Shown: piece after piece, positions 1 to 64,000 of the stretch
Position numbering within the stretch: the stretch's first letter is position 1
How the letters are laid out: the number at the start of each line of letters is the position of its first letter
Translations under genes and position numbers: made by a program
The notes under the pieces: model-generated
Seen by the model: the letters and a program-made list of their open reading frames with translations, nothing else
Told to the model about the DNA's origin: nothing
Databases searched by the model: none
Assembly (NCBI GenBank): GCA_036570185.1
Contig: DATCPH010000166.1
Location: 620-64,619 of the forward strand
From: Candidatus Limnocylindrales bacterium
GTDB taxonomy: Bacteria; Chloroflexota; Limnocylindria; Limnocylindrales; CSP1-4
DNA length: 64,000 nucleotides
Direction of reading: 5' to 3'

Positions 1-543
1 TTCAGGAGCCGCCCCAACGCCCCAATCGGCCAGCTGGTCATCGGGGCGATCATCGCCCTCGCGATCGTCGGCGGGCTCGCCTTCTACGGTGTGCTGCCCG
101 CCTATACCAAGGGCGTGACGTTCTTCGGGGACCTGAGCAAGGTCCCGACGTACTTCGTCTACGTCGCCTACGCGATTGCAATCGCGCTCGTGCTCATCGC
201 GATCGGATTTCTCGCCCTCCTCTTCGTGCGGCGCGACCTTGGTGTCGCCTACGTGGTCGTGGGCGGTGCGATCTGCGGGATCATCTCCGCCGTGATCTCG
301 GCGCCCATCTCGGCGATCGTCTTCGGAGGGGTGACCGGATCCGGGACCGACCTGCTGGTGGCTGCCTTCCAGCACGGCGGCTCGGATCTCCAGACCGCGG
401 TTCTCCAGCAGGGCCTGATCTCCGACCCGATCGACAAGACGGTCACGTACTTCGTCGTCTTCCTGTTGCTGCAGACCCTGTCACGGCGCTTCACGGCGCG
501 CTTCCCCCAGGGCGAGTACGCCGTCGGCCTGGTCGAGGGGTAG
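1..543 (+). CDS. ECF transporter substrate-specific (S) component, 5' truncated by the window edge
   Basis: The reading frame is open from nt 1 and stops at 541-543. The product is a hydrophobic multi-helix membrane protein. It sits immediately upstream of ecfT-ecfA-ecfA'. Confidence 0.5.
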   Translation, partial: FRSRPNAPIGQLVIGAIIALAIVGGLAFYGVLPAYTKGVTFFGDLSKVPTYFVYVAYAIAIALVLIAIGFLALLFVRRDLGVAYVVVGGAICGIISAVISAPISAIVFGGVTGSGTDLLVAAFQHGGSDLQTAVLQQGLISDPIDKTVTYFVVFLLLQTLSRRFTARFPQGEYAVGLVEG

Positions 544-697
544 GCCGATCGCCTCGGTTCCGAACGCGGAACCGGTCCTCGCCGCGGAGGACGCCGCGTT
601 CCTGGAACGCCTCGCGCCGCCGGCACCCAGCTCGTACCATCGGCTCAACCCACTGACGAAGGCGGTCGCAGCAACCGTCGAATCGATTGGCGCGTTC

Positions 698-1384
698 GTG
701 GTGGGCGGCTACCTCGGTCCGCTGGCAATCATCTGCCTGGCCGTCCTGCCCGCAGCGTGGCTGGCGGGCGTTCTCGGCCGCCTCGTCCGGGTGTCCGTCC
801 TCCTGACCTTTCCGATCGCGATCTCGGTCGTCCTTGTCAGTGTCTTCACTCGGGCCGGCACGACCGTCCTGTTCACGGTGGGGCCGTTCGATGCGACTCG
901 GGAGGGCGTCGATTTCGCCGGGCAGATTCTCGTTCGCCTGCTGGCGATCTCGACCGCCATCGGTCTGTTCGGCCTCACGACCGAACCCCGCGCCCTCGTC
1001 TTCGACTTCGAACGCCGGGGCCTTTCGCCGCGGTTCGCCTTCGTGGCGGCGGCCACGCTCGAGGCTGTCCCGGCGATGGTCGAGCGAGCGGGAACGATCC
1101 AGGCTGCCCAGCGCGCGCGCGGCCTCGACACGGAGGGCAGCCTTCCCGCCCGCCTGCGAGGCATCCTGCCATTGGTCGGCCCGGTCATCCTGTCGTCGTT
1201 GACCGAGGTCGAGGAGAGGAGTCTCGCCCTCGAGGTGCGGGCATTCGGACGGCCGGGCCGGCGACACCTGCTGTGGTCCATCCCCGACTCCACCGCGCAG
1301 CGAGCCGTTCGCTGGCTGCTCGCAATCGCCTTCGTCGCCGTCGTTGCCGCGCGGCTGACCGGCCGCTTCCCGGTAATCCCGTGA
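698..1384 (+). CDS. ecfT: ECF transporter transmembrane component EcfT (CbiQ family). The start probably lies upstream of the first GTG at 698.
   Basis: The polytopic membrane protein has the ERxxAxxxRG-type signature region (AAQRARGLD). The conserved N-terminal YHRLNPLTK motif is encoded in-frame at 635-661, upstream of any ATG/GTG/TTG. Confidence 0.75.
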   Translation: MVGGYLGPLAIICLAVLPAAWLAGVLGRLVRVSVLLTFPIAISVVLVSVFTRAGTTVLFTVGPFDATREGVDFAGQILVRLLAISTAIGLFGLTTEPRALVFDFERRGLSPRFAFVAAATLEAVPAMVERAGTIQAAQRARGLDTEGSLPARLRGILPLVGPVILSSLTEVEERSLALEVRAFGRPGRRHLLWSIPDSTAQRAVRWLLAIAFVAVVAARLTGRFPVIP

Positions 1385-1409
1385 ACCGGGTTCGGCCCTT
1401 CCCGATCTG

Positions 1410-2210
1410 ATGCTCGAGCTGCGGAACGCCACGTACCGCTATGCGGGCTACGCCCAACCGGTCCTTCACGACGTTTCGCTGACGGTCGACGACGGCGAGA
1501 TCGTCGGATTGATCGGGCCCAATGAGTCGGGCAAGTCCACCATCTGCCTCGTGGCATCCGGCCTGGCGCCGGCCTCGATCGGCGGCGGATTGACGGGCAC
1601 GCTCCTGGTCGACGGCCAGCCGATGACGGGCCGGCCCGTCTATGAGCTGGCGCAGCGCGTTGGCCTGGGCTTCCAGAATGCCAACACGCAACGATCCGGG
1701 GTTGCGGCGACCGTCTTCGAGGAGGTGGCACTCGGGCCGATGAACCTCGGATTGGAGGTGCCCGAGATCGTCGCGCGCGTCCATTCCGCGCTCGCCACCC
1801 TGTCCATCGAAGCCCTCGCGGAACGGCCGCCCGATCGACTCTCGGGCGGTCAGGCGCAGCTGGTCGCGATCGCGTCGCTGCTCGCGATGCGCCCTCGCCA
1901 GCTCATCCTCGACGAGCCGACGGCGCAGCTGGATCCGGAGGGAACGCGCCTCGTCGGTGAGGCGCTTCGCGCGCTCGGGTCGACCGGTACCGCCCTGCTG
2001 ATCGCGGAGCAAAAGACCGACCTTCTCGACGCGCTGTGCAGCCGCGTGATCGCGATCCAGTCCGGATCGATCGTCGCGGACGGCCCGACGGCCGAGGTGC
2101 TCGAAGACGAACGGATGATGACGTGGGGCGTCGAGCCGCCGTCACGGGTCCGCATCGATCGGACGCTGGCAGCCAATGGGCTTCATCTCCCGGCGGGGGC
2201 GTTGCAGTGA
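1410..2210 (+). CDS. ecfA: ECF transporter ATPase EcfA1
   Basis: The product has a Walker A motif (GPNESGKST) and the ABC signature LSGGQ. It is the first of two tandem ABC ATPases, which is typical of ECF modules. Confidence 0.85.
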   Translation: MLELRNATYRYAGYAQPVLHDVSLTVDDGEIVGLIGPNESGKSTICLVASGLAPASIGGGLTGTLLVDGQPMTGRPVYELAQRVGLGFQNANTQRSGVAATVFEEVALGPMNLGLEVPEIVARVHSALATLSIEALAERPPDRLSGGQAQLVAIASLLAMRPRQLILDEPTAQLDPEGTRLVGEALRALGSTGTALLIAEQKTDLLDALCSRVIAIQSGSIVADGPTAEVLEDERMMTWGVEPPSRVRIDRTLAANGLHLPAGALQ

Positions 2211-3013
2211 TCCGGATCAGCGGCCTCGTCCACGTGTACCCGGGCGGTACCCGTGCGCTGGATGGCGTGGACCTGAACATCGGTGACGGCGAGCGCCTCG
2301 CGATCGTGGGCCAGAACGGATCCGGAAAATCGACGCTGGTTCGCCATTTCAACGGCCTGCTCCGCGCGACGGAAGGGCGGGTCGAGGTCAACGGCCTCGA
2401 TGGAGCGACGGAGCGCGTCGCACGGTTGGCGGGGATCGTCGGCCTCGTCTTCCAGGATCCCGACCGACAGATCTTTGCCAGCCGGGTTCGAGGGGAGGTC
2501 GCCTTCGGCCCGCACAACCTGGGGATGCGAGGCGCCCAGTTGCGCGGCGCCGTCGACGGGGCACTCGAAGCCGTCGGCCTTGCCGGCCAGGCTGATCTCA
2601 ACCCGTATGACCTTGGCTTCTCGCGGCGGAAGCTGCTGGCGCTGGCGTCGGTGCTGGCGATGGGGACGCCGATCGTGGTCCTCGACGAGCCGACCACCGG
2701 TCAGGACGCACGCGGGATCGGCCGCATCAAACAGATCGTCGAGGACCTCTCAGCCGCCGGCCGGACCGTGGTGGCGATCAGCCACGACATGCGGTTCGTG
2801 GCTGAGGCGTTCGAGCGGGTCGTCGTCATGCACACCGGCACGGTGATCCTCGATGGCGCACCGGCTGATGTCTTCGGCGAGCGGAGCTGGCCCGCGCTGG
2901 CATCGACCTACCTTGAGCCACCCCTCGCGGCACGGGTGGGTGCCCGGATGAGGCTTGGGTCGACCCCAACGGAGTCGGCACTCGTCGAGGCTCTACGCTC
3001 AACTCCAGGCTGA
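2207..3013 (+). CDS. ECF transporter ATPase EcfA2
   Basis: A GTG start (VIRISGLVHVY) overlaps the ecfA1 TGA as GTGA. The product has a Walker A motif (GQNGSGKST). The long N-terminal extension in the ORF track overlaps ecfA1 and is rejected. Confidence 0.85.
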   Translation: MIRISGLVHVYPGGTRALDGVDLNIGDGERLAIVGQNGSGKSTLVRHFNGLLRATEGRVEVNGLDGATERVARLAGIVGLVFQDPDRQIFASRVRGEVAFGPHNLGMRGAQLRGAVDGALEAVGLAGQADLNPYDLGFSRRKLLALASVLAMGTPIVVLDEPTTGQDARGIGRIKQIVEDLSAAGRTVVAISHDMRFVAEAFERVVVMHTGTVILDGAPADVFGERSWPALASTYLEPPLAARVGARMRLGSTPTESALVEALRSTPG

Positions 3014-3085
3014 GACCTTCGCGGATGCGACCCCTTCGGCTACGCTGGCCCCTTCGGCGCGGACACGACATCGAGAGAGGCCGGC

Positions 3086-6000
3086 GTGATCTGTTCGAAC
3101 TGCGGGACCGAAAATCCGGCCGGCACCAAGTTCTGCATGGAATGCGCGACGCCACTGGCGGTGGTCTGTCCGGTCTGCGGACACGCGAACCTCCCGGCGG
3201 CCAAGTTCTGCGGCGAATGCGCGACGCCACTGGTTGGGCAGGCGGCCCAGGGGGCTGCGGCGTCCGGCGCCATCGCCGGCAGTTCGCCGATCCAGCTGCT
3301 ACCCGATTCGGAGCCGGCCGTGGAGCGGCGCCTCGTGTCGATCCTCTTTGCCGACCTGGTCGGCTTCACGCCGTATACCGAAGCGCGCGACGCTGAGGAG
3401 GTCCGGGACACCCTCGATCGCTACTTCGAGATCGCCCGCAACTCCATCGAGCGCCACGGCGGCACGGTCGAGAAGTTCATCGGCGACGCGGTCATGGCCG
3501 TCTGGGGCGCGCCGGTCGCCCGCGAGGACGACGCCGAGCGGGCGGTGCGGGCCGCCCTCGAGCTGGTGGACGCGGTCACGCCCCTGGGCGTCAAGGCCCG
3601 GGCCGGGGTCCTGACCGGGGAGGCCGCGGTCAACGTCGGCGCGATTGGCGAGGGCATGGTGGTGGGCGACATCGTCAACACCGCCGCGCGGCTCCAGTCG
3701 GTCGCCGACCCGGGCACCGTCCTCGTCGGCGAGTCGACCTATCGCGCGGCATCGCGTGCAATCGCCTTCGAGCCGGCCGGCGATCAGACGTTGAAGGGCA
3801 AGGCCAGTCCGGTTGCGGCCTGGCGGGCGCTGCGGGTGACCTCCGAGCGCGGTGGGCGCAACCGCGGCGAGGGCCTCGAGGCGCCGTTCGTGGGCCGGAC
3901 CGAAGAGCTGCGGCTCATCAAGGACCTCTTTCACGCGACGGGGCGCGAAGGCCGGGTCCGGCTCGTCTCGGTCATGGGCCCCGCCGGGATCGGCAAGACG
4001 AGGCTCGCAAGAGAGTTCCTGAAGTACCTCGACGGCCTCGTCGACACAGTGCTGTGGCACGACGGGCGCTCGCCCGCATATGGCGAGGGCATCACCTTCT
4101 GGGCCCTGGGCGAAATGGTGCGCGGGCGCGCTGGTCTCCTCGAGACCGATGACGAGCGCACGACCCGGGACAAGATCACGGCCGTGATCGCCGCCCACGT
4201 CGCTGACGAGGCTGAGCGGCGCTGGATCGAGCCGGCCCTCTTGGCGCTCTTGGGCCTCGAGGCCGGCGCACGCTCCGACGAGCTCTTCGCGGCTTGGCGG
4301 ACGTTCTTCGAGCGCCTGGCGGCCGCCAACCCTGTTGTGCTGGTATTCGAGGACTTCCATTTCGCAGACCCGGGCCTGATCGACTTCGTCGATCACCTCC
4401 TCGACTGGTCCAAGGGAGTTCCGATTTACGTCGTCACCCTCGCCCGGCTCGAGCTCCTCGAGCGGCGCCCGAACTGGGGCGCCGGCAAGCGCAGCTTCGT
4501 GTCGCTCGCCCTCGAGCCGCTTCCCGAGCCGGCCATGCGAGAGCTCATTGGCGGGCTCGTGCCCGGGCTGCCCGAACGGGCGATCCGCTCGATCGTCACC
4601 AGGGCCGATGGGATCCCGCTGTATGCCGTCGAGACTGTCCGGATGCTCGTCGCAAATGGGCAGCTCGTCCGCGACGACGCCGCCTATCGTCCGATCGGCG
4701 ACCTCTCGGACCTGGCCGTGCCCGAAACTCTCACGGCGTTGATCACGAGCCGCCTCGATGGCCTGGAGCGCCTCGATCGGGAGCTGATGGCCGATGCCGC
4801 GGTCCTCGGCCAGAGCTTCACAACGGCCGCTCTCGCGGCAGTCGCCGCCCTCGCGGAGGGCGATCTGGAACCTCGCCTGCGAAGCCTCGTTCGGCATGAG
4901 CTCCTCACGATGGAGGCCGATCCGCGGTCTGCGGAGCGGGGCCAGTACGCGTTCGTCCAGGCCCTCATCCGGGAGGTGGCCTACAACACGATCGCGAAGC
5001 GTGACCGCAAGACCCGCCACCTCGCCGCCGCGCGCTTCTTCGAAGGGCTCGGCTCGGACGAGCTGGCCGGCGCTCTCGCCGGCCACTACCTGGCGGCCCA
5101 CCGCAACGCGCCCGACGGACCCGAGGCCGATGCGCTCGCCGCTCAGGCCCGGATCGCCCTCCGCGCCGCCGCCGATCGAGCAGTTGCCCTCGGTGCCCAC
5201 GAACAGGCGGTGGCGTTCCTGGAGGAGGCCGTCAACATCACAATGGATCGGGCCGAGCGGGCAGACTTGCTCGAGCGCGCCGGCAGCTCCGCCTCGATGG
5301 CGGGTCGCCATGAGGCCGCTGAGCTCCACCTTCGTCGGGCGATCGACCTCTACCGAGAGCTCGGCGACAGGACTGCCATCTGTGGGGCGACCGCCTCTCT
5401 CGGCCGGGTCCTCATCTCCAGCCGCCAGACCGACGTCGGCGAGACGCTCCTCGAGGCGGCTCGCGCCGAGTTTGCGGACCTCGAGGCCGCTCCCGCCGGA
5501 GCAGCGATCGGCGGCCAGCTCGCTCGCGCGGCCTACCTCAATGGGAATGTGCGGCGGGCCATCGAGATCGCTGATCCGGTGCTCGAGACTGCCGAGCATC
5601 TCGACCTCGGACCGATCGTGGCCGACACCCTCATCACCAAGGGATCAGCGCTCGCCCAGCTCGGCCGGATGACGGAGGGTCTTGCCCTGTTGCGGGCCGG
5701 CCAGGACCTGGCGGAGAGGCACGGACTCTCGGAGGCCGTGTCCCGGGCGATGTCCAACCGCGCCTGGTACGAGGTCTACCAGGACCCCAGATCGGTCCTC
5801 GAAATGGTCCGTCTGGGAATGGTCGTCGCCCACCGCTCGGGCGTCCGAAATCCGGTCATCATCGGGAACGGCGCCTACGCGGCGCTCCGCATCGGCGAGT
5901 GGACCTGGGCCGTCACCGCCCTCGAAGGCGAGCTTGCCGAGGATCTCGAGCCGCCGGATCGCTCTGAGCTGCTCGTGTGGCTCACCTGGTTCCGCGCGCT

Positions 6001-6613
6001 GGTTGGCAACCAGACGGACGACCTGGTCGCCGAGATCTTGCGGCTGAACGCGGGCGCAACCGATATCTACCGCCGCCTGGCCGGCATCTGGGCGCGTGCG
6101 CCCATCGCGTTCGTGGCGGGTCGGTTCCGGGAGGCACACGACGATTGGCGCGCGGCGATGGACGAGTTCGGGTCCCCCGCGGATCTCCCACTTCCGGCAC
6201 GAGCGGCGCTGTGGGCCCGCGACGCTGACCTGGCCCGCGAGGATCTCGCGGCATTTGACGCCGCCGGCGTCCATGGGCCTCCACTGGAAGCCGACAGGGC
6301 GACGATCAGGGCCGGCATCGCGGCGCTCGAAGGTCGATCGTCCGACGCCCTTGGGTTGTACCGCGAGGCGCTGCGGGCCTGGCGCGATCTCGGCATGGCC
6401 TGGGACGAGGCACAGACCGGGCTCGACATGGCGACATTCCTCGATCCATCGGAACCGGAGGTCAGGGCCGCAGCCGATGCTGCTCGCGAAATATTCGCGC
6501 GGCTTGGGGCGAGGCCCTTCCTCGAACGACTCGACGCGGCGGTGGGGCGTGCTGCCGCGAAGCCCAATCACATCGCGACGGTGGGGGCGAAGGCGATTCC
6601 CACCGAGGTCTGA
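3086..6613 (+). CDS. Double zinc-ribbon / class III nucleotidyl cyclase / AAA (STAND-like) ATPase / TPR multidomain signalling protein
   Basis: Two CxxC...CxxC zinc ribbons lie at the N-terminus. The cyclase homology domain carries FADLVGFT, KFIGDAVMAVWG and VNTAARL. A P-loop (GPAGIGKTRLA) and a long TPR-like helical C-terminus follow. There is no HTH. A GTG start is preceded by GAGAGAGG. Confidence 0.85.
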   Translation: MICSNCGTENPAGTKFCMECATPLAVVCPVCGHANLPAAKFCGECATPLVGQAAQGAAASGAIAGSSPIQLLPDSEPAVERRLVSILFADLVGFTPYTEARDAEEVRDTLDRYFEIARNSIERHGGTVEKFIGDAVMAVWGAPVAREDDAERAVRAALELVDAVTPLGVKARAGVLTGEAAVNVGAIGEGMVVGDIVNTAARLQSVADPGTVLVGESTYRAASRAIAFEPAGDQTLKGKASPVAAWRALRVTSERGGRNRGEGLEAPFVGRTEELRLIKDLFHATGREGRVRLVSVMGPAGIGKTRLAREFLKYLDGLVDTVLWHDGRSPAYGEGITFWALGEMVRGRAGLLETDDERTTRDKITAVIAAHVADEAERRWIEPALLALLGLEAGARSDELFAAWRTFFERLAAANPVVLVFEDFHFADPGLIDFVDHLLDWSKGVPIYVVTLARLELLERRPNWGAGKRSFVSLALEPLPEPAMRELIGGLVPGLPERAIRSIVTRADGIPLYAVETVRMLVANGQLVRDDAAYRPIGDLSDLAVPETLTALITSRLDGLERLDRELMADAAVLGQSFTTAALAAVAALAEGDLEPRLRSLVRHELLTMEADPRSAERGQYAFVQALIREVAYNTIAKRDRKTRHLAAARFFEGLGSDELAGALAGHYLAAHRNAPDGPEADALAAQARIALRAAADRAVALGAHEQAVAFLEEAVNITMDRAERADLLERAGSSASMAGRHEAAELHLRRAIDLYRELGDRTAICGATASLGRVLISSRQTDVGETLLEAARAEFADLEAAPAGAAIGGQLARAAYLNGNVRRAIEIADPVLETAEHLDLGPIVADTLITKGSALAQLGRMTEGLALLRAGQDLAERHGLSEAVSRAMSNRAWYEVYQDPRSVLEMVRLGMVVAHRSGVRNPVIIGNGAYAALRIGEWTWAVTALEGELAEDLEPPDRSELLVWLTWFRALVGNQTDDLVAEILRLNAGATDIYRRLAGIWARAPIAFVAGRFREAHDDWRAAMDEFGSPADLPLPARAALWARDADLAREDLAAFDAAGVHGPPLEADRATIRAGIAALEGRSSDALGLYREALRAWRDLGMAWDEAQTGLDMATFLDPSEPEVRAAADAAREIFARLGARPFLERLDAAVGRAAAKPNHIATVGAKAIPTEV

Positions 6614-6732
6614 CCCCTCTACGGGGCGGTTGCTGATCGCCGGTCACGCCAGGGGGCCGACTCGCGGCAACTCCCTCCTGGCCCGGCCGACCAGCCCGGG
6701 ACCGCGGGGCCTGACGCCGACCGATCGGGCGT

Positions 6733-9381
6733 TCAGGCGCTGGTCCGGACCGGCCCCGGTGCCGCGAGGACGGATTCGATCACCTCCTCGATCGGCGTTC
6801 CGGCTACCTCCGCAAGGAGCGCGGAGGCACGCTCCGTGCCGAGCGTCTCCACGGCAAGCGTGTCCGGGTCCATCAGGTGGAGCACCTTCGCCGGCGCGAT
6901 CATCACATTCTTCTGGCGGCCGAACTCGAGGGCGGCCCCCGCGATACGGGCCCCGAATTCTGGCTCGCCGAAGCGAATCTGGATGATTGCCGCCATGCCG
7001 AGCGATCTCGCGATGCCCGAGGCCATGTCGCGCTCCGAGAAGATCCGGAGCCCCTCGGTGAGGCGTTGCCAGGCCGTCGCGACATCGTCGAGCTGAGCGT
7101 AGATGGCTGCCAGCAGGGTCAGGCTGTCTGCGACCTGGGACATCGACTCCGCGCGCCGGAACGCGGCGAGCGTCCCCTCGGCACCGTCGCGCGCCGCCGC
7201 GTAGTCGCCGGCCAGGAAGTCGACGAGGACGAGCGCCTGGTGCGCCCGCGTCACGGACGCTTCTTCGCCGGCCGAGGTATAGAGCTCCAGCGCCCGCTCG
7301 GCGTGCTCGCGCAGCTGCTGGCCCTGCCACGAGACCATGTACAGGAAGGCGATGTCGTAGTGCGCGTCTGCCAGTTGGATCGGATCGTCGAGCGTCTCGG
7401 CCAGCCGGAGACGCTCCTCGTATCGAAGCCGCGACCCGTCGAAGTCCTCCATCCAGTAGGCCAGCCCGCCGTCGGCCGCCAAGCCGGCGATCCGGAGTCG
7501 GGGATCGCTCTTCGACTCCGGCCGCGCGAGGACCTCCGCGAGAACTGACCGGGCCTCGCGGAGCCGGCCCCGCTGCTGGTACCAGCGCCACGTTGCTGAC
7601 GTGATCCGCTGGCCGACGATGACGTCGCCGGTCCGCAGCGACCAATCGATCGCGGCCCGGACGTTGTGCTGGTCGCGGTCGAGGCGCCTGAGGGCATCGT
7701 CTCCATGGGAGCCCAGGATCGCACCGCCGACCGTCTCGGCGATGCCGACGAACACCGCGGCGTGACGCGCCTCGACCGCGCCTCGCTCTCCGCTGGCGTC
7801 CAGCCGTTCCAGCGCGTACTCCTGGAGCAGAGGGTGCATCGAAAATCGCGTCTCGCCGTCAACCTCGCCAATGTCGATTCGGATGAGGCTCTTGTCCGCC
7901 AGGGACTCGAGGCCGACCAGGAGGTCAATGCCCAGGTCATCGTCCGCATCGACGATCGAGGCGGCGTCCGACGCCGTCCAGCCGCCGGCGAACACCGCCA
8001 GCCGGCGGAACAGCCGCTGTTCGGCCTTCGAGAGCAGCTCGTAACTCCAGTCGATGGCGCTCCGGCGCGTCCGCTGGCGATCAGGGAGGTCACGGGCACC
8101 GCCGCCCAGATCGAGACTACGCCCGAGCTGCTCGAGGATCGCCGTTGGTGCGAAGATCCGGATCCGCGCGGCGGCGAGCTCGATTGCCAGCGGCAGCCCC
8201 CCGAGCCGGTCGCAGATCGCGAGGATGGCGGCCTTCGACTCCTCGGTGAGCACGAGATCGGGCCGCAGGGCTCGGGCACGCTCTTCGAACAGTCGGACGC
8301 CCGCATCGACGTCCAGGGCCGGCACGAGATGGCCGCGCTCGCCGCCGATCCTGAGCAACTCCCGACTGGTCACCAGGAAGCGGACGCGCTGACCGCCGCG
8401 AGCCAGCGCGCCGACCCCTGGCGCGGCGTCCGGCAGCAGCTGCTCGAGGTTGTCCAGGAGCAACAGCACCTCTCGATCTCGCAGGTAGGTGCGAACCGCC
8501 TCCTCCGTGGTCCGCTCGCCGGACTCGCGGACGCCAACGACCGCCGCGATCGCGTCGTCGACCAAGGCCGGGTCGCGAACCGCCGCGAGGTCCACGAACC
8601 AGACGCCGTGCGGGAACCGGCCACGGACGGCCTCGGCCACGCCAATTGCGAGGCGGGTCTTGCCACTGCCGCCGGGCCCGGTGAGTGTCAGGATCCGGGT
8701 CTCCAGGAGGACCGCGTTCAGGAGATCGATCTCGGCTTCGCGGCCGACCAGCGAGGTGGTCTCGTGCGGCAGGTTTGACGGCGTCTCCAGGGTCCGCAGC
8801 GGACGGGTGTCGTCGGCGGCGCCCGGTACCGTGAGGCGATGCAGGCGGGCGGGCTCCTCGAAGTCCTTGAGGAGCCGGAGGCCCTCGTCGATGACGAACG
8901 CGCCGGTCTCCGACCTGATCCGCTCGAATTCGGGACGGACGGCGGTCGCGAGGGCGTCCGACATCAGGACCTGGCCGCCGTTGGCTGCGGCGGCGATCCG
9001 AGCCGTGTAGTTCACGTCGATGCCGACGTAGTCGAGGGGATCCTCCGGAGTCCGTTGCTGGCGCAGCCGGCCTTCGCCCAGGTGGAGGCCGGCCCGAATG
9101 CGGAGCGCCCGTCCGTCCGGCCACGGTGCAGTGGCGATCGCCCGCTGGGCTGCCGCGATCGCCTCGATCGCTCGCCCCGGGTCGGCGAACGCGGCAAACA
9201 CGGCGTCGCCCTCGGTCTTGACGACGGCGCCGTCAGCCGACTCAATCGCACCCCGGAGGAGCCGCTCGTGCTCGGCAACCACCGTCGCCCAGGTCGAGGC
9301 GCCCACGGCGCGCTCGAGTTGCGTGGAGCCCTCGATGTCCGTGAACAGGAACGTCACGGCGGGGCCGGTCGGCAAGGTCAT
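6733..9381 (-). CDS. Class III nucleotidyl cyclase / AAA (STAND-like) ATPase / TPR signalling protein
   Basis: The N-terminal cyclase domain carries FLFTDIEGST, KTEGDAVFAAF and VNYTARIAAA. A P-loop (GPGGSGKTRLA) and a TPR-like C-terminus follow. The gene is convergent with the preceding cyclase gene. Confidence 0.85.
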   Translation of the reverse strand: MTLPTGPAVTFLFTDIEGSTQLERAVGASTWATVVAEHERLLRGAIESADGAVVKTEGDAVFAAFADPGRAIEAIAAAQRAIATAPWPDGRALRIRAGLHLGEGRLRQQRTPEDPLDYVGIDVNYTARIAAAANGGQVLMSDALATAVRPEFERIRSETGAFVIDEGLRLLKDFEEPARLHRLTVPGAADDTRPLRTLETPSNLPHETTSLVGREAEIDLLNAVLLETRILTLTGPGGSGKTRLAIGVAEAVRGRFPHGVWFVDLAAVRDPALVDDAIAAVVGVRESGERTTEEAVRTYLRDREVLLLLDNLEQLLPDAAPGVGALARGGQRVRFLVTSRELLRIGGERGHLVPALDVDAGVRLFEERARALRPDLVLTEESKAAILAICDRLGGLPLAIELAAARIRIFAPTAILEQLGRSLDLGGGARDLPDRQRTRRSAIDWSYELLSKAEQRLFRRLAVFAGGWTASDAASIVDADDDLGIDLLVGLESLADKSLIRIDIGEVDGETRFSMHPLLQEYALERLDASGERGAVEARHAAVFVGIAETVGGAILGSHGDDALRRLDRDQHNVRAAIDWSLRTGDVIVGQRITSATWRWYQQRGRLREARSVLAEVLARPESKSDPRLRIAGLAADGGLAYWMEDFDGSRLRYEERLRLAETLDDPIQLADAHYDIAFLYMVSWQGQQLREHAERALELYTSAGEEASVTRAHQALVLVDFLAGDYAAARDGAEGTLAAFRRAESMSQVADSLTLLAAIYAQLDDVATAWQRLTEGLRIFSERDMASGIARSLGMAAIIQIRFGEPEFGARIAGAALEFGRQKNVMIAPAKVLHLMDPDTLAVETLGTERASALLAEVAGTPIEEVIESVLAAPGPVRTSA

Positions 9382-9441
9382 GCCGGTATTGTCGCGGTAG
9401 CGAGCAACCGGCGGCAGATCGAGAGCGGGTTCCCGGTGACC

Positions 9442-9900
9442 TCAGTCCTCGACGCGACGCGTTTGCCGGGCGCTCGCGACGAGGAGCAGGAACGACGTCT
9501 CGACGATGTCGACCCCGGCGATCACCGCGGCGATCACGATCGGCAGGGGATGTCCCAGGACCCAGCCGGCGGCCGCGGCAAAGGCGGCGGCGGCAAGAAA
9601 AACGAACCGGATCCCGCGCACCATCGCCGCCAGATCGAGGTCCGACTCCGCCCCCGAAGGCACGGTGCCGGTACCGGCAGTGCGCGCCTCTTCGATCCGC
9701 TGGAGTGCCATCCCGAGGAGTCGCAGCCCGAGAACGACGGCCACCGCCGCCAGGAATGCGCGGACGATTGCCGGCGGTGCCGCGATCGCGTCGAGAGCGT
9801 GGCCGGCCCCGCCGGCGATCATGGCGGCACCGATCGCCGCCAGCCCCAGGCCCAGCGCCAGCGCTGCCGTCAGGCGCGGGGAAAGGCGCGCTGCGTTCAA
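9442..9900 (-). CDS. Small hypothetical membrane protein with 3-4 predicted TM helices
   Basis: A hydrophobic ORF lies immediately downstream of mec+. A TTG at 9898-9900 is preceded by GAGAGGA. An alternative ATG start is at 9822. The long N-terminal extension in the ORF track overlaps mec+ and is rejected. Confidence 0.4.
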   Translation of the reverse strand: MNAARLSPRLTAALALGLGLAAIGAAMIAGGAGHALDAIAAPPAIVRAFLAAVAVVLGLRLLGMALQRIEEARTAGTGTVPSGAESDLDLAAMVRGIRFVFLAAAAFAAAAGWVLGHPLPIVIAAVIAGVDIVETSFLLLVASARQTRRVED

Positions 9901-9910
9901 AGGAGTCCTC

Positions 9911-10324
9911 TCAATCCTCGATGCCGACGGGGATCTCCTGGATGGTGCCGTCGAGGATTCGCCAGGCGCGGAGGCTCTCCCGTCCGGTGATGCGGTCGGC
10001 CTCGTCGGGTGCCAGGGAGACGAGCACGTAGAGGGCGTCGGGATAGAACGCCAGGCCGATGTCGGTGGCCGACGGGACCGCCGGCGAGTGGGTATGGGAG
10101 TGGACAATCGCCCAGAAGACCTCGTCGGCGTCGTCGGTCGTGATGGTCAGCCGCAGCAGGTCGTCCGGGTCGATCTCGTATCGAACGGCCGACCCGAGCC
10201 GGTTCCGCGTCGGCTCCCAGCGGACCGCCCGACCGCCCTCGGCCGCGGGCCGGTCTCCGATGATGAGGCCGCACGCTTCCGCCGGAGCCGCAGCCCGGGC
10301 ATGCGCGACGATCTGGTCGCGCAT
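9911..10324 (-). CDS. mec: JAMM/MPN+ metalloprotease Mec+, the CysO-processing and CysO-cysteine hydrolase
   Basis: The JAMM motif is present as E-x(n)-HSH-x7-S-xx-D (EACGLIIGD ... HSHTHSPAVPSATD). The gene sits in the operon downstream of cysO-cysM, matching M. tuberculosis Rv1334. The ATG at 10322-24 was chosen as start; a GTG a few codons upstream is also possible. Confidence 0.8.
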   Translation of the reverse strand: MRDQIVAHARAAAPAEACGLIIGDRPAAEGGRAVRWEPTRNRLGSAVRYEIDPDDLLRLTITTDDADEVFWAIVHSHTHSPAVPSATDIGLAFYPDALYVLVSLAPDEADRITGRESLRAWRILDGTIQEIPVGIED

Positions 10325-10461
10325 CGCGGCCGGCAGGACGATGCGTTCGGGGCCAAGAGAGCGGGGCAAGACCGTGGCCTGTCGCCTCGGCCATTCCTCG
10401 AGTGCTGCCAGCTCGCCTGCGTTCGCATCTGGTGCCGGTGGTCCGTTCGACGACGAGGCGC

Positions 10462-11457
10462 TCACCACCAGTTGACTCCGCCCTCCAGGTCCCCCTCCAT
10501 CTCGTCGAGGTCGCGCGTGAAGGTGCCGGCCGAGAGGTACTTCCAGCCGCCGTCGGGGAGGAGGACGACGATCGTGCCGGAGTTCATCTCGCGGGCGACG
10601 CGGGCTGCCGCGACCAACACGGCCCCGCACGAAGGCCCGGCAAAGATGCCTTCGCGGAAGACGAGATCGCGCAGTGCCGCGATCGCGTCGTGCGCGGAGA
10701 CCAGGTACTTCGCGTCCAGCATCGCGGGATCGAAGATCTCGGGCACAAAACCCTCTTCGAGCGATCGGAGTCCCTGGACCGCTTCACCGGGGAGCGGCTC
10801 CGCGGCAACGATGCGAACCCCCGGCTTGCGCTCCCGGAGATAGCGGCCAACCCCCATCAGCGTTCCCGACGTGCCCAGGCCGGCGACGAAGGCATCGATC
10901 TCGGGGCAGGCTTCGAGGATCTCGGGTCCGGTGGTCTCGTAGTGCGCGCGCGGGTTGGCCTCGTTGCCGTACTGGTAGGGCATCACGAACCGGCTGTCCT
11001 TGGAGACGAGGTGCTTGGCCAGCGCAATTGCCCCATTGGAGCCGAGGTGGCCGGGCGAGTCGATGACCTCGGCGCCGTACAGCGCGGCCATCTGGCGACG
11101 TTCCTGGGTGATGTTGTCGGGCATGACCAGGGCCACGCGATAGCCCTTCCGCCGGCCGATCATGGCCAGGGCGATGCCGGTATTCCCGGAGGTCGGCTCG
11201 AGAATGATCGAGTCGGGGCCCAGGAGGCCACGAAGCTCGAGATCCTCGATCAGGTACTTCGCAACGCGATCCTTGACGGACCCTGTCGGGTTCGCCATCT
11301 CCAGCTTGGCGAAGATCCGGACCGATGGCCGCGGTGACATCCGCGAAATCTCGACGAGCGGCGTATGTCCGATCGCATCCAGGATGTCGTCATAGCGGCC
11401 ACCTGCCTGCGCAGGCTCGGTCGGCCGCGCGGGCAGAAGCGCCCGAAGCGCGCCCAC
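10462..11457 (-). CDS. cysM: CysO-thiocarboxylate-dependent cysteine synthase CysM (PLP enzyme)
   Basis: The PLP-lysine region is present (TGSVKDR), and NTG and GTSGT motifs match. The product is collinear with M. tuberculosis CysM (Rv1336) along its full length. Confidence 0.9.
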   Translation of the reverse strand: MGALRALLPARPTEPAQAGGRYDDILDAIGHTPLVEISRMSPRPSVRIFAKLEMANPTGSVKDRVAKYLIEDLELRGLLGPDSIILEPTSGNTGIALAMIGRRKGYRVALVMPDNITQERRQMAALYGAEVIDSPGHLGSNGAIALAKHLVSKDSRFVMPYQYGNEANPRAHYETTGPEILEACPEIDAFVAGLGTSGTLMGVGRYLRERKPGVRIVAAEPLPGEAVQGLRSLEEGFVPEIFDPAMLDAKYLVSAHDAIAALRDLVFREGIFAGPSCGAVLVAAARVAREMNSGTIVVLLPDGGWKYLSAGTFTRDLDEMEGDLEGGVNWW

Positions 11458-11526
11458 GGTCAGTGCGCCGCGGGCGCCGACGAAGCCACCGGCCGGGTCA
11501 CTGGGCGCCCTTGGCCAGGCGAGGCA

Positions 11527-11808
11527 TCAGCGGGGCGCCCCCCCCGCCATGGCCGGCAGGAGGCGGACCTCGTCTGCTGCCTCGACCCTGGTTTCGAGCC
11601 CGTCGAGGTAGCGGACGTCCTGGCCGTTGACGTAAACGTTCACGAAGCGGTTGAGGTCGCCCTCGGGCGTCAGGAGCTGATCGCGCAGCGACGGGTGGCG
11701 CGCCACCAGGGCACCGACGAGGTCCTTGACTGACCCGCCGTCGAGCTCGAGCTGCTTGGCCCCACCCGCCGACGGACGGAGGACCTGCGGCAGCCAGACC
11801 GTGCTCAT
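11527..11808 (-). CDS. cysO: Sulfur-carrier protein CysO (MoaD/ThiS fold) with a C-terminal GG followed by a 3-residue APR tail
   Basis: The 93-aa beta-grasp protein ends ...LLPAMAGG-APR*. Its ATG overlaps the moeZ stop as ATGA. It lies between moeZ and cysM. Confidence 0.85.
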   Translation of the reverse strand: MSTVWLPQVLRPSAGGAKQLELDGGSVKDLVGALVARHPSLRDQLLTPEGDLNRFVNVYVNGQDVRYLDGLETRVEAADEVRLLPAMAGGAPR

Positions 11809-13046
11809 ACCTGAGTGCCCGCCTGGTTGCCAGCTGAAGCCCCGATGGCCGGGCCCAGCGCGAACGGTGCATCGGTCGCGGCCGGCGCGGCCGCGGCCAC
11901 CGCGAGGGGACGGCCGGCGCGGCGGGCCTCGACGGCCGCATCCGAGCAGACCGGGCACTCGGGATCGCGCCGAAGGCGAAGCTCCGTGAACGAAGCGTCG
12001 AGCGCGTCGAACAGCAGCAGGCGACCCACGAGCGAGTCGCCGATCCCCAGGAGGAGCTTCAGGACCTCGTTCGCCTGGAGCATGCCCATGATGCCGGGGA
12101 CCACTCCGAGGACACCGGCCACGGAGCAGCCGGGGGCGAGCTCGGGCGGCGGTGGCGTCGGGTAGAGGCAGCGGTAGCACGGCCCCTCGAACGGCTTGAA
12201 GACCGTCAACTGACCCTCGAACCGGAAGACGCTGGCGTGGACGACGGGGATGTTCTCGGCCACCGCGGCGTCGTTGAGGAGGTAGCGCGTCTCGAATGTG
12301 TCCGTTCCGTCCAGGATCACGTCGTAGCCGGCGATGATCCGCTCGACGTTGTCGGCGACGAGCATCTCTTCATGGGCGACGATCTTGACCTCGGGGTTGA
12401 GGGCCGTGATCGAGATCCGCGCGGATTCGGTCTTCTTGGTCCCGACCCGATCGGTGGTGTGGAGGATCTGGCGCTGCAGGTTCGAAATGTCGACCACGTC
12501 GAAGTCGACGATGCCGATCGTGCCGACGCCGGCCGCGGCCAGGTAGAGCGCTGCCGGGCTGCCGAGCCCCCCGGCACCGATCAGCAGGACCTTGGATTCG
12601 AGCAGCTTCGCCTGACCCTCGATGCCGACCTCGGGGATCAGCAGGTGGCGGCTGTAGCGCTGCTTCTGCTCGGAGGTCAGGGCCGCGGGCATCGTCCAGG
12701 GCAGGCCCGACGACTTCCAGCCCTGGAAGCCGCTCGACATCGAGGCGACGTTCGTGTAGCCGAGCGCCTTCAGCGTCTGCGCAGCGAACAGCGATCGAAC
12801 GCCGCCGGCGCAGTACAGCACGACCTCCTGGTCGCGATCCGGGACCGCGCTCTCGATCTGCTGCTCGACGTAGCTCTTGCTGATGTGGACGGCCCCGGGC
12901 AGGTGCCCCTGCTCCCACTCGGACGCCTCGCGGACGTCGACGATGGAGACGTCGCCCCGTTCGCGGAGGAGGTCGACCTCGGGCGGGGTCACCTGGCGGA
13001 TCTCCGCGCGGGCTTCTCGCAGCAGGTCGGAATAGGTCTTCGGCAT
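11805..13046 (-). CDS. moeZ: MoeZ/MoeB-type E1-like sulfurtransferase with rhodanese at the N-terminus and ThiF/MoeB at the C-terminus
   Basis: The rhodanese active-site loop is present (CAGGVRS). The ThiF nucleotide-binding motif (GAGGLGS) and zinc-binding cysteine pairs (CYRC ... CPVC) are also present. Confidence 0.85.
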   Translation of the reverse strand: MPKTYSDLLREARAEIRQVTPPEVDLLRERGDVSIVDVREASEWEQGHLPGAVHISKSYVEQQIESAVPDRDQEVVLYCAGGVRSLFAAQTLKALGYTNVASMSSGFQGWKSSGLPWTMPAALTSEQKQRYSRHLLIPEVGIEGQAKLLESKVLLIGAGGLGSPAALYLAAAGVGTIGIVDFDVVDISNLQRQILHTTDRVGTKKTESARISITALNPEVKIVAHEEMLVADNVERIIAGYDVILDGTDTFETRYLLNDAAVAENIPVVHASVFRFEGQLTVFKPFEGPCYRCLYPTPPPPELAPGCSVAGVLGVVPGIMGMLQANEVLKLLLGIGDSLVGRLLLFDALDASFTELRLRRDPECPVCSDAAVEARRAGRPLAVAAAAPAATDAPFALGPAIGASAGNQAGTQV

Positions 13047-13210
13047 GGGTCGTTCGCTTCTCCCTGGAATTACGTGGCTGCTTACCTGTCTGGTGGCAGC
13101 CCAGTGGCGGTACGAGCGCCCTCGATGGCAGTCGACGGCGCACGGCAGCTCGCCGGCGGCTCAGGCCGGCTCGCTACACCTGCAGCAGCCCAGGCAACTC
13201 GAGCGCACGG

Positions 13211-13669
13211 TCATGAGTCGCTGCCCTGGATCGAGGCCGACGGGGCTGTCGCCGTTGCCGCTGTGGCCGCTGTGGCCGCTGTGGCCGCCGCCGCGCCGGC
13301 CAGAGCTGCGTCGGCCAGCGCCTGCTGGACTGTTTCGAGGGACAACATCGCGCATTTCAGGCGGGCCGGACTGATCTCGATGCCGAGCAGATCGAGCAGC
13401 TCGTCGGCACGGAATGCAACGACGTCACCGACCCGCTTGCCCTTGATCTCGTCGGTCAGGAGGGATGCCGACGCCTGGCTGATCGCGCACCCCCGGCCGG
13501 TGAACCCGACGCGTTCGACGACCCCGTTGTGGATCCCGAGCTGCATCGTGATCCGATCGCCGCACAGGGGGTTGGCACCCTCGTGCGACGCGGAGGGGTT
13601 GTCGATGACCCCGAAGTTATGGGGCCGCCGGTAGTGCTCGAGGATGTAGTCGCGGTACAGATCGTCCAT
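13211..13669 (-). CDS. sufU: SufU-type Fe-S cluster assembly sulfur acceptor (NifU/IscU-like N domain) with a low-complexity Ala/Thr C-terminal tail
   Basis: Conserved motifs DNPLCGD, GRGCAIS and LKCAMLS are present. The start at MDDLYRDY is chosen from the longer ORF. The gene lies downstream of sufS. Confidence 0.8.
   Translation of the reverse strand: MDDLYRDYILEHYRRPHNFGVIDNPSASHEGANPLCGDRITMQLGIHNGVVERVGFTGRGCAISQASASLLTDEIKGKRVGDVVAFRADELLDLLGIEISPARLKCAMLSLETVQQALADAALAGAAAATAATAATAATATAPSASIQGSDS
13252..13287. repeat. 9-bp tandem repeat (CTGTGGCCG, three perfect copies plus one degenerate) inside the 3' end of sufU
   Basis: Direct reading of the sequence. On the coding strand it encodes the AATAATAATAAT tail. 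Confidence 0.6.
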
Positions 13670-13691
13670 CGTGGTTCGCGAGTCTAGTCCT

Positions 13692-14942
13692 TCAGACGTC
13701 GAACACTCGCCAGACCTCACGGAGGCCGGCGACGAGAGCGTCGATATCTTCGCGCGTGGAGTAAACGTTGAAGCTCGCCCGGGCGGTCGCAGCGAGGTCG
13801 AGCCGCTCGTGGAGCGGCATCGTGCAGTGGTGGCCGGCGCGGACCGCGATCCCCGACCGGTCGAGGATCTGGGCCACGTCGTGGGGATGGACGCCCGGCA
13901 CGTTGAACGGCACGACGCCCCCTCGAAGGTCTGGGTCGAGCGGCCCGTACAACGCGATGCCGGGCAGTTCGCGCGGCAGTGTCTCGAGCGCGTAGGCGAC
14001 GAGGTCGCGCTCGTGCGCGCGTACGCGATCCATCCCGAGGTCCGCAAGATAATCCGCGGCCACACCGAAGCCGATCGCCGCGGCGATATCCGGCGTGCCT
14101 GCCTCGAACTTCCATGGAACGTCGTTGAAGTCACTCCGGCGCAGGTGCACCTCGCGGATCATCTCGCCGCCGGCGAGGAACGGCGGCATCGCATCCAGCA
14201 ACTCGCGACGACCCCAGAGGGCCCCCGAACCGGTGGGTCCGAGCATCTTGTGGCCCGAGAACACGTAGAAGTCCGCCCCGATCGCCTGGACGTCGACCGG
14301 CACGTGAGGCACCGCCTGGGCGCCGTCGATGAGGACGAGCGCGCCGGCGTCATGCGCCATCCTGGTCATTTCGGCGACCGGGTTGATGGTGCCGAGGGTG
14401 TTGCTGACGTGAGTGAAGGCGACGAGCTTCGGCTTCAACCGCAGGAGGACGTCGTAGACGTCGAGCCGGAGGAGGCCGTCATCCGTGATCGAGGTGAACT
14501 CGAGATCGGCGTCCCGCTCCTGGACGAGGATCTGCCACGGAACGAGGTTCGCGTGATGCTCCATCTCCGTCAGGACGATGGCGTCGCCGCGGTTGACGTT
14601 TCGACGACCCCACGAATAGGCGACGAGGTTGATCGCCTCGGTTGCGTTCCGGGTGAACACGATCTCGTGGGCGTCGGGCGCGTTGACGAAGCGGCCGACT
14701 GCCGCCCGGGCGCGCTCGTACTCGGCCGTCGCTCGCTCGCCGATCTCGTAAATGCCACGATGGACGTTGGCGTTGTACTCGCGATAGAACGTGTCGACCG
14801 CATCGATCACGACCTGCGGCTTCTGGCTCGTCGACGCCGAATCGAGGTAGACCAGCTGCCGGCCATGCGACTCCGTCGCAAGGATCGGAAAGTCCTTCCG
14901 GATGTCCGACGCATCGAGGCCCGCGACAGCCGAGATCGCCAT
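13692..14942 (-). CDS. sufS: Cysteine desulfurase SufS (class V aminotransferase, group II)
   Basis: The PLP-lysine motif is present (SGHKMLGPTGSG). The active-site Cys region is present (RAGHHCTMP). The product is full-length collinear with SufS/CsdA. Confidence 0.9.
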   Translation of the reverse strand: MAISAVAGLDASDIRKDFPILATESHGRQLVYLDSASTSQKPQVVIDAVDTFYREYNANVHRGIYEIGERATAEYERARAAVGRFVNAPDAHEIVFTRNATEAINLVAYSWGRRNVNRGDAIVLTEMEHHANLVPWQILVQERDADLEFTSITDDGLLRLDVYDVLLRLKPKLVAFTHVSNTLGTINPVAEMTRMAHDAGALVLIDGAQAVPHVPVDVQAIGADFYVFSGHKMLGPTGSGALWGRRELLDAMPPFLAGGEMIREVHLRRSDFNDVPWKFEAGTPDIAAAIGFGVAADYLADLGMDRVRAHERDLVAYALETLPRELPGIALYGPLDPDLRGGVVPFNVPGVHPHDVAQILDRSGIAVRAGHHCTMPLHERLDLAATARASFNVYSTREDIDALVAGLREVWRVFDV

Positions 14943-14956
14943 TGGTGATCCCGCGG

Positions 14957-15853
14957 TTAGCGGGCTGCCTCCAGGACCTGGGGCGGCTCCTCGGGCAGCA
15001 GGAGGGCCTCGTCAGGTACGTCGATCGCCAGCCCGGCCTCGCGCAGGATGGGACCGTAGCCCTCTTCTTCGAGGCGAAGCGCGAGGTCCTTGCCGCCGGT
15101 CCGCACGATGCGGCCCTGGGCAAGGACGTGGACCACATCCGGGGTGATGTAGTTCAGCAGTCGCTGGTAGTGGGTGATGAGCAGGACGCCGAGCTCCGGG
15201 TTGAGCATCGCGTTGACGCCTTCGGCGACGATCCGGAGGGCGTCGATGTCGAGGCCGGAGTCCGTCTCGTCCAGGATCGCCATCTCCGGCTCCAGGACGG
15301 CCATCTGCAGCATCTCGAGGCGCTTCTTCTCTCCGCCAGAAAAGCCGTCGTTCACATATCGCGCGGCGATTCCCTCGTCCATCCGGAGGAGCGCCATCTT
15401 GTCGCGCATCTTCTGACGGAAGTCGCGCATGCTGATGCCGCCCTTCATCGGGTCCGTCGGGTCCACGTCTCCGCTTCGGTCGACGCCCTGGAGCCGGGCA
15501 TTGAGCGCGGAACGGATGAAGCTGGCAACCGACAGGCCGGGAATGGCGGTCGGGTACTGGAAGGCCAGGAACAGGCCGAGCCGGGCGCGCTTGTCGGGGG
15601 ACAGGGCCAGCACGTTGCGGCCCTTCCAGATCACGCTGCCGCCGGTCACCTGGTAGGCCGGATGCCCGAGCAACGCGTAGGCCAGGGTGGTCTTGCCCGA
15701 GCCGTTGGGGCCCATGATCGCGTGGACTTCGCCCTTGCCGACCTCGAGGTCGATGCCCCGGAGGATCTCCTGGTCGGGGTGGCCGAGTGGCGCCACGCGC
15801 AGGCCGCGGATCACCAGGCGCTGGTCGGTGTGGTTGTTGCGATCCTCGGTCAT
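14957..15853 (-). CDS. sufC: Fe-S assembly ATPase SufC
   Basis: A Walker A motif (GPNGSGKTT), the ABC signature (FSGGEKKR) and Walker B (LDETDSGLD) are present. The start at MTEDRNNH was chosen. The 73-aa Arg-rich N-terminal extension in the ORF track is rejected. Confidence 0.85.
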   Translation of the reverse strand: MTEDRNNHTDQRLVIRGLRVAPLGHPDQEILRGIDLEVGKGEVHAIMGPNGSGKTTLAYALLGHPAYQVTGGSVIWKGRNVLALSPDKRARLGLFLAFQYPTAIPGLSVASFIRSALNARLQGVDRSGDVDPTDPMKGGISMRDFRQKMRDKMALLRMDEGIAARYVNDGFSGGEKKRLEMLQMAVLEPEMAILDETDSGLDIDALRIVAEGVNAMLNPELGVLLITHYQRLLNYITPDVVHVLAQGRIVRTGGKDLALRLEEEGYGPILREAGLAIDVPDEALLLPEEPPQVLEAAR

Positions 15854-16413
15854 GGCTGGATCACGGGCGCGCGAAGCGCCGCCTCGTCGTTGGGTGCAGT
15901 CGTCAGCTCCTGGATCGAGGCGACCGGCAGCGCAGGGGCCGTGATGGCCTCCGGCAGGCGGTTCCTCGGCGGCACGAGATCCGCGAGGGTCATCCCGTCG
16001 AGCGTCGACGCAATCGCATTGCGCACGCGGACCCAGAGGACATTCACCGTGCATGACGGCGTGCGGTCGCAATCGAGGGCGTGCTCGGGATCGTCGGAGG
16101 CACAGATCATCGGCGCGATCGGTCCCTCGAGAGCCCGGACGACCTCGCCCATCGAGATCTCCCTTGGCGGTCGGGTCAGCTCGTAGCCACCGTGGGCGCC
16201 GCGGGTGCTGACCACGAGGTTGGCATCACGCAGGCTCATCACCAGCTGCTCGAGGTAGGCGCGCGGCAGATCCTCCTCGGCGGCGATTTCTGCGAGCGAC
16301 GCCGGCCCGCGGCCGAAATGTCGACCGAGCTGAACCATCAAGCGGACGCCGTACTCGCCCTTCGTGCTGAAGGCGATCGCGCCACTGCCGTGGAACGTCG
16401 TGCGATGACTCAG
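15850..16413 (-). CDS. Rrf2-family (IscR/RsrR-like) transcriptional regulator; the start is not canonical
   Basis: The Rrf2 wHTH region is present (GPASLAEIAAEE...YLEQL), with a three-Cys cluster (C-x10-C-x5-C). The conserved N-terminal FSTKGEYGVRLM is encoded upstream of the first in-frame ATG/TTG. The only plausible initiator is a CTG at 16411-13, six nt after AAGGAG. The stop overlaps the sufC ATG as ATGA. Confidence 0.65.
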   Translation of the reverse strand: MSHRTTFHGSGAIAFSTKGEYGVRLMVQLGRHFGRGPASLAEIAAEEDLPRAYLEQLVMSLRDANLVVSTRGAHGGYELTRPPREISMGEVVRALEGPIAPMICASDDPEHALDCDRTPSCTVNVLWVRVRNAIASTLDGMTLADLVPPRNRLPEAITAPALPVASIQELTTAPNDEAALRAPVIQP

Positions 16414-16468
16414 AAGATGCTCCTTGGGGCTCGTTGGGGCTCGTCGTCGGGGCTCTGATTCGGCCGGT

Positions 16469-16493
16469 AATTCCGACCTTGGAGGTCGGGATT
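16469..16493. promoter_or_regulatory. Imperfect palindrome AATTCCGAC-N7-GTCGGGATT in the rrf2 upstream region; candidate Rrf2/IscR-type operator
   Basis: The 9-bp inverted arms have one mismatch. The site lies about 55-80 nt upstream of the putative rrf2 start. The GAC ... TCGGGA half-sites resemble IscR type-1 sites. Confidence 0.3.
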
Positions 16494-16604
16494 GAAGTCT
16501 AGCCGGGGCGCGAGATTCTCGTCAATCGACGGCGGGGAGGGTCCCCCGACCGGCGCGCCCGAGGGGCCGCGAGCATCCCTGGCCGGGCCAGGATCCGTGT
16601 CACT

Positions 16605-16633
16605 TTGACGCGATTCGGTCACGGTGGTTAGAT
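16605..16633 (+). promoter_or_regulatory. Candidate sigma-A-type promoter (TTGACG-N17-TTAGAT) for the downstream ABC transporter operon
   Basis: The hexamers are near-consensus with a 17-nt spacer. The promoter lies about 130 nt upstream of the binding-protein ATG at 16764. Confidence 0.4.
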
Positions 16634-16763
16634 GGGCGGGCGGTGCTGCGCGCGCACCTCGAGCGGTCGAGCCGGGGCATCTGAGCCTCGGGCGGCAGGA
16701 TCCCACGGACATCCCGCTCCCTTGAGCCGCTGATCACCCATCGGTCACCAGCTACGGAGAAGC

Positions 16764-17906
16764 ATGGTCAGGACCCGCCGATTCGCGCCGGTCTTCGCCC
16801 TGGTGGCCGCAGCCTTCTTGGCCGCCGCGTGTGGGGGCGGCGCCACCACCAGGCCGGGGTCAAACGAACCGGCCGGGTCGCAGTCACCGATGGAAGCGCT
16901 GATTGCGGGCGCGCGGGCAGAAGGCAGCCTGACCACCATCGCCCTCCTCCACGGATGGTGCGGCTACGGCGACCTCATCTCCAACTTCAAGACCAAGTAC
17001 GAGATCGCGATCAGTGAGCTGAACCCGGAGGGTGGTTCCAAGGACGAAATCGACGCGATCAACCAGAGCAAGGCCGGCGGCCCGAGTGCACCGGACGTCA
17101 TCGACGTGGGCGTCAAGTACGGCCCGCCATCGGTGAGCGGCGGCATCCTCCAGCCATACAAGGTCACGTCCTGGGAGACGATCCCGGGTTCGGCCAAGGA
17201 CGCACACGGGAACTGGTACGGCGGCTACTACGGCGTGGTGTCCTTCGAGGTGAACACGGCCCTCGTAAAGGAGGTCCCAAGCGATTGGTCGGACCTGCTC
17301 AAGCCTGCGTACAAGAAATCGATCGCCCTCTCGGGTGACCCGACGGTTTCCGGAAATGCCCTCTCTCAGGCAGCCTTCGCCGTGTGGTCTGCTTCGCTTG
17401 CCAACGGTGGCTCACTCGATGACGCGCAACCCGGGCTTGCCTTCTTCAAGCAGCTGAATGCTGCAGGCAACCTGGTGCCGGTCGTCGGCACGACAGCCAC
17501 GGTCGCCAGCGGGCAGACCCCGATCCGCATCACCTGGACCTACAGCGCGCTCGCCGACCGGGACTACCTCCGGGGCGCACCGCCGATCACGGTCGTGGTT
17601 CCGAGCCGTGGCCGCCTTGGTGGCACCGCCGCACAGGCGATCAGCGCGTTCGCGCCGCACCCCAACGCGGCGAAACTCTGGGAGGAGTACCTGTACTCCG
17701 ACCAGGGCCAGCTGACCTGGCTCAAGAATTACTGCAGTCCGATCCGCTACGAGGACCTCAAATCTCGCGGGATCATTCCGCCCGAGATCTCGGCCAGGGT
17801 GCCGGACACATCCGGAACCATGCTGCCCACCGTCGATCAGATCGAGAAGGCCGGCAATCTCATCGTCAAGGGCTGGGCAAAGACGGTCGGCGTCGCCGTC
17901 AAGTAG
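16764..17906 (+). CDS. ABC transporter substrate-binding lipoprotein of the PotD/AfuA/PhnS family
   Basis: A signal peptide with lipobox (LAAACGG) is present. The periplasmic binding protein fold is type 1. GGAGAAG precedes the ATG. Confidence 0.85.
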   Translation: MVRTRRFAPVFALVAAAFLAAACGGGATTRPGSNEPAGSQSPMEALIAGARAEGSLTTIALLHGWCGYGDLISNFKTKYEIAISELNPEGGSKDEIDAINQSKAGGPSAPDVIDVGVKYGPPSVSGGILQPYKVTSWETIPGSAKDAHGNWYGGYYGVVSFEVNTALVKEVPSDWSDLLKPAYKKSIALSGDPTVSGNALSQAAFAVWSASLANGGSLDDAQPGLAFFKQLNAAGNLVPVVGTTATVASGQTPIRITWTYSALADRDYLRGAPPITVVVPSRGRLGGTAAQAISAFAPHPNAAKLWEEYLYSDQGQLTWLKNYCSPIRYEDLKSRGIIPPEISARVPDTSGTMLPTVDQIEKAGNLIVKGWAKTVGVAVK

Positions 17907-18103
17907 CCGCCCGATCTGCGCGAGACCTGGACCCGAGCAACGTTTACGTCGCGGCAAGCAAAAATGGCTGGCGCAAGCACTCGGGTCGCGCCTAGACTGC
18001 ATCCGTCGCGAGCCCGATTGGACCGCGCAGCGCGGCGGCACGAACAAGATCGAAAAAAGGTGCTCAAACCGCGCGGGGCGACGTACTGGAGGAGGAGCAG
18101 ACC

Positions 18104-19315
18104 ATGGCCGATGATCCCGTGCTCGCGAGGGTGGAGGAGCTCTCGGGGACATTCATGACGGGTCAACTCACCCGGCGACAGTTCGGCAAAGGCCTGCTGG
18201 CCCTCGGGCTTTCATTGCCCGCGGTCAGTCTCATCGTCGCGGCTTGCTCGAAAGCCGCCAGCCTCAGTCCCACCACTCCCACCGCCAGCGGGGCCTCGTC
18301 CGTCCTGGAGCCCGCGGAGGCCGCCCTGCTCAGCGCCGCGAAGGGCGAGGGCACGCTGTACCTCACGGGCATCCCGCCAGAGTGGGCCAACTACCAGGGA
18401 CAGTTCGACCTGTGGGACAAGCTGACCGGGATCAAGCGGGACGGCATCACGACCGAGGGTGAGTTCACCTCTGGCCAGGAGCTCGATTCGATCAAGAACA
18501 CGAAGAAGCCCGACGTCGGCGATGTCGGCATCACGTTCGGCTCCCAGGCCAAGACCGCCGGTCTGGTGCAGAACTACAAGCACGCCCACTGGGACGACGT
18601 GGACGCCAAGCTCAAGGACCCGGACGGGGCGTGGTGCATGGAGTACTACGGCACCGAGGCGTTCACGATCAACACCGATGCCGTCAAGCTCGATATCAAG
18701 GACTGGAAAGACCTGCTCGACCCGTCTCTGAAGAACTCCGTCGGCATCGACGGCGACCCGACCAAGGCGAGCGACTCGTTCTACGCGGTCTGGTCTGCCG
18801 CCTTCGCCAACGGCGGCGGCTTGGATGACATCGGACCCGGCGTCGACTTCTTCAACCAGCTGAAGGCGGCCGGCAACCTGACACCGACTCGCGCCACCGA
18901 GGCGAACATGCTGAGTGGCGAAGTCAAGGTTGGGATCAAATGGGAATACCTCGGCTTGGCCAACCGCGACAAATTCGCAGGGGCACCGAACATCAAGGTC
19001 GTGATCCCGCCGTCCGGGTCGGTCACCGGCCCCTACGTGGCGATCATCACAGCCACGGCGCCACATCCGAACGCCGCGAAGCTGTGGAACGAGATGCTCT
19101 TCAGCGACGCCGGCCAGCTGAACTACCTCAAGGGCTACGCCCACCCGGCCCGCTACGACGCGCTCGCAGCGGCCGGCAAGATCCCTGCCGACCTGATAGC
19201 CAAGCTGCCGTCGGCGGATGCCTACAAGACCGTCACGACCGTCTTTGACCAGGCGAAGGTCGACGCCGCAAAGGCGAAGCTCGGGACACTCTGGAAGCTG
19301 GTGGTCAACAGTTAG
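18104..19315 (+). CDS. Second, paralogous ABC substrate-binding protein with a Tat-type signal (RRQFGKGLLALG)
   Basis: The product is about 40% identical to the upstream binding protein along its full length. It has a twin-arginine motif and a lipobox-like AAC. Confidence 0.85.
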   Translation: MADDPVLARVEELSGTFMTGQLTRRQFGKGLLALGLSLPAVSLIVAACSKAASLSPTTPTASGASSVLEPAEAALLSAAKGEGTLYLTGIPPEWANYQGQFDLWDKLTGIKRDGITTEGEFTSGQELDSIKNTKKPDVGDVGITFGSQAKTAGLVQNYKHAHWDDVDAKLKDPDGAWCMEYYGTEAFTINTDAVKLDIKDWKDLLDPSLKNSVGIDGDPTKASDSFYAVWSAAFANGGGLDDIGPGVDFFNQLKAAGNLTPTRATEANMLSGEVKVGIKWEYLGLANRDKFAGAPNIKVVIPPSGSVTGPYVAIITATAPHPNAAKLWNEMLFSDAGQLNYLKGYAHPARYDALAAAGKIPADLIAKLPSADAYKTVTTVFDQAKVDAAKAKLGTLWKLVVNS

Positions 19316-19354
19316 TTCGGCGGATCCGGCTCCCAGGAGATCGAACCCCGACCG

Positions 19355-20251
19355 GTGACCCAAAGCGGTCGCCCGCCGACGGCGCAGCCCACCGCGAGCA
19401 GACGTCGCGGTGGGCTGGCGATTCTCGCGCTCGTGCCGTTCGCCGTCATCGTCGTGTTCTTCCTCGTCATGCCGGCGCTATCGCTCCTGTGGGGCAGTTT
19501 TCACGTTGGTGGGTCCGGTCCGGTCACCCTGGCCAATTTCGACTATCTGCGCGGCGCCGACAAGTCGCTCCAGCCGTTCATCAACTCGTTCCTCATCTCC
19601 TTTGCCTCGATGATCAGCGGCGGCATCCTGGGCCTGGTCATCGCCCAGGCGCTCGTCTCTTCGAAGAATCGCCTGCTCGAACAGCTGACGATCACGTTCA
19701 GCAGCGTCGCGGCGAACTTCGCGGGGGTCCCGCTCGCCTTCGCGTACGTTGCGATGATCGGCGTCAACGGACTCCTGACTCGCTTCCTGATCGGGCTCGG
19801 GGTCGACCTCTACGGCAGCGGCTTCAGCCTGTATACCCTCGCCGGCCTGACCGTCGTCTACACGTACTTCCAGGTCCCGCTGATGATGCTGCTCATCCTG
19901 CCGGCGCTCCAGGCGATGCGCCGCGAGTGGCGAGAGGCGTCGGACAACCTCGGCGCCAGCCGCTGGCGCTACGTTCGGTCGGTGGCGATCCCGGTCCTCA
20001 CCCCATCGCTGATCGCCTCGCTCTTGTTGCTGTTTGCGAACTCGTTCGGGGCGTACGCCACGGCGTATGCCCTGACGACGGGCTTCATCTCCCTCGTCCC
20101 GATCGCCATCTCGAACGTTATCGCGGGTGACGTGACCTTCGATCCCGGCCAGGGGGACGCGCTCGCGATGGGACTGGCGGTCGTGATGACCGTCTGTGTC
20201 GGAGGCCAGGCGATCCTCCAGCGTCGCGCATCGCGGTGGCTCAACCGATGA
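19355..20251 (+). CDS. ABC transporter permease (PotB-like)
   Basis: A six-TM permease with the EAA-type loop. Confidence 0.85.
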   Translation: MTQSGRPPTAQPTASRRRGGLAILALVPFAVIVVFFLVMPALSLLWGSFHVGGSGPVTLANFDYLRGADKSLQPFINSFLISFASMISGGILGLVIAQALVSSKNRLLEQLTITFSSVAANFAGVPLAFAYVAMIGVNGLLTRFLIGLGVDLYGSGFSLYTLAGLTVVYTYFQVPLMMLLILPALQAMRREWREASDNLGASRWRYVRSVAIPVLTPSLIASLLLLFANSFGAYATAYALTTGFISLVPIAISNVIAGDVTFDPGQGDALAMGLAVVMTVCVGGQAILQRRASRWLNR

Positions 20252-21132
20252 CGGCTCCGACCCCGGGCGTGGCCGCCGAAGCAGGCCACGAGGCGACCAA
20301 GGTGATCGGTGCCGCGCAGGGCCGCCAGGCTCCGCGCCCGCGCCCTGGACGCTCGGTCCTGCCGGCGGTGATCATCGTCGGAGCCTTCCTCTACTACGTC
20401 GTGCCCCTCATCGCGACGGCCTCATTTGCCCTGTCCGACGGACGTCACTTCAGCGTGACGCCGCTCACCGACGCATTGGGCGACCCGGCATTCCACGATG
20501 CGATCACGCTGAGCGCGGGCATCGCGATCCTGACGACGATCGTGTCGATTGTCATCGTCGCCCCGACCTCCTACCTCATCGTGCTCCGCTTCCGGCGTAT
20601 CCGGACGCTGGTGGACTTCATCACGATCCTGCCGTTCGTCATCCCGCCGATCATCCTGACCCTCGGCCTGCGCCAGGTCTACGGCGCCGAATCGCCGCTG
20701 GGCGTCAACCTCGTCGACTCACCGCTCCTCATCGTAGGTGGCTACTTCATCCTGTCGCTGCCATTTACCTACCGGGCGGTCGACAATGCGATGCGGGCGA
20801 TCGACGTGGTGCTCCTCACCGAGGCGTCGGAGAGCCTCGGGGCCGGCGCGCTGCGGACCTTCCGATTGGTCATCCTGCCGGGCAGCCTGCTGGGGATCAT
20901 CTCGGCGGGGCTTCTGTGCTTCACGACCGTCATGGGCGAGTTCACCCTTGCTTCGCTCCTCGGCTACGCGACGTTCCCGGTCTTTCTCAACAACGTTTAC
21001 GCGAGCGCGCCGCGGGAGGCGACGTCCCTCGTCATCGTCAGCTTCATGATCACGTGGGCGGGCGTCCTCGCCCTTGCCGGGGTCGGGCGGAGGGCCGGAG
21101 GCGGCGCCACCGCTCTCCGCCGCGCCGCCTGA
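20236..21132 (+). CDS. ABC transporter permease (PotC-like)
   Basis: The gene overlaps the previous permease. The EAA loop is present (ASESLGAGALRTF). Confidence 0.85.
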   Translation: MAQPMTAPTPGVAAEAGHEATKVIGAAQGRQAPRPRPGRSVLPAVIIVGAFLYYVVPLIATASFALSDGRHFSVTPLTDALGDPAFHDAITLSAGIAILTTIVSIVIVAPTSYLIVLRFRRIRTLVDFITILPFVIPPIILTLGLRQVYGAESPLGVNLVDSPLLIVGGYFILSLPFTYRAVDNAMRAIDVVLLTEASESLGAGALRTFRLVILPGSLLGIISAGLLCFTTVMGEFTLASLLGYATFPVFLNNVYASAPREATSLVIVSFMITWAGVLALAGVGRRAGGGATALRRAA

Positions 21133-21161
21133 CCCTGATTGGGATCGGATAGGAAGGACTG

Positions 21162-22286
21162 ATGGCCCAACTCGAAATCCACGGCATCACGAAGCGCTTC
21201 GGCGGCCAGATCGCCGTTAAGGACTTCGACCTGTCCGTCGGCGACGGCGAGCTCGTGAGCTTCCTGGGGCCATCGGGCTGCGGGAAGACGACGATCCTCA
21301 GGATCACGGCGGGATTCGAATTTCCCGACGAAGGCAGCATCGTCGTGAATGGGCGGGATATCACGGCCCTGCCGGCCAACCAACGCGGCATGGGCATGGT
21401 CTTCCAGGGCTATGCCCTGTTCCCCAACATGAGCACGGCCGACAATATTGAGTACGGCCTGAAGGTCCGGGATCAGCCCCCGGAGAAACGCCGTCAGCGC
21501 GTGGCCGAGATGCTCGAGCTGTTCGGGCTCGGACACGTCGCGAAGAGCTATCCGAGCCAGCTGTCCGGCGGGCAGCAGCAACGCACCGCATTCGCCCGGG
21601 CGGTGGCCGTGGAACCCTCCGTGCTGCTTCTCGACGAGCCGCTTTCGGCCGTCGACGCCAAGGTCCGCGAGGAGCTCCGCACAGAGATCCGGCGCATGCA
21701 ACAGCGCCTCGGGATAACAGCGATCCTGGTGACCCATGATCAGTCGGAGGCGCTCTCGATCAGCGATCGCGTCGTTGTCATGAGCCGCGGCAAGATCGAG
21801 GAGATCGGCACGCCTGGCCAGATCTATGCAGAGCCGCGCTCCGAATTCACGGCGTCATTTGTCGGGGCCATGAACCGCCTGCCGGTCCGCGTGATCTCGT
21901 CGGCCGAGGGACTCGTGGAGCGCCAGGGCCAGCGCTTCGCGGTGGCCGGCGCGACCGAACTGCCGGAAGGGAGTGCGGCACTCCTCCTCGTTCGACCCGA
22001 ATTGCTCCAGCCCGTCGAGGATGGCGCGGCTCCGAAGGAGACGACCCTGAGCGGTCTCGTCGAGGTCCAGACCTTCCTTGGCTCGACGACGCGCCTCCTC
22101 GTGCGCGAGGGAGAAGGCGGAAACGAGACCGTCCTGCATGGTGGCTCGCCCCTCATCGCAGTAGAGATCCCGAGCTCGATGGCGTCACGTTGGCCGGGCG
22201 GCAGCCGCATCACCGTCGCGATCCCGACGGGCGCCGCGCGAGTGATCGCCGCCTCGGCCGAGCCATCTGCGCCGCCCACGGCCTGA
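21162..22286 (+). CDS. ABC transporter ATPase (PotA/FbpC-like) with a C-terminal TOBE-like domain
   Basis: GPSGCGKTT, LSGGQQQR and LLLDEPLSAVD are present. Confidence 0.9.
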   Translation: MAQLEIHGITKRFGGQIAVKDFDLSVGDGELVSFLGPSGCGKTTILRITAGFEFPDEGSIVVNGRDITALPANQRGMGMVFQGYALFPNMSTADNIEYGLKVRDQPPEKRRQRVAEMLELFGLGHVAKSYPSQLSGGQQQRTAFARAVAVEPSVLLLDEPLSAVDAKVREELRTEIRRMQQRLGITAILVTHDQSEALSISDRVVVMSRGKIEEIGTPGQIYAEPRSEFTASFVGAMNRLPVRVISSAEGLVERQGQRFAVAGATELPEGSAALLLVRPELLQPVEDGAAPKETTLSGLVEVQTFLGSTTRLLVREGEGGNETVLHGGSPLIAVEIPSSMASRWPGGSRITVAIPTGAARVIAASAEPSAPPTA

Positions 22287-22321
22287 CTGCGCCGTTGACG
22301 CAGCGAACGCTGGATCGAGCA

Positions 22322-23029
22322 GTGCTCGATGGCTTCAAGCTGGTCGTCTTCGACAAGGACGGCACCCTGATCGAATTCGATGCGATGTGGGGCGGTTGGC
22401 TGATCGCCCTCGCGCAGCGCCTCGAGGCGGACACCGGCCGCGCTCTCGACGATCAGCTTTTTGCCGCGTTCGGCTTCGACGCCTCCACGGGCCGACAAAC
22501 GCGGGGGAGCCGGCTCTCGGCCATGCCGATGGCGCGCCTGCGGGAGATCGGCGTCGACGTTCTCGCAGAGAGCGGCATGACCCGCGCCGCGGCCCTTACC
22601 GCGGTCGAGCGCCAGTGGCAGGCGCCCGATCCCGTCGCGCTGGCGCGGCCGCTGGCGCCGCTCCAGGAGCTCTTCCGCTCACTGAGAGGGGCCGGATCGA
22701 AGGTCGGTGTTGCGACGATCGACGATCGTGTCCCGACCGAGCGGACCCTCGACGCGCTCGGGGTCCGGGAGCTTGTCGATGGTCTCGCCTGTGCCGACGA
22801 TGGCCTGGCCGTCAAGCCCGCACCGGACATGGTTCTCCATCTCTGCCGCCAGCTCGGGGTCGATCCGGCCGACTCCGCGGTCATCGGGGATTCACCCTCC
22901 GACCTCGCCATGGGCCGGGCTGCCGGCGCGGGTTTCATCGTCGGCGTCCTGACAGGGGTCGGGTCCCGAGGGGAGCTGGCGCCGATCGCCGACGTCGTGG
23001 TGCCATCGATCGCCAGCCTATTGCCCTGA
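22322..23029 (+). CDS. HAD-superfamily hydrolase (phosphatase-like)
   Basis: The DxDGT motif is present (VVFDKDGTL), and GDSPSD motif IV is present. The GTG start at 22322 was chosen. The N-terminal extension in the ORF track overlaps the ATPase gene. Confidence 0.7.
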   Translation: MLDGFKLVVFDKDGTLIEFDAMWGGWLIALAQRLEADTGRALDDQLFAAFGFDASTGRQTRGSRLSAMPMARLREIGVDVLAESGMTRAAALTAVERQWQAPDPVALARPLAPLQELFRSLRGAGSKVGVATIDDRVPTERTLDALGVRELVDGLACADDGLAVKPAPDMVLHLCRQLGVDPADSAVIGDSPSDLAMGRAAGAGFIVGVLTGVGSRGELAPIADVVVPSIASLLP

Positions 23030-23184
23030 CAGCCGCGACGGGGCGATCGTTGTCTCGGGGCACCATTTCCCCGTTCCCACTGGTACTTTTGTCCCATCGC
23101 CGGGCACCGGCGGTCCCGTTACGCTCGGCGCTGCGCCTTATCCGGGGACTGGATCTGTTCCGGTCCGCGAAAACCCGGAGCCTC

Positions 23185-26100
23185 GTGCTCGGAACGTTGT
23201 GTGCGGAGGGCGCCGAGCGTGGAGGTGGGCGGCCCGATGGTCCTGGCAGGAGATCCTGCTCGCCCGAGACGATCGTGGATTCGCCCGCGGCCCCAACGAG
23301 ACGAGCGGGACGGCTCCGGCGCGGGGGGAGCCGCGACGCGAGCGCTGCACTTCGGCGGGTCGCTGCCGAACTGAGTGGCACGATCGACCTCCCGGCGCTG
23401 TTCGAGGACGTCCTCGACGAATCCGTTGAGCTCTTCGGAGCGGACCGTGCTGGCCTCTGGAAATACCACGGCGACCGCGGGCTGCCGTTCGAGCTCGCGA
23501 CGCACCGGGGGCTGCCCGACGACCTTCTCGCGGCCGCCCGCGCACTCCGTCGCGATAGCAAGTCGATCGGCCTCGAGGCGCTGCGCACTGGCACGGTGAG
23601 AGTCGTGCGCGAGCCAGGCACGCGAGGGTCGACCGCTGAGCTTCGCCGCGCGTTCCGAACCCACGACATCTCGACCATCTGCGTGGTGCCCGTCATCTTC
23701 CGTAACGAAGGACTCGGCCTGCTGGTCCTGTACCACACCCAGCCGCACGACTGGTCCACCGAGGAAACAGCTCTCGCGCGGAGCTTCGCCGACGGAATCG
23801 CGGCCGCAATGGCCAACGCCCGGCTGCTCGACTCGGTCGGCTCGTTGGCGGCACGGCTCCGAGCCATCCAGGACCTGGGGCTGAAGCTCAATCGGATCAG
23901 CGACATCGGGGGCATCGGGCGCGCCATCGTGGCCGAAGCGGGCGGCCTCATCGAATGCGACACGATCCGCGTTTACACGGTTGATCTTGCGTCGGGCTGG
24001 TGCGAGCCGATCGCGTTCCGCGGCCGCTTCTTGGGTTCCGACGAGCCGGCGACACAGCTGCTCAGGGTGCGGGTCGGCGAGGGGATCACCGGCTGGGTCG
24101 CCCAGCACAACGAACCGCTGATGGTCGGCAATGCGGGCGCCGACAGTCGCAGCGTGCTGCTCGGGTCCGCCGACGCTCCCGAGTCGATGCTCGCCGTCCC
24201 CATGACGTTCGACGACACCGTCCACGGCGTGATCGTTCTCTCCCGGCTCGGGATGGATCGGTTCAACCGCGACGATCGGTCGACCCTGATGATCTTCGCC
24301 GGCTACGCCTGTCAGGCGCTGGTCAATGCCCGAAACCTCGAGACGCTGAGCGGGCAACGTGAGGAGCTCGAGCTCAAGATGGCCAGCCAGCGCCGTCTCC
24401 TCGAGGTCAACGAGCGGCTCCTCTCAACGCTCGACCCGACGGAGGTCCTGGAGCTCATCGCCGACTCCCTCAAGACGGTGGTCAGCTACAACTCGCTCAC
24501 GATCTACGAGGCTGACCGCGAGCGTGACGTTCGGCGGGCCGTCGTCGCCCGCGACCGGTTCGCAGATCTCATCCTGGCCAACGAAGGACCCGTAGACCGC
24601 GGATTCACGGGCTGGGTCATTGCGCACGGCGAAGCGATCCTCGCCAATGAGGCCCATCTCGATCCTCGCGGGGCACAGATCCCGGGCACGCCGGTCGAGC
24701 CCGAAGCGATGATCGTGGTTCCGCTGATCGTCAACGCCAACGTCCGGGGAACGCTCAATGTCGCCCGGGTCGGCCCCGGGGAGGCCCCTTTCACCGAGAG
24801 CGAATTCGAGCTCGTGAAGCTCTTCGCCGGGCAGGCCTCGATCGCGCTCCAGAACGCCGAGGCGCACGGCGCGATCAAGGTCCTGGCCGAGCACGACGCG
24901 CTGACCGGACTTCTCAATCACGGCGCGTTCCAGCGCGAGCTGGGCGAAGCGATCACTTCCAGCGACGGACGGCCACTGGCGTTGATGATGATGGACCTGG
25001 ACGGCTTCAAGGCCTTCAACGACACGAACGGCCACCCCGACGGCGACGTCCTCCTGGCCGAGGTCTCGGAGCGAATCGTTGCCGCCGTCCGCGAGGGCGA
25101 CCGGATCTATCGCTACGGCGGTGATGAGTTCGCAGTCCTGCTGCCCGGCGCCAGCCGGGACACGGCGGCCGAGGTTGCCCAGCGGATCCGGGCGGCGATC
25201 GCCGGCCTCCCGGACCCCGTCATGGGACCCAAGATCTCGGTCAGCATCGGCGTCACGTGTTTCCCCGAAGACGGCCGCACGAAGCAGGACCTCGTCAAGG
25301 CGGCCGACCAGGCCCTCTACCTCGCGAAACCGTCGCTCAAGGCGGAGGTGTCCCTGCGTCGCGATCCCTATGTGGCCGCGCTCGACGAAACCGCCATCGC
25401 GCTGCACGACGGCAGCGAGCCGACCGAGCTATTGGGAACCATCCTCGACCGCGCCGCCCATCTCCTCGGAACCCAGCACGGATACGTGTACCTCGTCGAA
25501 CCGGACGAGCAGAGCCTCGTCGTCAGCGTCGGCATCGGCATGTTCACCGAGTACATCGGATATCGGCTGCCCGTTGCACAGGGCGTTGCGGGCGCCGTCT
25601 TCCGGACCGGTCGCTCCGTCGCGGTCGACGACTACGACACATTCTCGCGCCGGGCGGCCGACATGCCAAAAGGCGAATTCGGCGCCGTGGTGGGCGTACC
25701 CCTGACGTCGGGCGGGAAGGTGGTCGGCGTCATCGGCCTCGCGGCCGGCGACAGCCAGCGGACCTTCGGCAAGCGCGAAATCGGCGCGCTAGCCGGCTTT
25801 GCCCAGCTGGCTTCGATGGCACTCGACAACGACCGTCTCCAAGAGGCGGCCCAGCGCGGAGCCCTCTACGACCATGTGACCGGCCTCCCCAACCGCGAGC
25901 TGCTGACGGACCGCCTCGACCAGGCCCTGACGTGGACCAGCCCCGATGAACCGGGCCAGGTCGCGGTCGTGCTCGTCGACATCGACCGCTTCCGCGTGAT
26001 CGCCCAGAGTCTGGGACACGCCGCCGGAGATCGATTGCTGCTCAACGTCGGGCAGCGCCTCGTCGCCTCCGTGCGGCCGACCGACATCGTCGCCCGGATC

Positions 26101-27264
26101 GGCGGGGACGAGTTCGGCATCGTGCTGGCGTTGACCCACAGGGACGATCCCCGGCGCCTCGGCGATCGCATCGAAGCGGAGCTGAAGGCGCCGTTCGATC
26201 TCGACGGGCGGTCGTGGTTCGTCAGCGTCAGCATGGGCATCGCTCTGGGGTGGCCCGGGCGCACGTCCGCCTCAGAGGTTCTCAGGGAGGCGGCCATTGC
26301 GCTGGTGCGAGCCAAGTCGAACGGAACCCAGCGGAAGGTCGTCTTCGAGTCGGCGATGAGCGACGTCAGCCTGGCGCGCGTGGACCTCGAAAACGACCTC
26401 CGATCGGCGCTCGATCGTGGTGAGTTGAGCCTGGCCTACCAGCCGATCGTGGACCTCACGACCAACCGCGTCCTCGGATTTGAGGCCCTCTCGCGCTGGC
26501 GCCACCCGACGCGGGGCAATGTCCCGCCATCGACGTTCATCCCGCTCGCGGAGGAGAGCGGCTTGATCGTTCCGATTGGGCGCTGGGCGCTCGAATCGGC
26601 CTGCCGCCAAGCCGGGGCATGGCACGATGCGTTTCCAGGCTATCCCCTGATCATGAGCGTCAACCTGTCGCCGCGGGAGTTCATGAATCCAAGCCTCGTC
26701 GACGACGTGGCGGCCATCCTGGCCGACACCGGCATCGATCCGGCCACCCTCGAGCTCGAGATCACGGAGAGCGTCGCAATGGACGAGTCGGCTGAAGGGA
26801 CACGCGCCCTGCGCTCCTTGCGGGCCCTCGGTCCCCGCCTGGTCCTCGATGACTTCGGGACCGGCTACTCGTCGCTGTCCTACCTTCGGAACCTACCGCT
26901 CGACGCGATCAAGATCGATCAGACGTTCGTGACCGATCTCGGCGCGGGCGACCCGAACCTGCCCATCGTCCAGGCGATCATCGCCCTGACCCACGGCCTG
27001 GGGATCGATGTCGTGGCGGAAGGCATCACGACGGCGGCCAAGGCGCGGCGATTGCAGGCCCTCGGCTGCGACCGCGGGCAGGGTTATGCCTGGGCAAGGC
27101 CGATGCGCGCAGCCGCCGTCGAACGGATCCTTCGGCGCGGCCCGCTGGCGGCGCTTCCAACGACGGCGACCAGCGGCCGAGGCGGCTCGATCCGCACCTC
27201 GATCGCTCCGCTTCCGCGTAATCGACCCGGACGTCTCCGCGCCTTGGGGATGCCCGCGTCGTAG
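23185..27264 (+). CDS. Multidomain c-di-GMP signalling protein: GAF-GAF-GAF-GGDEF-GAF-GGDEF-EAL
   Basis: Two intact GGDEF motifs (RYGGDEF, RIGGDEF) are present. EAL motifs are intact (EALSRW, DDFGTGYSSL, KIDQTFV). Four GAF-like regions are present. The start is uncertain: GTG 23185, TTG 23197 or GTG 23275. The 5' 800 nt of the ORF-track model overlaps the HAD gene and is rejected. Confidence 0.8.
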   Translation: MLGTLCAEGAERGGGRPDGPGRRSCSPETIVDSPAAPTRRAGRLRRGGSRDASAALRRVAAELSGTIDLPALFEDVLDESVELFGADRAGLWKYHGDRGLPFELATHRGLPDDLLAAARALRRDSKSIGLEALRTGTVRVVREPGTRGSTAELRRAFRTHDISTICVVPVIFRNEGLGLLVLYHTQPHDWSTEETALARSFADGIAAAMANARLLDSVGSLAARLRAIQDLGLKLNRISDIGGIGRAIVAEAGGLIECDTIRVYTVDLASGWCEPIAFRGRFLGSDEPATQLLRVRVGEGITGWVAQHNEPLMVGNAGADSRSVLLGSADAPESMLAVPMTFDDTVHGVIVLSRLGMDRFNRDDRSTLMIFAGYACQALVNARNLETLSGQREELELKMASQRRLLEVNERLLSTLDPTEVLELIADSLKTVVSYNSLTIYEADRERDVRRAVVARDRFADLILANEGPVDRGFTGWVIAHGEAILANEAHLDPRGAQIPGTPVEPEAMIVVPLIVNANVRGTLNVARVGPGEAPFTESEFELVKLFAGQASIALQNAEAHGAIKVLAEHDALTGLLNHGAFQRELGEAITSSDGRPLALMMMDLDGFKAFNDTNGHPDGDVLLAEVSERIVAAVREGDRIYRYGGDEFAVLLPGASRDTAAEVAQRIRAAIAGLPDPVMGPKISVSIGVTCFPEDGRTKQDLVKAADQALYLAKPSLKAEVSLRRDPYVAALDETAIALHDGSEPTELLGTILDRAAHLLGTQHGYVYLVEPDEQSLVVSVGIGMFTEYIGYRLPVAQGVAGAVFRTGRSVAVDDYDTFSRRAADMPKGEFGAVVGVPLTSGGKVVGVIGLAAGDSQRTFGKREIGALAGFAQLASMALDNDRLQEAAQRGALYDHVTGLPNRELLTDRLDQALTWTSPDEPGQVAVVLVDIDRFRVIAQSLGHAAGDRLLLNVGQRLVASVRPTDIVARIGGDEFGIVLALTHRDDPRRLGDRIEAELKAPFDLDGRSWFVSVSMGIALGWPGRTSASEVLREAAIALVRAKSNGTQRKVVFESAMSDVSLARVDLENDLRSALDRGELSLAYQPIVDLTTNRVLGFEALSRWRHPTRGNVPPSTFIPLAEESGLIVPIGRWALESACRQAGAWHDAFPGYPLIMSVNLSPREFMNPSLVDDVAAILADTGIDPATLELEITESVAMDESAEGTRALRSLRALGPRLVLDDFGTGYSSLSYLRNLPLDAIKIDQTFVTDLGAGDPNLPIVQAIIALTHGLGIDVVAEGITTAAKARRLQALGCDRGQGYAWARPMRAAAVERILRRGPLAALPTTATSGRGGSIRTSIAPLPRNRPGRLRALGMPAS

Positions 27265-27276
27265 CAGCCCCTGCGG

Positions 27277-27981
27277 CTAGCGGCGGCCCCCGGTGAGGCG
27301 CAGCAGGAACAGGAACAGGTTGATGAAGTCCAGGTAGAGCTGGAGCGCCCCGATCACGGCGCCCTTCTCCATCGACCCATAGCGCGCGGCGAGGTCGCCG
27401 CCGCCGATCCGCTGGACGTCGTACGCCGTCAGCGCGGTGAACAGCACGACACCGATGATCGAGACCACCAGGCCGAAGGGCCCGCTCGGCAGGAAGACGT
27501 TGATGACCATGGCCACGATGAGGCCGATCAACCCCATCGAGAGATACCCGCCGATTCCGACGAGCGGCCGCTTCGTCGTCGCGCCGTAGAGGGCCGCGCC
27601 GCCGAACATGGCCGACGCCGACAGGAACGCCGTAACCACCGACGTCCCGGTGTACGTCGAGACGATGAGACCGATCGTCAGCCCCAGCGACGCCGCATAC
27701 GCGAGGAACAGCCCGAGGGCCGCCGACGCGCTGATCCGGTTGATGAGCGCGCTGATGGCGATCACGAGTCCCAACTGGCCGATGAGCAGGATCAGGAACC
27801 CGCCCTGGGCGAACTCGAGCAGGGGTTGATTCGACTGCACGACGGCGGCGACTCCGGCTGTGAGGAGCAGGCCGACGAACATCCAGGTGAAGGCGTGGGT
27901 GAGGAACGTCGCCGAAAGGGCGGCGGGCGGCCGGACGCCGATCTGCGAGGGGGACAGGGACGGGGGTTGCTGGCTGAACAT
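27277..27981 (-). CDS. Bax inhibitor-1/YccA (TMBIM) family membrane protein
   Basis: The product has seven TM helices and a C-terminal charged motif. The start at MFSQQPP is preceded by AGGAG. Confidence 0.8.
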   Translation of the reverse strand: MFSQQPPSLSPSQIGVRPPAALSATFLTHAFTWMFVGLLLTAGVAAVVQSNQPLLEFAQGGFLILLIGQLGLVIAISALINRISASAALGLFLAYAASLGLTIGLIVSTYTGTSVVTAFLSASAMFGGAALYGATTKRPLVGIGGYLSMGLIGLIVAMVINVFLPSGPFGLVVSIIGVVLFTALTAYDVQRIGGGDLAARYGSMEKGAVIGALQLYLDFINLFLFLLRLTGGRR

Positions 27982-28001
27982 CCTGGCTCCTGGTTCGGTT
28001 C

Positions 28002-28643
28002 CTATGCGGGGTGCTTCGTTTTGGATGCGATTCGTGAGGGCCGCGACTGCCGAGCCTCGGCCTCCTCGGCGGCCCGCGCAAGGACCCACAGGAAATCGGC
28101 GAGCCGGTTCAAATACGGTAGCAGGTGCCGGCCGGGAACCAGGCCGGCCCGGTCCAGCGCAACGGCGCGCCGCTCCGCGCGGCGCAGGATCGTTCGCGCG
28201 AGCTCCAGCGCGGCACTGGTGACGGATTCACCCGGAACGACGAATTCATTGGGCATGGTCACGTGCTTCTCGAGCTCCACCAGGAGCGTTTCGACGTCTT
28301 CAACCATGGCCGGGCCGACGCGCGTCCGCCCGTCCTCGAGGCGGTCCCAGGCGTCCGGATTGGTCGCCAGCTCCGCCCCGACGACGAAGAGGTCGCGCTG
28401 TATCCGAAGGATCGTGTCCTCGATGCCGGCGAGGTTCGGCGGCAGGGTCCCGTGCTGGCGCTTGAGGTCGAGCTCGGCGCGAGCCAGGCCGAGGGCCGCG
28501 ACCGCTTCATCGATCGTGCCGTAGGCCTCGGTGCGGAGGTCGTCCTTGGCGATCCGCTCGCCGCCATACAGAAGCCCGGTCGTCCCGTCGTCGCCACGCC
28601 CCGTGGCAACGCTCGAATCGATCTTCCGCCGGTCAGCAGCCAC
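28002..28643 (-). CDS. PduO-type ATP:cob(I)alamin adenosyltransferase
   Basis: The N-terminal KIDSSVATGRGDDGTTGLLYG signature is present. Confidence 0.8.
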   Translation of the reverse strand: MAADRRKIDSSVATGRGDDGTTGLLYGGERIAKDDLRTEAYGTIDEAVAALGLARAELDLKRQHGTLPPNLAGIEDTILRIQRDLFVVGAELATNPDAWDRLEDGRTRVGPAMVEDVETLLVELEKHVTMPNEFVVPGESVTSAALELARTILRRAERRAVALDRAGLVPGRHLLPYLNRLADFLWVLARAAEEAEARQSRPSRIASKTKHPA

Positions 28644-28666
28644 GCGTTAAAGGTACGTCGAGTCCC

Positions 28667-29050
28667 TCACCACATGAGGCCCGCGTCGCGCGGATCCCAT
28701 CGCTCAGCTAATAGCGTGATCTTCACTGGGTGATCGACGACCGATTCCGCCTGTTCCTTGACCTGCTGGATCATCGACCCGGCGTAGGGGCAGAACGGCG
28801 TGGTGAGGATCATCTTGATCTCGGATTCGTCCTTGCCGAGGATGACCTGCTTGATCAGGGCAAGCTCGACGACGTTCATCCCGATCTCGGGATCGACCAC
28901 CGCTCGCAGCGCGTCGAGGATCGCTAGCTCGGTGGCCCGGCGTTCGGCGTCGAAGAGGGGCGCCGCCGCTCCAGGCTCGCCGGTCGTGGTTTCCGAGGTG
29001 CTTGCCGTCGTGGGGCGTGCCTCTTCGGTAGTGCTGACGGTGTCGGTCAT
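28667..29050 (-). CDS. SufT/DUF59 (MIP18-family) Fe-S assembly factor
   Basis: DUF59 core motifs are present (VVDPEIG, TTPFCPYAG). The start at MTDTV was chosen. Confidence 0.7.
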   Translation of the reverse strand: MTDTVSTTEEARPTTASTSETTTGEPGAAAPLFDAERRATELAILDALRAVVDPEIGMNVVELALIKQVILGKDESEIKMILTTPFCPYAGSMIQQVKEQAESVVDHPVKITLLAERWDPRDAGLMW

Positions 29051-29155
29051 GAACGGGAAGATCTCCGGTGCGTGCTCAGAGACTACCACCGGCCGCCGAA
29101 ACGCCCGGACGCCGACGGCTCCGGAGGACGAATCGCGCCGAGCGACAGCCGCGTC

Positions 29156-29494
29156 TCAGCCGAGCGCCATCTCCGGCCTGGCCGCCTTGATCACCACGCC
29201 CGTGACCCGGTACTGCTCCGGCAGGCCGGCGGCCTCGTCCTCCGTATAGCCCGGGCCGGCCAGCGAGCCATCGGGCTCGAAGAACTCGGCGTAGGCCTCG
29301 CGGTGGTTTGCGGCGTAGACGTAGGCGGCGGCAATGCCCATCGTCCGGAGCTCGGGGTGGTCGGTCAAGATCCGGAGCCGGTTGTAGCCGCTGCGGCGAA
29401 GCTCCAGGAGCTGGCGGACGGTGAGCCGCGAGCCGTAGCAGAACGGCTCGCCGTTCATGACGAGCGGATCGACCTGGACCCACTTGACGGTCAT
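29156..29494 (-). CDS. DUF433 domain protein
   Basis: The DUF433 core is present (PLVMNGEPFCYGSRLTVRQLLELRRSG). The start at MTVKW was chosen. The Arg/Ser-rich upstream extension is rejected. Confidence 0.6.
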   Translation of the reverse strand: MTVKWVQVDPLVMNGEPFCYGSRLTVRQLLELRRSGYNRLRILTDHPELRTMGIAAAYVYAANHREAYAEFFEPDGSLAGPGYTEDEAAGLPEQYRVTGVVIKAARPEMALG

Positions 29495-29495
29495 C

Positions 29496-29978
29496 TCAGG
29501 CGCCCTTGTAGATGAACGCCAGAAGCCTGTTGCGCTTGCGAGCGTCGCCGGCGATGCGGCGGGTGTTGGCGAACGTCTTGATGGCTTCGTCGATGGCCAC
29601 GTGGACCGGCGCAACGTCGCTGGGCGGGAGAAAGGCCACCAGGACCCGCCGAACGGCTTCCGCGATCGTGATCAGGTCGTCCATCGGCACATGACGCCGT
29701 CGGAAGACCGGACCGACCCAGTACGCCCACTCGCTGGCGAATTCGGGGTCGTTTGTGGCGACTGCGAGCGCGACGCGGTCGATCATCGATCCGGTGTCGC
29801 GCAGGAGCCGGCGCAGCCCGATTTCGTCGTAACGGTCGCGGAAGGTCGGGTCGGCTTCGACCGCGGCTTCGAACGCCCGCGTCGCGAGCCGGTCCCGGTG
29901 CGCTCGAATCGCCTCGGCGGCGGCGGGCGAGCCGGCCTTCTCATCGGGTGGCGGGAGGCCGAGGCTGGGGTGGCTCAC
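29496..29978 (-). CDS. Hypothetical alpha-helical protein, immediately upstream of the DUF433 gene
   Basis: A 160-aa ORF whose composition does not look like antisense Arg-rich noise. Its stop is 2 nt from the DUF433 start. Confidence 0.45.
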   Translation of the reverse strand: MSHPSLGLPPPDEKAGSPAAAEAIRAHRDRLATRAFEAAVEADPTFRDRYDEIGLRRLLRDTGSMIDRVALAVATNDPEFASEWAYWVGPVFRRRHVPMDDLITIAEAVRRVLVAFLPPSDVAPVHVAIDEAIKTFANTRRIAGDARKRNRLLAFIYKGA

Positions 29979-30042
29979 GGATTCGAGTCTATCGGATCGG
30001 AGGATCCCCAGCCCTTACCGTCGCATCGATCTGAGATCACTT

Positions 30043-30408
30043 TCATCGATTCGCCGAGCGTCTTGCGGTCTCGGGCTGAACCCCGCCCGACTCGCCGACG
30101 AACGGCATCTGCTGGCGATCGACTGCGTCGAGGCTCATTCTCAGGACCGCGAGCTTGGCCTCGGCGACATCGCGGACGTAGTCCCATTCCTCATCGGGCG
30201 ACATCGGTCGCCCGCGCACGATGTTCTTCGACTTCCCCACGTTGAGCCAGGCCAGGTGGTAGCGGTCCATGCTGCCCCACGCCGCCGTCAGGAGGTCGTC
30301 CGAGAGCTGCAGCCAGGTCCGAAACGCGGCCAGGGATGGAGCGGCCGTCAGCCGCTCTCCCTCGTCGATGAGCTGCTGCGTCCGGTCGATGAGTTCCTGA
30401 CGTTTCAC
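30043..30408 (-). CDS. Hypothetical protein, about 121 aa
   Basis: This is the C-terminal 121 codons of a longer track ORF. The composition is non-repetitive. A putative GTG start lies 31 nt downstream of the pabC stop. Support is weak. Confidence 0.3.
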   Translation of the reverse strand: MKRQELIDRTQQLIDEGERLTAAPSLAAFRTWLQLSDDLLTAAWGSMDRYHLAWLNVGKSKNIVRGRPMSPDEEWDYVRDVAEAKLAVLRMSLDAVDRQQMPFVGESGGVQPETARRSANR

Positions 30409-30439
30409 GACCCGCCCCGGGAACTCACGGCGCGGGCAC

Positions 30440-31330
30440 TCACGAGGCCGGCCCCGCGCGCACGAACGTCTCGCGATCCTCCCTGGCCCGCAGGGTCCAG
30501 GGCCCGGGCAGCCCCGCGCCGATCTCGTGACCCTCGAACCGTGTGACCGGGAGGATCCCGGCGACGCTGCTGGAGAGGAACGCCTCCTCGGCCTCGGCCA
30601 GGTCGCGCGTGGTGAGCAGGCCCTCGTGGCTCGCAAGTCCGGAGCGCCCCGCCCATCCGAGGATCCATGAACGCGTCGTCCCGGGCAGGATCGCGCAGTC
30701 AAGTGACGGCGTCGCAAGCTCGCCATCGCGGACCAGAAAGACGTTGGCTGAGGTCGCCTCCGAGACGTACCCATCGGTCGTGAGGAAGATCGCCTCGTCC
30801 GCGCCGACGCGCCGAGCCTCCAGCCTGGCGTAGACGTAATCGGCACGACTCGTCGTCTTGAGGTGGGCAAGGGGATTCTCCGGGTCGCGTCGAACGGAGC
30901 TCGCCACGACGTGCAATCCCACCTCGAGATGACTGCGGGGCGGCGGGACGACAGGCCACGCCTGGATGGCGATCGTTGCCGGGGCGGTCTCGTCCTGCGG
31001 CAGGAGCCCGCGCGCCATGAACGCCCCACGCGAGACCGTGATCCGGATCGATGCATCGCTGGTCACGCTTGCGAGCCCTTCGGCATCGAGGAGTGTGGCA
31101 ATTCCCACCTCGAGTGTCGTCTCGAACATGTCCGGCAGGACAATGGCCAACGCGCCCGCACTCGACTGGAGGCGCGCAAGATGCTCGACGAGCTCGATCG
31201 GATGGCCGGCCCGGGCGCGGAGCGTCTCGAAGACTCCGTCGCCGAGCTGGAAGCCGCGATCGAAGACCGAGAGGTGCGGTCCGTCGGCCGGCAACAGGCG
31301 ACCGTTGACCCAGACGTGTTGGGGTGCCAT
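30440..31330 (-). CDS. Class IV aminotransferase-fold enzyme (aminodeoxychorismate lyase PabC / BCAT-like)
   Basis: Fold IV PLP motifs are present (FETLRA, EATSANVF, AFLSSS). The start at MAPQHVWVNG was chosen. Confidence 0.75.
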   Translation of the reverse strand: MAPQHVWVNGRLLPADGPHLSVFDRGFQLGDGVFETLRARAGHPIELVEHLARLQSSAGALAIVLPDMFETTLEVGIATLLDAEGLASVTSDASIRITVSRGAFMARGLLPQDETAPATIAIQAWPVVPPPRSHLEVGLHVVASSVRRDPENPLAHLKTTSRADYVYARLEARRVGADEAIFLTTDGYVSEATSANVFLVRDGELATPSLDCAILPGTTRSWILGWAGRSGLASHEGLLTTRDLAEAEEAFLSSSVAGILPVTRFEGHEIGAGLPGPWTLRAREDRETFVRAGPAS

Positions 31331-31397
31331 CTCGAGGATTATCGTCCGAGCCGACCCCTCGCCGGACGCTGCGGCCCCTGCGTGGAATAATTCGCGG

Positions 31398-34300
31398 ATG
31401 GTCGCCTCCGGCGCCTCGAAGCTCGAGGCGGAGCCACCCTTCCCGCTCGGTGCCGCGGCGCTCTCAGAAGACGACGTCCTCCACCCGTTCACTCAGCCTC
31501 AGTGCTCCCTCGCCGTCCAGCTGCGGCGGGCGACCGGTGCGGTCGTCGGGCGTCCCGTCGAGTTGGAGGCGATCGACCAGGAGCTCGATTCCGGACGCAG
31601 GCATCTTGCGGCGGTCACGCTCGAGGGTGAGCCCGGGATCGGCAAGACGCGCCTGCTGGTTGCCGCGTCCGAGATCGCCGCCCGCAAGGAATTCACGTGC
31701 GTCGCCGTCACGGCCGATGAGGAGATCCGCGGACCGTTCCTGGTGGCCCAGAGCATCTTCGCCGCACCCGCCTTGCGGGCGGCAGTCGGGGGCACGCCAG
31801 CCGGCGAGGCAGTCGACCGTGCCTCGAACGCCATCTCGGGTCGCGACGAGGCCGGCTTCGAGGCGCTCCCGCCCGAGGGCAAGCTGCTCCGAACGTTCGA
31901 TCTGGCCTCCATCGCGCTCGCGCAGGCGGCCTCGGTCCAACCTCTGGCGCTCCTGATCGACGACGTGCAGTGGGCGGACGACGACACCCTCCGCATGCTC
32001 CGCTACGTCGCTCGGACCGACTCCGACCGTCCGATCTTCCTGCTGCTCGCAATCCGCCCAGATGAGGTCGCGTCGGTGACGGAGGCGGTGAACCTGATCG
32101 CCGATATGGAGCGGATGGGGCTGGTGCGCCGTCTGCGCCTTGGACGGTTCAACCAGCTCGAGACCGCCGAGCTCTGTCGCCGTGTTCTCGGCGCGACCAT
32201 TGAGCCGGCCTCGGCAGCAACACTTCACGCACAGGCGGAGGGGGTCCCATTCATCGTCGAGGAGCTGACTCGCACATACCGCGAGAACGGCATGCTCCAA
32301 CAGGTCGACGGCGTTTGGACACTGGCTCGCAACGCCGGCCGGCTGGTCCCGTCCGCCGTCCGAACCCTCATTCAGCGGCGGGCGGCTCGGTTGCCACAGG
32401 AAACCCGGGATGCGATGGGCGACGCGGCCCTGCTCGGACGGAGCTTCAGCCTTCGCGATCTGGGAGCCATCCGGCTTCGACTCGACGGATCAGAGGCTGC
32501 GCCCGGGCTGCTTGCCGAGGCGCTTGCTCCGGCCGCAGGAGCAGGCCTCCTGTTGGAACATCCGGAGAGCTCCGCTGCCGATTACACCTTCAGCCACGAG
32601 CAGGTCCGGGACTTCGCGATCGCAGGCCTGCCGCAGGCTCGCCGGCGCGCGGTACACGCCGCCATCGTCGAGCTCCTCGCGGGTGACGGCGAGCCTGCGC
32701 CTGCCAGTCTGCCGCTCCTCGCTCAGCATGCCCTGGCCGCCGGCGATCCTGAGCGGGCCGCCCGATTCTCGATCGAAGCCGCGCACGTCGCTCTCCAGTC
32801 GAACGCGCCTGAGGAAGCTCTCCGGATCGTGGAGCAGGCATTGCCCATCGTGTCGACGTCCCAGGAACGGCGAACGCTGCTCACCGCACGAGACGATGCC
32901 TATGCGGTCCTCCGCCGGGCGGCCGACCGGCTGGATGGATTGGCCGAGCTTGGAGCGCTCGCGGAGGCCCTGCGAGACTCCCATTTCGAGCTGGACGTCA
33001 TGCTCCGAAGGTCTGCCGCCCTGCGGCTCGCCGCCGAGCCGGATTCAGCAGCCGCGCTCGCCCGGCGCGTCCGGGGCCTGGCTGCCGAGCGCGGCGATGT
33101 GGCGGCGGAACTCGCGGCCTGCCTCGAGCTTGGCCAGGCGCTCCTTCGCTCGCCGCTCGGCGAGGGCTTTGGATCAGCCTCTGGCGAAGCCGACCTCGAT
33201 GGGGCCGAGGAAGCCTACCGCCGGGCCGCGGAGTTGGCCACCGAGCTCGGGGACGAGCGCGGCGTCGCGGCCGCGATCCGCGAGGTTGCGATGATTCTGC
33301 TGTCACGGGTGCGGGAATGGTTCGGCGAACAACTCCGTGCCGGGCGCGCGATGGAATTCGGCCAGCGACTCGCAGGCGGCGAGCAGCTCGACGACATGCT
33401 CCTGACCTTCCCGATCGCTCCGATGGTGGGCGAGATCAAGGGCCTCCTGGACAAGGCCCTCGGTATCTACGAGCGCCTCGGCGACCGGCGAGGTGTCATG
33501 TCCACCGTCATCGCCATGGCCTACACGAACTACGCCCCCATCATCCATTTCGCCTCGTCGGCTCGCCACATCGAGGAGATCCGGCGGGTGACGTCCCGCC
33601 TTTCATCGATGGTGACGGAAAGCGAGCGCGCCCGGCTCGAGTTGCAGATGCTCTACGGAGTCCACGTCTTCGCCCGGGCCAAGATCGTGCCGGACCTCGA
33701 GTTGGCCCGCGGCGAAGAGGCCTACCGCTCCGCCCAGATGGTGGGCGACCGCACGATCGAATTCCTGGCGGCGGGCGGAATGGCGCTCGCTCACATGGGT
33801 CTCGGCGAGATGGCGGAGGCGGAGGGCTGGCTGACTCGTGCCGGAAACGCGGCGGCGGTCGCGCCGACGACGGTCCGGGCGCGGCAGCTCGAAACCTGGC
33901 GCGGCATGGCCCGGGCTGCGGCTGGTGACGCGGCCGGCATGCGGAACCACCTCGAGCGCGCAGTCAAGATGGCCACGGATCAGGGAAACGCGGCCGCCCG
34001 ATGCGAGTCGCTGGCCCGATTGGCCATCGAATCCGCGCGGCTCGGCGCGCGGCTCCATGACGAGGAACTGCTGGCGCTGGCGGAACGCTCGGCGCTCGAG
34101 GCCAAGGAGTTGACGACCCTTCTCCCCGGACATGCACCGTGGGGCCCGCAGGCAGACGCAGCCCTTGCCGAAGTCGCGCTCGCCCGAAACCAGCCGGAGC
34201 GAGCCGTCGCCGCGGCAGGATCGGCGATCCAGGCCTTCCAGGAGGCGCTGCACGAGGACGTCAACCTGGACGTTCTGCTGATCGCCACTCGGGCCATCCT

Positions 34301-34694
34301 CGCGGGCGGTCCCCCGGATCTGCAGGCGATGATGCGCGGCTGGCTCCGCAGCATCCTTGCCGGGATCGCCCAGCGGACCATCGACGAAGACGTCCGGGTT
34401 CGCTGGATGCGGGGACCGCTGGGCCGCGAGCTCGTGGAATTGGCCGGCTCGCTGGATGGCCTCCAGACGGAACCGAGCAGCGACGGCCAGCCGGACGCGA
34501 TCGCCAACCTCGACGAAGAGGAGCGACGCCTGCTGCAGCTGCTCGCCGCCGGCAACACGAACCGGGAGATCGGGGCGGCCCTCGAGCTCTCGCCGGAAAC
34601 CGTTGCCCAGCAACTGGCCGGTCTCTTTGCCAAGATCGGCGCGTCGTCGCGAGCCGAGGCTACGTCGTTCGCGTTCCGGGGGCACCTCGTTTGA
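31398..34694 (+). CDS. LuxR-family large ATP-binding regulator (LAL: AAA/STAND + TPR-like + C-terminal LuxR HTH)
   Basis: A P-loop (GEPGIGKTRLL) is present. A long helical repeat region follows. The C-terminal HTH is LQLLAAGNTNREIGAALELSPETVAQQLAGLFAKIG. The start at 31398 is chosen downstream of the divergent pabC. The 5' 430 nt of the track ORF is rejected. Confidence 0.8.
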   Translation: MVASGASKLEAEPPFPLGAAALSEDDVLHPFTQPQCSLAVQLRRATGAVVGRPVELEAIDQELDSGRRHLAAVTLEGEPGIGKTRLLVAASEIAARKEFTCVAVTADEEIRGPFLVAQSIFAAPALRAAVGGTPAGEAVDRASNAISGRDEAGFEALPPEGKLLRTFDLASIALAQAASVQPLALLIDDVQWADDDTLRMLRYVARTDSDRPIFLLLAIRPDEVASVTEAVNLIADMERMGLVRRLRLGRFNQLETAELCRRVLGATIEPASAATLHAQAEGVPFIVEELTRTYRENGMLQQVDGVWTLARNAGRLVPSAVRTLIQRRAARLPQETRDAMGDAALLGRSFSLRDLGAIRLRLDGSEAAPGLLAEALAPAAGAGLLLEHPESSAADYTFSHEQVRDFAIAGLPQARRRAVHAAIVELLAGDGEPAPASLPLLAQHALAAGDPERAARFSIEAAHVALQSNAPEEALRIVEQALPIVSTSQERRTLLTARDDAYAVLRRAADRLDGLAELGALAEALRDSHFELDVMLRRSAALRLAAEPDSAAALARRVRGLAAERGDVAAELAACLELGQALLRSPLGEGFGSASGEADLDGAEEAYRRAAELATELGDERGVAAAIREVAMILLSRVREWFGEQLRAGRAMEFGQRLAGGEQLDDMLLTFPIAPMVGEIKGLLDKALGIYERLGDRRGVMSTVIAMAYTNYAPIIHFASSARHIEEIRRVTSRLSSMVTESERARLELQMLYGVHVFARAKIVPDLELARGEEAYRSAQMVGDRTIEFLAAGGMALAHMGLGEMAEAEGWLTRAGNAAAVAPTTVRARQLETWRGMARAAAGDAAGMRNHLERAVKMATDQGNAAARCESLARLAIESARLGARLHDEELLALAERSALEAKELTTLLPGHAPWGPQADAALAEVALARNQPERAVAAAGSAIQAFQEALHEDVNLDVLLIATRAILAGGPPDLQAMMRGWLRSILAGIAQRTIDEDVRVRWMRGPLGRELVELAGSLDGLQTEPSSDGQPDAIANLDEEERRLLQLLAAGNTNREIGAALELSPETVAQQLAGLFAKIGASSRAEATSFAFRGHLV

Positions 34695-35431
34695 GCACGA
34701 TCCGGACCCGGGTCGACCGCCACAAGTGCATCGGCGCCGGGAACTGCATCACGATCGCCCCGACCGCGTTCGACTGGTTGCGAGGCGATTTCGGCAAGGC
34801 CGATGTCGTAGGTGCGGACACCGTCGAGGAGGAGCTCCTGCGGGAAGCGGCGCTCGCCTGCCCGACCGGTGCGATCGAGATCGAAGAGATCGAGGAGCTG
34901 CTGCCCTGGCAGCTGCGAGGCAGGAGCGGACCGACCCGACGCGTCCTCAAGACCTTCATGTTCACGGATATCGTCGGCTCGACGAACCTCGTGGAAGCCC
35001 TCGGCGACGAAGCGTGGGAGACCCTCCTGCGCTGGCACGATCAAACGCTTCGGAGCACGTTCGTGGCCCACCAGGGGCAGGAGGTCGTGGCCACCGGCGA
35101 TGGATTCTTCGTCGGATTTGACTCGCCTGAGGCGGCCGCAGCGTGCGCCGTGGCGATCCAGCGCGGACTCGCCGATCACCGAAAGCAGCACGGCTTCGCG
35201 CCCCAGGTCCGGATCGGGATCCACGCGTCGGACGCGACCCAGGTCGGAACCAACTTCTCCGGCAAGGGCGTCCACGAGGCTGCCCGAATCGCCGCCCTCG
35301 CGGAAGGCGGCCAGATCCTGGCCAGCTCGAGGACACTTGCCGGCACCGAGCTCTCGACGTCCGACGCGAGGATGGTCACCCTCAAGGGCATCACAGAACC
35401 GATGGAGATCGTGACGATCGAGTGGCGTTGA
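34691..35431 (+). CDS. Fusion of a single-cluster ferredoxin domain with a class III nucleotidyl cyclase domain
   Basis: The N-terminus is an FdxD-like [3Fe-4S]/[4Fe-4S] ferredoxin signature (IRTRVDRHKCIGAGNCITIAP...LACPTGAI). The C-terminal cyclase homology domain carries FTDIVGST and ATGDGFF. A TTG start overlaps the TGA of the LAL gene as TTGA. Confidence 0.75.
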   Translation: MSTIRTRVDRHKCIGAGNCITIAPTAFDWLRGDFGKADVVGADTVEEELLREAALACPTGAIEIEEIEELLPWQLRGRSGPTRRVLKTFMFTDIVGSTNLVEALGDEAWETLLRWHDQTLRSTFVAHQGQEVVATGDGFFVGFDSPEAAAACAVAIQRGLADHRKQHGFAPQVRIGIHASDATQVGTNFSGKGVHEAARIAALAEGGQILASSRTLAGTELSTSDARMVTLKGITEPMEIVTIEWR

Positions 35432-36330
35432 CCGCGACAACGTTGCCGGTGCTGACCTGGGAAGAGTCGCGACCGACGATCGATACGCTCCGCCGCTACC
35501 TTCAGATCCTGGGGAAGATCAGGCTGGCGTCGTCACCGCCCAGGGAGCACTCCTGGAATGCCGGCTTGACCGTGACTCCACGCGGCCTCACGACCGGCCT
35601 CCTCCGCCACGGTGAGGACGACTTCGAGATCGAGCTGGACATGGTCGGGCATGCCATCTCCGCTCGCACGACGCGAGGGACGCTCGGGCGCGTCGAGATC
35701 GACGGGAGCGCGTCAGTCGCGTCCGTCTACGGCGGGCTCACCGAGATGCTGGCCGCGGATGGAATTCGGCCCACCATCCGACCCGTCCCGTATGGCCTTG
35801 CCGACACGACACCGTTCCCCGAGGATCTCGCCCCGCGGCCCTATGACCCGGCCTACATCGCAGGACTCTCCGAGGCGTTGCGGTTCGGCCACGCGGCCTT
35901 CAGCAAGTTCGCCGGCCGGGCGATCGTCAAGACAAGTCCGGTCTTCTTCTTCTGGCACAGCCTCGATCTCGTCCTCACCCGCCACCTGACGCGGCCCAAC
36001 GCCACGTCCACTGACGAGCCCCAGACTGAGGAGACGATCGCATTCGGCTTCTGGCCCGGCGACCTCGATTTCCCGCAGCCGAGCTTCTACTCGTACATGA
36101 CTCCAGAGCCACCTCGGGTGGCCGAGACGGCGCTGGCCGCCGGAGGCGTCTGGGCGCCGCAGGGTGACACTCACCTTGCCCTGCTCTCCTACGAGAACAT
36201 TCGGGCAAGCGAGGATCCGCACGGGCGCCTCCTTGATTTCCTCGACGGCGCCTACCAGGCGGAGGCACGCCTGGCCGCGTGGCCGGTCGACGCGCTTCGC
36301 TCCAAATGGAGTCCGGAACCACCGCCCTGA
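35428..36330 (+). CDS. Conserved hypothetical protein (about 300 aa), translationally coupled to the ferredoxin-cyclase gene
   Basis: A TTG start overlaps the TGA of the preceding gene. The 300-aa product has a non-biased composition. No catalytic motifs were recognised. Confidence 0.55.
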   Translation: MTATTLPVLTWEESRPTIDTLRRYLQILGKIRLASSPPREHSWNAGLTVTPRGLTTGLLRHGEDDFEIELDMVGHAISARTTRGTLGRVEIDGSASVASVYGGLTEMLAADGIRPTIRPVPYGLADTTPFPEDLAPRPYDPAYIAGLSEALRFGHAAFSKFAGRAIVKTSPVFFFWHSLDLVLTRHLTRPNATSTDEPQTEETIAFGFWPGDLDFPQPSFYSYMTPEPPRVAETALAAGGVWAPQGDTHLALLSYENIRASEDPHGRLLDFLDGAYQAEARLAAWPVDALRSKWSPEPPP

Positions 36331-36334
36331 TCGT

Positions 36335-37859
36335 TCAGCGCGGCGCGACGAGGGACTGGGAGCCACCGGCCTCCCTGACGGCGCCGATCTCGCGTCCGCC
36401 GAGCGCCTCCAGCGGACCCCGCGCCTTGGCGACCGTCTCGTCCCACTCGGCCGCCGCATCGCTTCGCCACGTGATCCCGCCACCGACGTGGAGGGTCAGC
36501 CGCTTGCCATCGGCGACGAAGGTACGGATCAGGATGCTCGTCTGCATGGCACCGTCGGGGCCGATCCAGCCGGCCGCGCCCGTGTACGGCCCGCGACGGA
36601 CCGGTTCGAGGCGCTCGAGGATCTGCATCGCGCGGATCTTCGGGGCCCCGGTGATGGAGCCACCGGGCAGCGCCGCTTTCAGCAGATCGAACGCGTCGAG
36701 GCCCCGCGCGAGGCGGCCCGTGACCGTCGACACCAGGTGCTGGACCGCAGCGGTGCGCTCGAGCCGGCACAGGCGGGGGACGCGGACGCTCCCCGGCCGG
36801 CAGACGCGGCCGAGGTCGTTGCGGAGGACGTCGACGATCATCACGTTCTCGGCGCGGTCCTTCGCGCTCGAGAGTAGCTCGCGCGCCAGCGCTCGGTCCT
36901 CCTCACCGCTCTTGCCCCTTGGCCGTGTCCCCTTGATCGGGTCGGTCGATACCCGCCCGTCCCGACCAACGGCGAGAAATGGTTCGGGCGACGCCGACAG
37001 GATCGCTCTCGGGGCGCCCGACCACGGCTGCGGCCCGAGGTCGAGATAGGCTGAAAAGAGGGCCGGATCGCCCGTCCGGAGCCGCCGGTAGAGCGGCCAC
37101 GGATCCCCGTCGAATTCCGCCTCGAGACGGCGCGTCAGGTTCGCCTGATAGAGCTCCCCCGCCGCGATCGAGGCTCGACACGAAATCGAGCGGAGCCGCC
37201 ATGTGTCGCGCCGGTGGGGCTTGCTGGAACCGGGGACCGGCCGATCCGGATCGCGGGTCCGCGCCGTCGATGAGTTCGGTGAGGCGTTCGCGGACGTCGG
37301 CGAGGCGCCGGCGGAGCCGGTCGAGGTTACCCCGGAATGCGCGCCCGCCCAACCATGCCCGCCCCTCGTGGCGATCCCAGGCGATGACCCAGTCGTGCAG
37401 CGCGAGCCGGACGGGAGGCAGGTCCTGGTCGGCGGGGACGGTTTCGGGCAGGCGCTCCAGTCGCCGGCCGGCGTCATAGCCGATGAACCCGACGAGGCCG
37501 CCAATGAATGGCGGCCCCGGCGATGAGGGTGCGACGAACCCAGGCCCGCCAGAGGGAGCGCCCTCGACGGCTGAACCGTCGAGCTGCGCGAGAAGGCGGC
37601 GCGCGCCGGCGAACGGATCCGGCCCGTCCGCCAGTGAATCGAGGACCGCCAGCGGATCCGCCGTGAGGTAGCTCCAGCGGGCGTTCCGTCCCGGTCGGGC
37701 GCTCTCGAGCAGGGCCATCCCGGGAAGATCCCGGAACGCCTCGGCAACGTCGATCGGGCGCATGCGCGCGAGGCCTGGAAGGTCGTCGAGGGATCCGACC
37801 CAGACCGTGTCTGGCCCGGCCGCGGTCGGCGGCTGAGGAGTCGCAAGCGCGGGAGTCAT
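36335..37859 (-). pseudogene. Aminodeoxychorismate/anthranilate synthase component I (PabB/TrpE family) split across two frames near 37150-37185
   Basis: The N-terminal half (MTPALATP ... FVSSLDR) is in one frame. The C-terminal chorismate-binding half (IAAGELYQANL ... GAPK ... GGGI) is in another. The two halves overlap at the nucleotide level beside a C5/G5 run. Confidence 0.7.
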
Positions 37860-38015
37860 GATCCGGCCTTCGCGTGCAACCCTGTGCGAAGGTCGCTTCG
37901 TCGCCCGCAGCGCAGCTGGAAGTGAAAACGGAACGGCACGCCGAAAGCTTATCGAGAGGTCAGCGCGGAGGCCGGCCACGAGGCCGGCCTCACGTCGCCG
38001 CCGTCCCTGCTGCCG

Positions 38016-38876
38016 TCAGACCGCGACCGCGACCGCCTTCTCGATCGGCACGCCGACCATGCTGCCCCACTCGGTCCAGCTGCCGTCGTAATTGCGGACC
38101 CGCCGGTAGCCAAGGAGCTCGTGCAGGACGAACCACGAATGCGATGATCGCTCGCCGATTCGGCAGTAGGCGATGACGTCCTTGTCGGGCGTCACGCCCT
38201 TCGCTTCGTAGATCGTCGCCAGCTCCTCCCGACTCTTGAACGTGCCGTCCTCGCGGACGGTCTGAGCCCAGGGGATCGACGCGGCCCCGGGGATGTGGCC
38301 GGCCCGCTGGGCCGTCTCGCTCATGCCCGCCGGCGCGATGATCTCGCCGTTGTACTCGGCTGGGCTGCGAACGTCGACGAGGACCAGGGACGCATCGTCC
38401 AGCCGAGGGAGGATGTCATCCCGGAATGCCCGGAGGCTGAAATCGGGATCGCCCAACCCGTAGCCGGTTGGCTCGAACGACGGAGCGTCCGTTGAGAGCG
38501 GCAGGCCCTGGTCCAGCCAGTACTTGCGACCGCCGTTGAGGATCACCGCGTTCGTGTGGCCGTATAGCTGGAGTTGCCAGTACGCCCATGCCGCGAACCA
38601 GTTGTTGTTGTCGCCGTAGAGGACGACCGTGGTATCGGGGCCGATCCCGCTGCGGCTCAGGAGCTCGCTGAACTCCTCGCGGCCGGCGATGTCGCGCCGG
38701 ATCCCGTCGGCCAGCTGGCTTGTCCAGTTCCAGCCGACGGCGCCGGGGATGTGACTCTGCTCGTAGGCCGTGGTGTCGACGTCGACCTCGACGAATCGGA
38801 CAGCCGGGTCATCGAGGTGGGCCTGCGCCCAGTCGGCATCGACGAGGGCATCGGTTGCGTAGCCGGGAACGCTCAT
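38016..38876 (-). CDS. Thiosulfate/3-mercaptopyruvate sulfurtransferase (tandem rhodanese, SseA/CysA-like)
   Basis: Two rhodanese domains are present. The catalytic loop is CRIGERSS. The start at MSVPGYATD was chosen. Confidence 0.85.
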   Translation of the reverse strand: MSVPGYATDALVDADWAQAHLDDPAVRFVEVDVDTTAYEQSHIPGAVGWNWTSQLADGIRRDIAGREEFSELLSRSGIGPDTTVVLYGDNNNWFAAWAYWQLQLYGHTNAVILNGGRKYWLDQGLPLSTDAPSFEPTGYGLGDPDFSLRAFRDDILPRLDDASLVLVDVRSPAEYNGEIIAPAGMSETAQRAGHIPGAASIPWAQTVREDGTFKSREELATIYEAKGVTPDKDVIAYCRIGERSSHSWFVLHELLGYRRVRNYDGSWTEWGSMVGVPIEKAVAVAV

Positions 38877-39062
38877 CGTTCGTGCTCCTTTGGTGGATCT
38901 CGTCTCGTGGATCTCATCGGATTGATGTCGTGGGGTCGTCGTGTCGGGCAAGGTCGGGGCGGCGGGTCGGAATGCGGACGACGATCTCGCGCGGGCGCGC
39001 TCTGTGCTCAGCTGGATCGGGCCCGCTTCGGACACCCGCAGCGGCCCAGGTTGCTCGCTGAC

Positions 39063-39536
39063 TCACCCAACTCCGGAGCTCCGATCTCGCCGGCTGAACT
39101 CGTTGAGGCGGTCATTGCAGGCTGCGGACAGCCGCAGAGCCTGGCCGACGATCCACGGATCGACGCGACTCGAGTCCTCGATCGCGATCGTCAGTCCGTA
39201 GTCCCCGTCCTCGAGGACGATGCCCCCCGCATTCCGGTAGTCGGCCATCCAGTTCGACTGGAGCCGGACGATCGCGTCGGCCACGACCGTCTCGGCGAAG
39301 AGCCAATCCACGTAGGTTGCGTTGAGGCGATCCACGAGGTCGGCGACCCGGATCGGGTGTCCTCGCTCGATTCGGGCCAGGAGATGGACGATCCTGAGCT
39401 CGGAGAAGGGGTCGGCCGACTCGGCAAGGACCGGCGGCTGAACGTCCGGATCCGGCAACCCGGAGGGCGCATTGCGCAGCGACCCAAGGCCGGGCCGCGC
39501 GCCGGTCGTGACGGGTGAGGTCGTCGTTGAGTTCAC
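39063..39536 (-). CDS. Hypothetical protein, possibly winged-helix-like
   Basis: This is the C-terminal 157 codons of a long Arg-rich track ORF. Only this part has protein-like composition. It is divergent from the SirB1-like gene. Support is weak. Confidence 0.3.
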   Translation of the reverse strand: MNSTTTSPVTTGARPGLGSLRNAPSGLPDPDVQPPVLAESADPFSELRIVHLLARIERGHPIRVADLVDRLNATYVDWLFAETVVADAIVRLQSNWMADYRNAGGIVLEDGDYGLTIAIEDSSRVDPWIVGQALRLSAACNDRLNEFSRRDRSSGVG

Positions 39537-39658
39537 GGCCCAGTCGATCTCCGAGGAAATCAGTAGGGATTGAACCGCGAAGCCTATCACCCGTGGCTTC
39601 GGGGTGTCGTGATCCGGCCTGCGATTCGAGACGGCTGCCTGCGCTACGATCGCCTTCG

Positions 39659-40498
39659 ATGACGTTCGACGAGGGTGCCCGGGCGGCGAATCGAGCCCGC
39701 TTCGCGCGGCTGATCGTCGCCGGGCGCGACGACGACGTCGACCTCGCCCGCGCAGCGCTCGCGATCGCGGCAGACGGGCGTCCCGACCTCGACCCGACGT
39801 CGACCCTGTCCACGCTCGACGATCTCGCCGAACGCGTCCGGCTCCGTCTGGATCTCGGCGACGAGCCAACCGTGGTGATCGACCGTCTACATCAGGTCCT
39901 TTACCGCGAGTTCGGGTACCGGTCGGCGACGCTGGCCGCTGCGTCCGATCCGCGCAACAGCCAGCTCGATCGCGTCGTCGCGCGGCGCGTCGGGCTGCCA
40001 ATCTCGCTCGCCGTTGTCGAACTCGAGGTGGGGTGGCGCATCGGCCTGCGCCTCTTCGGGATCGGCCTCCCCGGTCATTTCATCGTCGGCGGGCCCGACG
40101 GCGTCCTGATCGATCCCGCCGGGGCGGGCCGGAGGCTGACCAGGGACGATTGCCAGGCGCTCATCCGCGAGGCCCTCGGCGAGCAGGTGCTCTTTCACGC
40201 CGGGATGCTGCGGCCGACGGGCCGGCGAGCCATCCTGGCTCGTATCCTGCGCAACCTGCGCGGCGCCCATCTCGCAGCCCGGCGCTGGGCTGACGCACTC
40301 GGCGCGGTGGAACTGCTCGAGATCGTCGAACCCGCCGAGCCGGATCACGGTCGCGATCGGGGCCTGCTCCTCGGGCGAATGGGCCGGTTCACCGAGGCGA
40401 TCTCCCTGCTCGATCGATACCTCGGCGAGCGTCCGGGTGGGCACGACGCCGCAGACGTCAGGCAGGTCATCGGGATCTTCGCCGGCCGCCGCAACTGA
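39659..40498 (+). CDS. Transglutaminase-like/TPR protein of the SirB1/YchA (UPF0162) family
   Basis: Conserved GLPGHF and surrounding blocks are present. The start at MTFDEGARA was chosen. Confidence 0.6.
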   Translation: MTFDEGARAANRARFARLIVAGRDDDVDLARAALAIAADGRPDLDPTSTLSTLDDLAERVRLRLDLGDEPTVVIDRLHQVLYREFGYRSATLAAASDPRNSQLDRVVARRVGLPISLAVVELEVGWRIGLRLFGIGLPGHFIVGGPDGVLIDPAGAGRRLTRDDCQALIREALGEQVLFHAGMLRPTGRRAILARILRNLRGAHLAARRWADALGAVELLEIVEPAEPDHGRDRGLLLGRMGRFTEAISLLDRYLGERPGGHDAADVRQVIGIFAGRRN

Positions 40499-40734
40499 GC
40501 GCGAGCGCCCCGCCCGTAAGGTAGGCCGCTCCCGAACGTCGCCAACTTTGAGGTAGCGGGGCCCCAAAACGGCCCTCGGTGCCCGATGGCGGCGCCTTCT
40601 CCGCTCCCTACCTTCGACCTTGTCGCCGAAATCGACGACATCAACGAAGACCCGCACCTGCGGGAGGAAGTGGAGGCCAGGAAATGGCAGTCTCGATCGA
40701 AATGCGGAAGCCGGCTGTCGCGGACAATCGGAAC

Positions 40735-41193
40735 ATGCGCCGGCGCATCGGTGCCGGTCTCCTCGTTGCCGCGGCGTCGGTCACGCTCGCGGGTGTCGCC
40801 CTCCAGGTGAGCGGCGGCAGCAAGACCGTGACCCAGCAGGGACCGACCGCCGCGCAGCGGATGGCCTTCGTCCTCGAAGAGCACGGCTACAACCTGACCC
40901 AGGCGCCGACTGCCGAGCAGCGGATCGCTTTCGTCCTTGAAGAGCACGGCTACAGCGCGGATCAGCAGCTCGCTTTCCTCCAGGACGCGCACCAGATCAG
41001 CGCGGATCGGGCCGCCATCGCCGAGCAGCGGGCCGACAAGCCCTCGATCGCCGAGCCCCGCACCGAATTCCTCCAGGACCAGCAGGCCCTTACCCCAACG
41101 ACCGAACAGCGCATCGCCTTCGTGCTCGAGGAGCACGGCTACAACCTCGCGGAGCTCTCGTCTCCGTGGAACAAGGGCTACAAGCCCAACTGA
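40735..41193 (+). CDS. Small secreted/exported protein containing three copies of an about 20-aa repeat (EQRIAFVLEEHGYN)
   Basis: The N-terminal signal-like segment is MRRRIGAGLLVAAASVTLAG. Three tandem imperfect repeats are present. Alternative starts are at 40684 and 40702. Confidence 0.5.
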   Translation: MRRRIGAGLLVAAASVTLAGVALQVSGGSKTVTQQGPTAAQRMAFVLEEHGYNLTQAPTAEQRIAFVLEEHGYSADQQLAFLQDAHQISADRAAIAEQRADKPSIAEPRTEFLQDQQALTPTTEQRIAFVLEEHGYNLAELSSPWNKGYKPN

Positions 41194-41232
41194 TCGACCA
41201 CCCATCACATCGCCGACCTGAAGGAGACCACG

Positions 41233-41436
41233 ATGCACCCCGACACGATTTACGAGCTCGCCAGGCTCAAGATCGCTGATGACCATCGCATCGCCGAGCG
41301 GGAGCGTCTCGTCCGACAGGCCGGCGAAGCCAAGCGGACAACGATCGACGCGGTTCCGTTCCGAGAGCGAGTCAGCCGGCTCTTCGGCGGCTGGCCCCGC
41401 ACCGACGCAGCTTCCAACCGTCCCGCTGGGGCGTAG
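41233..41436 (+). CDS. Small hypothetical protein (67 aa)
   Basis: A perfect AAGGAG lies 6 nt upstream of the ATG. A strong intrinsic terminator follows the gene. Confidence 0.45.
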   Translation: MHPDTIYELARLKIADDHRIAERERLVRQAGEAKRTTIDAVPFRERVSRLFGGWPRTDAASNRPAGA

Positions 41437-41466
41437 CCGGTACCCGATCCGGCTACACGGGACACA

Positions 41467-41506
41467 ACACCCGGGAGTCGCCCTCCTCGACTCCCGGGTG
41501 TTTTCG
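41467..41506 (+). terminator. Rho-independent terminator: a 14-bp GC-rich stem (AACACCCGGGAGTCG / CGACTCCCGGGTGTT) followed by a T-tract
   Basis: The inverted repeat is perfect with a 7-nt loop and a TTTTCG tail. It lies 30 nt after the stop of the 41233 ORF. Confidence 0.6.
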
Positions 41507-41616
41507 CGTGCCGGTCAACATTGAGCCGGCCACGTTGAGCACAGGGAGTAGCATCGGACCACGCCGCGTCCGACAAACATCCTGCCGGCCCACGCGACGT
41601 CTACAGGGAGGTCCCC

Positions 41617-41982
41617 ATGCACCAGCAGATACGGGTGAATCCCGCGAAGTCCCCAGCCGATCTCGCGGGCGTGTTGAGGGCGCTGACCCCATTCAACATT
41701 CTTGCGGCCGGCGGCAGCGACGTCGAGCACGGCGGCGAATTCGCCTTCGCGGTCGACCACTCGCAGATGGACGCGGCCAGCCAGGCTCTCAAGAACGCGG
41801 GCTACAACCCTCGTACCGTCGACGTCTACCATGAGTTCGTGCCGAACCAGCCTGGGGCGTTGGCCGGCGTGGTCGCGCGCTGGGCCGCAGCCAACCGTCA
41901 GTCAGGAAAGATGATCAAGGACATCGCCGTAGGGGCGGCTGGGGCAGACGGGAAGGTCCCCGTCCAGATCTACGCGGAGTAG
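41617..41982 (+). CDS. Hypothetical protein (121 aa), possibly an ACT-like fold
   Basis: AGGGAGG lies 7 nt upstream of the ATG. The composition is non-biased. Confidence 0.5.
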   Translation: MHQQIRVNPAKSPADLAGVLRALTPFNILAAGGSDVEHGGEFAFAVDHSQMDAASQALKNAGYNPRTVDVYHEFVPNQPGALAGVVARWAAANRQSGKMIKDIAVGAAGADGKVPVQIYAE

Positions 41983-42013
41983 CTCCGTAGGTTCGATGCG
42001 CCGGCCTGGCCCT

Positions 42014-45000
42014 TCAGGGGGCCAGGCCGGCTCTCTCCGCGACCATCGCCGCCTCGACCCGATTCGAGACGCCGAGCTTGTCGAGGATGTGCGTGACATG
42101 AACCGCGGCCGTCTTGCGGCTGATGAAGAGCCGCTCGGCGATATCGCCGTTCGACATTCCCGCCGCCACCAGCTTCAGGACTTCCACCTCACGGAGGGAT
42201 AACCCCAGGACCTGGCCGGCCTCCGGGGTCAATGTCCCCGAAGCGGGCTGGAGAGGGGCGACGTCCGATCGGCTCGCCGCCGGTGCCAGGCCGAGATCGA
42301 TCCGGGCTCGGGCGGCCAGCCTCTCGATCGATTCCGCGAGTGGGCGGGCCGAAAGCCGCATCGCCACCTCGTGGGCCGTCCGAAGCTTCGCCCCGACGTC
42401 GGCGCGTACCCCCGTCCGTCGCAACTCCGCTTCGGCGAGGCGGAACCGGGCGATGGCCGCCCGGTACGGGTCGGGCACCGCGTCCCAGGCTTCCGCGGCA
42501 GCCAACCAGGTCGCCGGATCGGACTCGCCGTCCAGGCGGCCATGTTCGGCGGCCGCGGCCACGATCCAGGCCCGGGCCGTGGCCGTGACGGCCCTGGCGG
42601 CCAAGGGTTCTCGCATCGCCTCCAGCCGTGCCCCGGTGGCGAGGGCGGCTGCCAGCAGCTCACCGCGATGCGTCGCCCGGGCGAATTCGGCCTCGTCTGC
42701 CGCTGACCGCATGCCGACCCCGATCAACGGCGCCATCCAGAAGAGGTCGTCCAGGCCCGTCATCGCCTCGATGCCTCCCTCGATGGCCGCAGCGGCCTGG
42801 TCAGGATGGCCCGCGGCTAGTGCCGTCTCGGCCTTCGAGATCGCGAGATCGGCGATCTGGTCCGCGTCGGCACCCCCGGTTTCCAGGTCCGCGAGCCGGG
42901 CTCGGGCGCGATCGACGTCGCCGCGCCATGCCTCGAGACGGCCTCGGATGGTCCGAAGGTACATGGTCCCCGCGCGCGCCGGGACGAGTCCCAGGGCCGT
43001 GCCGGTCACCTCGTCTGCCTCGTCCCAGCGTCCCTGGCGCAACAGGATGTCACCGGCGAGGGCAGAGAGGTCGAGGCCGTAGCGGCGCTCGAGACCGGTC
43101 CGCCGGGCCTCCGCGAGACCCGCCTCCGCCTCTGCGAGTGCCTCCTCGAATCGGTCGGCAAGCAGCAACGCCAGGGCGAGATTGTGATGAGCGATCATCA
43201 GGATGTCGGGCGGCCGAGCGTCCCTCTCGATTCCCTCGGCAATTGCCCTGGCGCGCCGCAGCTCGTCGAGGCCGGCCTCGATCTCGCCCATTGCAACGAG
43301 GTCCGAGCCGAGCAGGTTCCGAGCCCGACTCTCCTCGACCCGGGCTCCAGCCGCCACGGCACATTCGACGGCGGCCAGCGAGACATCACGCGATTCGGCC
43401 CAGTGGGCCGCTCCCATCAGGGCGCCCCCGAGGCCGGCCAGGACCCTCGCGCGAGCCGCGGTCGGTGGCTGGTCGGGAACGAGTTGAACGGCCTGCCGAT
43501 GGTGGTCCAGGGCAGCCTCCCCGCGTTCTGAGGCCCACAGGAGGTAGCCGAGGCGACCGTGCAGGAATCCGGCCGTCGCCGGGCTGGCAGCCGGGTCGAC
43601 CATCGCGAGGGCCTCCCGCGTGAGGGCCATCGCCCGATCGAACTCCCGCGCCAGATCGGCCTCGTCGGCCGCGCGACGCCGAAGGGACAGCGCTTCGCTC
43701 GTCGAGAGCCGCTCGCCGGTCGGCAGGGAGGCCTCGAGCTCCAGCGCCTTCTCGAAATGCCGGTGGGCATCGCCGTGGGCGTGGACGGTCGCCGCCGCAG
43801 CGGCGGCGTCAAGCGACGCTCCGAACGCCTCGGTTGATCGACCGGCGGCAAGCCAATGATGGGCAAGCTCGGCGGCGGCACCCGCAGCGGTCGGATCGGC
43901 AAGGTCGGGGCGGGCCCCCAGGGCCCCAGCGAATCGTTCGTGGAGTGCCCGCCGTTCGCCCGGCAGCAGCTCCGTTTCGACGGCCTCCCTGAGGAGCTCG
44001 TGGCGGAAGCGGTACCGGCCACTTGCCTTTTCGATGGCAATCACGCCGTGTGACATCGCCTCGCGCAGGCGCTCGTCCACGACGACCTCGTCGATCTCGA
44101 GGACGTCAGCCATCAGGCGCTCATCGACGGGTCGGCCGGCAACAGCGACGGCTGCGATCACCCGGCGGGCATCCGCAGAAAGAGCCGCGATCCTGGTCAA
44201 CAGCATCCCGTCGAGGGTCGCGGGCCGATCGTCGGAGCCGCCTGTCGACGACGCCGAAAACAGCTCCTCGACGAACATCGGGTTGCCTTCCGAGCGATGC
44301 CAGATGCGGTCCACGAGCTCGTCCTGCGGAGCCTGCCCCGCGATCGATTCCAGCTGACGTCGGACGTCGTCCCGACCGAGGCGCACCAGGTCGATCCTGC
44401 CACTGCCCGGCACCCTGCCGACCTCGGCAAGCCAGGTAAGGATCGGATCATCGGGAGCCAGCGCATCGAGCCGCATCGTCAGGACACCGACGACCCGTTC
44501 GACGGTCAGGTTTCGAGCAAGGAAGCGGAGCATGTCGCGTGTCGCGTTGTCGATCCAGTGGATGTCTTCAATCACGACGAGGGTCGGAGCGGCCTCGCCC
44601 AGCCGGCTGACGAGTTGGAGCATCCGCTCGAACAGCATCTGCTGGCTGAGGTCGGACGGGCGGATCGTGGTGGGGGCCTCCAGCGGCGAGCTCTCGGCCG
44701 GGCTCGCCGACGTGGCCTCCGCGAGTTCCGGAAGGATCGCGGCGAGGTCCGCGCGACCCGGCCCAAGCAGCGCATCGAGCTCGACGGCTGAGGTCCGCCG
44801 CACGAGCGACCGAAGCGCCTCGGCGAGCGGCAGGTAGGGCAGGCCGCCGTCGCCGATATCCAGACAGCCTCCGGTCAGCACCCGCCAGCCGTCGGTCCGG
44901 GCTCGGTCGGCTGCGGCCTCGATCAGGCGCGTCTTGCCGATCCCCGCTTCTCCCCCGACGATCAGGAGCCGCGGACGCCCCGCAGCGGCATCGGCTCGGG

Positions 45001-45067
45001 CTTCATCGACCTGGGCGAGATCGCGTTCTCGCCCGATCAGCTCGGTGCTGGTCTCGCGGCCTGCCAT
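42014..45067 (-). CDS. LuxR-family large ATP-binding regulator (LAL: AAA/STAND + TPR-like + LuxR HTH)
   Basis: A P-loop (GGEAGIGKTRLI) is present. The C-terminal HTH is VLKLVAAGMSNGDIAERLFISRKTAAVHVTHILDKLG. Confidence 0.85.
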   Translation of the reverse strand: MAGRETSTELIGRERDLAQVDEARADAAAGRPRLLIVGGEAGIGKTRLIEAAADRARTDGWRVLTGGCLDIGDGGLPYLPLAEALRSLVRRTSAVELDALLGPGRADLAAILPELAEATSASPAESSPLEAPTTIRPSDLSQQMLFERMLQLVSRLGEAAPTLVVIEDIHWIDNATRDMLRFLARNLTVERVVGVLTMRLDALAPDDPILTWLAEVGRVPGSGRIDLVRLGRDDVRRQLESIAGQAPQDELVDRIWHRSEGNPMFVEELFSASSTGGSDDRPATLDGMLLTRIAALSADARRVIAAVAVAGRPVDERLMADVLEIDEVVVDERLREAMSHGVIAIEKASGRYRFRHELLREAVETELLPGERRALHERFAGALGARPDLADPTAAGAAAELAHHWLAAGRSTEAFGASLDAAAAAATVHAHGDAHRHFEKALELEASLPTGERLSTSEALSLRRRAADEADLAREFDRAMALTREALAMVDPAASPATAGFLHGRLGYLLWASERGEAALDHHRQAVQLVPDQPPTAARARVLAGLGGALMGAAHWAESRDVSLAAVECAVAAGARVEESRARNLLGSDLVAMGEIEAGLDELRRARAIAEGIERDARPPDILMIAHHNLALALLLADRFEEALAEAEAGLAEARRTGLERRYGLDLSALAGDILLRQGRWDEADEVTGTALGLVPARAGTMYLRTIRGRLEAWRGDVDRARARLADLETGGADADQIADLAISKAETALAAGHPDQAAAAIEGGIEAMTGLDDLFWMAPLIGVGMRSAADEAEFARATHRGELLAAALATGARLEAMREPLAARAVTATARAWIVAAAAEHGRLDGESDPATWLAAAEAWDAVPDPYRAAIARFRLAEAELRRTGVRADVGAKLRTAHEVAMRLSARPLAESIERLAARARIDLGLAPAASRSDVAPLQPASGTLTPEAGQVLGLSLREVEVLKLVAAGMSNGDIAERLFISRKTAAVHVTHILDKLGVSNRVEAAMVAERAGLAP

Positions 45068-45379
45068 GGGCCGATCATCGCACGCGCCGTCGAGAGTTCC
45101 GAAGCCTCTGCACGTCGACCCCGCGGGTCACCGAGCGCTGCGGGCGGGCCCGGATGCGGCTTGAGCGTGACGGGCTGGCGGTGAGCTCAGCCGCATTTTC
45201 CACCATGAGCGAACAATCTCGTCCTCAAGGGCGCCCCGCGGCCGACAATCCCAGCCTGAGATGCCCGGTGCGGGCATCGGCCTGAGCACAAACCTCATCG
45301 TCCTGGCGGAATGCGACCTCGACCAGCGTCATCCGGCCAGCTGCTTCGCGGAATGAGGCCGCACTGTTCGTTGATCGTG

Positions 45380-45425
45380 AAAAATCGGGAGTCGACGTCC
45401 CGGGATCCCGACTCGCCGAGACGTG
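45380..45425 (-). terminator. Candidate intrinsic terminator downstream of kamA
   Basis: On the minus strand there is a GAGTCG...CGACTC hairpin with an internal TCCCGGGA palindrome, followed by a TTTTT run. It lies about 40 nt after the kamA stop. Confidence 0.4.
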
Positions 45426-45459
45426 CCGAAGCTGCCGTTTGCTTAGGGCGAGGTCGGGT

Positions 45460-47031
<1,572 letters not shown>

Positions 47032-47544
47032 CGGGATGCCTTCGACGGACTGGATCTCGTGGGCCTCCAACGGTCTGGGCCTCCTTCGATTCGCGCTGCG
47101 CGCCAGCCCGCGGCGCATAAAGTCTATGCAACGTGGATGGTCAGGTCATCATAACGCCCATGCCACCGGGGTCCAGCCTGTTGCGGTCGCATCGCGTTGC
47201 CTGAGCTCGATGCGGCGGAAGCCGCCCTCGTCGACCGCGCGCGCCGAGGTGGCTTGGCGGCACGGGAGTCGGGTCACTCGGATGGTCGCCGGACGGCCGG
47301 TTCATCTCGCTCCTCGACACCTCGAATACGCCCGGAGCGATCGACATCGCGAACCGCGATGGATCGGGTCTGCACACGGTCTGGACCGCGTCGGACTCGG
47401 CATCGAAGGTCACCTGGCTGCCATCACCGTTTAGATGAACGTCATCGGCGCGCAGGTGTCGGGGCGCGATACCCCGTCGATACCGCCTTTGCCGCTCCCA
47501 CGTGTTGAGGCTCGCCCTTCGAAGCCCGGTCGAGGGGCCCGGTG

Positions 47545-47958
47545 CTATTCCCCGATCACGGACCAGAGGAAGCCCATCATGATGAAGAAGCCCGAGAACA
47601 GGGCGATCAGACCCATGCCGCCGTACGGGGAATCGGCGCCCTGGTGTGGTACGAGCTGAAGGCCGACGCCGAAGACGACCGCCCAAGCGACGAACAGCAG
47701 CCCAAAGAACCACTTGCCGTTGGGGCCCGTGATCCGGCGGGTCCACGACGCGCGACTCTCGGCGGTCATCGCCGCCTTGAGCGGGATCACGACCAGGATC
47801 GCGGCGAGCAGGATCGCCGTACCGAATTCGACCGGGCGCTGAAAAAGGACGGTAAAGAGCTGCACGTCGGCCCTCGCGTCGATGGCGCACTTGGGAGCTG
47901 GCGAACGTCGGGCAGATGCTAGCAGAGCGCCGGACGCGCAGGCCGCTAGGATGGCCAT
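47545..47958 (-). CDS. Small hypothetical membrane protein (2-3 TM helices). The minimal version is 47545..47769.
   Basis: The strongly hydrophobic segments are unlike the antisense Arg-rich frames elsewhere. It is divergent from mmpL. The start is uncertain. Confidence 0.35.
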   Translation of the reverse strand: MAILAACASGALLASARRSPAPKCAIDARADVQLFTVLFQRPVEFGTAILLAAILVVIPLKAAMTAESRASWTRRITGPNGKWFFGLLFVAWAVVFGVGLQLVPHQGADSPYGGMGLIALFSGFFIMMGFLWSVIGE

Positions 47959-47960
47959 CG

Positions 47961-50303
47961 ATGCCCCCGGATACGACGAGTTTCGAGCGACTCGGTCGGC
48001 TCGTCGTGCGGCGACGCCGATGGGTCGTGGCAGGCTGGGCAATCGCGCTCGTGGTCGCCGCCCCGCTGGCGCTTCGAGTCGGTGGACTCCTGCGACCCGG
48101 CGGCTTCACCCTCGACAACCTGGAGTCCGCACGAGCGGAGCGTCTCCTCAGGGACGAGCTCGGCACGCCGTCGTCGGCCGTCGTCATCCTCCTGCACTCC
48201 GATACGCTCGCAGCCGGCAGCCCTGCTTTCGAGGCGGCGGCAGCGAACGCGACGGCCACGGTTGCCGGCGTGCCCCACGTCACCGGCATCGCCTCGCACC
48301 TGCTCGCGCCACGCCAAGTCTCGGCAGACGGCCACACCGCCTACGACGTCGTGTTCCTCGACTATTCGGCTGACGATTCGCCCGCGGCCCTGCCGATCAT
48401 CCAGTCACGGATTCGGGACGTCCCGGATCTCACAGTCGGCATCGCCGGGGGTCCGGCCTTCTACGGCGACGTCCAGGCGGTGTCGGAATCGGACCTCCGT
48501 CGGAGCGAGGTCATCTCGCTGCCCCTCGCCGGTCTGGCGCTCCTCCTCGTCTTCGGCTCGGTAGTGGCGGCCGCGCTGCCGCTGGCGGTCGGCGGGGCGG
48601 CGGTCGCGATCGCGCTTGCCTCGATCGCGGTCATCGCCAGCCTCACGCCGATGAGTATCTTCGTCCTCAACCTCGCGACGCTCCTCGGCCTTGGTCTCGG
48701 CGTCGACTACTCGCTGCTCATGACGAGCCGCTTCCGCGAGGAGCTTGCGGCGCGGCGAGGAGCCCCCGGGCCGGCGGCTCATTCAGTCGTCGACGCGGCG
48801 ACGATCGAGGCCGCCGTCGTTGCGACGGTCGCCAGCGCCGGTCGAGCGGTGTTCTATTCCGGCCTGACGGTGCTGCTCGGCCTCCTCGGCCTGGTCCTCT
48901 TCGAGTTCATGATCCTGCGCTCGGTCGGGATCGCCGGCGCGGCAGTCGTGGCGCTGGCCGCGTCCGCGGCGTTGACGCTGCTTCCGGCGCTGCTCGCGAT
49001 GGTCGGCGACCGGATCGATGCCCTGAGCATCCGCCGTGTGACCGTCGCAGCCGACGGCGACGGTCCGTGGGCTCGCCTCGCCCACCGAGTCATGCGCCGG
49101 CCGGTCGCGGTCCTGATCCCGACCCTCACGTTCCTGTTGGTGCTGGGGCTTCCATTCCTGCACGTCCGGTTCAACGCACCGGACGAGACGATCCTGCCCG
49201 CCAGCGTTCCGTCGCGGATCGCCTACAACCTCCTCGCCAAGGACTTCGGTGAGGGTGCCTTCGCACCGCTCGAGATCGCCGTCCGCACGACGGGGCCCGC
49301 CACGGGTCCTGCGAACGTCGCGCTCCTCTATCAGTACTCGCGCCGCCTCGCGGCCGATCCGCGCGTCGCGCGGGTCGATAGCGTCGTCGACGTCGATCCC
49401 CGACTGACGCTTGACCAGTACCAGGTCATCTATGCGAATCCGGCCGGGCCGCCCGATCGCTTCCTGGCGGCGACCCTCCAGGCCACCACGCGGGGCGACC
49501 TTACGTCCTTCACGATTACGACGCCCTATGGACCCAATCGGCCGGAGGCGCACGCCCTCGTCGCGGACCTTCGGGACCCCGCGAGTACGATCGCCCCGCC
49601 GCCGGGGCTCGCCGTGATGGTCGGTGGCGGGGCGGCCGAAGTCAGCGACGTCGTCGCCCGGGTGGCCGCCGACTTCCCACGAACGGCGGTTTTCATCGCC
49701 ATCACGACCTACCTGGTCCTGTTCCTGCTCTTGCGGTCCGTCGTCCTGCCGGCGAAGGCATTGCTGATGAACAGCCTCTCGATCGTGGCCTCATTCGGCG
49801 CCCTCGTCTGGATCTTCCAGGATGGCAACCTCTCCTCGCTCCTGGGTTTCCAGCCGCTGGGTTTCGTCGAAACGACCCAACCGGTGATCCTGTTCTGCGT
49901 CCTCTTCGGCCTGTCGATGGACTACGAGGTCTTCTTGCTGACCCGAATGAAAGAGGCGTGGCAGCGGACGGGCGACAACCGGGAGGCGGTGGCCGCCGGC
50001 CTCGAGCGAAGCGGCCGGATCGTGACGTCGGCGGCACTCATCGTCATGGTCGTCGCCGGATCGTTCGCGTTCGCCGACATCGTCCTGATCAAGGCTCTCG
50101 GACTGGGGATGGCGATCGCGGTCGCCCTCGATGCGACCGTCGTGCGGGCACTGCTCGTGCCGGCCACGATGCGGCTGCTGGGGCGCTGGAACTGGTGGAT
50201 CCCCGTCCGGCTCGAGCGCTGGCTGGCCTCGTGGGGACCGACGGCCGAGAGACCGACCGCCGAGCTGGCCGGCCCGGGTCCGAGCAGGGGTCGCCTGCCA
50301 TGA
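47961..50303 (+). CDS. MMPL/RND-superfamily membrane transporter (MmpL-like)
   Basis: The product has twelve TM helices with two large extracytoplasmic loops and conserved MMPL blocks (GLGVDYSLLMTSRFREEL, GLSMDYEVFLLTRMKE). AGGA precedes the ATG at 47961. Confidence 0.85.
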   Translation: MPPDTTSFERLGRLVVRRRRWVVAGWAIALVVAAPLALRVGGLLRPGGFTLDNLESARAERLLRDELGTPSSAVVILLHSDTLAAGSPAFEAAAANATATVAGVPHVTGIASHLLAPRQVSADGHTAYDVVFLDYSADDSPAALPIIQSRIRDVPDLTVGIAGGPAFYGDVQAVSESDLRRSEVISLPLAGLALLLVFGSVVAAALPLAVGGAAVAIALASIAVIASLTPMSIFVLNLATLLGLGLGVDYSLLMTSRFREELAARRGAPGPAAHSVVDAATIEAAVVATVASAGRAVFYSGLTVLLGLLGLVLFEFMILRSVGIAGAAVVALAASAALTLLPALLAMVGDRIDALSIRRVTVAADGDGPWARLAHRVMRRPVAVLIPTLTFLLVLGLPFLHVRFNAPDETILPASVPSRIAYNLLAKDFGEGAFAPLEIAVRTTGPATGPANVALLYQYSRRLAADPRVARVDSVVDVDPRLTLDQYQVIYANPAGPPDRFLAATLQATTRGDLTSFTITTPYGPNRPEAHALVADLRDPASTIAPPPGLAVMVGGGAAEVSDVVARVAADFPRTAVFIAITTYLVLFLLLRSVVLPAKALLMNSLSIVASFGALVWIFQDGNLSSLLGFQPLGFVETTQPVILFCVLFGLSMDYEVFLLTRMKEAWQRTGDNREAVAAGLERSGRIVTSAALIVMVVAGSFAFADIVLIKALGLGMAIAVALDATVVRALLVPATMRLLGRWNWWIPVRLERWLASWGPTAERPTAELAGPGPSRGRLP

Positions 50304-51532
50304 AGCGAAGGCGGATGCGGATGCGGATGCGTGGAGCCGGCGTCCTGGGCGCGCTCGCAGTGCTGATCGGGGGCTGCGTGGGTGGCCCGATCCTCGCAAA
50401 CGCACCGGCGCCGCATCCGACGACGGCACCCGCCAGCCCATCTCCAAGCCGCGAGCCCGACCCCGTGCCGGTGGTCCTGCCCCGCGACGACGCGGCCCAC
50501 GATCGCCTGAACGAGTGGTGGTACTACACGGGCCACCTCCGAGACGAGACGGGCCGCCGGTGGGGATTCGAGTTCGTGGTCTTCCGAGCCGAGCGGGGCG
50601 CATTTCCGGTCACCTGGGCGTCGCACCTCGCCTTCACCGACGAAACCGACGGCACGTTCCACGATGCCCAGCGCAGCGAGATCGGTCCTCAGGTCGATCG
50701 AACCGGACCGGGCACTGCGGGGTTCGATCTCGCCATCGCCGGTGGTGGCCCTGCACCGACGGGCGGGACCACGCCGTCGGCGCCGGCTGCATCTGCGCCG
50801 TGGTCGATGGCCGGCTCGGGGGGCACCGACCGTCTCGACGCCGCGTTTGCGCCTGGCGAGGCGGTGGCCGCGGGCCTCCCGGCGCAGCCAAGTGGCGCGT
50901 CCGGAGCAACCCCGCTGGGGCTGACTCTCGACCTCCGGGCGACCAAGCCCGCGGCTCTCCACAACACGATCGGCTGGATCGATTTCGGGCCTGCGGGTTC
51001 CTCGTACTACTACTCGAGAACGAGGATGACGGCCACGGGCTTCATTACCCTCGACGGCCGGCGGCTTGCCGCAGACGGCATCGCCTGGTTCGACCACCAG
51101 TGGGGCGACTTCATCGCCGTCGGTGCCGGCGGCTGGGACTGGTTCGCGTTGCAGCTCGGTGACGGCGAGGACATCACGCTGTCGCTGGTGCGCGACCCGA
51201 CGGGCGCGAATGCCCTCGTCTACGGCACCAGCGTCGATGCGGCCGGGGGTGCGACACATCTCGCCGCGGCGGACTTCACCGTGGAGGTCACCCGCCACTG
51301 GCGAAGTCCCCTGACAGGCGTCGACTATCCGGCCGGCTGGACGGTCCGGGTCCCGGGAGAGGGGCTCGTGATTGCACTGACGCCCAGCGTTCCAGACCAG
51401 GAGCTCGACACCCGCGCCACAAGCGGCGTCGTGTACTGGGAGGGCTCGCAACGCGTGACCGCAACGCGATCAGGCAAGCCCCTGGGGGGCGAGGCCTACG
51501 TTGAACTGACCGGCTACGACTCGACACCATAG
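50300..51532 (+). CDS. Lipoprotein with an AttH/CrtC-like (lipocalin-like hydratase) domain
   Basis: Its ATG overlaps the mmpL TGA as ATGA. A signal peptide with lipobox (LIGGC) is present. The LNEWWYYTGHL motif is typical of the AttH/CrtC family. Confidence 0.7.
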   Translation: MKRRRMRMRMRGAGVLGALAVLIGGCVGGPILANAPAPHPTTAPASPSPSREPDPVPVVLPRDDAAHDRLNEWWYYTGHLRDETGRRWGFEFVVFRAERGAFPVTWASHLAFTDETDGTFHDAQRSEIGPQVDRTGPGTAGFDLAIAGGGPAPTGGTTPSAPAASAPWSMAGSGGTDRLDAAFAPGEAVAAGLPAQPSGASGATPLGLTLDLRATKPAALHNTIGWIDFGPAGSSYYYSRTRMTATGFITLDGRRLAADGIAWFDHQWGDFIAVGAGGWDWFALQLGDGEDITLSLVRDPTGANALVYGTSVDAAGGATHLAAADFTVEVTRHWRSPLTGVDYPAGWTVRVPGEGLVIALTPSVPDQELDTRATSGVVYWEGSQRVTATRSGKPLGGEAYVELTGYDSTP

Positions 51533-51556
51533 ACGTCGGGCGGCCGAGCATCGAGG

Positions 51557-51997
51557 TCAGTCCGTCGTCGCGTACTGGTCGCGCCGGAGCCAGATCCAGA
51601 GGGCGATCAGGAAACGAGCCACGAGCGACAGGCCGTAGGACGCACACCAGACACAGACGGCGTGGATGACGGCAACCTGGAGGTAGGTAAAGCGGATCTC
51701 GAAGATGACGCCGAGTAGCGACAGCCCGTAGTGCGCGGCGAGGAGCGGGATGCCCCCGCGGCGCCACCAGGCCAAGGCGAGGAAAAACAGGACCAGCGAC
51801 AGAACGACCCCGCCGACAGCCACGGGCACTCCGTTGATCCTGGAATATTCCGAGGCGGCCACGGTCTCGCAGCCGCGCAGGGGGCCGCACGACGGCAGCT
51901 GTCCCTGGAGCTCGACGAACGAGAGGTAGCTCGCAACGGCGAGGCCGAACAGATCGAGCGCCATGAGCACGAGGGCCGGGTGGATGCGGCGAATCAC
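51557..51997 (-). CDS. Vitamin K epoxide reductase (VKOR) family protein
   Basis: A four-TM protein with loop cysteines (CGPLRGC) and an active-site CxxC (CVWC). Confidence 0.8.
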   Translation of the reverse strand: MIRRIHPALVLMALDLFGLAVASYLSFVELQGQLPSCGPLRGCETVAASEYSRINGVPVAVGGVVLSLVLFFLALAWWRRGGIPLLAAHYGLSLLGVIFEIRFTYLQVAVIHAVCVWCASYGLSLVARFLIALWIWLRRDQYATTD

Positions 51998-52009
51998 GAA
52001 AGATCGATC

Positions 52010-52831
52010 TCAGGACGGCGCAGGAGCCGAAGATCCCGATGAACCCGGCAACGCGGCCTGGATCAGCGCCGCGAGATCCGCATAGGTGCGCGGGAGGCCG
52101 ACGATGGCCTTGCCGTTGATCACGAATGTCGGCGTCGACGAGATCCCGGCTGCCTCGGCCTTCGTGGTCTCGGTCGTCACGGCCGCCGCCCGCGCCGCCT
52201 GCTCGCGACAGGCATCCCAGGTCGACTTGTTGAGCCCGATCGCTGCAGCCATCGACTCGAGCTTGTCGTTGGTGAACGCTCCGGCATTCTCACCCGCCTG
52301 GTTCCAAAACAGGACGTCGTGATAGTCCCAGTACTTGCCCTGATCTGCGGCGCAGCTGGCTCCGATCGCGGCCTGCGTCGATTCATCGTTGCTGCCGCCG
52401 GTGCCGCGGAAGTCCAGGTCGTGCGGCACGACCTTGACCTGCCCCGTTTCGATGTATTGGGTCAGCAGCTGGGGGAGGTACGTCCGGGTGAACTGCCCGC
52501 AGTATGGGCACTGGAAATCGGAGTAGATCTCGAGGGCGACCGGGGCGTCGGCCTTCCCGAGCACCTCGCCGTTCTGGAGGCCGACGGGATATGTCGTGGT
52601 CGGCATGATCAGTCCCGAGCCTGACACGGACCCGGTCGACTTCTGGTTCAGGACGACGATGAGGGCGACGGCCGCGACTACGATGGCCGCGGACAGCAGC
52701 GCGATCGGCGACCGCCACGCCGGGGTGCGCGATGGCGCATGACGGCGCGGCCGCGTTCGAGCCCGCTCGACTCGCTCGACGCGTCGTCGGTCCGCGCGCG
52801 ATGTGACGGGCTCGGGGCGATCAGGTGACAC
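52010..52831 (-). CDS. DsbA-like thioredoxin-fold thiol:disulfide oxidoreductase, membrane-anchored
   Basis: An N-terminal TM anchor is followed by the CPYC active site. It is adjacent to VKOR, the typical actinobacterial disulfide-forming pair. Confidence 0.8.
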   Translation of the reverse strand: MSPDRPEPVTSRADRRRVERVERARTRPRRHAPSRTPAWRSPIALLSAAIVVAAVALIVVLNQKSTGSVSGSGLIMPTTTYPVGLQNGEVLGKADAPVALEIYSDFQCPYCGQFTRTYLPQLLTQYIETGQVKVVPHDLDFRGTGGSNDESTQAAIGASCAADQGKYWDYHDVLFWNQAGENAGAFTNDKLESMAAAIGLNKSTWDACREQAARAAAVTTETTKAEAAGISSTPTFVINGKAIVGLPRTYADLAALIQAALPGSSGSSAPAPS

Positions 52832-52919
52832 GAAGTGATTTCCTCGGTGGGGGGCGTGCCGGACGCCCGGTCAGCAGTGCGATCACCGTAGCATCGCAGG
52901 CCGCAGGCCGCCCGCGGCC

Positions 52920-52948
52920 TCGACAATCTACCTGAGACTCGGTATCAT
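52920..52948 (+). promoter_or_regulatory. Candidate promoter TCGACA-N17-TATCAT ending 8 nt before the zur ATG (leaderless or near-leaderless transcript)
   Basis: The hexamers and spacing fit sigma-A. A TACC-N8-GGTA partial palindrome overlaps the spacer and could be the Zur/Fur-family box. Confidence 0.4.
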
Positions 52949-52956
52949 CTCGCCTC

Positions 52957-53403
52957 ATGGCAGAACGCGGAGCAGTCGTCGCAGCACTCGACCGAGGTGG
53001 CCGTCGCTTGACGGAGCCGCGGCTCGCGGTGGCCGCCCTGATCGCCACGCGACAGGGCCACTTCACCGCCGCCGACCTCGTCGCGGACGCCCGGGCGAAC
53101 CGCCTGCGCATCGGGCGGGCCACGATCTTCCGAAGCCTCGAGATGCTCCTCGAGCTCGGAGTGGTCGAGCGCATCGATCTCCCGACCGGCGAGCACGCCT
53201 ACGTGGGCTGCCAGCCGAGCCACCACCACCACATCGTCTGCTCGAACTGTGGCCGTTCGGCCGACTTCGACGACGCCCGCATCTCGGCGGTCGTTGCCGA
53301 CGCCGCACGACGGACGGGGTTCCAGATCGAGTCCCACCGGCTGGAGCTTTTCGGCCTGTGCGCTGTGTGTAGCGCTTCCACTGCGACGGGAGGCGATCGG
53401 TGA
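52957..53403 (+). CDS. zur: Fur-family metalloregulator, probably Zur
   Basis: The HHHHxVCxxCG and CxxC zinc-site motifs are present. It lies directly upstream of the TroA/ZnuA-type transporter. Confidence 0.75.
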   Translation: MAERGAVVAALDRGGRRLTEPRLAVAALIATRQGHFTAADLVADARANRLRIGRATIFRSLEMLLELGVVERIDLPTGEHAYVGCQPSHHHHIVCSNCGRSADFDDARISAVVADAARRTGFQIESHRLELFGLCAVCSASTATGGDR

Positions 53404-54308
53404 GATTGCGAAGCCCGCTCGGCCTGGTGGCCGCGATCTCGCTGATCCTGGCGGGTTGCGCCAGTTCGACCACGGCGGGCCCACCGAACGCACAACTGTT
53501 GACGGTCGTCACGACAACCACTGTCTTCGCGGACATCGTGAAGAACGTCGGTGGCGACCTGGTCAATGCTGTCAGCCTCGTCCCCAGGAACGGCGATGTC
53601 CACACCTTCGAGCCCAAGCCGGCAGACGTCCGCACGGTGTCGACGGCCAAGCTGCTGATCATGAACGGACTGGGACTCGACGACTGGGTCGAGAAGACGA
53701 TCACCAACGCCGCGGCGACGGGCACGCCGCTGATCAAGCTTGCCGTCGACGTCCCGGGTGTCGAGCTCCTTCCCGGTGAGGATCCGGCCACCCAGAACCC
53801 CCACCTGTGGATGGACGTCAAGTACGCGGAGCTGTATGTCGATCGCATCGCCGCCGGGCTCAAGAGCATCGATGCGGGGCACGCGAGCCAATACGACGGC
53901 CAGGCTGCCGCCTACAAAGGACGGCTCGACGCCCTCGACAAGAGCGTTCGCGACCGGATCGCGACGATCCCGGCGGCCAATCGGAAGCTCGTCGTCTTCC
54001 ATGACGCATTCCCGTATTTCGCCCGCGAATATGGGATCGCGATCGTGGGGGTTGCGGTCGAAGCGCCCGGACAGGATCCGAGCGCGGGCTATACCGCAAG
54101 GCTGATCACGGCGATCAAGGCGGCCGGCGTCAGGGCCATCTTCTCGGAGAGCCAGTTTCCAACCAAGCTCGTCGACCAGCTCGCCAGCGAGACAGGCGCC
54201 ACGGTCGTTTCTGACCTGTATGACGATGCCCTCGGCGACCCACCGGTGACGAGCTACGAGGCCGTCATCACCTGGGACGTCGACGCCCTCGTGAAGGCAC
54301 TGAAGTGA
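53400..54308 (+). CDS. znuA: Metal (Zn/Mn) ABC transporter substrate-binding lipoprotein (ZnuA/TroA family)
   Basis: The lipobox is LILAGCASS. The cluster-A-1 binding protein fold is recognised. The start overlaps the zur stop. Confidence 0.8.
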   Translation: MRLRSPLGLVAAISLILAGCASSTTAGPPNAQLLTVVTTTTVFADIVKNVGGDLVNAVSLVPRNGDVHTFEPKPADVRTVSTAKLLIMNGLGLDDWVEKTITNAAATGTPLIKLAVDVPGVELLPGEDPATQNPHLWMDVKYAELYVDRIAAGLKSIDAGHASQYDGQAAAYKGRLDALDKSVRDRIATIPAANRKLVVFHDAFPYFAREYGIAIVGVAVEAPGQDPSAGYTARLITAIKAAGVRAIFSESQFPTKLVDQLASETGATVVSDLYDDALGDPPVTSYEAVITWDVDALVKALK

Positions 54309-55177
54309 CCGCGCCTCATTTCACGCGCCCGCAGGCAGACGGAACGGCGAGCATCGGCTCCGCTGCCGGGCCTCCCGCGGTCGCGCTTCGCGATGTCACC
54401 ACCGGGTACGACGGGCGCACAGCGCTGGAGGACGTCAGCCTGGAAATCGCGCCGGGCTCGCTCGTTGCGATCTTCGGGCCGAACGGCGGAGGCAAGACGA
54501 CCCTCCTGAAGCTGATCGCCGGTGTCATGCGCCCGTGGTCTGGGACGGTCACGGTGCTGGGAGCCGGGCCAGGCGGAGCCGCGCGCCGGATCGCCTACGT
54601 TCCGCAAGCGGAGGTCGTGGACTGGTCGTTCCCGGTAACCGTTCAGGACGTGGCCATGATGGGCCGCTACGCGCGCCTCGGGCCGTTGCGCCAGCCGTCG
54701 GCCGTGGACCGTGAGGCGGTCCAGGCCGCGCTGCGGCGGGTCGGGATGATCGATCGCGCCCGAAGCCAGATCGGCGGCCTATCCGGTGGGCAGCGCCGCC
54801 GTGCATTCCTGGCCCGTGCCATCGCCGCCGAGCCGGAGCTGTATCTCCTCGACGAACCGGTCACCGGCGTCGATGTGCCGACCCAGGAGGACCTGATGGA
54901 GCTCCTGACGGCCGAGTCGGAGTCGGGCCACACGGTCATCGCCACGACGCACGATCTGGCCGCCGCAAGTCGCCATTTCAACCAGGTCGTGGCCATCAAC
55001 CGCCGCCTCGTCGCGGCTGGGTCGGTCGACCTCATCGGCGATCCCGAAGTGCTGTCCCAGACGTACGGCGGGCACTTGCTCGTGATCGGAGAGCGCGCCG
55101 TCCTCCTGGACGATGCCCATCATCACGATTCGGAGAGTGGGGGCGAGCGCCACTTTCACGAGGAAAGCGGGCGGTGA
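54305..55177 (+). CDS. znuC: Metal ABC transporter ATPase (ZnuC-like) with a His-rich C-terminal tail
   Basis: GPNGGGKTT, LSGGQRRR and a C-terminal DDAHHHDSESGGERHFHEE tail are present. Confidence 0.85.
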   Translation: MTAPHFTRPQADGTASIGSAAGPPAVALRDVTTGYDGRTALEDVSLEIAPGSLVAIFGPNGGGKTTLLKLIAGVMRPWSGTVTVLGAGPGGAARRIAYVPQAEVVDWSFPVTVQDVAMMGRYARLGPLRQPSAVDREAVQAALRRVGMIDRARSQIGGLSGGQRRRAFLARAIAAEPELYLLDEPVTGVDVPTQEDLMELLTAESESGHTVIATTHDLAAASRHFNQVVAINRRLVAAGSVDLIGDPEVLSQTYGGHLLVIGERAVLLDDAHHHDSESGGERHFHEESGR

Positions 55178-56049
55178 ACCCCATCGCGGCGCTGCTGGAT
55201 CCGCTCGCATTCCCGTTCTTCGTCCGGGCCCTGCTGGCGGCATCGATCGTCGGCGTCGTCTGTGCGGTGGTCGGCAGCTATATGGTCCTGCGCGGCCTGG
55301 CCTTCATGGGCGACGCGCTGAGCCATTCGGCGTTTCCTGGCGTCGTCGCGGCGTACCTGCTGAAGGGTCCGTTCTACGTCGGCGCGACCATCGCAGCCGT
55401 GGCAACGGCCCTCGCGATCGGCTGGGTCAGCCGCCACGGTCGCCTCCGCGGCGACACGGCGATCGGTGTCCTGTTTGCCGGAATGTTCGCCCTCGGCATC
55501 TTCCTGTTCAGCCTCATCCCGAATTACGTCGGGGACCTGTTCGGGTTTCTCTTTGGCGAGATCCTGGGCATCGGGATCGCCGATCTCGTGGCGCTCTCGG
55601 TGCTCGGGGTCCTCGTGCTCGTGATCGTGGCCGTCTTCTGGAAGGAATTCCTGTACTCCACGTTCGATCCGCTCGGTGCAGCCGCGGCAGGCCTACCGGT
55701 GGTCCGGCTCGACTACCTGTTTCTGGCCTTGATCGCCCTGACGATCGTGGTCAGCCTCCAGGCGGTCGGGATCATCCTCGTCGTGGCCATGCTCGTCACC
55801 CCGGCGGCGACCGCCCAACTCCTTACCCGCAGCTTCGGTCGCCTCGTCGCGGTCGCGGTGACGATCGGGGTGCTCTGCCCGATCCTCGGTCTGTACCTCA
55901 GCTACTGGCTCAATGCCGCGAGCGGCGCAACCATCGTGCTCGTCGAAACGGGCGCATTCATCGTCGCCCTGGCCCTGACGACGCGGGCCGATGGCCTCCC
56001 GGGGCGGCTGGCCAGGCGATCCAGTCGAGGAGAGCCGCCCGCCGCCTGA
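55174..56049 (+). CDS. znuB: Metal ABC transporter permease (ZnuB-like)
   Basis: The product is a polytopic membrane protein of the ABC-3 family. Its start overlaps the znuC stop. Confidence 0.85.
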   Translation: MNPIAALLDPLAFPFFVRALLAASIVGVVCAVVGSYMVLRGLAFMGDALSHSAFPGVVAAYLLKGPFYVGATIAAVATALAIGWVSRHGRLRGDTAIGVLFAGMFALGIFLFSLIPNYVGDLFGFLFGEILGIGIADLVALSVLGVLVLVIVAVFWKEFLYSTFDPLGAAAAGLPVVRLDYLFLALIALTIVVSLQAVGIILVVAMLVTPAATAQLLTRSFGRLVAVAVTIGVLCPILGLYLSYWLNAASGATIVLVETGAFIVALALTTRADGLPGRLARRSSRGEPPAA

Positions 56050-56138
56050 CCATCCGTCGCCCTCGGCAGCCCCCGCGTCGATCCGTGGCCGGCGCCCGCC
56101 CGTATGATCGGTTTTGAGGGATTCCCCAGAGGAGGCCG

Positions 56139-58106
56139 ATGGGCCAGCACCGGTTGACGTGGGTTCGCACGAGCGCCAAGGGGGTCGCCGTTGCCACGTT
56201 GGGCGCTGTGGCCGCGTTCACCCTCGTGCTCGTCCGGCCGGTTGCGATCGGCGATGCGACCGCGAATGTCAACGGCCACGCGGATCTCCTGGCGAGCGTG
56301 CCGGCCGAGGGTGACAGTCTCTCCGCGTCGCCGCAGCGACTCCGCCTGGCCTTCGCCGAGGCCGTCGATCCCGCCTTCTCTTCGATCGACCTCGTCCAGG
56401 CCGACGGGGTGGCGATCCTCGACCACGCCGGGGTACCGGATCCGCTCGATCGCCGGATCCTCGAGGCGCAGGTTCCCGAGCTCAAGGGTGGCGTCTACCA
56501 GGTCCGATGGCGGACGCTGTCATCAGGCGACGGCCACGCCGCCTTCGGCTCGTACGCCTTTCGCGTCGTCGCGGTGATCGCGCGAGCCTCCGCGGCACTA
56601 CCCGCCTCGTCGGGATCGGTGGACCAGGTCGCCCGCATCGGCCATGGTGGTCACGGCGACACGCTCGGTCGGACGCTCGGGTACCTCGGGACGATGCTCG
56701 CGCTCGGCCTGGGTCCGTTTGCCTGGCTCGTGGTACGGCCAACCCTCAGGCGGATTCCCGACAGGCTGGCTCGGCTCTCGGCGGTCGCCCTCGTCATCGC
56801 CGCCATCGGCGCCGCCCTCCAGCTCGTCCTCGAGGCGGGAGATGTTGCCCAGGCAACGGTCGGGCCGTTCGATCCCGTCCAATTCGCGGTCGGCAGCCAG
56901 GCAGGACAGCGCCTGGTCCTGAGAATTGCCGTCTCGCTCGCTGTCGCCGCCGGCGTCTGGAGCCTCGCCGGGCGCCGTCCGCGCCGACCGGGAGCCGGCG
57001 TCCTGCTCGGAGCGGGCGGTGGCGCGGTCGGAATCCTCCTCATGGCACTCAGCAGCCATGCGGCCGGGAGCGGATCCGTGGCGCTCGTGGCCGTCGATCT
57101 CATCCATCTGGCCGCCGCCTCGGTCTGGTTGGCAGGCGTCATCACGCTCGCGATGACGATGGTCGGCCGGCGCGGGAAGCGTCTGCCGCGGCGCCTGCTG
57201 AGTGCGGCCATCCCGCGCTTCACCGCCGTGGCCCTTGCGGCGCTCGCGATCACCTCCGCGTCGGGGATCCTCCAGGCCTGGCAGGAAAGCGGAACTCTGC
57301 TGCCTTCAGGCGACACGTACGGCCGGACCCTGGTCCTCAAAGTCGCCATTTTCCTGATTGCGATCGGTCTCGGGGCCGCGAACATGCTCGATGCCGGCCG
57401 CGGCAAGCGCTGGCTGGGAGGGACGCGCGACCGCCTGGCCTTCGAGGCATATGCCGCCGCGTTCGTCGTGGTTGCCGCGGCGCTCCTCGCGGCCGACACT
57501 CCGAGCGGACTGGTCCGACCGGTGGCGCTCGCTCCCCTTCCCTCGGCAACCGCTCCACTCCCATCCGACCGCGCGGCGGACGGGATCGAGCTGGGGCTTC
57601 GACCCGGCCGGCCGGGCCCGAATCACTTCGTGGTCTCCGTGCTCAAGGCGTATCCCGAAGGGACCTCGGTCACGGTCTCGTTCGTCCGCGCCGATACGAC
57701 CGAGGGCCTCACTGCTCCACCGCCGCCGCCCACGTCGCTCCGGCTCGCCGTGACCCCCGGATCGGACGCGGTGAGCTACGTCGGAGACGGCGACCAGTTG
57801 GATGCTGACACGTCCTGGCAGATCAACGTGGTGGTCCGCGATGGCGCGGGCGCGCTGACTGCTCGCCGGCGGTTCGAGGCGGTGCTTGGTCCGGACTCAC
57901 TGGAATCGGGTCGGCTCGGAGTTTCGGTCGATCCCTCGACGATCCTGGCGGGATTCCTGGTCCTCTTGGGCGCTTGTGCGATTGCGCTGGGTTTCCGCGG
58001 ACGGCGCCTGCCCCGAGCGGATCGTGCCGCGAGCCACTGGGCGCTCACCACGGGCGGCGCCCTTGGGGCCCTCCTCGGAGTGGCCGCCCTGGCGCTCCCG
58101 CGTTAG
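56139..58106 (+). CDS. Copper resistance CopC-CopD fusion protein (YcnJ-like)
   Basis: The N-terminal CopC beta-sandwich (HADLLASVPAEGD ... YQVRWRTLSSGDGH) is followed by an about 8-TM CopD domain and a C-terminal extracytoplasmic domain. Confidence 0.8.
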   Translation: MGQHRLTWVRTSAKGVAVATLGAVAAFTLVLVRPVAIGDATANVNGHADLLASVPAEGDSLSASPQRLRLAFAEAVDPAFSSIDLVQADGVAILDHAGVPDPLDRRILEAQVPELKGGVYQVRWRTLSSGDGHAAFGSYAFRVVAVIARASAALPASSGSVDQVARIGHGGHGDTLGRTLGYLGTMLALGLGPFAWLVVRPTLRRIPDRLARLSAVALVIAAIGAALQLVLEAGDVAQATVGPFDPVQFAVGSQAGQRLVLRIAVSLAVAAGVWSLAGRRPRRPGAGVLLGAGGGAVGILLMALSSHAAGSGSVALVAVDLIHLAAASVWLAGVITLAMTMVGRRGKRLPRRLLSAAIPRFTAVALAALAITSASGILQAWQESGTLLPSGDTYGRTLVLKVAIFLIAIGLGAANMLDAGRGKRWLGGTRDRLAFEAYAAAFVVVAAALLAADTPSGLVRPVALAPLPSATAPLPSDRAADGIELGLRPGRPGPNHFVVSVLKAYPEGTSVTVSFVRADTTEGLTAPPPPPTSLRLAVTPGSDAVSYVGDGDQLDADTSWQINVVVRDGAGALTARRRFEAVLGPDSLESGRLGVSVDPSTILAGFLVLLGACAIALGFRGRRLPRADRAASHWALTTGGALGALLGVAALALPR

Positions 58107-59122
58107 CGGGCGAGGAACGCTTCGAGCTCCGACTCGATCGGCAACCCCGGCCGCGCTCCCGCACGGGTCACGGACAGCGTCGCCGCCGCGACAGCCCGCC
58201 GCGCCGCCTCCACGAGATCGAGCCCAGTCGCGAGGCCGGCTGCGAGTGCGCCGTTGAGTGCGTCGCCGGCGCCGACCGTATCGACCGGGCTTACGCCCTG
58301 GGCCGGAAGCTCGATCGCGTCGCCGCCGCGTCGAACGAGGAGAGCGCCGGCGGCACCGAGCGTCACGAGGATCGCGTCACCGACGCCTGGGCCGCGGCGG
58401 TTCCGGGCGAGCAACGAGCGAGCCGCGACCTCGATGTCGTCGACGGATGGGGCCGAGTCATTCGAGCGCGTCCGCCCCGTCGGCGTGTCCTCGTCGGCCG
58501 ACCAGCCACCGTCGGCGTACCGGTTGCTCTCCCTGCCGGCGAGCTGGCGAAGCTCGCCCCGATTCGGTGTCAGGACGTCGGCAATCGCAAACGTCGATCT
58601 GTCGAGCCCGGCCACGGGGGCCGGGTTCAGGATCGTTCGCGCATCGGCAGCTCTTCCGAACCGCAGTGCGGCTCGTGCCGTTTCGGTGGGGATCTCGTGC
58701 CCAACGAGGATCACGTCCCCAGGCCCCGGCGCAAGCTGGTCGAGGGCGGCGCGGACCGACGCTGGGTCAAGCGCGGCATTGGCGCCCGCCGCGACGGCGA
58801 TCAGGTTCTCGCCGGCGGCATCCACGATGATCGTGGCAAGGCCGGTCGCGATGCCCGGCACGGTGACCAGACCGTCGAGATGGACGTCATCGGCCTCGAG
58901 CTGGGCCCGCGCCTCACTTCCAAAAGCGTCGTCGCCGACAGCGCCGACGAACCACGTCGGAACGCCGAGACGGGCTGCCGCGACGGCCTGGTTGCCGCCC
59001 TTCCCACCGGCGAACTGGGCAAATGTTCCGCCCAACACCGTTTCCCCGGGAGCAGGCAGATGCTCGGCCTGGACAACGGCATCCACGTTGACCGAGCCGA
59101 CGACGATGACCCGTCCGCTCAT
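58103..59122 (-). CDS. Ribokinase / PfkB-family sugar kinase
   Basis: The GG motif (FAGGKGGNQA) and the DTVGAGD anion-hole motif are present. Confidence 0.85.
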   Translation of the reverse strand: MSGRVIVVGSVNVDAVVQAEHLPAPGETVLGGTFAQFAGGKGGNQAVAAARLGVPTWFVGAVGDDAFGSEARAQLEADDVHLDGLVTVPGIATGLATIIVDAAGENLIAVAAGANAALDPASVRAALDQLAPGPGDVILVGHEIPTETARAALRFGRAADARTILNPAPVAGLDRSTFAIADVLTPNRGELRQLAGRESNRYADGGWSADEDTPTGRTRSNDSAPSVDDIEVAARSLLARNRRGPGVGDAILVTLGAAGALLVRRGGDAIELPAQGVSPVDTVGAGDALNGALAAGLATGLDLVEAARRAVAAATLSVTRAGARPGLPIESELEAFLAR

Positions 59123-59176
59123 CGGTCTCGGACCTCGCTCACCGGCGGGACCGCGGGCTCGTCGGCACCTTCGTGA

Positions 59177-59998
59177 TCAGGAGCCCGTGACGAATTCGCC
59201 ACCGTCGACCGAGATGATGTCGCCGTTGATGAACCCGGTTCCGTCGCCCGAGAGGGCGACGATGGCGTTGGCCACGTCCTGGGGCGTGGTCATTCGCCCC
59301 GTCGGGTTCCGCCGCGTGGCCGACTCGATGATCATGTCGTGCTCGGGGATCTTCATGAGGGCCGGGGTCATCGTGACACCGGCCCTGATGCAGTTGACGG
59401 TGATCCCAGTGCCGCGACGCGCGAGCTCCATGGCCAGCTGGCGGACGTGCGATTCGAGGGCGGCCTTGGCCGACGACACGACACCGTAGGAGGGCACGAC
59501 GCGCGTCGACCCCTCCGAGGTCATCGCGTAGATCTTCGATCCGTTCTCGAGGAGTCCCCGCCGGACGAGCTCCTGCACCCAGTAGACGAGGCTGTTGGCC
59601 ATGACGTCCTGGGTCATCTCCATCTTCTTGCGATCGACCGCCGCTTTCGGATCGTCGGCGATGTAGGGCACCAGCGAGCCGAAGGCGAGCGAATGCATCA
59701 CGACCCGAACGTAGGGGTGCCGGCCGGCCGCGCGCGACTCGGCGAACCGCGCCTCGACGGCGTCGAGCGCGCCACCACGCTTCTCGTCGTCGGCGGCATT
59801 CATGTTGATGTAGAGCGCTTCGCTGCCGGCCGCGGCGATCTTCGACTTGACCTCGTCGACATGGCCGAGCGCGGCCCGAAAGTCGAGGTGGATCCCGCAG
59901 ATGCTGTAACCCGCCGCGGCAAGAGCGAGGGCCGTGGCCTCACCCATGCCGGAAGAGGCGCCCAGGATCAGCGCCCAGGGCTCGCGGTCATCGGTCAT
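59177..59998 (-). CDS. FabI/FabL-like enoyl reductase of the SDR family
   Basis: The glycine-rich NAD(P) motif (GASSGMGEA) and a Y-x6-K catalytic dyad (YGVVSSAK) are present. Confidence 0.7.
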   Translation of the reverse strand: MTDDREPWALILGASSGMGEATALALAAAGYSICGIHLDFRAALGHVDEVKSKIAAAGSEALYINMNAADDEKRGGALDAVEARFAESRAAGRHPYVRVVMHSLAFGSLVPYIADDPKAAVDRKKMEMTQDVMANSLVYWVQELVRRGLLENGSKIYAMTSEGSTRVVPSYGVVSSAKAALESHVRQLAMELARRGTGITVNCIRAGVTMTPALMKIPEHDMIIESATRRNPTGRMTTPQDVANAIVALSGDGTGFINGDIISVDGGEFVTGS

Positions 59999-60121
59999 CG
60001 GGAGCCTCCAGCTCGGTCGGGGTTCGGTGACCGAGTCTACCCTGACGACCGATCGACGGGCCTCGGTTCTGTGCCGAACTGCACATGACGGGCGCGCACG
60101 TTGTGCCCGTACGATCCGCGT

Positions 60122-60322
60122 GTGAACGTCAGCCAGATCCTGCCATTGTTGATCCCACTCATCGCGATCCAGCTTCTCCTCGACGCCGTCTGCCTCGTGG
60201 ACTTGCTCCGTGACGACCGGCGGGTCAGGGGCGGAAACAAAGGCCTCTGGGCCGTCGCCATCCTGTTTCTCCAGTACGTCGGGCCGATTGCCTATCTCCT
60301 CGTCGGGCGGATCGAGGAATGA
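60122..60322 (+). CDS. Small PLDc_N-domain membrane protein
   Basis: A two-TM mini-protein with GNKGLWAVAILFLQYVGPIAYLLVGR. A GTG start was chosen. Its stop overlaps the downstream ABC ATPase ATG as ATGA. Confidence 0.5.
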   Translation: MNVSQILPLLIPLIAIQLLLDAVCLVDLLRDDRRVRGGNKGLWAVAILFLQYVGPIAYLLVGRIEE

Positions 60323-61299
60323 CGCCCGAATTAGCGTCGGGGCTTCTGGCGATCCGCACGCGCGGGCTGTCGAAGCGCTACGGCCCCGTCGTGGCCCTCG
60401 ACGGCCTCGACCTCGATGTCCCGAGCGGGACGGTGTTCGGCCTCCTCGGCCCGAACGGGGCCGGCAAGACCACGACGATTCGGCTTCTGGCCGGGCTCGC
60501 CCAACCGACGGCTGGGTCTGCCACGGTCAACGGGATCGACATCACGGCCGGCAACGGCGACGCGCTCCGGCGACGGATCGGGGTGCTCGACCAGGATCCG
60601 CGTTTCTACGGCTGGATGACCGGGCGGGAGCTGCTCGAATTCGTTGGGCGTCTGTTCGGGATCACCGGGACAGCCCTGCGCGCCCGGGTCGGCGAAACAC
60701 TTGAGCTCATCGGCCTTAGCGACGCGGCGAACCGTCGCATCGGCGGCTACTCGGGCGGCATGCGCCAACGGCTCGGCATTGGCCAGGCGCTCGTCGGTCG
60801 ACCCGCCATCCTCATACTCGATGAGCCGGTAAGCTCGCTCGACCCCGAAGGCCGTCGCGACCTGCTGGCGCTGATCGCGGAGCTCCGCTCGAACGCCACG
60901 GTCGTCTTGTCGACTCATGTCCTCGCCGACGTCGAGCGAATCTGCGACCGAGTCGCCATTCTCGATTACGGTCGGCTCGTCACCGAATCGCCCACGGCCG
61001 ACCTCCTCTCCCGCTATGCCCCGCCGGTCTACCGCCTCGAGCCCGAGCCCGGCCAGGAGTCGCCAGTCGCTCGTCTCGTGGAGCGCCTGCGCGCCGCGGC
61101 GTGGTCGCGCGGGGTCACGATCGAGGCCGATCGAATCCTGGTCTACGTGAGCGATCCGGAGCGCGCGGGCCGCGAGATCCTGGCCATCGTGACCGACTGT
61201 GATGTGCGGCTCTCAAGTTTCGAGCGGTTGCGCCCCACGCTCGAGGATGTTTTCCTGCGCCTCGTAGGGCGCGAGCGCGATCGGGCGATCGACTCGTGA
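60319..61299 (+). CDS. ABC transporter ATPase (ABC-2 / DrrA-like)
   Basis: GPNGAGKTT, YSGGMRQR and ILDEPVSSLD are present. Confidence 0.85.
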   Translation: MTPELASGLLAIRTRGLSKRYGPVVALDGLDLDVPSGTVFGLLGPNGAGKTTTIRLLAGLAQPTAGSATVNGIDITAGNGDALRRRIGVLDQDPRFYGWMTGRELLEFVGRLFGITGTALRARVGETLELIGLSDAANRRIGGYSGGMRQRLGIGQALVGRPAILILDEPVSSLDPEGRRDLLALIAELRSNATVVLSTHVLADVERICDRVAILDYGRLVTESPTADLLSRYAPPVYRLEPEPGQESPVARLVERLRAAAWSRGVTIEADRILVYVSDPERAGREILAIVTDCDVRLSSFERLRPTLEDVFLRLVGRERDRAIDS

Positions 61300-62057
61300 C
61301 CGGCTTCGGCGTCCTGCTCCGAAAGGAGCTCCTCGAGTCGTGGCGGACGCTGCGTCTGCCGGTCGTCGTCCTGCTGTTCCTGACGTTCGGCATCCTCTCG
61401 CCGCTGACCGCCCGCTACCTCCAGGACATCATCGATGCCGTCGCTCCGCAGCGGTTCGGCATCCGCCTCCCGCCTCCGACGCTGACGGACGCCGTCGATC
61501 AGCTCCTCAAGAACACCGCCCAAACCGGCGCCCTGGTTGCGATCCTGATCACGATGGGCTCGGTAGCCACCGAGAAGGAGCGCGGGACGGCCGCTTTTGT
61601 CCTGGTCAAGCCTGTGTCGCGCCTGGCATTTCTGGCCGCGAAGCTCACCGTGCTGGCAGCGTTGCTGGGTATCTCTATCGGCCTCGCGGTCGGCGCGGCG
61701 TGGATCTACACCACCATCCTGTTCGGCGCCCCGGATGTCGGAGGCTGGCTGGTCCTGGCCATGCTCGTGTGGCTCTCGACCCTGGCGTACGCGTCGCTGA
61801 CCTTCGTCGGCTCGACGGTGTTTCGCTCGTCGCTGGCTGGGGCTGCGGTCGGGTTTGCGGGTCTGATCGCAATCGCGCTCGCCTCAGCTGTCCCCGAGTT
61901 CTCGCACTACCTTCCGCCCGGCCTCACCGCGGTCGCACGAACTGCGGCTGTTGGTGGAGGGCTGATCGACATCGTCCGTCCGCTCGTCGCAACCGTGGCG
62001 ATCATCACGGTCTGCTTTGTCGTCGCATGGCGATCCTTCGAGCGCCAGGAGCTGTGA
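61296..62057 (+). CDS. ABC-2 family permease
   Basis: A six-TM hydrophobic protein. Its start overlaps the ATPase stop. Confidence 0.75.
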   Translation: MTGFGVLLRKELLESWRTLRLPVVVLLFLTFGILSPLTARYLQDIIDAVAPQRFGIRLPPPTLTDAVDQLLKNTAQTGALVAILITMGSVATEKERGTAAFVLVKPVSRLAFLAAKLTVLAALLGISIGLAVGAAWIYTTILFGAPDVGGWLVLAMLVWLSTLAYASLTFVGSTVFRSSLAGAAVGFAGLIAIALASAVPEFSHYLPPGLTAVARTAAVGGGLIDIVRPLVATVAIITVCFVVAWRSFERQEL

Positions 62058-62079
62058 GGCGCGATCGGGTGATTGCCCT

Positions 62080-63341
62080 CTACACCACGCCCGCGGCGCG
62101 CAGGTCCCCGATCTCTTCGGCCGAGTAGCCGGCTTCGATCAGGATCTCGTGGGTCTGCTCACCGAGGAGCGGAGGAGGGGTACGAATGGAGGCCGGGGTT
62201 CGCGCGAACTCAAACGGCAAGCCGACCTGGTCGACCGCCCCGAGGACCGGATGCGACATCGGAACGCGCATTCGGCGCGCGCGAGCGGCGCCCGACGCAA
62301 ACGCGTCGGTGACATCGAGGATGGGCCCGGCCGGAATACCGGCGCGATCGAGACGCTCGAGCCAGTCAGCAGTCAGTTCGGCGGCGATCGCATCGGCGAG
62401 GAGCGGTCGGAGTGCCTCGCGGTTCGCGACGCGATTGCCATTCGTCGCGAAGCGCGGGTCGTCGGCCAGCTCCGGCGCACCGATCTCCTCGCAGAGGCGC
62501 CGCCACTGGCGCTCACTGCCGACCCCGACCGCGACCTCCCCGTCCGCCGTCCGGAAGGTCTCGTAGGGGATGATGTTCGGGTGGGCGTTGCCGCGACGGA
62601 TCGGCGCCTGACCGCTGACGAAGGCGTTCTGGGCCTGGTTGATGAGCACGGCCAGGGTGGAACCGAGCAGCGAGACGTCGATGCGCTGGCCGCGCGCACC
62701 TTCCTGCCCGCGCTCGGAGTTGCGAGCGAGGAGCCCCGCCAGCACCGAAATCGCCCCGAAAAGCCCGGTGGCGATGTCGCTGATGGCGACCCCGACCTTG
62801 GTCGGGTGGCCGCCTTCATCCGAAGGAAAGCCGGTCACCGACATCAGCCCGCCGAGCGCCTGGATCACGAAGTCGTAGCCGGGCTTGGGTGCGTCAGGAC
62901 CGTCCGGGCCGTATCCGGTGATCGCGAGGTGGACCAGGCCCGGATCAACCGCTCAAGCTCGTCGTCGGGAAAGCCGAGCGCCGCGAAGCCACCGACGCGA
63001 GCGTTCTCGACCAGGACGTCCGCGCCGGCCAACAGCCGCTGGAGGACCTCCCGTCCGCCGTCGGTCTTCAGGTCCAGTCGGATCGAGCGTCGATTGCGGT
63101 TGACCGCCAGGTAGTAGGCCGCGGTCCGGGTTCCGGTGGCCGCCGACCCGACCCATGGCGGTCCCCAGCCGCGAGTCGCGTCGCCTTCAGGCGGCTCGAC
63201 CTTGATCACGTCGGCGCCCAGATCGCCGAGCACCATCGTGCAGTAGGGCCCCGCCAGGACTGTGCTGCAGTCGATGACACGCAGGCCGATCAACGGCGCG
63301 TTGGCCGCGCTGTTCGGAGCAGTCGAATCGACTGAGGGCAT
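62080..63341 (-). pseudogene. CoA-transferase family III (CaiB/BaiF) gene interrupted by a 1-nt frame change near 62930-62945
   Basis: The N-terminal 150 aa (MPSVDSTAP ... ELERLIRA) is in one frame. The rest (LVHLAITGYGPD ... QALGGLMSVTG ... to the stop) is in the -1 frame. The switch occurs at a CCGGGCC run. Confidence 0.7.
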
Positions 63342-63362
63342 CGCGGCGATGGTAGGGCTAGC

Positions 63363-64000
63363 ATGGCCGCCATGCCAGGCGACCGACATACCCTCATGAC
63401 CGTCCACGCCCACCCCGATGACGAGACCATCGGTACCGGCGGGACGATGGCCAAGGCCGTCCGCGACGGCCACCGTGTCGTGCTCGTGACGGGCACACGC
63501 GGCGAGCTCGGCGAGATTGTCGTACCCGAGATGGATACGCCCGAGAACCACCGCCGCCTCGGCGAGATCCGGGCCGCGGAGCTCGAGGCGGCCATGGGGA
63601 TCCTGGGCGTCACCGAGTGGGAGAACCTCGGCTATCGCGACTCCGACATGATGGGGCGGGTCGGCAACGTCGACGCTCGCAGCTTCTGGCAGGCCGACCT
63701 CGACGAGGCGGCGCGCCGGCTCGTCTGGTTGATCCGCAAGTACAGGCCCGACGTGGTCACGACCTACAACGACTTCGGCGGGTACGGTCATCCGGACCAC
63801 ATCCGAACCCACGACGTGGCGGTCCGCGCCTTCCCGCGGGCCGGCGATCCGGCCTGGTATCCGGAGCAGCTGGCCCCCGACCATGGCGGCAATGGGCCCT
63901 CCGAGGCCGACGGCGGCGTCGCCCCCTGGGCACCGGCCAAGCTCTACGAGACGGCCATGCCGGCGTCGGTGCGGACTGCCATGCAGGAGGCGATGGAGAA
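63363..64000 (+). CDS. PIG-L family deacetylase (mycothiol S-conjugate amidase Mca / MshB-like), 3' truncated by the window end
   Basis: The N-terminal signature HAHPDDE is present, followed by the YRDSDMMG zinc-site region. The reading frame is open to the window edge. Confidence 0.8.
   Translation, partial: MAAMPGDRHTLMTVHAHPDDETIGTGGTMAKAVRDGHRVVLVTGTRGELGEIVVPEMDTPENHRRLGEIRAAELEAAMGILGVTEWENLGYRDSDMMGRVGNVDARSFWQADLDEAARRLVWLIRKYRPDVVTTYNDFGGYGHPDHIRTHDVAVRAFPRAGDPAWYPEQLAPDHGGNGPSEADGGVAPWAPAKLYETAMPASVRTAMQEAME

Follow-up and report, generated by a model that had tools for sequence, protein, structure and literature searches.

Three genes lie head to tail on one strand inside the window, by which we mean the entire 64,000-nucleotide stretch of a Candidatus Limnocylindrales contig that was analysed, and they abut through TTGA stop/start overlaps at 34691-94 and 35428-31. 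The question raised by this locus is whether the three products, which an earlier note had grouped as an operon of a LuxR-type STAND regulator (gene A), a ferredoxin-cyclase fusion (gene B) and a hypothetical protein (gene C), constitute one signalling unit, and what such a unit could do. The genes, their junctions and the two flanking genes are as follows.

31398..34694, + strand: gene A, 1098-aa LAL-type STAND regulator (ATG 31398, stop TGA 34692-34694; Pfam)
34691..34694, + strand: A/B junction TTGA (A stop TGA 34692-34694, B start TTG 34691-34693)
34691..35431, + strand: gene B, 246-aa ferredoxin-cyclase fusion (Pfam; alignment of 18 orthologues)
35428..35431, + strand: B/C junction TTGA (B stop TGA 35429-35431, C start TTG 35428-35430)
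35428..36330, + strand: gene C, DUF5996 (PF19459), 300-aa (302-aa from GTG 35422; Pfam)
30440-31330, divergent to A: aminotransferase of class IV, resembling PabC/BCAT (reaches no NCBIfam cut-off)
36335-37807/37846, convergent: chorismate-binding enzyme, PabB-like (316.5 bits; cut-off 328.4)

Both overlaps described in the note are present, its divergent pabC and convergent pabB are right in kind, and GC3 frame statistics are consistent with the reading frames of A, B and C. In JGI's public annotation of the source contig, A and B have identical coordinates, while C begins two codons further upstream, at GTG 35422, and overlaps B by 10 nt; C overlaps B whichever start is used (TTG 35428 or GTG 35422), and reassigning the start codon does not remove the overlap. 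Only the TTG at 34691 retains the ferredoxin domain of B, and the N-terminus read from it aligns with those of more than 100 orthologues of 244-246 aa. Since 4-nt stop/start overlaps are the commonest same-strand overlap type in GC-rich operons, the overlap alone is not beyond chance; that other genomes conserve the A-B junction, on the other hand, is.

Genes A and B form a conserved pair to which gene C does not belong

In loci found through B, a full-length A orthologue (51-67% identity) lay directly upstream in 82 of 82 cases, ending -4 to +32 nt before B, a range that sets aside one locus in which the start codon had been wrongly picked. Starting from A, we found that B follows in all 8 loci (≥49% identity) whose contig continues past A, while 57 of 57 generic LALs with at most 33% identity to A were without B. 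In a collection with one genome per species, B-type sequences matched at least 343 stretches, belonging to metagenome-assembled genomes of Actinomycetota and Chloroflexota. As every locus is from such a genome, there is no cultured host to work with. Conservation across the phyla is higher for B (70-81% identity) than for A (51-67%). Apart from A and B themselves, no conserved neighbour was detected, the best flanking cluster, composed of paralogous STAND/cyclase genes, being present in only 20 of the 82 loci. The neighbours differ in nearly every genome, in agreement with the suggestion that these genes are not part of a metabolic operon. A and B are thus a strictly conserved pair, predicted to act in signalling and so far uncharacterised, that hundreds of uncultured soil bacteria carry.

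Gene C does not share this pattern. A profile search identified the hypothetical third protein as DUF5996 (2.6e-74; 250.4 bits, gathering cut-off 25; match over positions 2-295 of the 296-position profile), a family on which a full-text literature search found no paper. DUF5996 stands behind B only in copies of the source contig (L001-L003); it is absent after B in 79 other species-level loci, in 8 metagenome loci and in the closest non-self relative (81% B identity), and elsewhere it has unrelated neighbours and contexts. The three-gene unit proposed in the earlier note stands for A and B, which co-occur wherever testable in both search directions, and falls for C, whose co-occurrence in related genomes was not found. 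Gene C is probably co-transcribed with A-B here and is a local passenger, not a component of the conserved module; it would have come to lie directly behind B in this lineage alone. An obligate, stoichiometric signalling complex of A, B and the DUF5996 protein is very unlikely, as these gene-neighbourhood data largely refute it. The tight coupling had been taken to imply stoichiometric co-expression; translational coupling is plausible, but coupling does not fix stoichiometry.

No curated NCBIfam model reaches its cut-off on A or B, and the full-text search found no paper on an iron-sulfur class III cyclase. For the A-B pair, these results support the view that the regulator and ferredoxin-cyclase are not a described, let alone a textbook, system.

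Gene A encodes a LAL-type STAND regulator

The domain calls made for A and B were confirmed by Pfam, with AAA_16 and GerE in A and Fer4_13 and Guanylate_cyc in B. Gene A has an N-terminal P-loop NTPase domain (AAA_16, 6e-15, residues 49-215, 31542-32042) with Walker A at G77-T84 (31626-31649) and Walker B at D188-D189 (31959-31964), and a C-terminal LuxR/GerE helix-turn-helix (GerE 3.6e-10, residues 1040-1092, 34515-34673), two features of LALs. GEPGIGKT (residues 77-84) and the DD pair (188-189) are invariant in 16 A orthologues, and in the 52 intact orthologues (1061-1173 aa) conservation runs from about residue 30 to the end. Between NTPase and helix-turn-helix lies a long, putatively helical middle region. 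Residues 166-583 of A match the STAND/TPR part of TIGR03903 (TOMM kinase/cyclase model); no Pfam TPR model matched A at E below 0.01, and Pfam recognised no cyclic-nucleotide-binding domain in it.

In its length of about 1100 aa, its Walker A/B NTPase (AAA_16), its long, putatively helical middle region and its C-terminal LuxR helix-turn-helix, A resembles the LALs (large ATP-binding LuxR-family regulators) of the MalT, PikD and GdmR types. Classical LALs have their own sensor domain for small molecules and usually sit within the catabolic or biosynthetic cluster that they control. A differs from them in that a protein, B, is its dedicated partner and that its surroundings contain no conserved target genes.

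Gene B joins a three-cysteine ferredoxin to a class III cyclase domain

The ferredoxin domain of B (Fer4_13, 1.9e-9, residues 8-63, 34712-34879) contains C13 (34727-29), C19 (34745-47) and C57 (34859-61), which are invariant in 18 sequences of the arrangement seen here (type I) and 5 of a sister arrangement (type II). The fourth Cys is absent, and C13-IGA-GN-C19...C57-P58 fits CXXA/GXXC(X)nCP, the motif of [3Fe-4S] single-cluster ferredoxins (PMC6237146). From this three-Cys motif the domain is predicted to be of the [3Fe-4S] single-cluster type. It is followed by a linker, LLPWQ.R...RRV.KTFMFTD, that is invariant in the 18-orthologue alignment. How the ferredoxin and cyclase domains are placed relative to each other could not be read from an AF2 model of B, in which pLDDT was 30-50 over the ferredoxin domain.

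The remainder of B is a class III cyclase domain (residues 88-233, 34952-35389; Guanylate_cyc 1e-7, 32.1 bits, gathering cut-off 21.9). Its key residues are D93 (34967-69), D137 (35099-101), H195 (35273-75), R199 (35285-87) and K232. A residue census over 134 representatives of the cyclase subfamily revealed that D93, D137, G191, R199 and K232 are invariant or nearly so; both metal-binding Asp, D93 and D137, are invariant, which together with the Pfam score places B among class III cyclases. In 130 of 133 subfamily representatives, the domain serves as C-terminal output of a STAND/TPR protein.

Two features of the active site are unusual. The transition-state Asn-Arg pair is incomplete, with Arg199 retained and Asn replaced by His195, and His occupies this position in 121 of the 134 representatives. 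Rv1900c/LipJ has the same substitution within a VHxxAR motif (PDB alignment), and Sinha and co-workers are said to have reported in 2005 that Rv1900c, with His at the Asn position, is an active cyclase. Ma1120, with Ala at this position, is an active adenylyl cyclase (PMC4215837). Because Rv1900c carries the same substitution and the active Ma1120 has Ala, the transition-state Asn is not strictly required in the clade of B. Second, the substrate-specifying positions, canonically Lys and Asp, are occupied by Val133 and Asn188, and fit neither the adenylyl Lys...Asp nor the guanylyl Glu...Cys/Ser/Gly pair; being non-canonical and variable across the subfamily, they do not allow the product of B to be predicted. 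The closest solved sequences are the class IIIc Ma1120 (4wp3) and Rv1900c/LipJ (1ybt), at E 1e-24 and 7e-22. Metal Asp pair, transition-state Arg and a non-Asn second transition-state residue are common to all three, whereas the substrate pair of Ma1120 is the canonical Lys/Asp and that of B is Val/Asn, and the fusion partner of Rv1900c is an alpha/beta-hydrolase and that of B a ferredoxin.

The same parts recur in a second domain arrangement

In all five type II loci examined (L101, L170-L173), Guanylate_cyc-AAA_16-(TPR)-GerE form a single 1227-1273-aa protein, and the next gene, at a gap of -4 to +1 nt, encodes a Fer4_13 ferredoxin on its own, 68-80 aa long, with the same three Cys as the ferredoxin domain of B and 49-54% identity to it. 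A aligns end to end with the post-cyclase LAL part of the type II protein (42% identity, 16 gaps), and this type II protein has a TPR_12 match. In the type II cyclase domain the adenine-specifying Lys and Asp are the canonical ones; the domain is only 36-38% identical to that of B, so the relation between the two types is not a simple domain transfer. Fusions of the order AAA_16-TPR-GerE-Guanylate_cyc, the same as that of A-B, make up three separate 50% clusters, one of which contains four independent members of 1233 aa. The cyclase domain at their C-terminus is 51-62% identical to that of B, but their LAL parts are only 24-30% identical to A, and they therefore back the architecture and not orthology. 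Compared across loci, the sequences define a conserved set of STAND-LuxR regulator, cyclase domain and 3-Cys ferredoxin, in what we read as two permutations.

The mycobacterial Mclx proteins (Rv0386, Rv1358, Rv2488c) combine cyclase homology domain, AAA/NB-ARC and LuxR helix-turn-helix in one polypeptide, a combination described as nearly exclusive to mycobacteria (PMC4452763). They have in common with A plus B a class III cyclase, a STAND NTPase with a helical sensor region, putative in A, and a C-terminal LuxR domain. An N-terminal cyclase joined to NTPase and LuxR in one polypeptide is found in the type II proteins, whose domain order is exactly that of Mclx, and not in A-B, where the cyclase is on a separate, downstream, translationally coupled protein and fused to a ferredoxin. 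The A-B module, unlike Mclx, is found in uncultured Actinomycetota and Chloroflexota, and we know of no ferredoxin partner described for Mclx.

These arrangements bear on whether the ferredoxin could be an ordinary electron carrier for an unlinked enzyme, fused to a cyclase by chance, with the A-B adjacency reflecting co-regulation only. Actinobacterial single-cluster [3Fe-4S] ferredoxins (Fer4_13/Fer4_15) of about 60 residues with CxxAxxC...CP resemble the domain of B, which likewise scores above the Pfam threshold, and those whose motif is CXXA/GXXC(X)nCP are typically free-standing P450 redox partners (PMC6237146). Here, however, the ferredoxin is cyclase-fused in type I and a coupled partner of the cyclase-LAL protein in type II, and both domain arrangements keep it at the LAL gene's 3' end; the neighbourhood contains no conserved P450 or reductase, and the linker between ferredoxin and cyclase does not vary. 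We regard the carrier explanation as quite improbable.

Residue conservation favours catalysis by B

A non-catalytic role for B is possible given Val133 and Asn188. The cyclase-homology domain would then be a dimerisation or adaptor module docking a redox-active ferredoxin onto the STAND regulator, signals would pass solely from protein to protein, and no cNMP would be made. Consistent with this are the replaced and variable substrate-specifying Lys/Asp, the His in place of the transition-state Asn, the lack of a cNMP-binding domain in A and the position of the type II cyclase domain at the N-terminal effector position of a STAND protein. On the other hand, the metal Asp pair, the Arg, the phosphate-binding Lys and G-x-x-V-H-x-x-x-R are near-invariant in 134 diverged representatives, which is hard to explain other than by catalysis; the relatives Rv1900c (reportedly) and Ma1120 (PMC4215837) are active cyclases; and the type II domain retains the adenine-specifying Lys and Asp. 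The adaptor role is for these reasons unlikely, though it deserves attention. B retains the residues needed for catalysis, and cyclase activity is predicted.

A-B might also be suspected of anti-phage defence of the STAND-plus-cyclase kind (Avs-/Pycsar-like), with the cyclase making an alarm nucleotide. Defence systems often contain STAND NTPases, and cyclase-fold enzymes are likewise frequent in them; the A-B neighbourhoods are variable, and B gave weak PADLOC PycC matches (E 1.5e-4 to 9e-3). These matches are at the level of generic cyclase-fold similarity, however, and A, which matches no defence STAND model in PADLOC, ends in a LuxR DNA-binding domain with no nuclease, TIR, pore or other killing effector. 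No gene for a cNMP-activated effector is adjacent or conserved among the neighbours, and 70-81% conservation across phyla is unlike that of fast-evolving defence genes. A defence function is accordingly the least probable of the explanations considered, and we give it almost no weight.

A candidate iron-sulfur-relayed switch

We consider it probable, with moderate confidence, that A, an ATP-dependent LuxR transcription factor of the LAL type, and the small, cytoplasmic [3Fe-4S]-type ferredoxin-cyclase B are a two-gene module acting as an Fe-S-relayed switch of which C is not a component; its most likely role, we infer, is that of a redox- or iron-sulfur-gated cyclase/transcription switch. All functional steps (cluster, cyclase activity, A-B contact, DNA binding) are deduced from sequence and gene context. 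B would be translated by coupling to the A stop codon. Class III cyclases all homodimerise via the cyclase domain, and B would do likewise. The state of the cluster, whether it is oxidised or reduced and whether it is intact or has been damaged by O2, NO or a shortage of iron, would be relayed via the conserved linker and alter cyclase activity and/or the conformation of B. Because of the domain permutations and fusions, B is proposed to act on or with A, by direct contact and possibly via a cyclic nucleotide, and to control both how A oligomerises in response to nucleotide and how its LuxR domain binds DNA. A would then switch on a regulon encoded away from the module, whose neighbours vary.

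[3Fe-4S] ferredoxins of the Pfam type of B are best known as stable P450 electron carriers, not sensors. A more specific idea, which we put forward tentatively and hold to be less likely than the module itself, is that the ferredoxin is the missing input of the Mclx-like cyclase-STAND-LuxR class and that its cluster gates both a second messenger and STAND oligomerisation. If true, the cluster would sense the redox state of the cell or its O2, NO or iron status, B would be the first iron-sulfur-regulated class III nucleotide cyclase, and its product, given the non-canonical substrate residues, might be other than cAMP or cGMP. Fe-S input to a transcription regulator is a concept common to OrpR, an iron-sulfur-sensing AAA+ activator (PMC8359166), and to FNR/WhiB-type proteins, which belong to unrelated families, hold the cluster within the regulator itself and have no cyclase.

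A possible start for transcription of the module lies next to the A start codon.

31386..31391, + strand: -10-like hexamer AATAAT, AT-rich, with TGG before it, 6 nt upstream of the A ATG (sequence inspection)

This hexamer is a putative promoter for a leaderless transcript, and the A mRNA would probably be leaderless from this AT-rich -10 box; because a scan of 31000-36700 found no terminator-like or two-hexamer promoter-like sites, its promoter role is inferred. In 10 other loci a GATAATC element immediately precedes the start of A, and a mirror GATAAT lies on the minus strand at 31345-31340, 9 nt ahead of the ATG (31330) with which the divergent aminotransferase gene begins.

Gene content of the block

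Third-position GC in this region (G+C about 69%) singles out three successive plus-strand genes, here called A, B, and C, which lie between two minus-strand genes as follows.

30440 to 31330, minus strand: class IV aminotransferase gene, left flank, divergent
31398 (ATG) to 34694 (TGA), plus strand: gene A, 1098 aa, AAA_16 and GerE/LuxR domains (Pfam); LAL-type STAND regulator (large ATP-binding LuxR-family regulator)
34691 (TTG) to 35431 (TGA), plus strand: gene B, 246 aa, Fer4_13/Fer4_15 and Guanylate_cyc domains (Pfam); ferredoxin-cyclase fusion
35428 (TTG; or GTG 35422) to 36330, plus strand: gene C, 300 or 302 aa, DUF5996 (Pfam, 2.6e-74)
ending at 36335, minus strand: PabB-like chorismate-binding gene, right flank, convergent

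Reading of the sequence placed the TTGA stop/start overlaps of A with B and of B with C at exactly the bases that the earlier note had named, and the Pfam scan, a check proposed there, bore out its domain guesses. Public gene calls on the 123-kb JGI contig Ga0120111_1000004, which contains the window, give identical coordinates for A and B and begin C at GTG 35422. No terminator-like or two-hexamer promoter-like site was detected inside the A-B-C block by consensus scan. The flanking genes had been named pabC and pabB; the gene kinds agree and the names are plausible, but their exact identity is unproven because every NCBIfam match of both fell below cut-off. Within window 30440-37846 the block is wedged exactly between these two genes (the aminotransferase being PabC/BCAT-like), with spacers of only 4 nt and 67 nt, and it looks as if it were a cassette inserted into a pabB-pabC pair.

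A and B form an obligate pair

The neighbourhood survey started from B, which is the least common of the three genes. Databases hold thousands of B relatives; the top 120 measure 225-257 aa and are 73-100% identical, and all but one of them carry both B domains. A scan of GTDB representatives, with one genome per species, found at least 343 stretches encoding a B relative, and we examined the best 80 of these plus five loci from exact look-up. Their source MAGs carry the labels Actinomycetota (including Gaiellaceae, Solirubrobacterales, and Nitriliruptorales) and Chloroflexota (Limnocylindrales, Dehalococcoidia, and others). Each examined locus has a full-length A orthologue (51-67% identity) immediately 5′ of B in the same orientation. 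Between A stop and B start there are -4 nt in 10 loci, -1 nt in 11, 0 to 5 nt in 26, and 10 to 32 nt in 33. We also ran the reverse test, searching the A-orthologue alignment against metagenome contigs: B follows in 8 of 8 A orthologues (at least 49% identity) whose contig runs past the 3′ end, and none of 57 generic LALs (at most 33% identity) has a B-like gene. A and B are thus an obligate gene pair.

Among the examined loci, only L001-L003, all copies of the window sequence itself, have a DUF5996 gene 3′ of B. Outside this species, the nearest relative of B (81% identity) precedes an Rv1264-like cyclase gene and a nitroreductase gene, with no DUF5996, and the DUF5996 genes of three other genomes sit in unrelated contexts. 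The nearest relatives of C are at most 45% identical, one 88% fragment excepted, and DUF5996 has no mention in the full-text literature searched. Clustering of all flanking ORFs from 82 loci gave no other conserved neighbour; the largest cluster, present in 20 loci, consists of paralogous large cyclase/STAND genes. Since the forward, reverse, and neighbour surveys give only A-B, the conserved unit is A plus B and the framing of all three genes as one unit was wrong. We are highly confident that A and B make up the functional unit and that C stands outside it; C is a lineage-specific addition, and its co-transcription with A-B in the window is probable. That A, B, and C, overlapping as they do in the window, form a true three-protein complex is unlikely.

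B joins a cyclase domain to a three-cysteine ferredoxin

The solved sequences nearest B are Mycobacterium avium Ma1120 (E 1e-24) and the cyclase domain of M. tuberculosis Rv1900c/LipJ (7e-22). The cyclase domain of B is of the same class III kind as these two, with two non-canonical features, and differs from them in being fused to a [3Fe-4S]-type ferredoxin. Five residues vary little or not at all across 18 orthologues and 134 diverged subfamily representatives: D93 and D137 (metal binding), G191, R199 (transition state), and K232 (phosphate binding). In B, His195 takes the place of the transition-state Asn of canonical cyclases, and His occupies this position in 121 of the 134 representatives; Rv1900c shares the VHxxAR motif of B. 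Ma1120 is an active adenylyl cyclase with Ala at the Asn position, and restoring Asn destroys its activity (PMC4215837). Because the mapped catalytic residues are conserved, B is probably catalytically competent. The main rival explanation, in which the cyclase domain would serve as a non-catalytic adaptor, has the replaced Asn on its side and the conserved catalytic residues against it, and we consider it rather improbable. The substrate-specifying positions are Val133 and Asn188, which are non-canonical and variable across the subfamily, so we concluded that nucleotide specificity is not predictable from the sequence of B.

Only three cysteines are present in the ferredoxin domain, in the arrangement C13-x2-Ala-x2-C19...C57-Pro, which fits CXXA/GXXC(X)nCP, the motif of [3Fe-4S] single-cluster ferredoxins (PMC6237146); the cluster itself is predicted. 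Between the two domains, the linker LLPWQ.R...RRV.KTFMFTD is invariant in the 18 orthologues, as would be expected of a signal-relay element. In the AF2 model of B the cyclase domain is well predicted, and the ferredoxin domain has a pLDDT of 30-50, owing to a shallow alignment and a cofactor-dependent fold; as only the cyclase domain is confident, the interdomain geometry is not derivable from this model. Together, these alignments show the catalytic and putative cluster-binding residues of the module to be conserved.

A is a LAL with a probable leaderless start

A qualifies as a bona fide LAL on the strength of its NTPase and helix-turn-helix domains. Both Walker motifs, GEPGIGKT (A) and DD (B), are intact, the orthologue alignment is conserved along the full length from about residue 30, and residues 166-583 match, below cut-off, the STAND portion of TIGR03903 (cyclase-containing STAND proteins). 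Pfam detected no cyclic-nucleotide-binding domain in A.

The 67-nt divergent gap 5′ of A (31331-31397) holds two AT-rich -10-like hexamers in a genome of 69% GC.

31386 to 31391, plus strand: AATAAT, -10-like hexamer after TGG, 6 nt 5′ of the A start codon
31345 to 31340, minus strand: GATAAT, -10-like hexamer, 9 nt 5′ of ATG 31330 of the divergent gene

Ten other loci also have a GATAATC box just 5′ of the A start codon, and this AT-rich GATAAT(C) -10-like box is the only element that the loci share in the non-coding part 5′ of A. The arrangement suggests putative back-to-back leaderless promoters, and leaderless transcription is common in Actinobacteria. Both the recurrence of the box and the spacing of the hexamers fit leaderless transcription, which would support ATG 31398 as the start of A. 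A promoter/terminator consensus scan and a repeat search around this start gave nothing decisive. A conserved operator 5′ of A was considered and rejected, as the enriched 8-mers instead encode a conserved N-terminal peptide of A, PQCSLAVQ.RR. This peptide, with its conserved cysteine, lies N-terminal of the NTPase domain in type I (LAL followed by ferredoxin-cyclase) orthologues, at A residues about 29-43 (31482-31526); it aligns only loosely with the linker C-terminal to the cyclase domain in the type II protein described below (QPERAASAGLPRR). B may dock at this peptide.

The same three modules occur in two permutations

At locus L101, the A homologue (42% identity over 1066 residues, 16 gaps) is a 1227-aa protein with Guanylate_cyc (12-153), AAA_16 (186-354), TPR_12, and GerE (1167-1221) domains, and an ATGA overlap joins its stop to the start codon of a separate 72-aa Fer4_13 ferredoxin gene. 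A search with this protein found about 45 relatives with the same three domains, whose scores interleave with those of cyclase-less A-type LALs. In all four relatives with inspectable contigs (39-57% identical to the L101 protein), a 68-80-aa Fer4_13 ferredoxin follows at -4 to +1 nt. These type II free ferredoxins are 49-54% identical to the ferredoxin domain of B, with exactly the same three cysteines and the common signature D(R/K)xxCIGAxxCIxxAPTAFxW...CPTxAI; the type II cyclase domain keeps the canonical substrate-specifying Lys and Asp. As type II loci combine a cyclase-LAL with a coupled ferredoxin, the cyclase domain, LAL, and three-cysteine ferredoxin travel together in two permutations, and in both the ferredoxin frame opens at the end of the LuxR-encoding gene. 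Every environmental relative in this survey has a three-cysteine ferredoxin, either as part of the cyclase protein or as a separately encoded, coupled partner; that it is an ordinary electron carrier is unlikely.

Single-protein fusions were also found by an exhaustive HMMER search with B against 1.8 billion cluster representatives. Proteins far larger than B end in domains that share 50-62% identity with its cyclase domain (residues about 78-246), and Pfam scans of nine of these proteins gave the following architectures.

AAA_16-TPR-GerE-Guanylate_cyc: proteins P0382 (1233 aa), P0359 (1187 aa), and P0242 (1158 aa)
AAA_16-TPR-cyclase
TPR-cyclase: the common class, about 650 aa
BTAD-AAA_16-cyclase
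Protein kinase-STAND-TPR-cyclase

The domain order of the first class is the A-to-B gene order, but without the ferredoxin. The P0382 fusion is real, as its 90% cluster has four independent members of 1233 aa each. The LAL parts of the LuxR-cyclase fusions are only 24-30% identical to A, and the fusions therefore back the architecture, not orthology. Apparent GerE-Fer4-cyclase fusions of A to B (P0235, P0236, P0240, P0245, P0247, and also locus L089) were not counted: their cyclase domain is interrupted midway by garbled, Arg-rich sequence, and they originate in long-read metagenome assemblies. Both points mark them as frameshift artefacts, which could mislead domain-architecture surveys.

A possible redox input to a cyclase-STAND-LuxR system

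Cyclase-STAND-LuxR proteins are known from M. tuberculosis (Rv0386, Rv1358, and Rv2488c), and Rv0386 was reportedly tied to virulence by Agarwal et al. in 2009. To our knowledge, neither the input they sense nor the crosstalk between cyclase and transcription factor is understood. The nearest described system is mycobacterial Mclx (cyclase/LuxR proteins), in which cyclase, AAA/NB-ARC, and LuxR form a single protein (PMC4452763). Type II proteins share this architecture, and the type I arrangement of the window is a split, ferredoxin-bearing variant of it. No iron-sulfur-containing class III cyclase was found in the searchable literature, and neither the ferredoxin-cyclase protein nor its LAL pairing is covered by a curated family model, solved structure, or paper in the library searched. 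The individual domains are all familiar; the pairing of ferredoxin-cyclase and LAL seems new, and its function is inferred.

In the mechanism that we propose, the ferredoxin domain of B would use its cluster to read out redox, O2, NO, or iron status, and this signal would make the cyclase dimer change in activity or conformation. In turn, the cyclase would control, by contact and possibly also via its product, the ATP-dependent assembly of the STAND regulator, and A would then drive transcription from LuxR-box promoters elsewhere in the genome. This chain from redox sensor to cyclase to LAL is tentative, at slightly under even chances; taken overall, our explanation seems to us somewhat probable. 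An anti-phage role for A-B is unlikely, as the PADLOC matches behind it are too weak and reflect generic fold similarity only.

The constant presence of a three-cysteine ferredoxin indicates iron-sulfur or redox state as a concrete, testable input for such regulators, and the conserved triad offers a hypothesis of this kind for cyclase-STAND-LuxR regulators. If the ferredoxin domain controls catalysis, it would be a new sensor type for cyclic-nucleotide signalling, and B, a small soluble protein, is suited to studying sensor-to-cyclase coupling. The hosts are uncultured Actinomycetota and Chloroflexota of soil, permafrost, and groundwater; given its occurrence in so many species-level stretches, the module likely matters for the response of these abundant, little-known bacteria to changes in oxygen or redox conditions.

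Other cyclase and STAND genes near the module

Cyclase genes tend to cluster around the A-B module. At L005, L061, L055, L076, and other loci, the large paralogous gene (about 1200-1350 aa; zinc-ribbon, Guanylate_cyc, and AAA_16 by Pfam at L005) lies downstream of B on the opposite strand within a few kb, and at L174 an Rv1264-like cyclase (Ad_Cy_reg and Guanylate_cyc) is immediately 3′ of B. STAND regulators are abundant in the window's genome. A further cyclase-STAND gene at 6733-9381 (minus strand) encodes Guanylate_cyc, NB-ARC/AAA_16, and a Roq1-like winged helix in 882 aa, or slightly more N-terminally, with a cyclase domain 34% identical to that of B. A second LAL paralogue (42014-45067, minus strand; AAA_16-TPR-GerE, 1017 aa) is only about 25% identical to A and adjoins no ferredoxin or cyclase gene. 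Once the offset that fits A and B is applied, its positions in the window and in the JGI copy L001 are 44 nt apart, and this shift, arising downstream of about 36400, may reflect a small indel or a near-identical contig.

Follow-up and report, generated by a model that had tools for sequence, protein, structure and literature searches.

A conserved ferredoxin-class III cyclase fusion, a candidate Fe-S-gated cyclase, is encoded next to a STAND/LuxR-type regulator in soil bacteria

What is the task of a protein that joins a ferredoxin to a class III cyclase homology domain (CHD) in which two catalytic positions depart from the canonical residues? A gene for such a fusion (Fd-CHD) lies in the window, by which we mean the whole stretch of 64,000 nucleotides analysed here, and a preliminary description had offered three readings of it: altered nucleotide specificity, a regulatory pseudo-cyclase or an Fe-S/redox-gated cyclase. 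The open reading frame is a real gene (Table 1). Its TTG start shares four nucleotides (tTTGA) with the end of the upstream gene, whose stop codon is TGA, and the same start was chosen by the JGI gene call on a contig encoding an identical protein. Pfam recognised Fer4_13 in the N-terminal part (38.5 bits against a cut-off of 24.5) and Guanylate_cyc (PF00211) in the C-terminal part (32.1 bits against 21.9), which bears out a ferredoxin-cyclase fusion occupying exactly this frame. What had been observed on this gene was confirmed in part: the frame, the fusion, the pair of metal-binding aspartates and a histidine at the position of the transition-state asparagine hold, while the residue named for the lysine position and the actinobacterial character of the ferredoxin do not. 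No promoter or terminator was found in a scan of positions 31000-36600, a scan that is uninformative at 69% GC.

At least 311 species-level genomes, the majority of them metagenome-assembled genomes (MAGs) of Actinomycetota and Chloroflexota, encode full-length relatives of the fusion, and the best 120 protein matches listed were all full-length with both domains, so that the architecture is not due to chance. Identity among the best 80 relatives ranged from 67 to 81%; the mean was 68% even between MAGs labelled Actinomycetota and those labelled Chloroflexota, which indicates a strong constraint on the whole protein. Fd-CHD is a highly conserved and unstudied family of soil bacteria: our literature search found no paper on it, no biochemical data on any of its members and no characterised Fe-S-linked class III cyclase.

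Table 1. Positions in the window of the Fd-CHD gene, its domains and key residues, and the two adjoining genes
Feature	Position	Strand	Basis or remark
STAND/LAL-type regulator, partner gene, 1098 aa	31398..34694	+	Pfam, NCBIfam, orthologues in related loci
Fd-CHD gene, 246 aa	34691..35431	+	ORF, Pfam, JGI gene call
Ferredoxin domain, single-cluster, aa 8-63	34712..34879	+	Fer4_13 (E 1.9e-9), Fer4_15 (E 2e-7)
C13	34727-34729	+	cluster motif
A16	34736-34738	+	cluster motif
C19	34745-34747	+	cluster motif
C57-P58	34859-34864	+	cluster motif
Inter-domain linker, aa 64-87	34880..34951	+	conservation counts; core L70-L71-P72-W73-Q74-L75-R76
Class III CHD, aa 88-233	34952..35389	+	Guanylate_cyc (E 1e-7), PDB alignments, Foldseek, conservation
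D93	34967-34969	+	metal Asp; invariant in 118 sequences
V133, Lys position	35087-35089	+	PDB alignments
D137	35099-35101	+	metal Asp; invariant in 118 sequences
N188, Asp position (second base-specifying)	35252-35254	+	PDB alignments
H195, Asn position	35273-35275	+	invariant in family
R199, transition-state Arg	35285-35287	+	invariant in family
DUF5996 gene	35422..36330	+	Pfam DUF5996 (E 2.7e-74); 10-nt overlap with Fd-CHD stop

The N-terminal domain, which Pfam also matched to Fer4_15, carries the cluster motif C13-x2-A16-x2-C19-x37-C57-P58, and all five of these residues are invariant in 118 sequences. The motif described for [3Fe-4S] ferredoxins is CXXA/GXXC(X)nCP (PMC6237146). By profile and motif the domain is a single-cluster [3Fe-4S] ferredoxin whose cysteine pattern is the textbook signature, and the protein would be expected to bind an Fe-S cluster. 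A16 aligned with the second cysteine of CIGCGVC in Thermotoga maritima ferredoxin, which is the best solved relative (1.5e-7), with an aspartate in the Pyrococcus furiosus protein and with a histidine in HaPuxC. The match to single-cluster ferredoxins is thus as first reported, but it is not specifically actinobacterial, the best matches being from Thermotoga, Pyrococcus and Rhodopseudomonas. Many surface residues of the domain are invariant across the family, as is the linker core LLPWQLR (L70-R76) in conservation counts over 118 members. Ma1120, a solved cyclase, may be subject to N-terminal autoinhibition. The IEEL..W stretch of the linker region aligned weakly to the N-terminal segment of full-length Ma1120 (4wp3). 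The full-length AF2 model has a pLDDT of about 50 across the ferredoxin domain and the linker, and the interface between the domains therefore cannot be read from it. [3Fe-4S] ferredoxins are classically electron carriers and not sensors, and their structure differs little between redox states.

The CHD is closest by sequence, among solved structures, to Ma1120 (1e-24) and Rv1900c/LipJ (7e-22), and the cyclase part of LipJ matched it with an E-value of 1.7e-32. Its AF2 model (pLDDT 85-98) superposed on both structures with target-normalised TM-scores of about 0.9 and a Foldseek E-value of 1e-16. Both metal-binding aspartates are kept, D93 in FTDIVGST and D137 in TGDGF, and they align with the Asp pair of the two solved enzymes. 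The preliminary description had placed Ala134 at the position of the adenine-selecting lysine; realignment to Ma1120, Rv1900c and the two other CHDs of the window (3086-6613 on the forward strand, 6733-9381 on the reverse strand) led us to reject this residue. The second valine of EVVATGD aligned with K101 of Ma1120 (VVKSQGD), with the asparagine of Rv1900c (EVNTAGD) and with the lysine of both other window CHDs, so that the earlier assignment was off by one, Val133 takes the place, and only the absence of lysine stands. The histidine at the Asn position is His195, GVHEAAR being aligned to VAVHIGAR in Rv1900c and RNVAMAAR in Ma1120. Alignment with the characterised cyclases thus leaves neither a lysine nor an asparagine at the canonical positions of Fd-CHD; the other two window CHDs carry both, as had been stated. 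The transition-state arginine is present next to a histidine in place of its asparagine partner, and the base-specifying pair V133/N188 is neither the adenine-selecting Lys/Asp pair nor a GTP pair of the Glu/Cys type.

These positions differ in how strictly they are kept. Across 118 family members, D93, D137, H195, R199, the FTDIVxST phosphate loop, GDGF and K/R232 (K232 in the protein of the window) show no or almost no variation, while position 133 is occupied by V (72), S (23), T (9), G (6) or A (3) and position 188 by N (95), D (15), S (5) or Q (2). Histidine at the Asn position is the norm of the clade (131 of the 146 scorable closest cluster representatives). In the structure study of Rv1900c, N342 and H402 were reportedly dispensable. 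Rv1900c is an active adenylyl cyclase with a histidine at this position (PMC4886424); Ma1120 is active with an alanine there, and changing it to asparagine abolishes activity (PMC4215837). Judged from these alignments, the exchange of Asn for His is unexceptional, being already normal for the cyclase subgroup to which Fd-CHD belongs, and the CHD is probably a catalytically competent member of the Rv1900c/Ma1120 clade.

The strongest contextual fact, which the preliminary description had missed, is the STAND/LuxR partner encoded directly upstream. It comprises an AAA_16 NTPase domain (residues 49-215), a long helical, TPR-like middle part and a GerE/LuxR helix-turn-helix (HTH; residues 1040-1092) according to Pfam; residues 166-583 match the STAND part of a TOMM kinase/cyclase fusion in NCBIfam, and the protein has no CHD of its own. 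In 79 of the 80 loci examined, the gene immediately upstream, on the same strand, encodes a full-length orthologue of about 1100 residues with 50-66% identity, and the two genes overlap by 1-4 nt or are separated by at most 16 nt in nearly all related loci. Neither tblastn with 10 flanking window proteins nor all-versus-all clustering of flank ORFs revealed any other conserved neighbour across the 80 loci. The DUF5996, FeS_assembly_P, rhodanese and PabB-like genes were rejected as such, being local to the window; the DUF5996 gene recurs on four near-identical JGI contigs and in none of 80 other loci, and lies outside the conserved module. Of the closest CHD relatives, 22 of the 25 long ones carry the CHD at the C-terminus of an AAA_16 STAND protein, and one of them, P0129, is a single AAA_16-GerE-CHD chain collinear with the partner and Fd-CHD gene order, in the manner of a Rosetta-stone fusion. 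Gene adjacency and these fusions suggest that Fd-CHD is coupled to its LuxR partner, physically or functionally.

The explanation that we find best, though we hold it with no more than even confidence, is that Fd-CHD is a cyclase, probably an adenylyl cyclase, that is gated by its Fe-S cluster and acts together with the STAND/LuxR regulator. It would be a soluble two-domain signalling enzyme made of an N-terminal [3Fe-4S]-type ferredoxin, a rigidly conserved linker and a competent class III cyclase, the latter most likely acting as a homodimer and probably converting ATP to cAMP without strict selection of the base. The redox level or the integrity of the Fe-S cluster, as affected by O2, oxidants, NO or iron supply, would modulate cyclase activity through the linker. 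Together with the co-translated upstream regulator it would form one working unit, in either of two ways. Fd-CHD might dock on the regulator, the two together corresponding to a STAND-(LuxR)-CHD chain divided over two polypeptides, and oligomerisation would then gather the CHDs; or it might supply the nucleotide that the regulator senses. Of the three readings first offered, Fe-S/redox gating appears the most plausible because the CxxAxxC...CP motif and the linker of Fd-CHD are invariant.

The other two readings concern the cyclase itself, and the pseudo-cyclase is the one that lost support. The CHD would then bind nucleotides or proteins without catalysis and serve the LuxR/STAND protein as a regulatory subunit, and it is true that two of six canonical catalytic positions are non-canonical and that Mclx2 and Mclx3 of M. 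tuberculosis are thought to be without needed residues (PMC4452763). However, both metal aspartates, the arginine, the histidine and the phosphate loop are invariant, and Rv1900c and Ma1120 are active although their Asn position holds His and Ala, respectively (PMC4886424, PMC4215837). The family members that seemed degenerate, apparently without D137, H195 or R199 (P0121-P0123, P0127, P0132 and P0134), are frameshifted sequences that come back in frame at the C-terminus; they were discarded as degenerate paralogues and likewise as natural LuxR-Fd-CHD fusions. Since the histidine is found in active Rv1900c and throughout most of the clade, a pseudo-cyclase is unlikely, and we give very little weight to such a subunit. 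Altered specificity, with V133/N188 and H195 making a guanylyl, pyrimidine or promiscuous cyclase whose main product is not cAMP, also seems improbable. The canonical adenine-selecting lysine is missing and the Asp position holds mostly Asn, GTP side activity occurs in related non-canonical mycobacterial cyclases (20% guanylyl cyclase side activity reported for Rv0386, PMC4452763; purported dual specificity of Rv1900c, PMC4886424), and a PycC profile matched weakly (E 1.5e-4, 19 bits). Against this, position 133 varies freely (V/S/T/G/A) in an otherwise 70-80% identical family, which argues against a selected base contact, the Glu typical of guanylyl cyclases is absent, and the closest solved relatives are adenylyl cyclases. 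The PycC match is at the level of a generic CHD and no Pycsar effector gene adjoins; an anti-phage Pycsar role was rejected, no effector gene (TIR or TM) being conserved nearby. The specificity pair resembles that of the relaxed-specificity mycobacterial cyclases and does not have the look of a dedicated new specificity. An ATP preference of the predicted cyclase is an extrapolation from Rv1900c/Rv0386-type enzymes, as the Lys position is without Lys and the Asp position mostly Asn.

Granted an active cyclase, the ferredoxin might not be a sensor at all: it might serve structure, dimerisation or docking, or be the vestige of an electron carrier, with control exerted entirely by the STAND/LuxR partner, whose ligand- and ATP-driven oligomerisation would bring the CHDs together. 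This is in keeping with the partner's conservation in 79 of 80 loci, with the regulated-looking STAND fusions without ferredoxin that make up most close CHD relatives, and with the normal role of [3Fe-4S] ferredoxins as electron carriers (PMC6237146). We nevertheless regard it as rather doubtful: the three cysteines, the alanine and the proline of the cluster motif, many ferredoxin surface residues and the linker are invariant, too constrained for a mere spacer, and no redox-enzyme partner (P450 or reductase) is conserved nearby across the 80 loci. A bolder form of Fe-S control, to which we assign only a small probability, would make Fd-CHD a detachable, Fe-S-controlled effector of a STAND signalosome, in which the cluster state decides docking on the oligomerised LuxR/STAND regulator, proximity dimerises the CHDs and so turns on their synthesis of a cyclic nucleotide, and this nucleotide is possibly not cAMP. 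If true, this would make Fd-CHD the first class III cyclase gated by an Fe-S cluster and part of a bacterial apoptosome-like platform linking redox state, transcription and second-messenger output.

Known inputs of class III cyclases include light, haem-bound gases, bicarbonate, pH, lipids and G proteins; our literature search found no case of an Fe-S cluster controlling one. Fd-CHD is small, soluble, extremely conserved and widespread in abundant uncultured soil Actinomycetota and Chloroflexota, and with its STAND/LuxR partner it may represent a compact two-protein system wiring redox or iron status to cyclic-nucleotide signalling. The pair also bears on the role of CHDs on STAND transcription factors, a question posed as well by the mclx proteins of M. 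tuberculosis. Were the ferredoxin only structural, the finding would shrink to a further combination of domains in a cyclase clade that is already known. The cyclase clade and its His variant are already known; what is new here is a ferredoxin-CHD family paired with one large LuxR-type regulator.

Several known systems share parts of this arrangement. The mycobacterial class III adenylyl cyclases Rv1900c (LipJ) and Ma1120 (PDB 1ybt/1ybu, 4wp3-4wpa and 5d0e-5d15) have the same metal Asp pair and arginine as Fd-CHD. Rv1900c shares its histidine at the Asn position, where Ma1120 has alanine, and it too is without the lysine, with Asn where Fd-CHD has Val. The specificity pairs are Val/Asn in Fd-CHD, Asn/Asp in Rv1900c and Lys/Asp in Ma1120, and the N-terminal part is a ferredoxin, an alpha/beta-hydrolase and a short segment, respectively. 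The single-cluster [3Fe-4S] ferredoxins (HaPuxC, 4id8; those of P. furiosus and T. maritima; actinobacterial P450 partners) share the Fer4_13/Fer4_15 fold family and the cluster motif (CXXA/GXXC(X)nCP, PMC6237146), the second ligand position being Ala in Fd-CHD. They are free-standing electron carriers, usually encoded beside P450 or reductase genes, whereas the ferredoxin of Fd-CHD is covalently fused to a signalling enzyme.

The ferredoxin-linked 6TM class IIIb adenylate cyclases of alpha- and beta-proteobacteria, such as R. palustris Q132R4 (Beltz et al. 2016, PMC4821796), also have a ferredoxin directly N-terminal to a class III CHD, and a redox input was predicted for them, as for Fd-CHD, from sequence alone. 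They are held in the membrane by a haem-binding 6TM anchor of the cytochrome-b-like type, while Fd-CHD is soluble, belongs to the Rv1900c-like clade and has a LuxR/STAND partner; a 6TM anchor is excluded because a protein of 246 residues with a ferredoxin from residue 8 leaves no room for it. The metagenomic AAA_16-(TPR)-GerE-CHD, BTAD-AAA_16-CHD and TPR-CHD fusions (for example P0129, P0160 and P0125) have CHDs that are 55-63% identical to that of Fd-CHD and carry the same histidine. In these fusions the STAND regulator precedes the CHD, just as the partner gene precedes Fd-CHD in the window, but unlike Fd-CHD they are single, uncharacterised polypeptides without a ferredoxin. Finally, the mclx proteins of M. 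tuberculosis (Rv0386, Rv1358 and Rv2488c) hold a CHD, an AAA/NB-ARC domain and a LuxR domain in one chain (PMC4452763). Fd-CHD and its partner together contain the same three modules (class III CHD, STAND-type NTPase, LuxR HTH), but the mclx proteins are single polypeptides with the CHD at the N-terminus, whereas here two co-translated genes place the CHD after the LuxR HTH and add a ferredoxin. With its CHD on a separate downstream gene the pair falls outside the mclx proteins by architecture; by analogy, Fd-CHD and its partner may nevertheless work like an mclx protein.

The gene for the ferredoxin-cyclase fusion (Fd-CHD, with CHD the class III cyclase homology domain) opens on a TTG that shares bases with the stop codon, TGA, of the gene before it (tTTGA). 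JGI annotation, made independently, chose the same start on a 123-kb contig encoding an identical protein. Relatives are 244-246 residues long, with alignments beginning at residue 1-4, and any later start would leave the ferredoxin domain without its first beta-strand. Databases name the protein only "class 3 adenylate cyclase" or "4Fe-4S domain-containing protein"; NCBIfam matched it to the cyclase part of LipJ (1.7e-32). The best solved structure was M. avium Ma1120 (1e-24), the CHD of M. tuberculosis Rv1900c/LipJ was also among the best (7e-22), and the N-terminus matched T. maritima ferredoxin best (1.5e-7). The primary Rv1900c paper is reportedly that of Sinha et al. 2005, EMBO J 24:663. 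AlphaFold2, given 61 sequences of the family, modelled the CHD at pLDDT 85-98, and this part superposed on Ma1120 and Rv1900c (target-normalised TM about 0.9); the model was poor for the linker and the ferredoxin domain (pLDDT about 50).

Coordinates of Fd-CHD, its domains and other genes of the window
Feature	Position	Strand	Remarks
Zinc-ribbon-CHD-AAA_16-TPR	3086-6613	+	1175 aa; moderate PycC profile match, 2.7e-18
CHD-NB-ARC-winged-helix	6733-9381	-	882 aa; convergent with the preceding cyclase-STAND gene
c-di-GMP protein	22387-27264	+	very large; four GAF domains, GGDEF (two stretches), EAL
FeS_assembly_P	28667-29050	-	
Aminotran_4	30440-31330	-	
STAND/LuxR regulator	31398-34694	+	AAA_16 STAND NTPase, long helical region, LuxR HTH
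Fd-CHD	34691 (TTG)-35431	+	246 aa
Fer4_13/Fer4_15	Fd-CHD aa 8-63		Pfam, above curated cut-off
Guanylate_cyc	Fd-CHD aa 88-233		Pfam, above curated cut-off
DUF5996	35422-36330	+	302 aa; Pfam E 2.7e-74; overlaps Fd-CHD stop by 10 nt
Chorismate-binding (PabB-like)	36335-37807	-	
Rhodanese	~38016-38920	-	
Second LAL-type regulator	42014-45067	-	AAA_16-TPR-GerE, 1017 aa; no adjoining cyclase gene

Counting the c-di-GMP protein, the three genes with a CHD and both LAL regulators, the window is unusually rich in signalling genes. Its gene coordinates are offset by 44 nt from those of JGI contig L001 downstream of ~37.8 kb (~37.8-38.0 kb), so that, despite the identical Fd-CHD encoded there, it is a close variant of that contig and not the same sequence.

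Catalytic residues were assigned by pairwise HMMER alignments with Ma1120 (numbering from PMC4215837) and Rv1900c and by a MAFFT alignment including the two other CHDs of the window, all of which agreed. D93 and D137 match the metal-binding Asp pair of both enzymes, and Arg199 the transition-state Arg (Ma1120 R168). The Lys position is occupied by Val133, as against K101 in Ma1120 and Asn in Rv1900c (EVNTAGD); the preliminary description had placed Ala here, one residue off, since the K-x-x-G-D template laid on V-A-T-G-D yields Val. The Asp position holds Asn188 (Ma1120 D157; Asp in Rv1900c, GTDVAG) and the Asn position His195 (Ma1120 A164; His in Rv1900c, VAVHIGAR). This His had been read correctly, as had the canonical Lys and Asn of both other CHDs.

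When 1.84 billion representatives of clusters at 50% identity were searched exhaustively with HMMER, 352 of them gave E <1e-30. Among the best 150 of these, D93 was kept in 147/147 aligning representatives, D137 in 145 and R199 in 143. Of the 146 aligning at the Asn position, 131 had His and just 11 had Asn. Both base-specifying positions varied: D68/K27/N14/S10/V7 and others at the Lys position, D64/G31/N14/A10 and others at the Asp position. By these alignments, the non-canonical residues of Fd-CHD are ordinary for its clade. Rv1900c, with His at the Asn position, is described as a cyclase that is active and does not need Asn (PMC4886424), and in Ma1120 the A164N substitution sharply reduces activity (PMC4215837). 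Within the Fd-CHD family (118 sequences), F91-T92, D93, S97-T98, G136, D137, G138-F139, R174, G193-V194, H195 and R199 are invariant and residue 232 is basic (K111/R7), beside a drifting residue 133 (V72/S23/T9/G6/A3); residue 188 is N95/D15/S5/Q2. A catalytic core kept without change, next to a "Lys" position that drifts, speaks for an active enzyme that would recognise its base independently of that position, and against the pseudo-cyclase proposed earlier as one option.

The apparent loss of D137, H195 or R199 in a few cluster representatives was traced to frameshifts, not true variants. Six frameshifted representatives (P0121, P0122, P0123, P0127, P0132 and P0134) have an Arg-rich out-of-frame middle, with the frame regained at ...LKGISEPIEVVxVDWR, or readthrough from the LuxR gene, and imitate degenerate or fused family variants. 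Among the best 150 of the 352 (P0121-P0269), Asp/Gly with His was the commonest exact base-specifying combination (25); the forms of Lys/Asp with His (18) and with Asn (9) came to 27 together. Guanylyl cyclase Cya2 has a Glu/Gly pair, and by analogy Asp/Gly on STAND regulators may denote a specificity class not yet studied.

The ferredoxin domain carries the motif C13-I-G-A16-G-N-C19 ... C57-P58, in which A16 aligns with the second Cys of T. maritima ferredoxin (CIGCGVC); the equivalent residue is Asp in P. furiosus and His in R. palustris HaPuxC. Ferredoxins with [3Fe-4S] clusters have CXXA/GXXC(X)nCP, and those with [4Fe-4S] clusters CXXCXXC(X)nCP (PMC6237146). From this motif we infer that the domain binds a [3Fe-4S] cluster. 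C13, A16, C19, C57 and P58 are invariant in 118/118 sequences, as are R10, G15, G17, N18 and other ferredoxin residues and the linker core L70-L71-P72-W73-Q74-L75-R76. The linker is weakly similar to the N-terminal segment of full-length Ma1120, to which Barathy et al. 2015 reportedly ascribed an autoinhibitory role; by analogy, this hints at an autoinhibitory segment.

On the contig with the identical protein, the AAA_16...GerE gene (1098 aa) is followed by Fd-CHD and then DUF5996, each stop overlapping the next start. Of 80 related loci, 79 have a full-length orthologue of the regulator (50-66% identity) immediately upstream in the same orientation, the exception having just 168 nt of DNA there; nearly all junctions show a 1-4 nt overlap or a gap of at most 16 nt. 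When all flanking ORFs of the 80 loci were clustered, no further conserved gene was found beside the module. DUF5996 and nine further window neighbours occurred in 0/80, and the FeS_assembly_P, rhodanese, Aminotran_4 and PabB-like genes were conserved beside it nowhere else. The conserved module thus consists of two genes and no more. In the window, DUF5996 looks co-translated with Fd-CHD. One MAG, CAVQUN01, has two full modules on different contigs (L031, L066).

Both domains were present in all of the top 120 protein matches listed (73-82% identity), and true Fd-CHD proteins form essentially one cluster at 50% identity. With one genome scanned per GTDB species, a relative is encoded in 311; every one of the best 80 (67-81% identity) is a MAG, and most are labelled Actinomycetota (Gaiellaceae, Solirubrobacterales, "Actinomycetes") or Chloroflexota (Limnocylindrales, Dehalococcoidia, "Chloroflexia"), with a few bearing other labels. 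Mean identity is 75% within Actinomycetota-labelled, 74% within Chloroflexota-labelled and 68% between them, which indicates very slow evolution. Neighbour-joining order mostly parts the two labels, and an ancient transfer between these phyla is possible.

The closest CHD relatives (50-63% identity) are nearly all C-terminal domains of larger proteins; the 25 of at least 800 aa include AAA_16 (22), TPR_12 (13), GerE (6) and BTAD with Trans_reg_C (2). P0129, laid out as AAA_16 ... GerE(911-964)-CHD(999-1145), unites both genes of the locus in a single chain, keeping their order but lacking the ferredoxin; its NTPase region shares 30% identity with the window regulator across 448 aa, and its HTH 41%. 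The TOMM kinase/cyclase fusion family has a STAND part that the regulator's NTPase-arm region matches. The mclx proteins of M. tuberculosis (Rv0386, Rv1358, Rv2488c) join the same three modules, CHD, NTPase and LuxR, in another order (PMC4452763). Together, the fused relatives and mclx proteins support a functional link between cyclase and regulator.

In the mechanism we favour, the ferredoxin domain would carry its [3Fe-4S] cluster and a CHD homodimer would cyclise a nucleotide. Analogy with Rv1900c and with Rv0386, which has 20% GC side activity (PMC4452763), points to ATP as the likeliest one, under relaxed selectivity. Cluster redox state or integrity would tune the CHD through the invariant linker, and the STAND/LuxR partner would scaffold the cyclase or respond to its product. 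Built on the observed domains, motifs, clade and gene pairing, this composite has in our view an even chance of being right, with cluster binding and catalysis held more confidently than gating. The literature searched, whose coverage was incomplete, yielded no description or characterisation of a soluble [3Fe-4S]-type Fd-CHD family, of its extreme conservation across two soil phyla or of its obligatory pairing with one STAND/LuxR regulator. His at the Asn position and the association of CHD, STAND and LuxR modules are already known, and a ferredoxin-CHD fusion has been noted in 30 membrane-anchored proteobacterial class IIIb cyclases (PMC4821796).
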